NCBI RefSeq assembly: GCF_030028105.1
Contig: NC_092379.1
Location: forward strand, 108,614,408 to 108,678,407
Reading direction: 5' to 3'
From: Mobula birostris
Taxonomy: Eukaryota
Length of the DNA: 64,000 bases
Shown: piece after piece, positions 1 to 64,000 of the stretch
Layout of the letters: each line of letters begins with the position of its first letter
Position numbering within the stretch: the stretch's first letter is position 1
Program-made: the position numbers and the translations under genes
Notes under the pieces: model-generated
What the model saw: only the letters and a program-made list of their open reading frames with translations
Database searches by the model: none
Told to the model about the DNA's origin: nothing

Positions 1-320
1 TTCATGTTACTATGCTTCCTAAATGAGATGTGAAATTTGTATTCAATGCAGAGGCCCATTTGGTAAAATGCAAGAAACAAGCGGTTCCTGAGAAAGTACC
101 TATGGAAATATCAACATTGAAATACCACAATCATTGAAACAGAATTATTTGCTTAAGCATTTGAACGGAATTCTGTAAAAGGAATTCAAGGTAAGCAAAG
201 GCAATAAATTCAGTTCTATCAGAAGGAAAATATATTGGAAACCTTCCTCTTGATTCATGCACTAGGGGGAACATCAGTATTTAATCAGCGACTCTTTGGC
301 AACAATGATCCTAAAATGTC

Positions 321-326
321 TTTATT
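321..326 (-). promoter_or_regulatory. Possible proximal polyadenylation signal AATAAA
   Basis: tttatt on the + strand, about 18 nt downstream of the stop codon; no clear downstream GU-rich element. Confidence 0.25.
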
Positions 327-343
327 TTTCCACAGGGTGTGTT

Positions 344-489
344 TCATTTAAGCTTCTTGCCCCCTAGTCGAGATCGAAGTATCAGGGAACCTGGGATCCA
401 TTCATTTGGGCTGGACATCATTTCTTGCCAGAGAGCCACCTCTTCTTCTGTTGAGTCCATCCATTCGACTGGAATTCCATAACTATATC
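344..489 (-). CDS. SYTL2: SYTL2-like last coding exon (C2B end and C-terminus)
   Basis: ttttacag|GA TAT AGT..., (G)[50 protein letters not shown] at 344-346; phase 1 entry. Confidence 0.95.
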
Positions 490-3400
490 CTGTAAAACAA
501 AATGAGTTGGAGAAAGTCTGCTCAACCCAGTGGATAGAGAAATCCACGAAAAAAGTCAACTCTTATTGCATTTACATGAATGTTAATCCCATGACCAGGA
601 TCACAGCAAGCTTTATCACGCAGAAGAATGTTCTTTGGTTGATGTCACCATGGCAATACTATGCAAGTTGTGAATAATATCCAATTCCAATATTCATATG
701 TGTCCTTCGCCCCATGATATGTCAAAAGATCATCAGGACGGATTCTCCAAGAATATTGAGAGAATTTCTCCTATAGTGTCTAATATTCTCTCTAATTCAA
801 ATCATTGCATACTTATGGATCAGATTAATATTTTTAAGCAAAGTTTAGATACCACTGGGAATATTCCTTTCAAGTAATCACAGTCCCAAAAGACCATTGC
901 CCATCATAATGCTACATTTGCCAATTTGTTGAACTGTGTTAATTTTCTAAACAGAATTTGTAGATCTAATATTTCATTCAGGAGCAAATTTATATAACTG
1001 AAAAGTTGTCCTGGAAAGGAGTAAAGGGAGAGCAAAAAAAAAGTGCAATTAATGTACCTCAAATTTTTAATGTAATTTTCTATTTTATTTTCTGCCACAC
1101 CATTATGAACCATTCAGGATCAGACAAATGGTGAAATGAGACTGGGTCTGCACTGTATCCATTATTTTGCTAACACATCTGTGCTTTACTGAAGGTTGCT
1201 CTTATTTCCAAGATGGAAAAACAGGTTGCCCAAAAAGGGCCACAAACCAATGTTAAATTAAGATATAATGACTTACGGAGACTCTTTCTGAAATGAGTAG
1301 CTTGTAGTTGGCTGATCAACAAAAGTGAAATTTATTTTAAAGTTGAAGCAATGGGATTATAATGTGGATTCGATCTGGGCTTTTGCTTTACCCATCTGCA
1401 GTTCTGGTAAATCAGCATTCCATGCATATACAACCCAGTCATGAAGGGAGTCTGCAAGGGTTATGCTATGATGTTGTCACTAGATGGCACCAAAGTACTA
1501 GATGGCGTTAAATAATAAAACACTGACATAAGTACTGTAATTCTGCGGTTGTTGGAAACCCAAAGCAACACACATAAAATGCTGAAGGAACTCAGCAGGT
1601 CAGGTAGCGTCCATGGAAAAGAGTAAACAGACAACGTTTCAGCCCAAGATCCTTCTTCATAATGAGAAAGGAAGGGGGAAGGTGGCAGAAGAAAGAAGTT
1701 GGGGGAGGGGGAGAAGGATAGCTGGAAGGTGATAGGTGAAGCCATGTGGGTAGGAAAGGTGAAGGGCTGGACAAAGAATCTAATAAGAGTGGAGTGTGGA
1801 CCATGTGAGAAAGGGAAGAAGGGGGTAGGTGAGAAGAGATAAGAGGCTAGAGTGGAGAATAGAACAAGGAGGAAGGGATTTTTTTTAAACTGGAAGGAGA
1901 AGTCAATGCTCATGCCATCAGTTTGGAGGCTACCCAGATGGAATATGAGATGGTGTTACTCCACCCTGAGAGTGGCCTCATCGTGGCTCAAGAGAAGGCC
2001 GTGGACCAACGTGTTGGAATGAGAATCGGAATTAAAATGGTTGGCCACCAAGAAATTCTACTTTTGCAAGTTGGAGGGGAGGTGCTTGACAAAGTAATCC
2101 CCCAATTTATGGCAGGTTTCACCAATGTATAGGAGGCTGCATCAGGAGCACTGGATATAATGGACGATCCCAACAGATTTGCAGGTGAAGTGTTGCCTCA
2201 CCCGGAAGGACTGTTTGGAGTGCTGAATGGAGGTAAGGAAGGGGGTGAATGGACAGATATAGCACTTTGGCTCCTTGCCGGGATAAGTGCCAGGAGGGAG
2301 ATTAGTAGAGAGGGATGGGGTCTGTTAAAAATGTCATTGGTGGTGGGATCCCTTTGGAGATGGCAGAGGCTGCAGAGAGTGATGTTGGATGCAGAGGTTC
2401 ATGGGATGGTAGGTGAGGACAAGAGAAACTCTCTCCCTGTAAAGCCAGTGGGAAAATTGGGTGAGCGTGAATGTCTGGGAAATGGAGGAGATGTGGGTCA
2501 GGGCAGCATCATCGGTGGAGGAAGGGAAACTCCTTAATTTGAAGAAGGCGGACATCTCTCATGTCCTGGAAAGGAAAGCCTCATCCTGGGAACAGAGGGG
2601 GTGGAGACAAAAGAACTGATAAAAGGGAATGTTTTTTTAACAGGTGACAGGGTAGGAAGAGAATAGTCAAGATAGCTGTGGGTGCCAGTAGGCTTAGAAA
2701 AGATGTTGGTGAACAGTTTGTCTTCAGAGATGGACAGAGAGAGATTGAGAAAAGAGGGGGAGATGTCAGAAGTGCACCAAATGAATTTAAGGGCAGGGCA
2801 GAAATCGGAAGTAAAGTTGATGAAGCTGACGAGCTCAGCAATGCAGTTGTCAATGTAGCGAAGGAATAGTTGGGGACCATTACCGGAGAAGGCTTGGGAC
2901 ATAAACAATTCTTTGTAGCCAATGAAAAGGCAGGCATCGCTGAGGCCCATGCAGGTGCCTTTGAGTCTGGAGACAGTGGGAAGAGCAGAAGGAGAAATTG
3001 TTGAGGATGAGGACCAGTTTTGCCAGACAGAGGAGAGCGGTGAGCTTTAAGGGCTTCTTGATGGGGAATAGAAGTGTAGAGGGACCGGACATCCATCTGA
3101 AAATGAGGCGGTCAGGGCCACGGAATTGGAAGTTGTCAAGGGAATCAAGAGCATGTGAAGTGTTGTAGATGTAGGTGAAAAGGGACTGAACCAAGGGGGA
3201 TAGAATGGAGTCAAGGTATGTGGACATCAGTGTGGCAGGAGCAGGCAGAAACAATGTTTACTTGGACAGTCAGGTTTGTGGATCTTGGGTAGGAGGTAGA
3301 GGTGAGCAGTGCAGGGTAAGGGAACTATGAGTATGGTGGCCCTGACGGGAGTTCTCCAGAGTTGCGATGGTGTCGGAGACAATTTTCTGACAGTCCAGAA

Positions 3401-6400
3401 TGGGCTCCTCTTCAAGGCGTGGGTAAGAGGGTATGTCTGAGAGTTGCTACCTGGCTTCAGCAAGGTAGAGGCCAGTTCAACCCCACCCCCCATTCTTCTT
3501 CAAGGAGCAGGTAAGAGGTGATGTCCAGGAGTTGCTGTCTGGTCTCGGCAAGGTAGAGGTCAATCCGCCAGACTGCAACAGCACCCCTGTTGAAACACTA
3601 ATGTCGTATTAAATCTCAACTCCATTAGATAATTAAAAGAAAGAACAGCAGGATGGCCAACACAAATACTTTTGTACAAAATGTGCAAGGCAAAACTGCA
3701 CTTTCCTTGTAAAGCAATTGGCAAAGAAAAACAATATAGATTTAAAACCAACAAATTCAAACAGTGTGCTGTCATGTTACAATGACAGGCACTGCACAGT
3801 CTCAGGGTAGGAGTGTGCTGCCGAGTACTCCGTTCTGTGCTGGAAGATGCCAGCCTCTCTGGACTTGGTCTGTGGGTATGTGTGTGTGGGTGGGAAGCCC
3901 GTCTCAAATAGGAGTGTGGTACAGCCGGGGAACAAAACAGAATTGCATACCAGTGCAGATGAATGGATGGTGAGAGGTAAAATGGCGATTGACTGGTGGG
4001 TATTGTTTGGGGGTCCATATTTACCTGTACCAAGGCCCAGCCGGAGTCCCCCCAGAAAATGATTGGTCAGCTTTTCATGGTCCCAGACTGTCAGTTCAAC
4101 ACAAACTTCCTTAAGATCCTCTGTTCTGAAACCATCATATACAATAGTATGGTTATAAACTGGATTGATGTCTTTTTTCACAATCCGGGTCTTCTGGTAG
4201 CTCTTCTTACTTGTGTCAGGGAGCACGTAGCTAGGGGAGACATAATTAAGGACATTAAACAAAAGGCGCAACTCAATCCGAAATTTGCAGACCAGAAACT
4301 CACGCTCTTTCTTATTTAACATAAAATAAGGGAGTAGGATAAAGCAATTATGTTTATCTAGGATTAAAGCTTGAAATAGGTTACAAAATATCAGGCTAAT
4401 CTGTTTGCAGAATTTAAGGTGGTAGTGTGAATGATATGGATATAACTGTTGGAAGTACCATTTCACAAATGAGTCTACTCCTGACGATCGCAGCTGTGGC
4501 AAGTCCCTGGCATTTTTCATCCAGATGTGCACCTCTCCAGTAGGGGGGTCCCCAGTGCCTTAATAAATGACATAAAAATGAAAATGAGTCTTTCATTACA
4601 AATTCTAAAATTGTTATATAGCCTGTGAATTAAAGCTACACGAGCAGGAAGTGAAGAAATATGGAGAAGTGTTCTTGGGCCCCTGTAGTTAATCAGACCA
4701 AAGTTCTCCTTGACTCACTGTAACAGGATTCTAGACAAAATTCATGTTCTCCAAGTTCACCAATACACATATATTGGCCCAAATCGGCTCTTCCTATGTC
4801 ATACATTTTCTATTATTCTACAGTTCAATCATTGTGCCACCAACCTACATCACACTGTTCACCAGAAAAGAAAACAGACCCCAGTAACAATGATCCTCGC
4901 CGTTTTCTCCAACCAGATGAGCAGAAACTTCTCAAGAACACGGTATCCAATTGAATTGGATTGGCTTTATTACTTACATCCTTCATATACATGAGGAGCA
5001 AAAATATTTACGCTACATCTCCATCTAAACGTGCAATGTGAAATTTATAGTAATTTGTAATAAATAGAATGTACAACAGGATAGTCAACATAGCACAGAA
5101 ATACAATTGTGTCAGCATGAATTAATCAGTCTGATGGCCTGATGGAAGAAGCTGTCCCGGAGCCTGTTGGTCCTGGCTTTTATGCTGTGGTACAGTTTCC
5201 GGATGGTAGCAACTGGAACAGTTTGAGGTTGCGGTGACTTGGGTCTCCATTGATACTTTGGGCCCTTTTTATGCACCTGTCTCTTTAAATTTCTTGGATA
5301 GTGGAAAGTTCACATCTACAGATGAGCTGGGCTGTCCGCATCACTCTCTGCAGAGTCCTGTGATTGAGGGAAGTACAGTTCCCATACCAGGCAGTGATAC
5401 AGCCAGGCAGGATGCTCTCAACTGAGCCTCTGTAGAAAGTCCTTAGGACTTGAGGACTCATGTCAAACTTCTTCAAAAGCACTGTTGTGCTTTTTTCACC
5501 ACACAACCAGTATGTACAGACCATATGAGATCCTCGGTGATGTGTATCCCGAGGAACGTAAAGCTGTTCACCGTCTCAACCCCAGCTGCATTGATGTCAA
5601 TGGGAGTTAGCCTGTCTCCATTCCTCCCGTAGTTCACAACCAGCTCCTTTGTTTTTGTGACATTGAGGGAGAGGTTGTTTTCTTGACACCACTGTGTCAG
5701 GGTGACTTCCTCTCCGTAGGCTGCCTCGTTATTATTTGAGATAAGGCCAATCCATATAGTACTGTCAGCAAATTTAATTAGCAGATTGGAGTTGTGTTAA
5801 TCCAATCGGTATTACTTACATTGGTGAATATCTCACGGCATTATTTGAGATAAGGCGAATCAGTGGAGTGTCATCAGCAAATTTAATTAAGAGATTAGAG
5901 ATGTATTACTCCATGGGTAATACTTACATCGTAAGATGTATTTCTGCATTATTTACCAGAAATATGGCTTTCCATATTTCATTACACCATAGAAGGAAGT
6001 AATTTGGCTCAATGAGTCTATGGTGCTTCCATTGCACCACAAGTTCTCTCTATAACTAATTCTCCCAACACTTCCTTCAGTTCAACTACCCACTCACATG
6101 CGAGGCAAGCTGCATAGTTATCACTTAAATCCAAATCCTTCCACTACTGCTACTCTGGAAAGACTTTCCCACACATTTTAAATCCGGTTGTGACAGGGCG
6201 ACAATTCCAGGCTATTTCTGATATCACCAGAGAAGCTTTGTGCAAGAACAACATTTCTAATTCTAACAAAAACTTCACAGGAAGATCTAGGTTGAATTTC
6301 CCACAGGGCTCTAAGAAATCCAGAAATGAGCATAAAATTGCTTTACTCCAAGTTAAACCTACAAAACTACACCATGTTTGTGCATCTTCAAAGCTGGTGA

Positions 6401-9400
6401 GTCAGTGAAGAACTATCAAGGGCCATGAGACCAATTTGTAGAAAAGGTGTACTCAGGGCAAAGTGAAATATTTTGTAGAAAATTGGGCTGAAACTTACAA
6501 ATGAAAATATATAATTTTATATTTAGCTATAATCTATAATATTATTAATATTACAGAGACTCCACATTCTCCAGCAGAAGAGGGAGGAAACAGATAATAA
6601 AGGGAGAGAGGATCAGCTACTAAACTAGACAAGAATAGGCTCCAAAGAACCGTCGGGGCTGCGGAAAGGATTATTGGTGTGAAGCTGCCCTCGATCCAGG
6701 ACTTATATGCATCTAGAGTCAGGAAGCGAGCAAGCAGCATCATTGTAGACCCATCACACCCTGGACATCACCTGTTCCAACATCTTCCTTCAAGTAGGCG
6801 CTTTAGATCACTGTATGCCAGGACAAATAGGTACAAGAACATTTTCTTTCCGTACGCCATCAGTCTTATGAACACTTGAATTTTAGTTTATTATAAACCA
6901 AGTCCACCTGCACGTACACAGGTATACTTCATTGTATATAGTTCACGATTATTTGCACTATTGTTTTGTTTGCTTTTTGATTCTGTACAGCGAGAGCTCA
7001 GGGAAACCGGCATCAAGTTCCCTGTATGTGTCCACGTACTTGGCGATAATAAAGGATTCTGATATAAAAAAAAGCTCTGCCCACCACACTCTCAAGTTGT
7101 AAAATAATACTGATAAATCAGTAACTATTGTTGCAAGAGAGATTTGAACTAAACAGGAAAGAGAAACATCAGGCATTGTGCTGGAAATATTTAGAGGCAA
7201 TTTTGAAGTAACATCAATGGTTACCTAAGGTGCCCACTGGGATGTATTTGATGGCAAGGTTTATTTCTCCTCTGTGGTCGACTCCAACTCCCACTGCAGG
7301 AATCTGCAAAAGAAAGTCAATAATTTATTAAAAGCGATTAGTTCAGTTGGGGACTTTCTCATTTGACAATCATTAGAAAAACTAGCATCTCACATAACAG
7401 ACACAGTGCTGGAGGAACACAGCAGGCCAGGCAGCATCTGAGGTAGAGTACAGTCAATGGTTTGGGCTGAGATCCACAGTAAGAGGGTTGGGGGAGGGAA
7501 GGAAGCAACAAGGTGAAACCTGGAGGGGAGAGGGGTGAAGTAAAGAGCTGGGGAGTCAATTGGTAAATGAGATACAGGGCTGGAGCAAGGGAAATCTGAT
7601 AGGAGAGGACAGAACACCATGGAAGAAAGAAAAAGGGGGGGGAGGAGCACCAGAGGGAGGTGATGGGCAGATAAGAAGACAAGGTGAGAGAGAGAATGGG
7701 GAATGGTGAAGGGGGATGGGCATTACTGGAAGTTCGGGAAATCGACATCCGTGCCATCAGGCTCCTCCAACCTGAGTGTAGCCTCAACACAACAGTAGAA
7801 GAGGTCATGGACTGATGTGTTGGAAAGGAAATGGGAAGTGGAAGTAAAATGGGTGGCCACTGGGAGATCCTGCTTTTTCTGGCAGACAGCATAGGTGCTC
7901 AGCAAAGCGGTCTCCCAATTTACGTTGGGACTCACCGATATACAGGAGGCCACATCAGGAGCACTGGATACAATAGATGACCTAGAGACTCACAGGTGAG
8001 GTGTTGCCTCAACTGGAAGGACTGTTTGACACCCTGAATAGTAGTGAGGGAAGAGGTGTAGGGACCCTGAATAGTAGTGAGGGAAGAGGTGTAGGGACAG
8101 GTGTAGCACTTGTTCTGCTGGCAAGGATAAGTGCCAAGAGGGAGATCTGAGGGGAAGTCTGATAGAATCCTTTCTCTGGAAAATGCAAAAGGATTTTAAC
8201 ATATTAAAAGATCATTTTAAAAGCTACGTTTTAAATATCGGCAGTTAATTAAAAGATTAAAGATTAAGATTAGGAAAAAGCACTACACTTTGCATTCTGT
8301 GCTGAGGTTGTGCAACATACACCAGGTAAGTGTACGTTCCTGGTCTTCTGCTGCTGTAGCCCATCCACTTCAAGGTTCAACATGATGTGTATTCAGAGAT
8401 GCATTTCTGCACATCACTGTTGTAATGCGTGGTTATTTGAGTTTTTGTGGCCTTCCTATCATCTTGAACCATTTTTGTCATTCTAAATGTATACTCTATA
8501 CTCTAGAGACTATGAAAATCCCAAGAGAACAGGAAGTTTAGAGATACTCAAACCATCCCATCTGGCACCAATAATCGTTCCATGATCAAAGTCACTTAGG
8601 TCACATTTCCCCCCATTCTGATGTTTGGTCTAAACAACTGAACCTCTTGACCATGTCTGCATGCTTTTATGCTGCCATATAATTGGCTGACTAGATATTT
8701 GCATTGATGAGCAGGTGTACGGGTATACCCAATAAAGTGGCCAAGTTTGGATTTTGAAAGACCTCTACAATTTTCAATCAGAGGAACATTATATCCTCAC
8801 AACCGCTGCTGGTGATAACTCACACTTCTCCTAAAATGCTGGCGGAGATAGGTAAACCATAGGTTTAGAGGCAGAAATAACATTTTATGTTACTTACCCT
8901 CGATTTTAGAAGATACCAGTTTAGCTCTCGATTACTCCAATCCCAACTGGCCAAGTCCAGATCCACCTCTCCCAGAAAACTATTCCGGCCCAGTGTGTCA
9001 TTATGCCAGACAGACAAATTAAGTCTCTGGATCAGGAGAACACTCTTCTCGATTCTATACTGTTAGTGGGAAAAAAAAACAATTGTATAAAAACCCAATT
9101 ATTCACCCAGTAGGTTGCTGATGTAGTAAATTAAAGCGTTTCATCTTCCTCAGTGAATTGTCCATTATGCATATCACTTAAGTGGATATGACTAGATAGC
9201 AGATTAACCAGATATTAATTCGAATGCTCTTCATAGAAGCTTGGAGACACTTGCCTAAAACACAGGGACAAAAGATTAATTTTGGAATGTTGGAGCATCC
9301 CAACATGTAAAATGCATTGTAAACTTTTTCCAAGGTGTTGCATTTGGCATCAAGATTCAGTTCTAGCTCAAATATTCCAAGTCAGCTGTTGTATGTAAAT

Positions 9401-12400
9401 GGATAGAGAAGCTTTCACCTTCTGCCTGGTAAACAGGCTCCGAGCATAAAATCATCTAATCAAATCTTATAGAACATAGAATAGTACAGCACAGTACAGG
9501 CCCTTCAGCCCACAATGTTGTGCTGACCCCCAAACCCTGCCTCCCATATAAGCCCCCACCTTAGATTCCTCCATATACCCATCTAGTAGTCTCTTAAACT
9601 TCACTAGTGTATCTGCCGCCACCACTGACTCAGGCAGTGCATTCCACACACCAACCACTCTCTGAGTGAAAAACCTTCCTCTAATATCCCCCTTGAACTT
9701 CTCACCCCTTACCTTAAAGCCAGGTCCTCTTGTATTGAGCAGTGGTGCCCTGGGGAAGAGGCGCTGGCTATCCACTCTATATATTCCTCTTATTATCTTG
9801 TACACCTCTATCATGTCTCCTCTCATCTTCCTTCTCTCCAAAGAGTAAAGCCCTAGCTCCCTTAATCTCTGATCATAATGCATACTCTCTAAACCAGGCA
9901 GCATCCTGGTAAATCTCCTCTGTACCCTTTCCAATGCTTCCACATCCTTCCTGTAGTGAGGTGACCAGAACTGGACACAGTACTCCAAGTGTGGCCTAAC
10001 CAGAGTTTTATAGAGCTGCATCATTACATCGCGACTCTTAAACTCTATCCCTTGACTTATGAAAGCTAACACCCCATAAGCTTTCTTAACTACCCTATCC
10101 ACCTGTGAGGCAACTTTCAGGGATCTATGGACATGTACCCCCAGATCCCTCTGCTCCTCCACACTACCAAGTATCCTGCCATTTACTTTGTACTCTGCCT
10201 TGGAGTTTGTCCTTCCAAAGTGTACCACCTCACACTTCTCCAGGTTGAACTCCATCTGCCACTTCTCAGCCCACTCCTGCATCCTATCAATGTCCCTCTG
10301 CAATCTTTGACAATCCTCTGCACTATCTACAACACCACCAACCTTTGTGTCGTCTGCAAATTTGCCAACCCACCCTTCTAACCCCACATCCAGGTCGTTA
10401 ATAAAAATCACAAAAAGTAGAGGTCCCAGAACAGATCCTTGTGGGACACCACTAGTCATAATCCTCCAATCTGAATGTACTCCCTCCACCACCACCCTCT
10501 GCCTTCTGCAGGCAAGCCAATTCTGAATCCACCTGGCCAAACTTCCCTGGATCCCATGCCTTCTGACTTGCTGAATAAGCCTACCGTGTGGAACCTTGTC
10601 AAATGCCTTACTAAAATCCATATATATCACATCCACTGCACTACCCTCATCTATATGCCTGGTCACCTCCTCAAAGAACTCTATCAGGCTTGTTAGACAC
10701 GATCTGCCCTTCACAAAGCCATGCTGACTGTCCCTGATCAGACCATGATTCTCTAAATGCCTATAGATCCTATCTCTAAGAATCTTTTCCAACAGCTTTC
10801 CCCACTACAGACGTAAGGCTCACTGGTCTATAATTACCCGGACTATCCCTTACTACCTTTTTTGACCAAGGGAACAACACTTGCCTCCTTCCAAACCTCC
10901 GGTACCATTCCCATGGACAACGAGGACATAAAGATCCTAGCCAGAGGCTCAGCAATCTCTTCTCTCGCCTCGTGGAGCAGCCTGGGGAATATTCCGTCAG
11001 GCCCCGGGGACTTATCTGTCCTAATGTATTTTAACAACTCCAACACCTCCTCTCCCTTAATATCAACATGCTCCAGAACATCAACCTCACTCATATTGTC
11101 CTCACCATCATCAAGTTCCCTCTCATTGGTGAATACCGAAGAGAAGTATTCACTGAGGACCTGCTCACTTCCACAGCCTCCAGGAACATCTTCCCACCTT
11201 TATCTCTGATCGGTCCCACCTTCACTCCTGTCATCCTTTTTTTCTTCACATAATTGAAGAATGCCTTGGGGTTTTCCTTTACCCTACTCGCCAAGGCCTT
11301 CTCATGCCCCCTTCTTGCTCTTCTCAGCCCCTTCTTAAGCTCCTTTCTTGCTTCCCTATATTCCTCAATAGACCCATCTGATCCTTGCTTCCTAAAGCTC
11401 ATGTATGCCGCCTTCTTTCACCTGACTAGATTTTCCACCTCACTTGTCACCCATGGTTCCTTCACCCTACCATTCTTTATCTTCCTCACCGGGACAAATT
11501 TATCCCTTACATCCCGCAAAAGATCTCTAAACATCGACCACATGTCCATAGCACATTTCTCTGCAAAAACATCATCCCAATTCACATCTGCAAGTTCTAG
11601 CCTTATAGCCTCATAATTTGGCTTTCCCCAATTAAAAATTTTCCTGTCCTCTCTGATTCTATCCTTTTCCATGATAATTATAAAGGCCAGGGAGCGGTGG
11701 TCACTGTCCCCCAGATGCTCACCCACTGAGAGATCTGTGACCTGACCCGGTTCATTACCTAGTACTAGATCTAGTATGGCATTCCCCCTGGTCGGCCTGT
11801 CCACATACTGTGACAGGAATCCATCCTGGACACACTTAACAAATTCTGCCCCATCTAAAGCCTTGGAACTAATTAGGTGCCAATCAATATTAGGGAAGTT
11901 AAAGTCACCCATGATAACAACCCTGTTATTTTTGCACCTTTTCAAAATCTGCCTCCCAATCTGCTCCTCTGTATCTCTGCTGCTACCAGGGGGCCTATAG
12001 AATACCCCCAGTAGAGTAACTGCTCCCTTCCTGTTCCTGACTTCCACCCATATTGACTCAAAAGAGGATCCTGCTACATTACCCACCCTTTCTGTAGCTG
12101 TAATAGTATCCCTGACCAGTAATGCCACCCCTCCTCCCCTTTTTCCACCCTCTCTATCCCTTTTAAAGCACTGAAATCCAGGAATATTGAGAATGCATTC
12201 CTGCCCTGGTGCCACCAAGTCTCTGTAATGGCCACTACATCATAATTCCATGTATGTATCCAAGCTCTCAGTTCATCACCTTTGTTCCTGATGCTTCTTG
12301 CATTGAGGTACACACACTTCAGCCCTTCTACCTTACTGTCTTTACACCGTTTATTCTGCTCTTTCCTCAAAGCCTCTCTGTATGTTAGATCTGGCTTTAC

Positions 12401-14500
12401 TCCATGCACTTCTTTCACTGCTCTATCGCTCTGGGTCCCATCCCCCTCGCAAATTAGTTTAAACCCTCCTGAACCATGCTAGCAAACCTACCTGCAAAAA
12501 TATTGCTCCCCCTCGAGTTCAGGTGCAACCCATCCAATCTGTACAGGTCCCACCTTCCCCAGAAGAGATCCCAATGATCTAAAAATCTAAAACCCCGCTC
12601 CCTGCACCAACTCCTCAGCCACGCATTCAGCTGCCATCTCCTCCAATTCTTACCATCTCTGTCACGTAGCACTGGCAGCAATCCTGAGAACGTCACCCTT
12701 GAGGTCCTGTTCTTCAGCCTTCTGCCTAGTTCCCGAAACTCACACTTCAGGACCTCATCCCTCTTCCTGCCTATGTCGTTGGTCCCAACATGTATCACGA
12801 CTTCTGGTTGCTTTTCCTCTCGTACCAGGATGTCGTGTACCCGGTCAGAGACATCCCAGACCCTGGCACCCAGGAGGCAACAAACCATGTGGGTGTCCTT
12901 CTCACGTCCACAAAATCTCCCGTCTGCTCCCCTGACTACAGAGTCTGCAATGACGACAGCTCTCCTCTTCTCCGTCCCACCCTTCTGCACCACAGGGTCA
13001 GACTCAATGCCGGAGGCCCTGCCACCGTGGCTTACACCTGATCAGTCGTCCCCGCCAACAGTATCCAGGACAGTAAACTTATTATTCAGGTGAATGTCTA
13101 CAGGGGTGCTCTGCACTACCTGTCTGCTCACCTTCGCTTTCCCCCCTCTGACTGTCACCTAACGACCTGCTTCCGACAGCCTAGGTGTGACTACCTCCCT
13201 GTAGCTCTCATCTATGTCTGCCTCATTCTCCCTTATGAGTCGAAGGTCATCCAGCTGCTGCTCCAGATTCCTTACATGGTCTTCCAGATCGCCCAGCCGT
13301 ATGCACTTCTGGCAGATGTGACTCTGCGGGAGAGGGGAGTTCCCCCAAGGCTGCCACTTCTCACATGAGAGGCACATCACCGTCTCAGGAGACATTGTAA
13401 AAACTAACTGTGAGCTAGCTTGTCCTCCGCCTCTTCGAGTCAAAGCCTCAAAGCTCTATTCCTTCACTGGCCCACTCACGCTCTGGCTGCTTTGCTTGAG
13501 CTACCCCTCTATTTATCTATTTGAGCTTTTCAAAATGTTTGGTCTCCTGACCTCGACTGCCCAATCAGCTGCTTTCTGCTGAGTCTGAGCTATTCAAATC
13601 TTGATTGTCTAATCAACAGCTTTCTGCTGATCTATTCAAATCTTGATTGACTTGATTGCACAGACCAACTGCCAAAACTGCCAGAATCTCTCGAGTCAAA
13701 GCCTCAAAGCTCCACTCCTTCACTGGCCCACTCACGCTCTGGCCACTTTCTGAGTTAAATTACAATTTCATCTAATCTGAAGGAAATATCACTATACTAT
13801 TGGTGGAATAGGAATGACCACACCAATGGCATATGAAGAATTTGAGATCAAGAATTAACATCTATTGGCAGGAGGGCAAATTAAATTAAATATGTTAAAT
13901 GTAATTGGTAAATCTTATCAGAATGCGGATAACCTCCTCTAAAACCCAACTATCTCATCCAACAAACTCTGATGAAGGGTTTCAGCCCAAAATGTTGACT
14001 CTTTGTTCCTCCTCTCTGTAGATGCTGCCTGACTAGCTGAGTTCCTCCAGCATTTTGAGTGCTCAGGTGCCATCATACCTTCAGTATTTCATTGTAGATT
14101 GGATTAGTGTTTCTCTTCTTGACAGAGGTTTTCCTCTTGCCCATGCGTGCCTTATCTGGAAGCAAGTAGGTCTTTACATACCTGTAATGAGTCAAAACAA
14201 CACTTCTCAACTCTGCAATTTACAATAAAGTACAGCATTTTTAAATGTTTTGAATGATATCAATTATTTCACATCTGCTTCTTTCACTACCCCAGCAGTC
14301 TGTTCTAGGCACCTACCTCTCTGTGTAAAAATAAACTTACCCTGTACATCTTCTTTAATATTTCCATGCTCACATTAAATGCATTTTTCACTGTTTCATA
14401 TTAGGTAATCACAGTGAAATGAAACATATCCAGTCTACATGTGGCCTCAATGTGTGTCCTCCTTAAGGGATATATGCACGTATGCATATATTTAAACACA

Positions 14501-14534
<34 letters not shown>

Positions 14535-17500
14535 CAAGAGATAGCATTAAGTTTCAGAAGTTACTTAGGCAAAGTTTTTAATGAATTTTAAAACGAATCA
14601 TGGATTCCCTATCACATGATTTACACTACTTTCCAAAACTATTACTTTACATAAATAATAAGCATTTAGATGATTTTTTAAAACTATGAGCCCACGTGTT
14701 AAATATGAGTAACTGTAGCTTCGGAAAGTGCCAGGCTTGTTATGAGTGTCTCGTTGAGAGAGGAAGGGAAATGGTGCAACTAAACTTCCAAAGGAGCCCA
14801 GGATTTTTGTTGAAGTAATGCAGGATGGTTCCCTTGTCCATCATATAGTAAAGGACTCATGTGAATTGTGTCAGTGAGGGAGGAACAGTAAGCATAAAAG
14901 TATAAAGCAATAAATATGGCCCAATCACAAACAAGAGAAAGTCTGCAGATGCTGGAAAGCCAAGCAACACACACAAAATGCTGGAGGAACGCAGCAGGCC
15001 AGGCAGCATCTAGGAAGAGTACAGTCGACATTTCAGGCCTCTGACTCCATATCTTTTAATCCGGTCCTCATGAAGGATCTCGGCCTGAAACGTCGACTGC
15101 ACTCTTTTCCATAGATGCTGCTTGGCATGCTGAGTTCCTCCAGCATTGTGTGTGTGTTGAAATAAATGTGGTAGAGGTTTGTGTTAAAATCTAAAACTGA
15201 GAAGGGGAGTTCAGCCACTCCAGTACAGATTGTTTTTCTCTCCATAAGACTATAACACACAGGAGCAGAATTAGGCCATTCAGCCCATCAAGTCTGCTCC
15301 ACCATTCCATCATGACTGATCCTGGATCCCATTCAACCCCATACACCTGCCTTCTCGCCATATCTTTTGATGCCCTGACCAATCAGGAAGCTATCTACTT
15401 CCGCCTTAAATACATCCATGGACTTGGCCTCCACCACAGTCTGTGGCAGACCATTGCACAGATTTACTGTTCTCTAGTAAAACATTTCCTCCCTGCCTCT
15501 ATTCTAAAGGATCAACCCTCAGTTTTGAGGCTATGCACTCTAGTTCTGAATACCTCCACCATAGGAAACATCCTCTCTACATCCACCCTATCTAGTCCTT
15601 TCAGCATTTGGTAGATTTCAATTAGATCCCCCCAAAACTGCCAAATGCTCCTCATATATTCACCTCTTCATTCCTGGAATCATCTTTGTGAACCTCCTCT
15701 GGACTCTCTCGAATGACAACATATCCTTTCTTAGATATGGGGCTTAAAACTGTTGACAATACTCTAAGTGCAGCCTGATTTGTGTCTTATAAAGGCTCAG
15801 CATTATCTCCTTGCTTTTATATTCTATTCCCCTTGAAATAAATGCCAACATTGCATTTGCCTTCTTTACCACTGACTCAACCTGCAAATTAACCTTCCGG
15901 GGTTCTTGCACGAAGACTCCTAAGTCCCTCTACACCTCTGATGTTTGAACCTTCTCCCCATTTAGGTAATAGTCTGCACTATTGTTCCTTTTACTAAAGT
16001 GCATTATCATACATTTCCCAACACTGTATTCCATCCGTCACTTTTTGCCCATTCTTCCAATTTGTCTTAAGTCCTGTTGCGATTGTATTGCTTCCTCAGC
16101 ACTACCTACCCCTCCACCTATTTACATATCATCTGCAAACTTTGCCACAAAGCTATCGATTCCATTATCTAAATCACTGGCAAACAATGTGAAAAGTAGC
16201 GGTCTCAATATTGACCCCTGAGGAACACCACGAGTTACCGGCAGCCAACCAGAAAAGGTCTTTTTTATTCCCCCTCGCTGATTCCTGCCTGTCAACCATT
16301 CCGTATCCATGTCAGTATCTTTCCTGTAATGTCATGGGTGTGATTAATGCCATAATGTCAGGGGAGTTTTTAAAACAGTGACATGAGAGGAAGAGGAACA
16401 GAGGGAAAGCATTGAAAAACAAAGTCTACTTACGCATCAGTTCGTCCCTTCTTCTCATCCACCACTGCCAGGTCCTTACATTGACCCACATAGATTTGGA
16501 ACTCCTTGTTCTTCTCATTATAATCCAAGGCAAACTGAACTGACCCCTGGGCATCAATACTTCCAAAGTCAGCACTGTAAACACTCATGATGCTTCCACT
16601 CACCTGAAAGTGGCATTAAATATATTGTTATTTCTAGAAGTACATCATATCAGTATTCAGACTAGATTTATTTGTAAAGGTTACAAGAAATAGCTGATAC
16701 AATGAATTGGTACAAAGAGATCTATTCTTAGATCTACAAAACTGTTAAACTCCTCAAATGATCAACCACAGGAAGCAACTGCAAGCTTAAATAAATGTTT
16801 ATCTGGAAACATAAATATTCTTTGGTAACTAACAGAATACTTAGTAAATAATCAAGCTTTGCTTTATCAACAGTATAAAAAAAGGTTCTTCTAATTTTTG
16901 AAATCAGTACAAAACACTCAGGATATAAGTTGCAGTTTCTGTATCTTCACATGCCAAGTTAAGAAAACAAGCACATGATGATGCAGCCAGAAATAACTGA
17001 GAACCTGAGGGCAGGGGCGCCCTGCAGAAAGCTGTACAGTACTACTCGATACAGCACACACACACACAACTACTCAGAAACCCCAAAGAACCCGAAGGAT
17101 ACATTGAAATGACACTGACATAATGCAGCTCATTGCCCACAATTGAGACCTCAGATTTGACAATGCGGCAGCCAGCACCCTTCTCCCAACACCAAGTGTG
17201 CGAGGTTGGCCAAAGCCCCGTTGTGACTACAGCCTGAGGTGGGGGCAAAACCTAGCGCTTAGGGAAGTTTCTCTCTCCATGGATGCTGCTTGACCGTCTC
17301 GAGTTTCCAGGACTCTGTTTTGTTTCAGGTTTACAGCACCTGCAGCTTTTCAACTGGCATATTACAATGCAACCCAGTTCTATTGTATTAATAGTTATTC
17401 ATCCATCTATTTATTTATTGAGATACAGCATGAAGAAGGCCCTTGCAGCCCTTCGAGCTGTGCTGCCCAGCAATCCCCGATTTAACCCTAGCCTAATGGC

Positions 17501-20500
17501 ATCAGTGTGGAGTGGCAGCCAAATACAGGGTTTGGGAATTGGCAGGGGTGATGGCAGATCATAACCTGCAAGCAGAATCAGTAAGGAGACCAGAACATTC
17601 AAGAGTGGGCAGGGAATGGGATTTAGGTAAATCTCTCTACTTCCTCACGGGGATCCCAGTTTGCCACTGCAGGCTTAAGACCATCCTTCCCTGGTAATGC
17701 CCCACGATGGGTGCCTGCATCAGGATGTGGTTACCCTAGAGAGCGTGCAGAAAGTATTGACAAGAATGTTGCCTGGATAGCAGGACAGGCTGAGTTTTCT
17801 TTCCCTGAAGTGAGGGAGAGCGAGGGGTGACATGCCAGAGCTGTATAAATTATGAGAGGCAGAGATGGGGTAGATAGCCAGTGTCTGTTTCCCATGGTGC
17901 AGATGTCTAAAATTAGAGGGCACTGGTTTAAGGTAAGATAGAGGTGGTTCTGAGTACTAAATTGTTCAAGCAAACAGTAGCTGAAGGAGCTGCTAGGTGA
18001 GGTGGAGGTGTCAGCAACAGTAAAAAAAATTAAACTACAAGACCATAAGACATAGGAGCAGAATTAGGCCATTTAGCCCATCAATTCTGCTCTGTCATTC
18101 AATCATAGCTGAACATTTTTTTCCCATTCTCAGCCCCACTCCCTGGCCTTCTCCCGTAACCTTTGATGCCATGTCCAATTAAGAACCTATCAAGCTCTGC
18201 CTTAAATGCACCCAATGTCCTGGCCTCCACAGCTGCCTGAGGTAACAAATCCACAAATTTACCACCCATGGGCTAAAGAAATTTCTCCGCATCTCTGTCT
18301 TAAATGAACGTCCCTCCACCCTTAGGCTGTGCCCTCTTGTCCTAGACTCTCCCAACATGGGAAACTCCTTTCCACATTTGCTCTCTCTAAGCCTTTCAAT
18401 ATTCAGATGGTTTCATTGAGATCCCCTTCATCCTTTTAATTTCCAGCAAGTACAGACCCAGAGTTATCAAACATTCCTTCTATGATAATCCTTTAATTCC
18501 CAGAATCATCTTTGTGAACCTCCCCTGAACCCTCTTCAGTGCCAGCACATCTTTTCTTAGATGAGGAGCCCAAAACTGTTCACAATGCTTCCAAAGTCAG
18601 CACTGTAAACACTCATGATGCTTCCACTTACCTGAAAATGGCATTAAATATATTGTTATTTCTAGAAGTGCATCATATCAGTATTCATTTGCATCATATC
18701 AGTGGAGTGACAATTGCAACTTTCCAGTCCTCTGGCACCATGCCAAAGTCCAATGATTTTTGAAAGATCATTACTAATGCCTCCACAATCTCTACCACTA
18801 CCTCTTTCAGAACCCTAGGGCGTAGCTCATCTGGTCTGGGTGACTTATGCACCCTTAGGTCTTTCAGACTTTTGAGCAGTTTTCTCCCCTGTAATGGTAA
18901 CTGCACTCACTTCTCTTCCCACACCCTTCGACATCTGGCACACTGCTGGTATCTTTCACAGTGAAGACTGATGCTAAATACTCATTTAGTTCCTTGCCTC
19001 CCGTTATTATTTCTCCAGCCTCATTTTCTAGTGGTCCTGCATCGACTTTCATCTCCCTTTTTATCTTTTTTAGATATTTGAAAAAGCTGTTGCTACCCAC
19101 TTTGATATTGTTTACTAACTTGTTTTCATATTTTATTGTTCCCTCCTAACGTTTCTTTTAGTTGCTCTCTGTAGGTTTTTAGAAGCATCCCAATCCTCTA
19201 TTTTCCTGCTAATTTTTGGTTTGTCGTATGCCTTCTCTTTTGTTTTTACATTATCTTTGACTTCCCTTGTCAGCCATGGTTGTATTATTTTGCTATTTGA
19301 GTATTTCTTTGTTTTTGGAATATATCCATCCTGCACTTTCCTCATTTTTCCCAGAAACTCATTCCCCCCCCAAAAAAACTTGACAGGACAGGGAAGGATA
19401 TGTAATTATAAACATGAAGAAGTCTGTAGATGCTGGAAATCCAAAGAAACACACAGAAAATGCTGGAGGAACTCAGCAGGGCAGGCAGCATCTATGAAAA
19501 TTAATAAACAGTCGGCGTTTTGAGCTAAGACCGTTCTTCAGTACTGAAAGGAAAAGGAGAAGATGCCAGCATAAGAAGGTAAGGGTAGGGAAGGAGGCTA
19601 GCTGGAAGGTGACAGGTGAAAGCTGGTGGGTGGGAAAGGTAAAGGGCTGGAGAGGAAGGAATCTGACAGGAGAGAAGAGTGGACTATAGAAGAAAGGGAA
19701 GGAGGAGGGGACCAGGGGAAATTGATAGGCAGGTAAGAAGAGGTAAAAGGCCAGAATGGGGAACAGAGGAAGAGGGGTAGGGGAGGGATTTTTTTTCTGA
19801 TATTGATATTCATGCCATCATGTTGGTGGCTACCCAGATGGAATACAAGGTGTTGCTCCTCCACCCTGAGGGTGGCCTCATCTTGGCACAACAGGAGATC
19901 ATGGACCAAGATGTCAGAATGGGACTGAGGGTCGGAATTTTTATACACAGGGTTCACGGTCAGCGTAAACATAATGGACAAGAAGTCTACTTCTGTGCCC
20001 TACAACTCCGTGACTCCACGGTTGAAGTTCCTGCGGAATGACACCATGGTAGAGCAGCACGGTAGATGAGTGGTTAGCCAGCCGTAAGACCAGAGTTCAA
20101 TTCCCACCACAGTCTACGTGGGTTTCCTCAGAGTGCTCCAGTTTGCTCCCACTTCCCAAAAAAACATATGGACACGGGTTCGTGAGTTGTGGGCTTGCTA
20201 TGTGTGGCAGCACTGGTGGGCTGCTAAGCATAATCCTCACGGATTCAGTTTGAAGTAACACATTTCAATGTACATGTACAAATGAAGCTAATCTTTCTTT
20301 CTTTTTCTTTCTTATATGGGAAATTTGATCATCCCACGTAGGTTCAGTGCAGAACCTACATCACTGGTCTAGAATTTCACCTGGAAATGGGCACAAACAA
20401 AACTTAATCCAGGTTAAGCTAACTGTTGTAACAGTGTTGTGTGAGTTAATTTCAAGGCAATAATTCTTTCGTATACGTGTAACATACAGAAGCTGAAGAA

Positions 20501-23500
20501 ACAAACAAAGTCTGTCTATTTCTGTGGAGCTGGGGGTGGATACTAAAAATAATCTTGTGTAGGTGTGATAGTCTGAAGATTTAAAACCTTTGCATTAAGA
20601 TGTGATCAAAATCTCCCCCAGCTTACCTCCTACGCCAACAACCTACAGGAGTATTTGTCAGGTCCTTCACCAGAGTCCATCAGTCTCAGGCCTTTAGAAA
20701 AGTGGGATAGCAGGGAGAGATGGGCGAATGCACTCAACAAGGGTCATTGCTGCACAGCTGGACATCCAGCAAACTGTCTATCAACACAAGCTATTTACAC
20801 AAACATGCCAGGCATCACTAGCCAACTTAATATTGGCTGCTTCAGTACATACATTACTTTGCAGGTATGATCAGCTCATGATTAGAACTACAGGAAAGCG
20901 CATACTGCAATATTAAAATTATACACCGAGGAGTCACAGAAAAATAGCAAACAAATGATGACTTGCAGAATCCCTCCACCATGGTCACCATTTGAACATC
21001 ACCCACAAGAGGCTCTGGGCACACACTTCATTACATCAGCTGCACCATAAGGGCGATTGTCCAGCTCTTGTTCTTCATGGGGCAACTGATTATCAAAAGA
21101 ACAACAACTTTTCCTTTGTAAACGGTTCTTTTTCCTTTCAACTGCACCCTCAGGTTGGAACTTGCAGTCTGCTCTGTTTTATCCGGAGGAGACCTACCGT
21201 GAAAATCCCATTCAGTGGCGAGGCAGGTAACCAAGCAGTATGGCGCAAATTTCTCTGCATGTAATTAACTGTTCTTCGGCTTGTGGTAACAACTAAACTT
21301 CAAAGTCGAAGGAATACTGGCATTCAGGTGTATTCCACCACCAAAATACGTAGTAAACAATATACAGTATGAGCAGCCAACAAAGCAAACCAGAACTCCT
21401 GAGGATAAGGGCTGTATTGCAAGATTAGACACCCAGACTAAAGAAAAAGTTTCTGACCTTTTGTGGTTCAAGAGCGCATATACAGTCTACGTTAGAATAA
21501 TTGTGTGCAGATTTCAATAAACAGGGTTAGAACACGTCAAGATTTTGTATGGATAAATTCCTACCGAAGAAACCGATGCCATATCTGAAGAATGGCTGGC
21601 ATCGCTGGGTGTCTTCCTGTGCCATCCAATGTTGAAGCTGATCTCGGAGGCCGAATCAGATTCACTCTGACAAAACAAGACAGACCGACAGACCAGTTGA
21701 ATAAAGGAGCTCAATATTCTTTCAAATAGAAATCATAGCGAATCTGCAAGATCCTTTGTCACAAGCACAATTTCACACACTGATTATTTATTTCCATCTG
21801 CAAACCAAGTTATTTACTGTTGGGGTAAAATGTAAGCAAATGAGACTAGCTTAGATGGGAACTATGGTCCACATGAACCTAACTCGATTAGTAAGGGTGT
21901 CAATGGTTACGGGGAGAAGGCAGTAGAACAGGTTTGATACAGATGAATCAGCCATGATCAAATGGTGGAGCAGACTTGATGGACTGAATGGCCTAAGTCT
22001 TGTTCCTGTGTCTTACGGAGTAACTGCTTATTTATACTTATTTAATTTAAAGATAGAGTTTGGAACAGGCCTTTCTGGCCCAATGAGCTACCCTGCCCAG
22101 CAACCCTCTGATTTAACCCTCGTCTAATCACAGAACAATTTGCAATGTCCAATTAACCTACTAAGCAGTACATGCACTCACAGGAAGGCTGATCAATCTC
22201 ATTACAGATGGCAATGGAATTGAACTCCGAACCCTGATGCCCCTGGCTATGATAGCATCACGCTAAACACTACTCTATGGCAGAGTTGGTTATCTAGATT
22301 AGTCTATGATAGTAGCCAACATGTTAGTAGAAACCTGTTCAATTACCAGTTAACTATTTGCCAGCCAGCTGAGTAGATAAATGGACATCTTTTTTATTGT
22401 CTCATAAACAATTAGCGCTGTCTGGAAGTTGGACATGGAGCAGAGCTACCCAGCAATGGAAATAACATTTAAATATTAGATTTTAAATAGCTGAAGATAA
22501 AAAGCATTTTTTTGGGTGACAGTGTTTGGAAAGTCAGAAGTGGCGATTGCACACAGTAAATATTAACAAACAACGTTAATTAAATTTAGCTGATTTATGG
22601 GGGGGATCTGAGGGGGGGGGAGCTTCTTCATGCAGAAGGTGGGGCAAGTGTGGAGTGCGCTGCCAATGCCATTGATAGATGCGGGATCAATTCTAATATT
22701 TAAGAAAAGTTTGGGTAGGTACATGGATTAGAGAGGTATGGAAGGCCAGGGTACAGATAGGCTAGGTAGATGGACTAGATCAGGTTGGCATGGACTAGAT
22801 GGGCCAAAAGGCCTGTTTCTGTGTGGTCAATGTCTATGACTCTAAATGTTGTCGCACAAGCGTTAGGTGACATGGAATAGGGTAAAAATATATTTTTCAG
22901 GATAGTATGTGTTTAATATTCAAACCTTATGATAATAATCAAATGGTTATCCAGCCCATCACCAGCAAGGCAAACTGTAGCACATGCTCACTGCATCTCA
23001 AAGCTCCGGGAGAATCAGGTGAAGTCATGATGGACTTCAATAACATTCGTCTGGTGTCAATGAATAAGTGTGAGAAATTAAGAGAACTAGTATCGCAAGA
23101 TGAAGTCATCTAAAATTCTCAAATAATGATGTAATTTTTCATGTTGGTCACAACGACTTCATTGTTCAAAGTAGTTGCCCCATGCTTAGAAGCACAAGTT
23201 TGTCGTCAAGAAATGGAATAAATTGTGAATAGAATTCAGACTTGAACAGTTGTTTCAAGAGCGATATGCTCAGTCACCTCACACCGAACAGTTGTGAATT
23301 TGTAAGAATTTACATGATTTGAAGTTCTGTATTAAAAATCCGACTTTCCTTAAGTAGGCAATGCTTTATAGTAGTTGAAGAGAAACAATTGTAACACAGG
23401 GATTGGGGTAGGCAGGTTAATTTTGAATTGGTGATGTTAATTCCCTCAACTTTTACTGCTCAGGATTTTCTGGAGGTCTTAATTCCATCCATTCATTTAT

Positions 23501-26225
23501 GGCACCAGCAATTCCCTCAAGATTCAAGACTATTTATCGTCATTCTTCTGTACACAAGTGTAAAGGAGAACGAAATGATTGTTACTCTGGATCTGATGTA
23601 GCATTTAAAAAAACACAATAAGTATAAAAAACACAATAAAAAAAGCAAAAAACACACAAGAAATATAAATATAAGAGCAATTCTATAAAACACAAAGTAT
23701 AAGTAATCGTTTGAGTATGCTCTTTTCATACATAAAATTAGCTGATATACATCGGCTGATTGTATTTTACATAAATTGGCGCTAGGTGCAAGAATATCTA
23801 TACATAAGGTGACTCTGACAGGGAATGATAAATTTACAAGGTAACTCTTAGCAAGAGGAACTCTTGTAGGTAACAGCAGGACATACGAAAACACAGTTAG
23901 ACAGTGACCGTGTCACTGGAGATTTGAAGTGTGAAGTGTAAGTGTAAAGTAGAAATGCATGGAGGGATGAAGGGTGCTGAGGGGCTGTGGAGAGGAGTGG
24001 CTGATGAGTATATAGGGATAGTGGAGTGGGTTTAATGGGTGCAGTTGCTGACTTGGGGGAGTAACAGCTTTTGAGTTTAGTGGTTCTGACACGATGGTGC
24101 TTTCCTCTTCCCCAATGGGAGTTGGGCAAACAGTCGATTAGCAGGATGGGTGGGATCCTTCATGATGTTATTTCAATGTATACCACCTATTCACAATTAT
24201 ATTTCATACCTCAGGCATCAGCATGGGAACAGACTTGCTCAGCTCCTTCACCCTGGCATGCTCCAGGACTGGAGTCTTTATTACAGGTGGCTTGTCATCA
24301 GTTGGTAATTGAATATTACCTGGGGAATAAAGAAAGCTGGCGTTAATATACAAAAACCCTTTCAGGCATCAAGCAAGGACGTTCAGCACAATGAACTGTG
24401 CACATGACTTTACTGTATATCTTTACATATTAGCTTGTACGTAACCCTTAACACTAACCACATCAAAGAACCAGTTTAGAGGCCAAGACATCTGAATGAG
24501 AATTTTTATTACTGACTTATATGACTTGAAATTCATTGTTTTGCAGCAACAGTAGAAGGCAAAGACTTGGAATTACTATGAATTACAAAAAATAATAAAT
24601 AGTGCAGAAAAAAAGGAATAACAAGTTAATGTTCATGGGTCTGCGAACCATTTGGGGGCCTGATTGGCAGAAAGGAAGAAGCTGTTCCTGGATCTTCAGG
24701 CTCTTGTGTCTTCTCCCCAAAGGTGGTAACAAGTAGGCACGTCTCAGATGGTGTGGGTCCTCAGCAATGGCTATATCTTTCTTGAGACACTAGCCTTTGA
24801 AGATGCCTTTGACGGTAAGGAGAGTTGTGCCCATGATGGAGGTGGCTGAGTCTCATCCATGAATGATCAATATTTCTTTTAAAATATCACAGTGTTGGCA
24901 TTAAAAGAAAAAGAAGATAATAGAGTTGACTGTCTGAAATCATGTATAAAGGAGTAGAAAAGCTCAACTATGCAGTTCAAGCCATTGTTTCTGTCACTAC
25001 TTACAGTGATGTTAAGTGCTTCTTTCTCTTAAGGCCTAGTAACTCCGCCTAACTCAATGATCCATAACTATTGCCAGATTCTGTGGTTCTCTTTAGCCAA
25101 TTGCCCAGAGAAGCATTACTGACAAAGGAAGTAATTTAAACATTTAAAAAGCATATTTTAATTAATGAAAACCATAACTTACTTTAACAACGCCACTGTA
25201 ATATCTGTATCAAATCCTAACTCTGGAATCTAGCAAAAGGGATTATTTATTATAGTATTAAAGTCAATCTGAATTCCTGAAGCTAACGCACTTTGTATAA
25301 ACTTCACATTACTTCATAATGTTTAGCATCAATTGATGGACACTAATTCTCCCCTGATTCTCCATCCACTTCCTACACCAACAGAAATTTACTACGGCAA
25401 ATTTAACCTCCAGCACATCTTTAGGATATGGGAGGATATTAGCGCACATGGAGAATATCACAAGGAAAAGGTGCAACTTCCACTAAATGTGGAGTAAAAT
25501 AATCCGTCAGAAAACGAAGCATTTAATGACAAAGTTTCAACACAGCAGGATACCAGAAGTGTATACACTATACAAAGTGTACTCCAGAAAGCAGGGGATA
25601 TAGACCAGTCCACCACAGGCAAAGGCCTCCCCACTGTTGAGTACATTTACATGGAGTGCTGCCACAGGAAAGCAACATCCTTCATCAAAGACCCCCACCA
25701 CCCAGACCATGCCCTCTTCTCACGACTATCTTTGAGCAGGAGATACAGAAGCCCTAAGTCCTATACTGTCAGTTTCAGGAACAGTTCAGGATCCTGAACT
25801 GAAGTGGATAACTTCAGGCGCTCTGACTGAACTGATTCTACGATCTACAAACTCACCTCCAAGGACTCCTTACAACTCAGTTCTCAGTATTATTATTATT
25901 TTCACAGTCTGTCTTATTTTTGCATATTGCACATTGGAAGTTGTCAGTCTTTGCCTTTGTCTTGGATATATAAGCTTTCTTATGTATTTATATTTATTGT
26001 GTTTTTATTATTATTGTGCTCTTTATCCTCTGTCAGGTTTTTTTTTGTGCTGCTTCGGATCCAGAGTAACAATTATTTTGTTCTCATTTACACTTGTATA
26101 CAGGAAATGGCATTAAATAATCTTAAGTGCTATGTATAGTTTCTCATAAATTTTAATTACATTTCTCATTTTCCTTGTAAACGCCTGCAAGAAAATGGAT
26201 CCCAAGGTAGTTTATGGTAACGTCA

Positions 26226-26264
<39 letters not shown>

Positions 26265-29200
26265 TTTGATAATAAGTTTATTTTGAACCTTAATAGGTTA
26301 CTACCTGAAATTGTTTTCAAAGACCTATCATACAGTTAAATTGAGCTCATTAAGGGTGCAATTCTCACAAGAAAACATATTACGGGATAGTAGGAACATC
26401 CATTGTTTTCTTACAATGCCGTCTGTACAGACGGAATATTGGGTTGAAGGTCATCACGTCAATGGTTTGGAAATACATCAACTTTTCCAACAAAGGGAGT
26501 GGAAGAAATTTGACCATTCTGTTAGCGGCTGTTATTTCTAGATCAATAAATTACAAAACAAAAGCCAAATGCAGGAAAGTTGCCTTGGGAGAGTTCTTTT
26601 TCTTTTTAAATCTTTTTATTAGTTTTTCAAAATTATAAACTCAATAACAAAGTTGGTACAAAGAGATCGGATAAATGTTCATCAGCATATATAAAATGAA
26701 TTTTAAGTAACATAGAAATAAAAGACTTCCAAACTCATAATGAGATTAAACATTAACAAAGAAATAAAAAGAAAAAAAAATATAAACAAAAAAAAACCCA
26801 AAGGAAAACGAGAAAGAAAAACCAAAAAAAAAGACAGAACAGGGCTAGACCAACAACTTGTATCAGACACGATCAATAATGTTGTTAACTCTGCTCCTCT
26901 CATCATATAATTTTAGAAAAATGATCCGGAAAGGTCAGATTACATCATATGAAAATGTTGCAGGGAGAGTTCTGTATTAATTAACAGGCAGTACTTTTAA
27001 ACTCGTCACGTGCCCAAATAATGTAAATTAATGACTGAGATATATCCAGTTCACTCGAGACGCACAAAAACATGGTTCTATTCCTCATGTCAGTCTGTGA
27101 CATGCTGGGAAGTCATTCCAACCCATTACCTAGTCACCAATAATTGGCGAAATTGAGAATTATTTCTTTATTGTGTACCACTGTTTTAGGTAGACCTGTA
27201 CACCTGCTCGTTAATGCAAATGTCTAATCAGCCAATCATGTAGCAGCAACTCAATGCATAAAATCATGCAGATATGGTCAGAAGGTTCGGTTGTTGTTCA
27301 GACCAAATATCAGAATGGGGAAAAAATGTGACCAAGGTGACTTTGACTGTGGAATGATTGTTGATGCCAGACACGGTTGTTTGAATATCTCAGATATTGC
27401 TGAACCCCTGGGCTTTTCACACACAACAATCTCTAGAGAATGGTGCGAAAAACAAAGCAATACATCCAGTGAACACCAGTTGTGTGGGCGAAAATGCCTT
27501 GTTGTTGAAAGAGGTCAAAGGAGAATGGCCGGATTGGTATAAGCTGACAGGAAGGCACCAGTAACTCAAATAACGACACGTTACAGCAGTGGTGTGCAGA
27601 AGAGCATCCCTGAATGCACAACACATCCGAGCTTGAAGTGGATGGGCTACAGCAGCTGAAGACCATGAACATATTTCAAACAAAATGCAAGCCTCTAAAA
27701 AGGTGGAAAACACATTGTATATCAATGGCTCGGGAATGCTGCCAAGCCCTAAATACTTTACTATTAGGAAGTTTATACCATTAAAATAGTCTGCCACTGA
27801 AATGTCTATTGTGTATTCAGATCAGAAGAAAATAAATATATATAGGTTTGAGATGTGATCTCATTTAATAATTTCTTAATGTTATTTCAATGGTGGTTCT
27901 GAATGATTTCTTGAAATGAAAAAACCTTACACATTTCAGATACCATTTCCAAATTCATCAGTAAGAATGCCATTGTAGAAGACAACAGTATTCAACAGAG
28001 TTAGAAGTCATGCAAGCTTTTCATAATTAATCCCTCACCATCTCCTCTTGTTTCATTGTCATTCACCAAGGAAGTGATTGTTTCTCCTGTAAGGAAAAAA
28101 AAATAAAACTGAATTCTGTCTGTTGGCCAGTTTATGAGTACGTTCACCAAGTTGGTAGATTAGGTCAGCTAAAGCAATATCCCCATGAGAAACCTGAATC
28201 AAAATTAGAAACATTCAAGATACTCAGGTATGAAAGGAGACTGAGCTTGTACCTGGAACAATTCTCTCTCCCCCACTTTTATTCATTGAGTTCATTCCTT
28301 CACGACTCCCCAGTTCAATCTGTCATCCAAGTCTACTACCCCCGCCACCCCCCCCACCCCATCAACTGGCATTTTCTGCATTTATTATTCACTACGGTCC
28401 CCTCTAGAGTGGAGAAGCTAACTGCAGGTTGGATGATCACTTCGCAGGAGTAAGCCTGAGATTCCAGTTACCTGCCAGTTTAATTCACCATCCCAAGGCT
28501 TTAACATCGACAATTGCTCCTCCTCACCTTTCCCCCCACAGATACTGCCAGTCCTTCTCCCGCAGCTTGTTTCACCTGCACTCTCTTGTATCTCCATCAG
28601 TACATCTAAGAGCTTTGTACGCTCTGTATTATCCATTAGTTAGTACACTTCAATGATGGTATAACAGCCACAATGTTATTTTTATGCAGTATTGAAATAG
28701 AATCAGAAAAGGTACACATAATTTTTTACCTGGTTGCATTAAACATGAAAACAACTAATGTTCCAGTTATAACATACAGGCAGGAAGGAAAAAAGTAAGC
28801 ACATGGAAGAGAAAGGTACTCTTTACTGTGCAAACAAAATGAGCAATAGCTTCTTCCTCTGTGTAGTGTTTATCAAACACAGGCACAATCTGTTGATACA
28901 GGTGAAATGCTAGAGTAGAACCTACATTCTACACTGCATTCCTGCCTGTTATGAGACTCTGTCCACATCATTTTTGATCATCTTTGGTAAATCTTCTCAT
29001 TCTCTACATACTGACTGTATCTTCACATATCAACTGCTTCTAAAAATGGCTCAATGTTTTCACAATTTGTGCTTAAACACCCTTATCCTCCTTTACCCAT
29101 AAGATATCCATATTTACCTAGAGTCATAGAACACTACAGTTCAGAAACAGGCCCTTCAGCCCATCCAGTGTGTGCTGAACCATTAACCTGCCCAGTCCCA

Positions 29201-32200
29201 TTGACCTGCACCCAGACCATAGCCCTCCATACACCTCCCAGCCACACATTTCTCTTAAATGTTGAAATTGACCCTGAATCCACAACATGCTCTGTCAGCT
29301 CACACCCTCTGAGTGAAAAAGTTCTCCCTCATGTTCCCTTTGAATATTTCACCTTTCACCTTTAACCCCTGACATCTATCTGTAGCCTCACGCAACTTCA
29401 TTGGAAAATGCCTGCTTGCATTTACCCTATATATAATCCCTCCCTCAATTTGTATGGCTCTATCAAATCTCCCCTCAATTTTCTATGATCTAAGGAATGA
29501 AATCCTAACCTATTCAACCTTTCCCTATAACTCAGGTCCTCAAGTGCAGCAACATCCTTGTAAATTTTCTTGCACTCATGCAATATTTTATATCCTTCCT
29601 GTAGATACATTACATCCTTGCTTTCATATTCCGGACTTCTTAAAATTAGTGCTAACATCTCATTTGCCTTCCTCACCACAGACTCAATCTGCAAATTAAG
29701 CTCTAGGGAATCCTGCATAAGGACTCCCAAGTCCCTTTGCACCTCAGTTTTTTGTGTTTTCTCTCCATTTAGAAAACAGTCAACCCTTTCTTTTACCAAA
29801 GTCCATGACCATACACTTCCCGTCCCTGTATTCCATCTGCCACTTCTTTGCACATTCTCCTAATCTATCTAAATCGTTCTGCAGTCTCTCTACTTCCTGA
29901 AAACTACGTGCCCCTCCACTTATCTTCATATTGTCTGCAAACTTTGCAACAAAGTTATCAATTTCATCATCAAAATCATTGATATGTAACATAAAAAGCA
30001 TTGGTCCCAACACAGACCCCAGTGGAACACCACTGTTCTCCGGCAGCCAACCAAAAAAGGTTCCCTTTATTCCCACTCTTTGCCTCCTGCTAATCAGCCA
30101 CTGTTTCATCCATACCAGAATATTTCTTGTAACTTAATAAGCAGCCGCACATTGAGGCACCTTATCAAAGGCCTTCTGAAAATCCAAGTACACAACATCA
30201 ACCAATTCTCCTTTGTCTGTCCTGCTTATTATTTCTTCAAAGAATTCCAACAGATTTGTCAGGCAAGACTTTGCCTTGAGGAAACCAGGCTGACTCTGGC
30301 TTATTTTATCATGTCCAAGTACCCTGAGACCTCGTCCTTAACAATCAACTCCAGCATCTTCCCAACCACTGAGGTCAGACTAACTGGTCTATAATTTCCT
30401 TTCTGCTGCCTCTCATCCTTCTTAAAGAGTGGAGTGACATTTGCAATTTTCCAGTCTTCTGGAACCGTTCCAGAATCTTGTGATTCTTGAAAGATCATTG
30501 CTAATGCCTGCACAATCTCTTCAGTCACCCCTTTCAGAACCCTGGGGTGTATACCATCAGGTCCAGAGGACTTATCTACCTTCAGACCTTTTTGTTTCCC
30601 AAGAACCTTCTCCCTAGTAATGGTAACTTCACACACTTCATGCCCTCTGACACCTGGAATTTCTCCATACTGCTAGTGTCTTTCACATTGAAGGCCGATA
30701 TAGAATGGCTATGCAATTCATCCATTTCCTTGTCCCCCATTAAGAGCTTTCCAGCATCATTTTCCATTGGTCCAATATCCACTCTTGCCTCTTTTTTTAC
30801 ACGTTATGTATATGAAGAAGTTTTTGGTACCCTCTTCAATATTAGTGGCTAGCTTACTTTCATATTCCATCTTAACTTTCTTAATGACTTTTTTTAGTTG
30901 CCCTCTGTTGGTTTTTCAAAGCTTCCCAATCTTTTAACTTCCCACTAATTTTTGCTCTGTTATATGTCCTCTCTTTGGCCTTTATGTTGGCTTTGACTTC
31001 TCATATTAGCCACGGTTGTTTCATCTTTCTTTTGGAATATTTTTTCCTCTTTGGAACTTTTATATCCTGTGTCTTCCGAATTGCTTCCAGAAATTCCAAC
31101 CATTGCTGCTCTGCCATCATTCCTGCCAGTGTTCTTCTCCAATCAAATTTGGCCAACTCCTCTCTCATGCCTCTATAATTCCCTTTATACTGATAAATTT
31201 AACTTTAGCTTCCCCTTCTCAGATTTCTGGGTCAATTTGATCAGATTATGATCACTTTCCCCTAAGGGTTCTTTTACATTAAGCTCTCTATTCAATTCCA
31301 ATTCATTGCACAACACCCAATCCAAAATAGCTGATCCCCTAGTGGGCTCAACCTCAAGCTGCTTTAAAAAGCCATCTCATGGGCACTCTAGATATTCCTC
31401 TTCTGGAATCTAGCACCAACCTGATTTTCCCCAATCTACCTGAATATCGAAATCCCCCATGACTATTGTAACATTGCCACTTTGGCATGCATTTTTTATC
31501 TCCCATTGTAATTTGCAGACCACATCCTCACTACCATTTGGGGGTCAGTATACAACTCATATCAGGGTCTTTTTACTCTTGCAGTTCCACAGCTCTATCC
31601 ACAATGATTCAACACTTTTCAATCCTATGTCACCTCCTTTTAGCGATTTGATTTCATTTTCTACCAACAGAGCAACTTTTGCATTCCTGCCTGTCCTTTC
31701 AGTATTGTGTATCCTTGGACATTAAGCTTCCAGCTATAACCTTCTTTCAGCCATGATTCAGTAATACCTACAACATCACACATGCCAATCTGTAACTGTG
31801 CTACAAGTTCATCTACCTTATCCAGTATACTGTGTACGTTCAAATATAAAACCTTTAGTCCTGTATTCACACTTTTGATTTTATCCATCTTTTACATTGC
31901 AACTCGTCTTGCTGTCTGCAGTTTTGCTCTATCAACAGTCTCTCCTCACTACATATTGCCTCAGTTTGTAAACGTAGAAACATAGAAACATAGAGAATGG
32001 GTGCAGGAGTAGGCCATTCGGCCCTTTGAGCCTGCACCGCCATTCAGTATGATCATGGCTGATCATCCAACTCAGAACCCTTCCCTCCATACCCCCAATC
32101 CCTTTAGCCACAAGGGCCATATCTAACTCCCTCTTAAATATAGCCAAAGGTGAGGGAGTAGCATTGTTTGTTAGGGAAAATATTACAGCAGTGCTCAGGC

Positions 32201-35200
32201 AGGACAGGTTAGAGGGCTTGTCTACTGAGTCCTTATGGGTGGAGCTGAAAAACAGGAAAGGTATGGCCACATTAGTGGGATTGTATTACAGACCACCCAA
32301 TAGTCAACGAGACTTGGAAGAGCAAATCTGCAGAGAGATAGCAGGCAACTGCAGGAAACATAAAGTTGTGGTGGTAGGGGATTTTAATTTTCCATATATT
32401 GATTGGGACTCCCATACTGTTAGAGGCCTAGATGGTTTAGAGTTTGTAAAATGTGTTCAGGAAAGTTTTCTAAATCAATATATAGAGGGACCACCTAGAG
32501 GGGATGCAATATTGGATCTCCTGTTAGGAAATGAGTTAGGACAAGTGACAGAAGTCTCTATAGGGGAGCACTTTGGTTCCAGTGATCATAACACCATTAG
32601 TTTCAACTTGATCATGGACAAGGATAGATCTGGTCCTAGGGTTGAGGTTCTGAACTGGAAGAAGGCCAAATTTGAAGAAATGAGAAAGGATCTAAAAAGC
32701 GTGGATTGGGACAGGTTGTTCTCTGGCAAAGATGTGATTGGTAGGTGGGAAGCCTTCAAAGGGGAAATTTTGAGAGTGCAGAGTTTGTATGTTCCTGTCA
32801 GGATTAAAGGCAAATTGAATAGGAATAAGGAACCTTGGTTCTCAAGGGATATTGCAACTCTGATAAAGAAGAAGATGGAGTTGTATGAAATGTATAGGAA
32901 ACAGAGAGTAAATCAGGTGCTTGAGGAGTATAAGAAGTGCAAGAAAATACTTAAGAAAGTAATCAGGAGGGCTAAAAGAAGACATGAGGTTGCCTTGGCA
33001 GTCAAAGTGAAGGATAATCCAAAGAGCTTTTACAGGTATATTAAGAGCAAAAGGATTGTAAGGGATAAAATTGGTCCTCTTGAAGATCAGAGTGGTCGGC
33101 TATGTGCGGAACCAAAGGAAATGGGGGAGATCTTAAATAGGTTTTTTGCATCTGTACTTACTAAGGAAACTGGCATGAAGTCTATGGAATTGAGGGAATC
33201 AAGTAGTGAGATCATGGAAACTGTACGGATTGAAAAGGAGGAGGTGCTTGCTGTCTTGAGGAAAATTAAAGTGGATAAATCCCCGGGACCTGACAAAGTC
33301 TTCCCTCGGACCTTGAAGGAGACTAGTGTTGAAATTGCGGGGGCCCTGGCAGAAATATTTAAAATGTCGCTGTCTACGGGTGAGGTGCCGGAGGATTGGA
33401 GAGTGGCTCATGTTGTTCCATTGTTTAAAAAAGAATCAAAAAGTAATCCGGGAAATTATAGGCCGGTGAGTTTAACATCGGTAGTAGGTAAGTTATTGGA
33501 GGGAGTTCTAAGAGACGGAATCTACAAGCATTTGGATAGACAGGGACTTATCAGGGAGAGTCAACATGGCTTTGTGCGTGGTAGGTCATGTTTGACCAAT
33601 CTATTGGAGTTTTTCACGGAGGTTACCAGGAAAGTGGATGAAGGGAAGGCAGTGGATATTGTCTACATGGACTTCAGTAAGGCCTTTGACAAGGTCCCGC
33701 ATGGGAAGTTAGTTAGGAAAATTCAGTCACTAGGTATACATGGAGAGGTGGTAAATTGGATTAGACATTGGCTCAATGGAAGAAGCCAAAGAGCGGTGGT
33801 AGAGAATTGCTTCTCTGAGTGGAGGCCGGTGACTGGTGGTGTGCCACAGGGATCAGTGCTGGGTCCATTGTTATTTGTCACCTATATCAATGATCTGGAT
33901 GATAATGTGGTAAATTGGATCAGCAAATTTGCTGATGATACAAAGATTGGAGGTGTAGTAGACAGTGAGGAAGGTTTTCAGAGCCTGCAGAGGGACTTGG
34001 ACCAGCTGGAAAAATGGGCTGAAAAATAGCAGATGGAGTTTAATACAGACAAGTGTGAGGTATTGCACGTTGGAAGGACAAACCAAGGTAGAACATACAG
34101 GGTTAATGGTAAGGCACGAGGAGTGCAGTAGAACAGAGGGATCTGGGAATACAGATACAAAATTCCCTAAAAGTGGGGTCACAAGTAGATAGGGTCGTAA
34201 AGAGAGCTTTTGGTACATTGGCCTTTATTAATCAAAGTATTGAGTATAAGAGCTGGAATATTATGATGAGGTTGTATAAGGCATTGGTGAGGCCGAATCT
34301 GGAGTATTGTGTTCAGTTTTGGTCACCAAATTACAGGAAGGATATAAATAAGGTTGAAAGAGTGCAGAGAAGGTTTACAAGGATGTTGCCAGGACTTGAG
34401 AAACTCAGTTACAGAGAAAGGTTGATTAGGTTAGGACTTTATTCCCTAGAGCGTAGAAGAATGAGGGGAGATTTGATAGGGGTATATAAAATTATGATGG
34501 GTATAGACAGAGTGAATGCAAGCAGGCTTTTTCCACTGAGGCAAGGGGAGAAAAAAACCAGAGGACATGGGTTAAGGGTGAGGGGGGAAAAGTTTAAAGG
34601 GAACATTGGGGGGGGCTTCTTCACACAGAGAGTGGTGGGAGTATGGAATGAGCTGCCAGATGAGGTGGTAAATGCAGGTTCTTTTTTAACATTTAAGAAT
34701 AAATTGGACAGATACATGGATGGGAGGTGTATGGAGGGATATGGTCTGTGTGCAGGTCAGTGGGACTAGGCAGAAAATGGTTCGGCACAGCCAAGAAGGG
34801 CCAAAAGGTCTGTTTCTGTGCTGTAGTTTCTATGGTTTCTATGGTTTCAATGAACTGGCCTCAACTGTTTCCTGTGGCAGAGAATTCCACAGATTCACCA
34901 CTCTCTGTGTGAAGAAGGTTTTCCTCATCTCGGTCCTAAAAGGCTTCCCGTTTATCCTTAAACTGTGACCCCTCGTTCTGGACTTCCCCAACATCGGGAA
35001 CAATCTTCCTGCATCTAGCCTGTCCAATTCCTTTAGAATTTTATACGTTTCAATAAGATCCCCCATCAATCTTCTAAACTCCAGCGAGTATAAGCCTAGT
35101 CGATCCAGTCTTTCATCATATGAAAGTCCTGCCATCCCAGGAATCAATCCAGTGAACCTTCTTTGTACACCCCCTGTGGCAAGAATGTCTTTCCTCAGAT

Positions 35201-38200
35201 TAGGGGACCGAAACTGCATTCAATACTCCAGGTGTGGTCTTACCAAGGCCTTGTACAACTGCAGTAGTACCTCCCTGCTCCTGTATTCGAATCCTCTTGC
35301 TATGAATGCCAGCATACCATTCGCCTTTTTCACCGCCTGCTGTACCTGCATGCCCACTTTCAATGACCGGTGTATAATGACACCCAGGTTTCGTTGCACC
35401 TCCCCTTTTCCTAATCGGCCACCATTCAGATAATAATCTGTTCTCCTGTTTTTGCCACCAAAGTGGATAACCTCGCATTTATCCACATTAAATTGCATCT
35501 GCCATGAAGTTGCCCACTCACCTAACCTATCCAAGTCACCCTGCATCCTCTTAGCATCCACCTAGCATCTTCCTCACAGCTAACACTGCCACCCAGCTTC
35601 GTGTCATCTGCAAACTTGGAGATGCTGCATGTAATTCCCTCGTCTAAGTCATTAATATATATTGTAAACAACTGGGGTCTCAGCACTGAGCCTTGCGGTA
35701 CCCCACTAGTCACTGCCTGCCATTCTGAAAAGGTCCCGTTTATTCCCACTCTTTGCTTCCTGTCTGCCAACCAATTCTCTATCCATATCAACACCATACC
35801 CCCATTACCATGTGCTTTAAGTTTGCACACTAATCTCCTGTGTTGGACCTTGTCAAAAGCCTTTTGAAAATCCAAATATATCACATCCACTGGTTCTCCC
35901 CTATCCACTCCACTAGTTACATCCTCAAAAAATTCTATGAGATTCGTCAGACATGATTTTCCTTTCACAAATCCATGCTGACTTTGTCTGATGATTTCAC
36001 CGCTTTCCAAATGTGCTGTTATCACATCTTTGATAACTGACTCTAGCATTTTCCCCACCACTGATGTTAGGCTAACCAGTCTATAATTCCCCGGTTTCTC
36101 TCTCCCTCCTTTTTCAAAAAGCGGGGTTATATTAGCCACCCTCCAATTCTCAGGAACCAGTCCAGTAAAACAACCAAGTAGTACACCTATTCAAAGCAGT
36201 ATACCTATTGTTGAGGAGAACAGCCATAGGGATACTCTGTGTTGGCTGTCTATCCCCCTTCTCCGTCCTGACAGTAATCCCAGTTACCTGTGTCCTCTAC
36301 CTTGGGTGTAACTACCTCCCCATAAACTTTTCTATCAAACCCTCAGCCTCCCTAATGGTATGGGGTTCATCCATTTCCAGCTCCAACACTTTAATATGGT
36401 CTGTTAGAAGATGCAGATGGATGCACTTCTTGCAGATGTAGTTATCAGAGACACCGGGGGCCTCCCTGTTTTCCCACATCCCACAGGAGGAGCATTTCAG
36501 ATTCCTGTCTGACATCACAACTGTTCTGGATGTGCAAAAAAAATAAATAATGGGAAAACAATCGACCCATGGCCCACGCCTCTTATTGGGGAAGTTTCGA
36601 TGAGCCAAAGCCTCGACTCCCCACTCACACAATGGCCGCTCCACTTAAACCTAACTTCTTTTTATTGCCCCTTGCCAAGTGCCTAATTATGTACAATCCA
36701 ATATCTCCTTGGGAACTGTGGCAAACAAAATGTGTTGATTGTTCCCTCTCACTTCTTTTCAAATCTCTCTCCTCTATGCAATCCAGTGTCTCCTCGGGAC
36801 TGTGGCGCGCAAAATGGCAAAAAACCTTATCAAGTCATTTCATTATTTTTAAACGGACCTAAATCTTTTTCCAAAATAAATAGGTTCTGCTCCACATTGA
36901 TAACAACAGGGCATCAAAATGCAGATCAGTCAAACGTACATCTTCTTTATATAAATCCTCTTCCAGTCTGCCCCAGAGTACAAAAGAAAATGAAAATTCG
37001 ACACAGAATCTTGAATACAGCCTGATCAAATTTTTGTATAAGAGAACAGTACTTTCAGTATTTAGCTATTCCGACAGTGCACAAGTTTTTTCAAAAGTCT
37101 TGTGAACGATTGTTTCTTTTTCCACTCAGTAGCCTATAGAAGGTGAACTTGACCTACTGTGTACTCTGTTTAACTCCAGACACGTTAATACAATATTCCA
37201 TCAGCCAAAAGATTATGAACTCATTTTAACTATTAGTGGTTTAACTCAAATAATTATTTCCATGTAGGAAAGTACAGCAGCCAACTCCATATTATTCACA
37301 GCTTGGTGCAGAGGAAATACTGCAACGTAGAAAGGATTGTCTTTCAGGTGACATTTCAACTCTGTCCCATTATCCTGTTCAATTGCACAATTTTAAAATG
37401 AGCAACAAAGTTTTCCACTGCCCTATCCAACTTCATTTCCACATACTTTGCCAGAGTTATCTTATCACCAGCTATGGGATTTTACAGTATGCAAATCAAT
37501 TTGTCCCCATAACCTTGACAATATGCCAGTATTAATTTAAATTAATAAAGAGAGGATCTGCAAACCCTGTAATGAAAATACTTCTTTTCCTCTGAATAAA
37601 ATGTTAATTCCTCTATTGAAATTCAGTTTCATTTTCAAAATCTTTTTATTGATACATAATCTTCTACATCTTTAAAATGGTACAAGATTACAGCAAATTG
37701 ATATATATACAATTAATAAAGCTGGAGAAAAAAAACTTATCAAAAAAGAATAATATGATAATGAAAAAAAATACACGTCCACAGGCGGAAGGTGGAGTCC
37801 TATTGAAACTCAAAATGGCTAAAAGTAAAGTTGAACTTTCGAACAAGGCCAGTACTTACTGTCTAGTGTAGAGATGAGGTTATCCATGCTCTTAGCATTA
37901 GCCTTTCTGGCTCTTACTAAGGCCCTCATAACAGGGGATAATCCATAAGTATTTCCTGAAGCAGATTAGAACAATATTTTAAAACACTTCCGATAACATT
38001 AACAGCAGAGTACACTTGAGCATAAAACTTCCGCTTCTGAAGCAGAGCATTTCTTTCACTGGAGCAAACTTGGAAAAAGAAGGTAGATGCCAGAAGTATC
38101 CCCTTAAATGGAGCAAAAATTGAGGAAAGTACAAACCAACTCCAAATCCTTCATACGTCCGCTGATAACCATGCATGCTTAGATACGGTAGTAAAGCACT

Positions 38201-41200
38201 TTCCATTCCAACTATTTGGACATTACAGTCTTAAATTGTAAGCAGAGAATGATTTCAACCCAATAAATGTAGAAGCAGACATCCAGCAAGATTAAGCCTT
38301 TTTAAAATAGATCAAATTCTTCTTTTTGTTTTTAATATATCCTCTGTCCATTCTGTTAACCAACAACTTTTATTACAGTATATTTCATTGGTGTTCCCCA
38401 TTAATACTCCATAATCAGTGACCATGGAGATACTGGTTACATTATCTTTCATACCATTACTTTAACCAGTCTTAAAACCTCATCCAGTCCGGAGAACTCC
38501 GACTACCACCAACACATAGTTCTCTTACCACGCATTGCTTGCTTCTACCTCCTACTCAAAATCCACAAAGTGGATTGCTCAGGTAGGCCTATTGTCTCTG
38601 ACTCCTTCTGCCCACTGAACTCGTGTCCTCATACCTTGATTCCGTCCTATCCCATTGGTTTAGTTCTTTCCACCTATATCTGTGGCACATCTCATGCCCT
38701 TCTTCTCCTCAGTAACTTTCAGTTCCCTGGTCCTGGCTGCCTCATCCTCTCCATAGATGTTCAGTCTCTATGCACTTCTATCCCTCATCAAAAAAGCCTC
38801 AAAGCTCTATGCTTCTTTCTTGACAAGAGAACCAACCAATCCCCCTCCACCATCTGACAGAACTGGTCCTCACCTTCCACAATTTTTCCTTTGGCAAATC
38901 ACGCTTTCTCCAGACCTGAAGGATAGCCATGGGCATTCTCATGGGCCACAGTTATGTCTGCCTCTTTATTGGCTATGTAGAACAATCCATGTTAGAAGCC
39001 TTCCCTGGTTATACTCCCCAACTCTTCCTCCACTAGATTGACAACTGCATTGGCGCTGCTTCATGCACCCATATGGTGCTTGTCAATTTTATCAACTTTG
39101 TCTCCATCTTCTACCCTGCCCTTAAACTCACTTGGTCCAACTCTGACACCTCCTCCCACCCCCTTTCTTGATCTCTCTGTCTCCACCTCAGGAGACAAAC
39201 TGTCAACCGATGTCTTTTATAAATCTACTGATACCCATGGTTATCTTGACTATACCTCTTCCTATCCTATCTCCTGTAAAAATGCTATTCCCTTTTTCAG
39301 TTTCTTTGCCACCACTGCATCTGTTCCCAGGATGTGGCTTTCCATTCCAGGACATCAGATATGTCCTTCTCTTTAAAGAAGGGGTTTCCCTCCCTTCACT
39401 ATTGATGCCGCCCTCATCCACATCTCCTCCATTTCTCATACGTCCACGCTCACCCCATCTTCCTGCCACCTTAATAGTGATAAAGTTCCTCTTGTCCTTA
39501 CCTACCACCCAAACAGCATACATATCCAATACATTATCCTCCGCAACTTCTGCCATCTCCACCATCTCCAAAGGGATCCTGCCACTAAACTTATCTTTAC
39601 CTACCACCTCCACCCACCCCTGACTTTCCACAGGGGTTGCTCTCCCCGCAATTCCCTTGTCCATGTGTCCGTCCCCACTAATCTCCCTCCAGGCACTCAT
39701 CCTTGCAATTGGCCCAAGTGTTCCATACACCTCCTCCACTCAGGGCCCCAGTCAGTCCTTCCAGGTGAGGCAACACTTCACCTGTGAATCTGCTGGGGTC
39801 ATCTATTGTGTCTGGTGCTCCTGATGCAGTCCGTTGTAAAATTGGGAACTGCTCCATCAAGCACCTCCACAGCATCCACCACAAATGGGACTTCCTAGTC
39901 GCCAAACATTTTAATTCCAATTCCATTCTGACGTTTCACTCCACAGCCTCTTCTTGTGCCAAGATGAGGCCACCCTCGGAGTGTAGGAGCAACACCTTAT
40001 AGTCCATTTGAGTAGCCTCAAACCTGATGACATAAATATTCCGGTAATCAAACTCCCCACCCTCCCACCCCCTTTCCTCTATTCCCAACTTTTACCTCTT
40101 CTCACCTGTCTTTTACTCCTCCTTGGGTCACCTCTTCCTTCCCTTTCTCCCATGGTCCATTCTCCTCTCCTATCAGATTCCTCCTTCTCCTACCCCTTGA
40201 CTTTTCTCACCCACCTGACATCAACTTTAAATTAAAATTTCTGAGAGGGTGTTACGAAATGTCTTATCCCAAATGAAAGAAACTTAATCTTCTCTACTAA
40301 TTCTTCATACCCAGACTAGTGTTTATCAGTCACCTATGATCCTTTTCAATTTAAAGGGAAAGATTTATTTAATCAGCACAGATTCCACAAAGTTAAACAT
40401 GACCCTTGAATAGTTCACAACCAACACACACAAGTTAGAGCAGCAATTACTAGTATTGAATTAAATACAGTTTTTGGGGCATATGTCAAGAACTTTAAAG
40501 CACGATTTTTTATTTAAAGTGTGGGGGAAATTAATAGCAGTTAAGTGTCAGGATTCTTAATATTAAACTTTTAAGTAGCGAAAAATTACTGAACATATAT
40601 GAAAAATCAAACCTGATTCTATCCTCTGAAAATCAATGTTACTCTCCGAATCATCGATACAAAGGACAACAGGTGAAGGGTGCTCCTCTGGATTTCTGGA
40701 ACTCCTATCTGCTGCATTGCTTGTTAGGTCATCATCACTGTTGTATGTATTAGTGAGGGCCAGAGGTTTCTTATCCACTACAGGGGACAAATTGACGGCA
40801 CACTGGAGATCTTCCATAGACGATATTTGCACGTCTGCATCTCCAGAATGCGCCTTCTTGGCTAATTTTGTTGATTCTTCACTTGCACTTCTCAGTATCA
40901 CATGCTTTTTAGAGTTCCCTATGGTCTCAGGTTCAATTGTATCAAAATCAGGTGACCTGTTCACCAGGCTCTCTACCTGGCTCTTTAGAGAATTATCAAC
41001 CAACTCCTTTTTTACTGGAACAGTTTCCAAGTCCAATGTCAACACAAAATTTGATGTGGTTTCTTTATTGTCCTTCGGTAAGGGATGACATTCTTTTTGG
41101 ATTTTTTTTGTGCCATGTTCCAAAGGTGCCCTGGTCTCCTGCTTCCAGCTACTGTCAGGAGATACTTGGCTCTCCTTAGAGATGTCATCATTAATCTTTG

Positions 41201-44200
41201 TCGCAGTGGAGTGGGTAATTGAAGCTGTGTCGTACAAGGCTAATTCAGCTGCCAATTTCTTTAGTTTTTCATGCATCTCCTTTCTTGCATCCTCCTTTGG
41301 TGAGAGAATCTTCACTTTTACAGTTTCCTCCACAACATCAACAGATGCATTGTGATTGTTTTTCATGACAGGTAAAGATTCATCTGAACTGCAGCTACTG
41401 GACATCCTTGTGCTTGTAGGTTTTCCAGATTCAATGGATTCTGGAACATTCTTGTCTCGTGCTTGATCGTCACTACTGTAAGTTCTCTGGACAAATGCTT
41501 TGGCTGATTTATCAGTGGATGTATTTGCATCATTTTTTTCCACTTTGATAGTGGTGTTGGTTCTTGAAGAGGGAACTGGAGGCAACTTGCTAGTTTTAGT
41601 CAATTGGGTGACTTTTTCCTCTTCCTCAGAGGAATAAGGACCTGACAATCTTTTGCGAAGTTCCAGTTTTGACGAGTCACTGGTTGGGAGACTTTCCCTG
41701 GACTTTGACTCAGCCTCTGTAAAATGTTTCATTTCAGTCAGGCTGCTTCTATGATCTGGTGATCTAACTTTTCTGAATGGAATTGTGGAAGTAGCACTGT
41801 TTCCTTTATTGGAATCAATTCCTTTTTCCCAAAAATGCTTCAGGTTTTTAAAATGGCTGGGATCAGTGAGTACTTCTTCTTCAGAATGCTTATTACCCAA
41901 GGCACTTATGGTGAAAACAGCACCTGGCTTATGACTTTTCTCTCCCTCATCATCAGAAGAGGACGTCTGATACTGAGCTATTCTGGGAGTAGGTTGCAAG
42001 GCAGCCTTTCCTTGGTCAGTCACCTGAGCAGCTCTGTTCTTACCTGACATAGCTTTACTTGATCGCTTCAGATCTTCAACACATGCATGTGAATTTTCAC
42101 TTGTTGTTTCTAAGGTACTCTTAAGCCTTGGAATTTGTGAGGTTGGTGATAGATCCGGTCTTTCCAATGGTTGATGTGTTTGTTGGTCTTCAGTAGCAAT
42201 GGTTGGAGACGAAACTCGTGGACCTAGTACATTAAAAGAACAAGATCCAATTAATGATAAATCCAGTCACTGCTAAGTAAGGTTACACTGAAATCAACTG
42301 AACTGATGATAAACACAAAACATGCTATCCCAGCTGTGATAAGATGTTAACCCCTGTTGGGTTTATTGTAACATACAACTGTAGCTGTGTTGCGGAACTC
42401 TAGCCTGCTTCTGATCAAAACAGAGTTTCATACCATTTTTGGGTATTTTCTTGAGGGAATAGTCAAGGCACATGAATCTAATTATGTTTATACAACTATT
42501 TTCTTTATACCAAAAGACAAGGCCGGATAGGTATTTCTCAAAATACAACACTTCCACTTTTGATAGGTAGAGGGGAAAAGAGGTCACCACTGCTTCAAAG
42601 CATACAGTGCCTATAAAAAGCATTCAGCCCCCTTAGAAGTTTTCATGTTTTATTGTTTTACATCATTGAATCAAAGTGGATTTAATTTGGCTTTTTTTGA
42701 CACTGATCAACGGAAAGAGACTCCTCTGTGTCAAAGTGAAAACAGATCTCTACTAAGTGATCTAAATTAATTATAAATATAAAACATGAAACAATTGATT
42801 GCGTAAGTATTCATCACACTTTAATATGACACTCCAAATCATCACTGGTGCAGCCAATTGATTTAGAAGTTGTGTAATTAGATAAGTGGAGATCTGTTTT
42901 TGGGGACTTGTGTGCAGTCAAGATGTTTCAACTGAATGTAGTAAAAATACACCTGTATCTGGAAGGTCCAATTGCTGGTGAGTCAGTATCCCGGCAAAAA
43001 CTACACCATGAAGACGAAAGGACACTCCAAGCAACTCCGTGAAAAGCACAAGTTAGGAGATGGATACAAGAAAATTTCCAAATCAGTAAATATCCCTTGG
43101 AGTACAGTTAAGTCAATCATCAAGAAATGGAAAGAATGTGACACAGCTGTAGATCTGCCTAGAGCAGGCCGTCCTCAAAAACTGTGACCGTGCAAGAAGG
43201 GTACTAGTGATGGAGGCTACCAAGAGACCTATGACAACTCTGGAGGAGTTACAAGCTTCAGTGGCTGAGATGGGAGAGACTGTGCATACAACAACTGCTG
43301 CCTGGGTGCTTCACCAGTTGCAACTCTATAGGGGAGTGGCAAAGAGAAAGCCACAAGATTTCCTGAAGGCATGTGGGAGACTCTAAAGTCAGTTGAGGAA
43401 GGTTCTATGGTCTGATGATACCAAAATTGAGCTTTTTGGCTATTAGGCTAACACCACACATCATCAAAAACACACCATCCCTACCGTGTAGCATGGTGGT
43501 GGCTGCATCATGCTGTGGGGATGTTTCACTGCAGCAGGCCCTGGAAGGCTTGTGAAGGTAGAGGGTAAAATGAATGCAGCAAGATAATGGGAAATCCTGG
43601 AGGAGAACCTGATGCAGACAGCAAGAGAACTGTGACTTGGGAGAAGATTTGTTTATCAGCAAGACAGCAACCCCAAGCATAAAGCCAAAGCTACACAGGA
43701 ATGGCTTAAAAATCACAAAGCTAATGTCCTGGAGTGGCCAAGTCAGAGTCCAGACTTCAGTGTCAAAAAAAGCCAAATTAAATCCATTGTGATTCAATGT
43801 TGTAAAACAATAAAACATGAAAACTTATGGGGGGGGGGGGAAATAATTTTTTATAAGCACTGTAAATGAATCAGCCATAAATACTGTGGTTGCCAGAGGA
43901 GGTCAGACACTGAGAATCCTGCAGCAAGTGCCTCAGCACCCATTTTGTCCAAGCCTAACTTTCTCCCCTAGGTTGGATGGGTGCAGTTTCAACAGCTTTC
44001 AGGAAAATTGACACAATCCAGCACAATGCACGCTGCTTGATTGATTTCCCGAAATACTTATCCCCTTCACTACTGTCATATAATCGATGTAAAGTATGCT
44101 CTCTACTATATATATTGCAATTACTATTAGAGTCATAGCCTTTGAGATTCACAGAACAGAAACAGGCCCTTTGGCCCATCTAGTCCATGCTGAAACCATT

Positions 44201-47200
44201 TAAACTGCCTACTCCCATCGACCTGCACCAGGACCATAGCCCTCCATATCCCTACAATCCATCTACAAGCTTCTCTTAAATGTTGAAATCAAGCTTGAAT
44301 GCACTTGTGCTGGCAGCTCATTCCGTACTCTCACGACCCTCTGAGTGAAGAAGTTTCACCTCATTTTCACCTTTGACCCTTACACCTGACCTATGGTTGT
44401 AGGTCCACCCATACTCAGTGGAAAAAGCCTGCTTGCATTTACCCTATCTATACCCCTCATAATTTTGTATACATCTCTCAAACCTCCTCTCAATCTTCTA
44501 CATTCTAACAGATACAGTCCTAACCTAATCAATTTAGCTAACAACATCTCCTAAACCTTAGACCTCTTGTGCTGACTTTACTTCACCAGGTTACCCCAAC
44601 AGCACCTCCCAAGCCATCAACATTTAATAACAACTTTATTTATATGGCACCTTTTGTACATTAAGATACTGGATCAAAGTGTTTTACATGGGTTGTAAAG
44701 ATAAATCAATATTATCATAAAAATATGAGAGAAACTTAAAAATAAGTAAAGACAAACATTAAATGGAATAAAATATAATTGAATATACCAAATTAGATAA
44801 ATGTAGTCAAGATCAGCAGGCATTAAGTAATCCTATATCTAGGCCAAATCTAAAAAGTAGGTTTTTAGAAGTTTTTTGAAACATTCCACAGTACTAGCGT
44901 GGTGTACCTTAGTTAGTAGAGTATTCCAGGTTTTAGGTGCATCAGAGCAAAAGGACAGAGCAACAGGCACACCAAGTGCCAATTCTCATATACCTGCACC
45001 CCATCCTTAACTGAAAATATATCACTGCTTCATCAGCAGCATTTCTAAATCCTGGAACAGCCAACCCACTAGCTCCGTGAAATTAGCTTCAAACAAACTG
45101 CACAAGTTTAAGAATCATCACTGACCTCCCAGAGACACTTGGGGTTGGACAATAAGTATTGATCTTTGTCTATTTAAAGTGGAGGTTGGTAGGTTGGTGA
45201 TTAACTAGGGTATCAAATGTTATAGGGAGAAGACAGAAGAATGGGGTTGAGGGGTATAACGAATCAGTCATGCTCAAATGATAGGAGCAGACGCAATCAG
45301 CAAACAGCAAATGAAGGCCTCGACTTAAAGCATAATTGTATTTTATACAGTTGTATGCAGTATACATTACCCTGCTCAGATGTTACATCTTCAGGATTCT
45401 CAGAGGTTACTTCTTCACTTTTCTTGACTTGGTTCTTCCATTTTGGAATGTGGGAAATGCTTGGAGTAACTGTTTTCTTTTTGTCACTGGTTGCTGAGGC
45501 CTGGTAAGTCGGTGCGCCCTTATAATGAACGGCCACTGTCTTCTTTGGTTTCTGCACGTCCCGGATGTTCTCCTGCACTGGGGATACTACAGCTGTAGCT
45601 GTGAAAAGTCCATGATCTAAAACACAAAGAATGTTGACACTCCACTAACTTCTATCAGAAACTTCTTATTCACAGACTGTGCAGTGTATTCATTACGATT
45701 TCTATCAAAACTCTGTGAAACAAACTGATTGTAGCAGGAGCAAAAAATGGCAAATTAACTCAAAAAGGTGACTGTCAGAAGTCGAAGTCCCATTTCAGGA
45801 ATGAAACCCATCATCTACCTCCAGCTAAGTAATGGAGATAACAAAACTCCACAGCCAAACCACATCATTCTTAATTATGTTATGTCCATGACCCATTTTT
45901 GAATTTCATCATCAAAACATCTTCACCATTCCACTTTTCCCTCATGTTAAAAACAACTTTAACCAAGCCTTCCAGCCATCTCTACTACAGCTTGAGGCTG
46001 TTACTTTATTCATATTGTCACACTTGAATTAATATTTTAGTCCAAAACTGAAAGAAAATATTTCAGATAATTCTGAGTTTGTGTCTGATGCAAACTAAAT
46101 TGTGAGATAAACTTAGACAAAACAAACAAGACAGACAAGATTGCAGAAAAAGTAACATTTACTTTCTACACATTTTACTAATTGAGAAAGTCAGTAGAGA
46201 TCGAGACCAGAGGCTTCAGACATAGTGAGGCCAGTGGTCACTGGGCTGATGGATTAGGGTAGACCAGCCCATTGCCATAAAGGATTGACATTGCAATATC
46301 TGCTATTTCCATAATATTACAATTTGAGTCAGGCACTGGGCGAAAAACAAATGTTGAATGAAATGTGATTAGTCTTCACCTCGAACATTGCCAACAGAAT
46401 TCATCTTCTGGATTTGCAGGTGTAAGAAAGTTTTCAGAACCAAGCCACTCACTCACCTTTCAGATTACTGTGCTCAGACTCTTCTGGAGTCTTCTGTGCC
46501 TGTTCTGTCAGCACTAAATGATTCTGCACTCTTGGAACCTGGGCACTGTATTCAACTGAAGCAGATGTTGGCTTCCTAATCTCAGTAGACATGTGGGCTT
46601 CTGTGGTGTCTTCAGGGGTATATACAACATTGTCATGCCTTGTTGGGCCTGGAACCTGTCCACCAGCAGCAGATTCTGTTCTAGAGACTGCAGATCTGTA
46701 CTGACCTGTAATACAGATTTAATGACTTAATCTATTGGGATCCAGTTGCAGTACACCCTCACATTCCCAGAGCATACAGTCCGATATTCTACTTTTTCAT
46801 ATCAAGTAGCAACAAAAGAAAGATATTTTCAGAAGATGTTCAGAAGGAATTCTGCTGCAGAATTCCTGGTCCAGTACTTATTTACATTATAAGCGAGTCA
46901 GGGAAGGTTGGTTCCTTGAGGTTGTCATAGTTGGGGGGTCCAGGGCGGGTGATAGTAATGGGGGTGAGCCCCCACTACCTATTAAATACTCCTAATGGCG
47001 TGCATCTCAAATAGTCTCTGACAACCAAGTCCAGCTCACAGCCTTCATGGACCACTCAGCAAATGGAATTGTTTCCACTCTCAAGAGAAGGGGCAAAAGC
47101 CGTAAGATGCCTTAAGACCAGCCATTTTGGTTAAATGGGGCTTGTCAGCCATGGTTGGCAGCTCATCAAGGAGAAGGAAAACTCTGATCTCAAATCCCTG

Positions 47201-50200
47201 CTGGCTTGCGGCTAAACCCTCTCACGGGGAAGGCTTCAGGAATAAACCCCAAAGAAGTATCTGGAGCTGGAGTCCCACATCAAGTTCAATGTGACTGGCA
47301 ACTCCTGCGACACCGCTGGTGTCACACTGCTTTGGTCTCTTCCGTTCCTTTGGATTCATCAGCTGACTGGACAGGGGGAGTCTCCTGCATGGGCAACAGC
47401 TTCCTCTCCATTTTGTACTGGCTTGCAAACAGGTAGGGCGCAACATCCATGGGAGACTCCGATCAACAGAGGGCCTCAAACAGAGGAGCTTTTAGCTACC
47501 TACAGTATTCACATCAAGAATCAGCAACAACATTTTTTCCCCTAAAGGTAAATGCCAGCACAACCAGAAATACCTATCTACAAGAAGGGTCAGAGCCGTC
47601 TCTATTTCCTGAGGAGACTGAGGTCCTTTAACATCTGCTGGACGATGCTGAGGATGTTCTACGAGTCTATTCTGGCCAGTTCTATCATGTTTGCTGTTGT
47701 GTGCTGGGGCAGCAGGCTGAGGGTAGCAGACACCAACAGAATCAACAATCTCATTCGTAAGGCCAGTGATGTTGTGGGGATGGAACTGGACTCCCTCACG
47801 GTGGTGTCTGAAAAGAGGATGCTGTCCAAGTTGCATGCTATCTTGGACAATGTCTCCCATCCATTACATAATGTACTGGTTGGGCCCAGGAGTACATTCA
47901 GCCAGAGACTCATTCCACCGAGATGCAACACAGAGCGTCATAGGAAGTCATTCCTGCCTGTGGCTGTCAAACTTTACAACTCCTCCCTTGGAGGGTCAGA
48001 CACCCTGAGCCAATAGGCTGGTCCTGGACTTATTTCCTGGCATTTACATATTACTATTTAATTATTTATGTGTTTATATTACTTCATTTCTACTCTATTC
48101 TTGGTTGGTACAACTGTAACAAAAACCAATTTCCCTCGGGATCAATAAAGTATGACTATGACTAACTATGCACTGATGCCAATGACCAATTGGAACACAT
48201 TTCTACACTCAATTCCCATCCTGTATCTTTCACTCTTCTACTGCTGATGCCACTGGTTCACCTCACCACAATCTTCTCCATTTGCCAGGAACCAGCACCG
48301 TGGTGCTCTGCTGCAACCTCTGACCATTTGGCTCGAAGGTTCGGTGAAAACCAGAGCTAAGTAAATGCTATAAGAAACCCCTACCATAGCATGCAGTTGG
48401 TTTGTACTTTTGAGTTTCACGTTCCTCCTCCTGACTCTCTAGCAAGCAATCTCCCAAGCAGATGTTGGAACCCAAGGAACAAGTAAAGTGCCTTAGTACC
48501 AATTAGTGGGCTTGATCACTTCAGCACCTCGTGTTTCTTCACTCAGCTGGGCACAATGATTCCAAGATAACACTCTTAACCTCCCCAGATTTCAGATTTC
48601 CATCTCTCGCACTATTTTACTTTGGTGATAATAATAAGTGTGTTCTATTACAGCAACAAGGTCAAAGACAAAACCTTAGCTACAGTTATACCTGCTGATC
48701 TGTAAGATGAGACCAGCGCAGGCAGGTTCGCCAAATCACTTAAGATCAGAAAATATAACATCTGCCATTAATTGCTTTATACCCACCTGCACTTAGTATT
48801 AATCAGCTAGTTCAAATAAAAGGGATCTTGAGTAGGCATGCAGAAGGAATTAAAGCATTGCAATGTGCATTAAGAAAGAAGACTTCTGCATGCATTTTTA
48901 AACATCAAAGCTGGTAAGTTGAGGGTGACAAATACCCTGGAAATTCACATGCACAAGGTAGTTCATTGTTCTTTCAAAAGTAACCTAGCCACCTCTCACT
49001 CTCATACAAACGACACCGTCTTTAAAATGCATCAAAAAGAAAATAAAGTGTTTTATTTTTATTCAATTCATACCTTCAATATTACTGCCCACAATATTTT
49101 TGTCTTGTCCTTGAGGTTTCCTCATTTTAAATTTGACACAATTACGGTGTGCTGTTCTGAAATACTACACTGTATATGGTGGTCATAAAATCATCCACAA
49201 TGAACCGAGAGGCCCATCACCATTTCTCGCATCCATAGTTTAAATAGGAATCCTGAAGCTTTTGTTTGTTTATATATCTTATTTATTTAGAAATACTGCA
49301 CAGCGTAGGCACTTCTGGTCCTTCGAGCAATGCCGCCCCAGCAACCCCACAACCGTGATTAACCCTAACCTAATCGTGGGACAATTTACAATCACTAATT
49401 AGCCTACTAACCAGTGCATTTTTGGACTATGGAACTCTGAACTTCAGAACGCCCCAAGCTGTAATGTAGCTGTGGTAACCGCTGCTCTACTGTGGCGTCC
49501 AGAATCTACTACCCAGTTGTTCTGCTTCAGATGGGCTGCACTGTTTGAAGCCTTTTCCTACAGAATCAAGCCACTTGACATGAGTTTAAACAACGAACTA
49601 ATTCCACTGCAGAGGTACCTGGAAAATATTACATGTTCTATGGAGGTGCAGAAGTTATTAAAGTCATACTAATTTACGATTACTGTTCGGCAAGTTATTT
49701 GACACTATAATTTGTGTGTGTATATTCCAATTCATCACATCGATATTTCAAATTGTGCAATTAATAATATGTAGTTAAGCTTCTAGTTTAACATTATGTG
49801 AACCTTCCAGTCTTTACTTAGCTCTCACCACAATGCTTAAGTAACATAAAACTGGTGCTTCTTGCTTTCTGGCATGGAGTCTGTGGAGAGTTATTGGCAC
49901 TGGCCACTCAGCAGTTGACTGACATTACATCAGCAAGGGTAAACTTTGGTTAATGACTGGCAACGACAGACATTTCAAAAGAGTCTGTCCTCACCACAGA
50001 GGTTCCTAGATCTTCATGGGGATTTTATTTAACATTGGGAAGCACCATCACTTCACCACTGACAAGAACATTTTGGGGCATGGCTTTGAGAATATTTTGA
50101 AGAGACAGGTCCTTGGGGGAGAAAGTTATGTGCTAAAAGCACTGACTGCCCCAGCACACATCAGTTAGAAAACAATCGTGTTGACTTTGAATGTATACTT

Positions 50201-53200
50201 CAATCCAGTACACTGAAAGCAAAGGGCTGACATAAGTGACAGCGTTCCAATATTCAGTTAGGCAGCAACTGTATAGCCCCAACTTTAATATGCCTTAAAA
50301 TAACACAAATCCTTAAAGAATCTACTACCACAATGAGCAGATAGGCAATTAAAGTGTTTCTGTAAAAGCTTGTTCCAACACCTATATTAAACAATGCCAA
50401 ACAAAGCAGCCCAACCACGAGATTTGAATTATTTCTGCATGGATAAGAATGGAAAAGATAATTACATGAGGGAGTGGGGACAGAAGAGCATGGCTGGATG
50501 AAGAGGAGAAAGAATGGACTCTGCATAGCATCAGTGGTGAGGTAGAACAGCTGGATTGAATAGCCTTGTCGCTCTCATAAATCCAAAGTACTGCAGACAT
50601 TATGGGTTATGTGACTGACAGAGCACACATTTACTTGCATTAACAATAAAACTGTCAGTCACAATAGACATACCCTTTTCAAGTGTTTTTGGAGAAATGC
50701 GTACAGTATTGGAGTCATCACTACTGCTTTCCCAAGAATCATTTTGTTGCATCCGCTATGGAACAAAAAGAGGATACGAGTCAAAGTCAGGTTATATGTT
50801 AAGTGCATCCATACAGGCAACCCCTGCTTTATGGGGTGGAGGGGAGAGGTTGAATTCCTGAAAAAATTACCTGCAACAATTTTATGTAACATGAAGCCAA
50901 GTCATCTGAGCATGTGTGAAGATATGTGTGTTGAAACAGAATAAATTACATTTATTCATTTACTTATGTAACCCTTTCACCAGGGCTTGTATACAAATTC
51001 AGCTTCTTAGCTAACACTGCTTACAGCCACCTTTCATAAGCGATATACGTCTAGGGTCAGTATGATTTGTGGTTCAACCAAACAGAAACATCGAGATGTT
51101 CTGATTAAAAGAACCTTGATTTGAGTGAATGCTGTGTAAATATCACCCATACACAGTTTTCCATAGCCCAGAAATGACAGATTGTACACCAGCATAAAAT
51201 TATAAAGGAAGTATATTTACCAGTTTTCAACTTTATCATAAGAACATAAGAAATAGGAGTAGGAGTAGGCCATCAGGCCCATCGAGCCTGCCCCGCCATT
51301 CAATAAGATCATGGCTGATCTGTCCATAAGCTCAGCTCCATCTATCTGCCTTTTCCCCATAACCCTTAATTGCCTTACTATGTAAAAACCTATCTAACTG
51401 TTTCTTAAATATATTTAGTGAGGAAGCCTCAACTGCTTCCCTGGGCAGAGAATTCCACAGATTCACCACTCTCTGGGAAAAACAGTTTCTCCTCATCTCC
51501 GTCCTAAATCTTCTCCACTGAATCTTGAAGCAAAGTCCCCTGGTTCTAGTCTCACCTACCAATGGAAACAACTTTCCTACTACTATCTTATCTAACTCCC
51601 GCAAAATTTTGTATGTTTCTATAAGATCCCTTCTCATTCTTCTGAACTCCAAAGAGTATAGTCCCAGGCGACTCCATCTCTCCTCATAGGTTAACCCCTT
51701 CATCCCTGGAATCAACCTGGTGAACCTCTTCTGCACTGCCTCCAAAGCCAGTATATCCTTCCTCAAGTATGGAGACCAGAACTGCACACAGTACTCCAGG
51801 TGTGGCCTCACCAGTAACCTGTATGGTTGCAACATGCACAACAGCATGCTGCAATCTTTTACCATTTAAATAATAATCTGCTCTTCTATTATTCCTTCCA
51901 AAGTGGACAATCTCACATTTACTAACATTGTATTCCATCTGCCAGACCTTGGCCCACTCACTTAACCTATCTATATCCCTCTGCAGACTCCCCACATGCC
52001 TGTACAATTTGGTTTTCCACTCAGTTTAGTGTCATCAGCAAATTTTGCTATGCTCTACTCAGTCCTCTCTTCCAAATTATCAGTGTAAATGGTAAACAGC
52101 TGCAGGCCCAGCACTGACTCCTGCGGCACCCCACTCACCACTGACTGCCAACCGGAGAAACACCCATTAATACCAACTCTCCGCCTTCTATCGGTTAACC
52201 GATCCACTATCCATGCCAGTACACTTCTTCCGACTCCATGCATCCGTATTTTATTTATAAGTCTCTTGTACGGCACCTTATTGAACGCCTTAAGTTGTCA
52301 GTTAACAGAGAAAGATAAAAGGACCTATTACAGTTAAACCAGTCTAAATGTGCACATAAATATTGGAGCAACACACACAAGATGCTGGTTGAACGTATAG
52401 GAAGAAGCATAGTCAACGTCTCGGCCCGACTGTGCTTCTTCCTATAGATGCTGCCTGGCCTGCTGCGTTCACCAGCATTTTGTGTGTGGTGCTTGAATTT
52501 CCAGCATCTGCAGATTTCCTCGTGTTTGCGTACATAAATATTGGAGCTCATTCCTGGCATAGTCGGGATGTATTCATGCACTGGACCCATGGTCTGCATG
52601 AAAGCACCCACCACTGTCCAAATTTCCCTCGAAGGAACTGGCTCTCTCTGGAATACTAGCCCTTCCTCCTTGGAGCCATTCATCTATACAAAGCATTTCT
52701 TGCAAAGGTGACTCTCCCTCTGACAGCATTCTGCGGCATCTTCCTTTGTGTCCTGCTCTGCAGCTCCCGCTGAAAGACCCCAACCAAAATACTGCCTTCC
52801 AGAAATCTGAACCCGCCCAGAACTCCCGAATCTTCCACTGGACAGAAAGTTATAACTGGCTGGCACAACACTCCTAATTGGACAACATGGCTCCTTACCT
52901 TTAGCCAAAGCCAAAACAGTCTTACCAGCAGGACACGAAGCTTTTACATAAAACTGCTAAAACAAAATGCTTCACAGTAAAAATCTTAACCAGGGTATTA
53001 CAATTAATTTTCCCCACATAAACTCGATTAGAGCTCATTTTATTTCATATCTGAAAAGTGCGGGTGATCTTTTGTGAATTCTGTAAAGGTGAACTTCCAT
53101 TACCCAAATGTCTCTACTTCACTTAATCCTCAGGATGCATTCCCCAGAAAAAGAGTGTTAATAAATTGAGTCATTATAGCATATGAATTCTTGTTAATTC

Positions 53201-56200
53201 TGGAATAGCATTGGAACCAGTACATTTTGGCCCAATTAAGTGACAGCCCCAATTAGCTGAAGTTTCATAGAAATAGTTAAAAAGATATAAAGAAGACTAA
53301 CTGTATTAATTCTGTAAAACAAAATTAAAATGAAGTACAGAACGAATCAGAACACTATCAATACTACAAGACTACAATAATCCGTGTACTAGTTACCAAT
53401 AGTTACTGATGGAGGAATTCATTCAGTGTATGCTGCTGTGTTCTTTTGATTGACTGTAAATGACAAAATCAGTGCAGACAACTGGTGCAGATAATTGACT
53501 GCCTTCAAAGTTCAATGTAAATTTATTGTCAAAGTACATAAATATCACCATATACAACCCTGAGGTTTATTTTCTTGTGAGCATACACAGTAAATCCAAG
53601 AAACGCAATCGAGTCAATGAAAGACTGCACCAACAAGACAGACAAGCCACTTATGTGCAAAAGACAACAAACTGTGCAAATACAAATGAAAAATAAACAT
53701 TAATAATAATAATAACTAAACAATAACTATCAAGAACATGAGGTGAAGAGTCCACAAAAGTGAGTCTTTAGATTCTGGGAACAGTTCAGTGATGGAGCGA
53801 GAGAAGTTTTCCCCTCTGGTTCAAGAGCCTGATGTTTGAGGGGTAATAATTGTTCCTAAACCTGATGGTGTGGATCCTGAAGTAATTCCACCCAGCCAGA
53901 GCCTTACAACATGTTAGAAGTCTAAATGCAAATGTGAACAATTAACACAGTTGCAGTTCAGCGACATCTTGGATTGCAGGGAGAAAGGGGCTAGAAATTC
54001 TATTGTATAATGCAATATTTATGCTAACCACACAATGATATTTTAATATTTAGTAACACACATCGGATACTGGAGGAGCTTAACAAGTTATGGACAGGAA
54101 TAAAGTCGACACTTTAGGCCTTTTCATTAGGACTTGGTCCGAAACATTGACTATTTATTCTCCTCCATAGACGCTGCCTGAACTGTTGAGTTCCTCCAAT
54201 ATTTAGTGTGTGTTGCTCAAGGTTTCCAACATCTTCAGAATCTTTTGTGTTATTAATATTTAGTGACTTCCAAGGAACAGTAGCAAAACAAATTTACACA
54301 TGATAGCACCTGGACCCACGCAGCAGTGCCCAAAGGGATAGGCAAATGAGACCCAAATACACTTTCACAAAGAACAGAAGACTTGCTTTAACAAGCCGGC
54401 AAGTCCAGTTCTTAGAGAATTCATGCATGTCTTTTCTTGTTTGCTTGTTACCCTCTCTATCCTTTGCAATACTCTACCTGTAGAACCTTGGACCCTCAGT
54501 ATTCCTGCCTCACAGTACCCAATACTTCCCAACAGTTCATTGCACCTCCTGCTCAAAGGGTTTCGAGATCTCTAGCCCCACCAGAGTGAAGACCGACCCC
54601 TCCCAATGCTAGGTTTCTCTCCACTGTGACTTATTCCTCTGAAACTGAACTCCCCAGGTTCCTTCAATATTGGAATCCTCTGGAGAAATGATCTTTAAAT
54701 TTCTAAGACCTGCTCTTTTCTATATGTTGCTTTTGGCTTCATGTTTTTGACAAGCAAAGGGCCTTGTGTACAACAAGTTTTGGTATTCCCCCTATACGTC
54801 AAACAATCTAACCCACCTTTCCTGGGGTAATTTCAACCAAACTTCAATAATAAACTCATATTAACAGACCAATTGCAATTTGATCCCACTGAATCCCCTA
54901 AGGTGAGTTATCCTAGTTTTTTGTGAACTTTCTTCTCACTCATAGAAAATACCAATTACAGAATCTTAAAATATGTCAGCAGAGAAGGCAATTTAGCTGA
55001 CAACAGCTGTTAGAAGAACTAAACAAGCAGAAAACATTAATCATTTCCAGACATCCCACCCTGCAAAAACTCATTTCAGGGAGGTAGCACAACCACCCCA
55101 CCCCCCGCAACCCCATATCCCACCCCCCGTCATTATTTTTGACCCCTATTAGGCAGGGGTACACTTTAGTGTAGTCTGGGGTGAAGTATGTTTTATATTT
55201 TCTTTTTTTGGAACACTCGGCCATGGCGCTGCAGGACACTAATATATATCTCACTCACTCAAAAAAATCGATTTCCGGGATATTGTATATAATTTGCGGG
55301 CATCAGCGAGCCGCTATCAATATGCAGGAGACCCCCGGAACTTCCAGGAGAGGTGGGATGTCTGCATTTCTGTGACCTCCTCCCTCACTACCATTTTGGG
55401 CCCCAAACAGTCCTTACAGGCGAGGAACAACAGGAATTCTGCAGATGCTGGAAATTCAAGCAACACACATCAAAGTTGCTGGCGAACGCAGCAGGCCAGG
55501 CAGCATCTCTAGGAAGAGGTACAGTCGACGTTTCAGGCTGAGACCCTTCGTCAGGATTAACTAAAGGAAGAGTTAGTAAGAGATTTGAAAGTGGGAGGGG
55601 GAGGGGGAGATCCAAAATGATAGGAGAAGACAGGAGGGGGAGGGATGGAGCCAAGAGCTGGACAGGTGATTGGCAAAGGGGATATCAGAGGATCATGGGA
55701 CAGGAGGTCCGTGGAGAAAGACAAGCAGGGGGAACCCAGAGGATTGGCAAGGGGTATAGTCAGAGGGACAGAGGGAGAAAAAGGAGAGAGAGAGAAAGAA
55801 TGTGTGTATATAAATAAATAACGGATGGGGTACGAGGGGGTGGGGCATTAGCGGAAGTTAGAGAAGTCAATGTTCATGCCATCAGGTTGGAGGCTACCCA
55901 GACGGAATCTAAGATGTTGTTCCTCCAACCTGAGTGTGGCTTCATCTTTACAGTAGAGGAGGCCGTGGATAGGCATGTCGGAATGGGAATGGGATGTGGA
56001 ATTAAAATGTGTGGCCACTGGGAGATCCTGCTTTCTCTGGCGGACAGAGCACAGGTGTTCAGCAAAGCGGTCTCCCAGTCTGCATCAGGTCTCGCCAATA
56101 TATAGAAGGCCACATCGGGAGCACCGGACACAGTATATCACCCCCCCCATAAGCTGCTCCCTTGCCTCTCGTGACTACCTCTTTATTGTCCTCATCTCTG

Positions 56201-59200
56201 GAGTCTTGCTCTTTAGTCTCTGCCTGCATTCAGGTAGGAGCACGACAGCCAACTAGTCCGATTTCCTGAGATGCAGTCTAGGAATGGAACGGTAGGGACT
56301 TCTAATCATAATATAGCAGTGATTGAGTATGTTGGGATCCCTGGTGCTACAGGTTATATGTTGATGATAACTGGGCAGGTAACTGGATAACTAGCCTAAA
56401 TGAATTCCCCAACAATAATTTGAAACGGTTAGGGGCAGGCTTTTTCTTGTTTGCTGATGGCAGCATTCAATACCTAGAGTACCTGTTTAACATCTGCTTT
56501 CAGATGGTCAGCATCACAGGGAGAATTTTCTTAGTAAGTAGAATGGTCGGTACTTAATCGTTAGATATTCCAGTTTGGGGAACAAGAGTGCGACAAGACT
56601 GCTGTGTTCGAGCACCACAAAGAGTATCATAAAATGTTTTTGAAAATTGCATCCTCCAAAAATCTTCATTTTCATCGTAACATTCAAGATGATTATTGAT
56701 ACCTTCAAATTCTTCATCGTTCCTAACTATGAAGTAGTGAAATTGTTTTGTTTTCATTCCCAGCTATTTCTGGCATCTCCAAGCCTGAATGCTTAAAGCT
56801 TCAGTGAGTGAAACAGTTCTGAATTTTCTACTTGCTTTTTCTTGCCAATTAATCAATGATAAAAATCATTGCTTTTTGAACACAAGCACATGCAATTGAT
56901 GCTATTTCAGAATCAGGTTTATTATCACCGGCATGTGACGTGAAATTTGTTAACTTAGCAGCAGCAGTTCAATGCAATACATAATATAAAAGAGAAAGAA
57001 ATAATAATAATAAATACAATAAAAATAACAGTAATAAATAAACAAGTAAATCAATTACGGTATACTATATTGAATAGATCTTTTGAAATGTACTAAAACA
57101 GAAATACTGTACATAAAAAAAAGTGAGGCAGTGTCCAAGGGTTCAAAGCCCATTTAGGGATCAGATGACAGAGGGGAAGAAGCTGTTCCTGAATCACTGA
57201 GTGTGTGCCTTCAGGCTTCTGTATCTCCTACCTGATGGTAACAGTGAGAAAAGGTCATGCCCTGGGTGCTGGGGGTCCTTAATAATGGACGCTGCCTTTC
57301 TGAAACACCACTCCTTGAAGATGTCCTGGGTACTTTGTAGGCTAGTACCCAAGGTGGAGCCGACTAAATTTACAACCCTCTGCAGCTTCTTTCAGTCCTG
57401 TGCAGTAGTTCCCACCCCACTCCCCCATACCAGACAGTGATGCAGGCTGTCAGAATGCTCGCCGCAGTACAACTATAGAAGTTTTTGAATGTATTTGTTG
57501 TCATGCCAAATCTCTTCTAATGAAGTATAGTCAATGTCTTGTCTTCTTTATAACTACATCGATATGTTGGGACCAAGTAAGACCCTCAGAGATCTTGACA
57601 CTCAGGAACTTGAAACTGCTCACTCTCTCCACTTCTGATCCCTCTATGAGGATTGGTATGTGTTCCTTCGTCTTACCCTTCCTGAAGTCCACAATCAGCT
57701 TTTTCGTCTTACTGACGTTGAGTGCCAGGTTGTTGCTGTGGCACCACTCCACTAGTTGGTATATCTCGCCCCTGCATACCCTCTCATCACCACCTGAGTT
57801 TCTACCAACAATGGTTGTATCGTCAGCAAATTTAAAAACTGTAAGCATGGTGTCATGTCTAACGGCCATAAAAGTGCACCTGACTGACGCTATTTAGAAA
57901 CTGTTCAGCAACAGTCTCATGTTCCAATTAAGTGGTATAGTGTCCCAACTAAATGAAAGGAGTCCTGGATATTTTCTCAATTAGTTTTTGTTCATTAAGA
58001 GTTGTCCCAACTAAGCAGTTGCCCTGATGGCCCAATTTAACCAGAATCCACTGCGTACGGAAATGCATTAATGACAGTTCTGCTGTGTTGGGAGCCTGAT
58101 ATTAATCCCCTATAGCCCCTAGCATTCACACAGCAATGAATCACCCACTGCCCATTGGGTGGGAGAGGGCCAGCTCTTCAGAGAGAGGGGGGCTCAGGTC
58201 TGCACGTTATGAAGGCCATTGCCGATGACTAACAACAACAGCTCTAAATGTTTGGATGCTACAGTCTCTGTCTTCAACCTTGATGACAGTTTCAGTCTCA
58301 CCCTCTTTGTCCAGCAATGCAGCTCTCTCAAGCTCAGAGGTTTCTCTTTTGTTACAAGCTGCCCAGTTCAGTTCAAGTGTATGAAAATTAGCTTTATGCA
58401 GCAGCTAAGCAGTACGTGACAATCCTAAAGTAACATAAATTATTCATAAAATCTGCATCAAAAGCAAAAGGGTTGCTTTACTTTGAAAAATGTTTGCTGG
58501 AAACCAACTAATGAGCGACCAATATTGCTCTACACCAACTGGCTAAAGTTAAAATGAAGGTCAAAGAGAACAATTTAAAAATTATTTCCTCAGACATCCC
58601 TTAACGATATTACTAATATCATAAGTATTATCATTTGTCAGCAGGTAGCTGACAAAAAATTATAAAGTAAGTGATTAGTAGATTTATTGAATTGTCAAGA
58701 GTTCAGCAACTAAAACAAAAAGGACAACAGAACAAAAGGGTACAAAAGGAGTAAATGGGAGGAAGCCTTTTTTTAAGAATTACATGGTAAGTACTCTTGG
58801 TAAAAAGTACATTCAGGGTAAGATTACAAAGAATGCTCTTTATTTTTGTATCAGGACAGGGATGAAATCACATATAAAACAAAAACCATTCAAATAGATT
58901 TCAAGAGAAAGAACGTTAAGAACTACTGATATTAGGAGGGATCACTTTTTTGCCAAGAAACAGTCACAGACTGAAAACCATAGTGACGGAGCACTTGTTG
59001 GGGTACCACAACAGCTCAGAGAGGAGACTAAGAGAATGGAAAATGAACGTAAGGTGCTGGTTCATCTGGGACGTTTTCCCTTTTTCTATCCTCACATCTC
59101 CTTATTAACGATTCCTGCAAAGGCAACTATTGTGGTTATGGTGATAAAAAGCCGCAAGAATCTGCAAAATAAAAAATCAACTCATGACTAAAAAATAGAA

Positions 59201-61503
59201 AATAAACTGTGATAACCCCAAGTGTCCGCAATAAGAATGGAAGATCATCCACAGATTTCACTGCTGAAACATTAAACTTTCAATACCATCTTGCCTACCT
59301 GACTATCTTGTCTGACTGTTGACCTTGGTTTAATTTGTTGTTTTGTTAGGATTTTTTCCACATCACCTGGCTGTTCTTTAGGAGCTTCATCAGTTGCAAA
59401 GCTAATGAAAGCAAACACAAATACATATTTAGCCCTTATGGTGCATGTAAGACAGTGATATTGGGCCACTTCCCCACAGTTCAGACTCTCCTTGACCACA
59501 AGTCATTTTTGTTGTTGAGGTAACATTACTTATAAGATTACTAACAGGTCTGTAAAACTAACTTTGATTGCAACAATAATATCCTGCATAAAAATACATC
59601 CTTCCCAGAATCTGACCAGATTGCCAACACCCTGAGTCCCTTCCACTTTGAATTGTTTTCCAACTATAAAGGGCACACGGATTTTTAAAAAACTGCTCGA
59701 GAAAATCCTTAAGGATTTCAACATTAACAAATGAGACCCGTGTCCTTCAGAAGGTCAACATGCAGATAGATGACTTGGCAAAACCAAATATCTGGCGACT
59801 AACTGAAGGATAACAAGCTTGTTTACATTTTCATGACGCAATTTAAATAGATTTGTGAAAATTGCCCTCAAATATTTACAGAGGCCTATGTTAACAACTT
59901 GTGGTGCATGTGCTGAGGTGTACCATGAGCAATCTGGGGTGATATAATCACCTTAATTCTATTTATCCCAATAGGAATTGATCATTTATCAAACAGTGAA
60001 TACAAGAAATTTACAGAAAGTTGCCAGAATCCACTAAAAAAGTACACATCTGGACTTGAGGCTAAAAAAGACTAGAAAATAATAATGATAATCATGATTT
60101 TTTTGCTATTAGAATAGAAAATCATTTTGCAGATTTTTTTAACAAAGTATTGAACCATCATGTCAACCCAAATTTCTTGGCCAAATGTTGACTTTGGTTT
60201 AATTTGTTGTGCTTTTTTTCTAACCCACCTGGAGGCCTCGATAGAGTGGATGTGGAGAGGATGTTTCCTATGGTGGGGGACTCCAAGACCAGAGGACAAA
60301 GCCTCAGAATAGAGGAACGTCCATTCAGAACGGAGATGAGGATGAATTTCTTTAGCCAGAAAGTGGTGAATCTGTGGAATTCATTGCTGCAGGTGGCTGT
60401 GGTGGCCAAGTCACTGGGTGTATTTAAGGCAGAGGTTGATAGATTCTTGATAAGTCAGGGCATGAAGGAATACAGGGAGAAGGCAGACTAGGGTTGAGAG
60501 GAAAGTGGATCAGCCATGATGAAATGGCAGAGCAAACTCGATGGGCCAAATGGCCTGATTCTGCTCCTATATCTAATGGTCTTATGATCCCGCAATAGTT
60601 TTGTCTGAGAAAGTGGAAATGAATCAGCCTCCGATGTTTAAACGTACTTCCTTTTCCATGAACACTAAAAAGCATTGCCCTTCACCGAGTGTCTCCATTG
60701 TGTGGTGCACAAACAACAAAATTTGAGGATTTAAAGATGAGCTTTATTTGTCACGTGTACATGAAAACATACAGTGAAATGTGTTGTTTGCTTCATCATT
60801 TGCGTGTGCTACCTGCTAGAGTCATCATGCTGCAGCTGCCAGCAGAGCAAGCCCACAACTTTCTAACTCTAACCCATATGTCCTTCTGGAAACTGGAGCA
60901 CCTGGAGGAAACCCTTAGGGCCACAGAGACAACAGACAAGCCATTCCATAAATAACAATGTTCTAGTGTTAAAAGAACATTGAAAACTTTGTTGCACTAA
61001 TAGAAATGATGGAGTGGTATACAAGTGGAGAAACAATGTGAATTGGAGGAAATACAGGCTATTCTCATGCTCAAAAATTAAATGGGGTCTGAGGAAAGAG
61101 AAGAAACTTTGCAACAATTACTGTATTCACAAATCATAGAAAGTTTTTTCCTCCGCAATCCTCCCAGTTTCTATATATGCTCATTAATGCTGAGTTAAAA
61201 AAATAGTCATCAATCACATAGTGTCTGACTCGAATAACCACCTTCACTACATTTCCTAGACTGCATCTTTAAATGTTAAATTATCCATGCTTGCAAACCC
61301 TGTGTCAAATCCATTAACTCAATCATCTTCCCCTATTGCACACTAACAACTAGGATTCACTAGAAGTGATTAGAGAACACTTATAACACTTATATTTAAG
61401 AAAAGTAACCTTCTATTTTCACTTCTTGCAGCTTGAGGCTGTTTTGGTTGGGCACGTGGTGGAGTCTGATGGACTTGCTGTTGTTCAGTCTTTTCAGTAG
61501 TCT
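344..61503 (-). CDS. SYTL2: Synaptotagmin-like protein (SYTL2-like, Slp family), 5'-partial multi-exon gene; 17 exons listed separately
   Basis: Hand-spliced GT-AG exons join in phase (3707 nt = 2 + 1235x3). They give a low-complexity linker, the conserved SKSVP and [16 protein letters not shown] motifs, C2A and C2B, ending [25 protein letters not shown]...KKLK*. Family is recognised from known Slp2 sequence; exact orthology (SYTL2 vs a paralog) is not resolved. Confidence 0.85.
1540..3585 (-). mobile_element. Degenerate Penelope-like retroelement (RT, GIY-YIG region, terminal repeat)
   Basis: Frameshifted fragments [48 protein letters not shown]; terminal repeat cacataaaatgctgaaggaactcagcagg. 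Confidence 0.85.
4025..4230 (-). CDS. SYTL2: SYTL2-like exon, C2B core
   Basis: cctag|C TAC...ACA G|gtaaat; [68 protein letters not shown]. Confidence 0.96.
4459..4558 (-). CDS. SYTL2: SYTL2-like exon, C2B start
   Basis: ttaag|GC ACT...AAA TG|gtactt; [33 protein letters not shown]. Confidence 0.93.
4950..5795 (-). mobile_element. Rex1/Babar-type LINE 3' fragment
   Basis: [24 protein letters not shown]...[11 protein letters not shown]; AATAAA plus short tandem tail. Confidence 0.75.
6615..7065 (+). mobile_element. Rex1/Babar-type LINE 3' fragment
   Basis: [42 protein letters not shown]...FFPYAI; ends aataaaggattctgat. Confidence 0.8.
7225..7303 (-). CDS. SYTL2: SYTL2-like exon, C2A-C2B linker
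   Basis: ttgcag|ATT...TTA G|gtaacc; [26 protein letters not shown], matching the Slp RGExxLAxxY motif. Confidence 0.93.
7390..8160 (-). mobile_element. Penelope-like 3' fragment containing a 33-bp tandem duplication (8031-8096)
   Basis: QDLPVATHF and EATLRLEE (GIY-YIG C-terminal part); terminal-repeat motif at about 7400-7470. Confidence 0.8.
8340..8743 (-). mobile_element. Non-autonomous Tc1-like DNA transposon remnant
   Basis: Reverse-complement homolog of 27178-27670; ends aataaagtggcca. Confidence 0.7.
8898..9059 (-). CDS. SYTL2: SYTL2-like exon, C2A second half
   Basis: aacag|TAT...AGG|gtaagt; [54 protein letters not shown]. Confidence 0.96.
9467..13750 (-). mobile_element. Near full-length CR1 LINE (5'UTR, ORF1 zinc finger plus SGNH esterase, ORF2 APE endonuclease plus RT), lightly frameshifted
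   Basis: CLSCEKW..HICQKC (13159-13443); IADS..IHVGTND..DGLH esterase (12454-12993); YLNARS, GDFNFP, SDH endonuclease; [25 protein letters not shown] (9467-10792); ttctat-type 3' tail. Confidence 0.96.
13965..14062 (+). mobile_element. Solo Penelope terminal-repeat fragment with decayed hammerhead motif
   Basis: CTGATGAAGGGTTTCAGCCCAAAATGTTGAC...gatgctgcctgactagctgagttcctccagcatttt. Confidence 0.7.
14079..14181 (-). CDS. SYTL2: SYTL2-like exon, C2A basic (polylysine) region
   Basis: tacag|G TAT...AAG|gtatga; [34 protein letters not shown]. Confidence 0.96.
14496..14531. repeat. (CA)n microsatellite
   Basis: Direct read. Confidence 0.95.
14926..15159. mobile_element. Palindromic Penelope-terminus unit 1 (inverted pair)
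   Basis: Arms at about 14965-15039 and 15082-15159 are imperfect reverse complements; flanks aataaatatgg and aataaatgtgg. Confidence 0.8.
15243..16335 (-). mobile_element. CR1 3' fragment
   Basis: [13 protein letters not shown]...KFADD and CR1 3'UTR. Confidence 0.9.
16434..16603 (-). CDS. SYTL2: SYTL2-like exon, C2A start
   Basis: tttcag|GTG AGT...GAT GC|gtaagt; [56 protein letters not shown]. Confidence 0.96.
17715..17945 (+). mobile_element. CR1 RT 3' fragment
   Basis: Degenerate LERVQ..TRMLPG-coding sequence. Confidence 0.7.
18037..19360 (-). mobile_element. Internally deleted CR1 fragment carrying a templated host-exon insert (18583-18703)
   Basis: CR1 3'UTR and RT end, then [15 protein letters not shown]...VPEDWKVA; about 0.9 kb of RT is missing at the insert. 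Confidence 0.88.
18583..18687 (-). pseudogene. 105-bp duplicate of the C2A-exon 5' end plus splice acceptor (source 16555-16659)
   Basis: Ungapped alignment at offset 2028 with 4 mismatches. Confidence 0.95.
19410..19935 (-). mobile_element. Penelope-like 3' fragment
   Basis: [17 protein letters not shown] and terminal repeat. Confidence 0.8.
20050..20300 (+). mobile_element. Degenerate tRNA-derived SINE (V-SINE-like)
   Basis: gcagcacggtag..agtggttagc..gttcaattccc A/B-box-like head; gtgggtttcctcagagtgctccagttt. Confidence 0.55.
21565..21666 (-). CDS. SYTL2: SYTL2-like exon preceding C2A
   Basis: tgtcag|AGT...TCG|gtagga; [34 protein letters not shown], phase 0-0. Confidence 0.92.
21890..22845. 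mobile_element. Cluster of short CR1 3' ends (+) and a SINE fragment (-)
   Basis: ggactgaatggcct and gggccaaaaggcctgtttctgtg CR1 3'UTR motifs; SINE body at about 22030-22280. Confidence 0.6.
23517..24170 (-). mobile_element. Rex/Babar-like LINE 3'UTR fragment
   Basis: tcaagattcaagac tail; homologous (reverse complement) to 25990-26125. Confidence 0.6.
24210..24319 (-). CDS. SYTL2: SYTL2-like linker exon (SKSVP motif)
   Basis: ccccag|GT AAT...GAG|gtatga; [36 protein letters not shown], phase 1-0. Confidence 0.9.
25545..26125 (+). mobile_element. Rex1/Babar-type 3' fragments
   Basis: Degenerate [13 protein letters not shown]-coding sequence followed by 3'UTR. Confidence 0.65.
26229..26257. 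repeat. (TA)n microsatellite
   Basis: Direct read. Confidence 0.95.
27178..27670 (+). mobile_element. Non-autonomous Tc1-like transposon (transposase N-terminal HTH only)
   Basis: [41 protein letters not shown]...[10 protein letters not shown]. Confidence 0.8.
28039..28086 (-). CDS. SYTL2: SYTL2-like 48-nt symmetric (phase 1-1) linker exon
   Basis: Strong polypyrimidine acceptor tttttttccttacag and donor G|gtgagg; open in the required phase ([15 protein letters not shown]). Confidence 0.7.
31973..36164 (-). mobile_element. 5'-truncated CR1 (middle layer; 31973-32147 plus 34848-36164)
   Basis: (tagaaaca)n tail at about 31975; RT ORFs 34839-36139; the two pieces rejoin as ttaaatatagccaatgaactggcc; GTAAA on both flanks. 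Confidence 0.88.
32148..34847 (+). mobile_element. Young 5'-truncated CR1 (inner layer)
   Basis: 621-aa endonuclease-RT ORF (32164-34029) plus 198-aa continuation; (ttctatgg)n tail; CAA on both flanks. Confidence 0.96.
37860..37955 (-). CDS. SYTL2: SYTL2-like linker exon
   Basis: cttcag|GA AAT...GAC A|gtaagt; [31 protein letters not shown] resembles the Slp2 PV..L.R...KS.E/D motif; 96 nt, phase 1-1. Confidence 0.88.
38485..40220 (+). mobile_element. Degenerate Penelope-like retroelement
   Basis: [58 protein letters not shown]. Confidence 0.85.
40613..42223 (-). CDS. SYTL2: SYTL2-like giant 1611-nt linker exon
   Basis: Overlaps the 534-aa ORF 40563..42167; tactag|GT CCA...TCA G|gtttga; includes [15 protein letters not shown], a Slp2-type FxxLKxFWE motif; phase 1-1. 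Confidence 0.88.
42605..43862 (+). mobile_element. Tc1/mariner DNA transposon, internally deleted
   Basis: TA|CAGTG...CACTG|TA with about 100 bp of matching TIR; transposase remnants [60 protein letters not shown]. Confidence 0.95.
44128..44535 (-). mobile_element. CR1 3' fragment (same family as the 29120 element)
   Basis: Shares aaacaggccct...gacctgcacc.ggaccatagccctccata with 29145-29230. Confidence 0.8.
45371..45616 (-). CDS. SYTL2: SYTL2-like linker exon, 246 nt
   Basis: gttttag|AT CAT...CAG G|gtaatg; open, same frame as ORF 45297..45578; phase 1-1. Confidence 0.8.
46457..46705 (-). CDS. SYTL2: SYTL2-like linker exon, 249 nt
   Basis: ttacag|GT CAG...AAA G|gtgagt; 83 codons without a stop ([11 protein letters not shown]...EESEHSNLK); phase 1-1. 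Confidence 0.8.
46960..47430. mobile_element. Probable RTE-type LINE 5'UTR remnant
   Basis: gcagctcatcaaggagaaggaaaactctgat motif recalled from RTE-family UTRs; no coding support. Confidence 0.3.
47570..48165 (+). mobile_element. Rex1/Babar-type LINE 3' fragment
   Basis: [18 protein letters not shown]...[19 protein letters not shown]; aataaag followed by (tatgac)n tail. Confidence 0.88.
49275..49500 (-). mobile_element. SINE fragment
   Basis: Reverse-complement similarity to 62380-62475; related copies at about 17405-17495 and 22040-22170. Confidence 0.6.
50674..50755 (-). CDS. SYTL2: SYTL2-like linker exon, 82 nt
   Basis: ttccatag|CGG...AAG G|gtatgt; [27 protein letters not shown]; phase 0-1 bridges its neighbours. 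Confidence 0.78.
51237..52290 (-). mobile_element. CR1 3' fragment
   Basis: RT C-terminal ORFs 51332-52276; (ataagaac)-type tail. Confidence 0.92.
52370..52531. mobile_element. Palindromic Penelope-terminus unit 2 with 16-bp TSD
   Basis: ACATAAATATTGGAGC at 52354-52369 and 52532-52547; inverted arms. Confidence 0.88.
54055..54252. mobile_element. Palindromic Penelope-terminus unit 3 with 12-bp TSD
   Basis: TTAATATTTAGT at 54043-54054 and 54253-54264; inverted arms. Confidence 0.82.
55048..55364 (-). mobile_element. 317-bp non-autonomous TIR element with 6-bp TSD (hAT-like)
   Basis: CAGACATCCCACC...GGTGGGATGTCTG perfect 13-bp TIR; CATTTC on both sides. Confidence 0.85.
55425..56145 (-). mobile_element. 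Relatively well-preserved Penelope-like 3' fragment
   Basis: GIY-YIG end (tatattggcgagacc = YIGET) plus complete terminal repeat. Confidence 0.85.
55522..55559 (-). ncRNA. Minimal type I hammerhead ribozyme motif (Penelope-associated)
   Basis: UAAUC CUGACGA AGG-GUCUCAG-CCU GAAA CGUC/GACUG; intact CUGANGA and GAAA boxes, palindromic ACGU helix III, one mismatch in stem I. Confidence 0.7.
56905..57835 (-). mobile_element. Rex1/Babar-type LINE 3' fragment
   Basis: [10 protein letters not shown]...[23 protein letters not shown]...[10 protein letters not shown]. Confidence 0.88.
59299..59401 (-). CDS. SYTL2: SYTL2-like linker exon, 103 nt
   Basis: ttcattag|C TTT...CAG|gtaggc; [34 protein letters not shown]; phase 2-0. 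Confidence 0.78.
60154..60232 (-). pseudogene. Decayed duplicate of exon 59299-59401 (3' part plus donor region)
   Basis: [19 protein letters not shown] versus [19 protein letters not shown]; shared tgttgac(c/t)ttggtttaatttgttgt. Confidence 0.8.
60233..60587 (+). mobile_element. CR1 3' fragment
   Basis: [41 protein letters not shown] plus 3'UTR. Confidence 0.9.
61410..61503 (-). CDS. SYTL2: SYTL2-like linker exon, 94 nt (most 5' exon found)
   Basis: ctttctag|AG ACT...AGA AG|gttact (weak donor); [30 protein letters not shown]; phase 1-2 fits the next exon. Confidence 0.72.
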
Positions 61504-61679
61504 CTAGAAAGAGGATAACAGAAATAACACATTCAAAAGGAAACATGATTATTTGCTCAAACTTCAGCATAACTTCTCATACTTTCTCCATCTTTGAGTT
61601 CCATAAATTCAGGATCAGGATTGAATCAAACGAATAGATTAAAACAAATCACATGATTTAAGGCCATGGGCAAAGATTG

Positions 61680-62015
61680 AGTAGATGGTCAGAATCTTGC
61701 CCCCTCCCAGGGTGGAAATGGCAAACACTAGAGGGCAAACCTTCATGAGGAGAAGGGGAAAGTTTAAAGGAGATGTGCAGAGCAAGTTTTTAAAAATTTT
61801 TTACAAAGAGTGTGGTAAATGCCTGGAACATGCTGGTTGGGGTACTGCTGGAAGCAAATGCAATAGTTGTGTGTGTTCCAGACATTTCTAGATAGATACA
61901 TGAACATTCAGGGATGTAAGAATATAGATCGTGAGCATGCAGAAGGAATAACTTTAATTTACTATCATGCTTGGCAGAGGCATTGTGGGCTGAAGGGACT
62001 TTTCCTGGTCTGTAC
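61680..62015 (+). mobile_element. Degenerate CR1 3' fragment
   Basis: NTRGQTF..RGKFKGDV; gggctgaaggg 3'UTR motif. Confidence 0.7.
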
Positions 62016-62218
62016 GGTTTTCTTTTCTGTTCACCTTTACAACTTCTTCCAGTGAGGCAATCCAGAAGCACCTTTCCACACCAAGGCTGGCTAAATTCCC
62101 TTTCTTGCTCTGCGTTATTTGATCGTAGACAGGACAGTAGCTGGCCTTAGCCGAGGGACTATCTCTAAGTGCTGTGCATCCAGAGTCAATGCATAGCACT
62201 TCATGATGCTACAGTTGA

Positions 62219-62475
62219 GCACCACAGTAGTGTAGTGGTTAGCACGATGTCATTACAGCTCGAGGCGAAGTTCGGAGTTCATCATCTGTAAGGAGTCTGT
62301 ACATCCTCTCCATGGAATACACTGATTTTTCCTGTTCCGGTTTCCTCCCCAGTCCAAAGATGTACTGGCTAGGCTAATTGTTCATTGTAAATTGTCCCAT
62401 GATTCGGTTGCTGGGGCAGCGGGGCTCAAAGGCCCGGAAGTGCCCAATCCTTGCTGTATTGCCAAATAAATAAAT
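62219..62475 (+). mobile_element. tRNA-derived V-SINE-like element
   Basis: cacagtagtgtagtggttagcac head; tgtaaggagtctgtacatcctc central domain; (aaat)n tail. Confidence 0.7.
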
Positions 62476-63111
62476 TTTCAAAAGCTGCATTCTAATCAGC
62501 CTAGTCAGACAGACAAAAGCCATCTGCATTTTTGTATAAAGCAGGTGATAGGAACCTAGTTCCCAATGAGTATAAAGGAATTTTAAAGAAGAATACTGGT
62601 GCTGAGGCTTTATAAACATTACAAATACATGTACTCAGTCATCATCACAAACTATTAAAACAACTTACTTTTAAAAAAGGAGCTTGACAAGAGTATCAAA
62701 CAAAATTGAACATCAAGCCACACAGAGATACCAGCACAGGTGAACGAAAGCTTGGTTGAAAGATTAAGTTTAAGAAGGGCATAAAAGCGTTGAGAGAGGT
62801 GGAAGAATTCAGAGAGGGGATTCCAGAGCACAAAGTCAGAATAACCTGGGCAACAGTTGCCATTGGTTGAGCAATAAGAAAAATAAGGATGTGCAAGAAG
62901 CTAAATAGTTCCAGGAGATGCAGCAATGGAGCAGTAATTAGTGGGGGGGGGGGGCGGGGGGGTTGAGTGGAAACTTTGGAGAAAACCAGCAGGAGTGTGC
63001 ATTTTAAATATAAACTTGAGACATTGCAGTCCCTGGAGTAAAAGTGTTAGGTGAGCATGAACCATCAAGTTGTGGTACAGAAAAACAATAGCTGACAAGG
63101 TTAATTTAAGA

Positions 63112-63357
63112 TGGCACGATAGCATAGTGGTTAGTACAATGCTTTACAGTACCAACCACCCAGGTTCAATTCCCACCGCTGCCTGTAAGGAGTTTGTACG
63201 TTCTCCCTACGACGACATGGGTTTACTCCGGGTTCACAGTCCAAAGACATACCAGTTGGTAGGTTAATTGGTTGTTTTAAATTGTACCGTGACTAGGCTA
63301 GGATTAAATTAGGCTTGAAGGGCTGGAAGGGCCTATTCCATGCTATATCTCAATAAG
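63112..63357 (+). mobile_element. tRNA-derived V-SINE-like element
   Basis: tggcacgatagcatagtggttag A box; ggttcaattccc B box; ggagtttgtacgttctccc V-domain-like sequence. Confidence 0.75.
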
Positions 63358-63399
63358 TAAGGTTTGAAATGGTACAAGGTGGAAAATTAGACAGCACTG

Positions 63400-64000
63400 G
63401 AATTGTGGAGATCCATAAACCAGTCCTCATCAGAGGATCAGAGGTGGAAATGGTCAGCAATTTTAGATTCCTCAGTGTTATAAACTCAGAGGGCATGTCA
63501 AGGGTGATGAGGATCCTTATCATGGATACCATCTTTCTGAGGCACTGCTCCTTGAAAATGTTTTAAATACTACAGAGGCTAGTACCCATGATGATGGTGC
63601 CGGTTAATTTTACAACTTTCTGCAACTTACTTTAACCCTGTGCAGTAGACGCCACAATCCCCCCCCCCCATACCAGACAGTGATGCAGCCAGTCAGAATG
63701 CTCTCCATAGTACATCTGTAGAAGTTTTCAAGTGGTTTAGGTGACAAACCAAATCTCCTCAGACTCCTAATGAAATATAGCCACTGTCTTGCCTTCTTTA
63801 TAGCTGCATCAATATGTTGTGACTAGGTTAGTCCTCAGAGATATTGACACCCAGGAAGTTGAAATTGCTCACTCTCTCCACTTCCTATCCCTCTATGAGG
63901 ATTGGTCTGTGTTCCCGCAGTCTATCCTTGCTAAAGTCCACAATCAGCTATTTGGTCTTACTAACGTTGAGTGAAAGATTGTTGCTACATCTCTCAACTT
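63400..64000 (-). mobile_element. Rex1/Babar-type fragment (same family as 56905-57835) with a short inverted piece at 63405-63485; runs off the window
   Basis: Colinear with 57270-57735; 63420-63463 is an imperfect reverse complement of 63862-63905. Confidence 0.8.

Follow-up and report, generated by a model that had tools for sequence, protein, structure and literature searches.

A template-switching scar as a probable origin of a SYTL2 splice-acceptor copy inside an intronic LINE of Mobula birostris

How did the start of a coding exon come to lie inside a decayed retrotransposon two kilobases ahead of the exon itself, and does the splice acceptor that came with it take part in splicing? 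The question is raised by an intron of SYTL2 (Slp2) in a window of 64,000 nucleotides of the Mobula birostris genome (contig NC_092379.1), whose internal positions are used throughout. The window carries most of the gene on its minus strand, and the best protein match, with 100% identity across many exons, is from Mobula birostris, followed by those of other rays and sharks. The copy sits in a 4961-nt intron between exons 21666-21565 and 16603-16434. The upstream exon (21565-21666, minus strand, 102 nt), placed by protein match and boundaries, has the donor TCG/GTAGGA. The downstream exon (16434-16603, minus strand, 170 nt) opens the C2A domain and begins cag/GTGAGT, which is read as Val-Ser; it is 100% identical to protein P0001 over 57 aa and is covered by an RNA-like contig. 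A 1.6-kb alternative exon of SYTL2 at 40584-42224 matches long isoforms over 547 aa, and the short isoform P0001 uses just its first 61 codons. In mammalian isoforms (proteins P0041, P0043 and others) AFLQDE is joined directly to VSGS, the exon equivalent to 21666-21565 being skipped, and both upstream donors meet the same GT-starting exon.

The insert at 18583-18687 (minus strand) is a copy of 16555-16659 (minus strand), a template delimited by sequence comparison. The two lie 2028 bp apart and agree at 101 of 105 positions (96.2%), and the copy consists of 56 nt of intron and the first 49 nt of the C2A exon. All four mismatches (at 16559, 16601, 16610 and 16642) are transitions, both exonic differences are synonymous, and around 16601 and 16610 source and copy share identical runs of 41 and 31 nt. 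The pair scores a blastn E value of 4e-43, has the highest identity among six self-hits in the window (at least 88% over at least 40 bp), and is the sole internal duplicate within 16400-21700. It is followed by a re-copy of 14 nt, ACTGATATGATGCA on the minus strand, at 18690-18703, which is identical to 18669-18682 and is parted from the main copy by AA at 18688-18689. At the site equivalent to 16642 the re-copy bears the allele of the copy and not that of the source. The initial annotation had described a 105-bp recurrence 2028 bp away with four mismatches, a second short re-copy and synonymous exonic changes, and the alignment bears out each of these statements. A possible extension of the copy by 4-5 nt to 16674, with a skip of 11 nt, was also considered and is within chance.

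The insert lies between two remnants of a decayed LINE. The 5′ remnant (18701-19360, minus strand) ends at VTPL codons before the reverse transcriptase (RT) core, aligns at 70% to a copy at 30428-31096 and matches LINE ORF2 in tblastn. The 3′ remnant (18039-18589, minus strand), placed by sister alignment, extends from the codons equivalent to EYCVQFW to the 3′ end of the element, and the 3′ ends of the family pile up at 18039. Sister ORFs match RVT_1 and Exo_endo_phos_2, and the remnants align to those ORFs. The element is putatively CR1-like rather than L2, a label taken over from the initial annotation. Inspection by eye revealed no clear target-site duplication at either end of the LINE. 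The deletion was sized on the three of seven LINE copies in the window that have both flanks, one or both being absent from the other four; against these copies 882, 879 and 891 bp are missing, and the gap covers the RT core. This agrees with the earlier statement that the insert replaces about 0.9 kb of RT sequence. Microhomology, which had been claimed for both joints, is indeed present at both but is significant at one. Exon and LINE share seven nucleotides at 18583-18589 (minus strand), AGTATTG (AGCATTG in the copy), for which the probability of a match of at least this length is about 0.0006; of the five LINE copies aligning at this joint, three read AGTATTG and two AGTACTG. At the opposite joint (18701-18703, minus strand), up to which paralogous contigs align, LINE and re-copy share ACT, and a match of at least three nucleotides has a probability of about 0.06, which is not significant alone.

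Several other repeats were recorded in the window. The LINE copy at 29200-31300 is the closest match to the studied element in its 5′ part, is unaligned in its 3′ part at the EYC joint, and seems to have an internal deletion of its own. A near-intact LINE ORF2 on the plus strand (32053-34769) has 658 open codons with endonuclease and RT domains and then breaks before the C-terminal part. Upstream of LINE ORFs at 9.4-13.0 kb there is a 59-bp direct repeat (13435-13493 and 13691-13749, 93% identical), possibly within the 5′ region of that LINE, and a perfect 33-bp tandem duplication of 2.1 copies lies within a repeat at 8031-8098. The element at 42600-43865, with 79-nt inverted arms (42628-42706 and 43757-43835, 92%), CAGTG...CACTG ends and a decayed transposase-like stretch between them, is presumably a Tc1/mariner copy with an internal deletion.

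The presence of the copy in sequencing data was approached through contigs from four of 24 runs, compared with the window at 86% likeness. Repeats dominate these matches, which were read by depth arithmetic and contig geometry from 40 of 311 differences and 15 of 1730 joints. In run X1 (organism A) three unique contigs show no difference from the window over about 2450 positions. The X1 contig over the source has exactly two, one of which is the copy's letter (T) at 16601. This T is probably a collapsed bubble of the 31-mer graph, and could be a real allele or a gene conversion from the copy into the true exon. In run X9 (organism C, 5.5% diverged) the contig over the source stops matching at 16560 and continues with 31 unaligned letters, the geometry expected of a 31-mer path that leads via the copy's variant at 18587 into the LINE flank. 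The three DNA runs contain 4, 4 and 3 records that match at two places, and X14, an RNA-like run, contains 0. Taken together these patterns suggest that the raw reads contain the copy and that a relative at about 5.5% divergence has it too. That the assembly process itself had made the copy is extremely improbable; although no contig spanning the insert is among the matches listed, four substitutions and unique joints speak against an artefact, the X1 differences are those predicted for a collapsed bubble, the X9 contig breaks where a path into the copy's LINE flank should, and the two-place records occur in a stretch whose only internal duplicate is the copy-source pair.

Contigs of X1, X5 and X9 pass from unique intron into the LINE tail at the same site and all end at 18061; LINE and copy would both be older than the split from organism C. 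No relative with an intact LINE at the site was seen among these contigs, which stop at that position. At 16601 the runs X5 and X9 agree with the window, by which the direction G>A on the copy side appears right. If the copy is shared with organism C, at least 2.9 changes are expected under neutrality, against 2-4 per 105 bp, so that its divergence would fit neutral drift and gives no sign of constraint. Intron repeats differ from their majority letters by roughly 5-6% (131 differing places in X1 over an estimated ~2300 repeat bases). The copy thus looks somewhat younger than the LINE, at 2-4% against a rough 5-6%, although the age estimates overlap.

Templated insertion at a microhomology deletion joint is a known kind of mutation, and three of its features are found here: a nearby template, a deletion of 879-891 bp and microhomology at the joints. 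We consider it likely that the insert is a germline scar of microhomology-driven template switching in the course of DNA repair or replication, one that probably has no role in splicing, and we lean towards an origin at the DNA level in one step. For the order of events, their timing and the enzymes we infer the following. Synthesis would have run along the plus strand, passing from the 7-nt match into the 105-nt copy, then by a backward slip into the 14-nt re-copy and from there to the 3-nt match. A broken or stalled LINE end in CAATACT may have annealed to the same seven nucleotides in the exon 2 kb behind, and synthesis would then have copied about 100 nt through the acceptor. The strand would have slipped back, copied 14 nt a second time and rejoined the LINE 0.88 kb further on via 3 nt, after which the copy presumably drifted. 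The distant invasion would have used the long match and the final join the short one, which fits an MMBIR/FoSTeS-like start and a Pol-theta-like finish. According to PMC5068794, Pol-theta inserts average about 10 bp and about 85% of them are primed no farther than 10 bp from the break; priming can recur on one flank, and about 3% of inserts made by Pol theta or synthesis-dependent microhomology-mediated end joining (SD-MMEJ) map to distant sites. For FoSTeS/MMBIR, PMC5120786 reports templated insertions that measure hundreds of bp, derive from loci nearby and show more than 4 bp of microhomology. The initial annotation had named polymerase theta or synthesis-dependent end joining as the source. 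What stands of this is the insertion of templated sequence where a deletion was joined through microhomology. A 105-bp piece whose template lies 2 kb off is atypical of Pol theta, and only the 14-nt re-copy is a textbook footprint of that enzyme, since the larger piece is too long and too distant.

The same end state, and the same class of scar, would be reached if a 2028-bp tandem duplication at the 7-nt microhomology had been followed by the loss of about 2.8 kb, the gap being sealed through Pol-theta end joining that added a flank-templated insert of 14 nt and left 105 bp of the duplicate. This second insert, whose template lies 5-19 nt from the break and whose priming match is 3 nt, has the typical Pol-theta geometry, and its sharing of the copy's allele would follow if the mutation in the copy had come first. 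That allele would be seen just as well, however, if the source had changed later or if the polymerase had made an error and then re-copied it, and two rare events are needed at one place, so that we regard this sequence of events as unlikely. Rather less probable still is a switch made during retrotransposition, with the LINE RT, coming from the 3′ end, moving at the 7-nt match to nearby DNA or to nascent SYTL2 pre-mRNA, copying 105 nt, slipping and returning to the LINE RNA 0.88 kb upstream. LINE, gene and insert do share one orientation, first-strand synthesis would meet the joints in the same order, and the insert holds intron and exon in one piece, like unspliced RNA. Precedents exist in double template jumps (PMC2104539), in 22 templated insertions among about 3600 somatic L1s (10.1101/2024.08.27.596794) and in PMC11702581 and PMC13174262. 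Age does not separate LINE from copy, since, with the LINE at a rough 5.6% and the copy of equal age, three or fewer changes on the copy branch would have a probability of about 0.16, and in this respect a retrotransposition-coupled origin is compatible with the data. Against it, the copy looks the somewhat younger of the two, three switches and a return to the LINE RNA are needed, and the template ends 1380 bp from the LINE 3′ end at 18039, away from the integration site, whereas the templates of the L1 insertions in 10.1101/2024.08.27.596794 are typically no more than 15 bp from the site of insertion.

The copied acceptor overlaps a donor-like hexamer, CAG/GTAAGT, at 18626-18634 (minus strand; AG at 18633-18632). 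A branch-point-like TACTGAT, identified as a motif match at 18677-18683 (minus strand), lies at −52 and is present in the source too, and a further one, CACTGAT at −73, comes from the re-copy. With use of the copied acceptor and read-through, translation would reach an in-frame TAA 24 codons on (18557-18559, minus strand). The positions of the acceptor and stop, the GTAAGT and a 28-letter read-through peptide had all been given correctly before. It had also been proposed that one change made a consensus donor, and this part does not hold: the real exon start, cag/GTGAGT, is already a consensus GTRAGT donor, and AAG/GTGAGT is a genuine SYTL2 donor at 46456. With the upstream exon joined, the duplex energies of TCG/GTGAGT and TCG/GTAAGT are practically equal, at −10.5 and −10.4 kcal/mol, as computed against the complement of a donor consensus. 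A donor matrix trained on 13 SYTL2 donors puts GTAAGT about 1.8 bits above GTGAGT (5.73 for TCG/GTAAGT, 3.96 for TCG/GTGAGT; gene median 1.49, range −0.98 to 7.16). G>A may thus strengthen the reconstituted donor a little, and it created no site. The AG/GTRAGT motif is in the copy because the real exon starts with Val-Ser codons, and came with the template. Val-Ser is found at the exon start in 77 of 102 homologues; 12 murine homologues have Ala-Ser, which is incompatible with a GT start, and 13 were unmatched by the pattern. The next SYTL2 exon also begins ag/GTATGT. These consecutive exons, at 16603 and 14181 (minus strand), start ag/GTGAGT and ag/GTATGT, respectively, and the first of them is a candidate annotated RS-exon; murine rodents, with Ala in place of Val (12 of the 102 homologues), have lost its GT. 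In a scan of metagenomes the acceptor pattern matched no stretch.

No GTRAG donor occurs 20-400 nt past the copied acceptor, the first being at +983. The best of 20 GT sites there, TGG/GTCTGT at +174, falls in the 28th percentile of 500 random windows and scores 1.21, weak but inside the range of the gene's own donors on the 13-site matrix. As no good donor follows it, the prediction is that splicing mostly passes over the decoy acceptor. Duplex energy was dropped as evidence on exon definition, as sites downstream of the copy reach −6.5 and genuine donors range from −4.1 to −11.6 with no separation. In the RNA-like run X14 a single 6795-nt contig lies on the real exon and is unbroken through the 41-nt stretch common to source and copy, and the bin depths 6.98 and 31.2 match the joint 16601-21563, that is, the normal junction with the G allele. 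This is one run whose RNA status was guessed, as none of the runs listed is recorded as RNA (in itself no evidence on expression), and contigs drop rare forms; it argues weakly against an abundant form without C2 domains. Recursive use would give the same mRNA, and on this X14 says nothing.

A real splicing role for the copy is in our estimation improbable. The reading proposed initially was a zero-length recursive splice point, with the donor at 21565 joining to 18632 and the resulting TCG/GTAAGT then joining to 16604, by which the decoy would be neutralised. An intact acceptor AG with branch-like motifs does lie ahead of the real acceptor, the reconstituted donor beats the native upstream one (5.73 against 1.49 bits), the outcome would be invisible in mRNA, and one of the four changes hits position +3, for which the chance, reckoned post hoc for a named site, is about 4%. 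Intron length could be held against recursive splicing, an argument weakened by PMC10156609, which reports low-level recursive splicing in smaller introns. The motif nevertheless predates the copy, being CAG/GTGAGT in the source, divergence looks neutral with no sign of constraint, and no GTRAG lies within 400 nt, unlike known intronic recursive sites, which accompany a cryptic exon and a downstream donor (PMC6224609, PMC8605326). In the same two sources only 9-10 efficient intronic recursive sites are reported in humans, and PMC6224609 states that 1.7-4.9% of human exons reconstitute a donor, are normally included and are kept so by the EJC. We hold recursive use to be very unlikely, and the copy should not be classed as a recursive splice site, as it has only the motif and that motif is inherited. 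Very unlikely too is a recursive site born by copying an exon start and kept across ray species, the switch possibly made by a LINE RT on pre-mRNA. The copied acceptor might instead define a poison exon (e.g. the 174 nt to TGG/GTCTGT) or a C2-less Slp2 isoform regulating SYTL2 output. The in-frame stop after 24 codons, the donor at 18457 and ATTAAA at 18497 and 18440 are in line with this, but the donor is weak and the X14 transcript, within the bounds given above for that run, is unbroken through the shared 41 nt with no two-place records; we judge such a function highly improbable. The inertness that we infer for the template-switching scar has its own counterpoints: the copied acceptor is intact with AG and branch-like motifs, the donor 174 nt downstream lies inside the gene's range, and the matrix rates GTAAGT above GTGAGT.

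Read as a template-switching scar, the locus offers a clean case from nature in which the order of events can be followed. It illustrates that a near-perfect second acceptor can lie 2 kb ahead of a real one, and for work on exon definition source and copy are a ready-made natural control. If recursive use were true, recursive sites could arise by duplicating an exon start that already reconstitutes a donor; a copy-born site would be a one-step route to new recursive sites, with a working zero-length splice point in a 5-kb intron. Among the top-ranked titles listed in the literature, none dealt with this locus or with the birth of recursive sites through duplication of an exon start.

With known intronic recursive sites (PMC8605326, PMC10156609) the copy shares a YAG/GTAAG motif within an intron, a likeness in sequence, whereas here a good downstream donor is missing, the intron is 5 kb and the tract is AT-rich and not pyrimidine-rich. 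The real exon 16603-16434 reconstitutes a strong TCG/GTGAGT, as do EJC-repressed annotated RS-exons (PMC6224609), and this is where the motif originates; that exon is likened to them by its letters, and the copy, unlike annotated RS-exons, has no defined exon of its own. Retrotransposition-coupled insertions and tripartite LINE chimeras (10.1101/2024.08.27.596794, PMC11702581, PMC2104539) likewise hold a non-LINE template of less than 250 bp inside a LINE in the same orientation. The present template is, however, about 1.4 kb off the integration point and not within 15 bp of it, and the LINE is collinear on both sides with 0.88 kb skipped.

Class 2 TSIPs (PMC5110952) are similar in that a patch of comparable length (73-414 bp in the experimental set) is found at a break with microhomology, but their donors are distant, whereas here the donor is 2 kb away in cis and the insert is apparently species-shared and not polymorphic. 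The 14-nt flank-templated insert, the short priming match, the renewed priming from one side and a deletion in the 50-1000 bp range are those of Pol-theta/SD-MMEJ (PMC5068794), while the 105-bp piece, with its template 2 kb off, is longer than usual (about 10 bp) and comes from farther away. With FoSTeS/MMBIR joints (PMC5120786) the locus has in common a deletion, a nearby template, iterative switching and microhomology of more than 4 bp at one joint, and it differs from those cases in its scale of 105 bp and 2 kb and in being fixed in the intron of a wild species and not part of a disease rearrangement.
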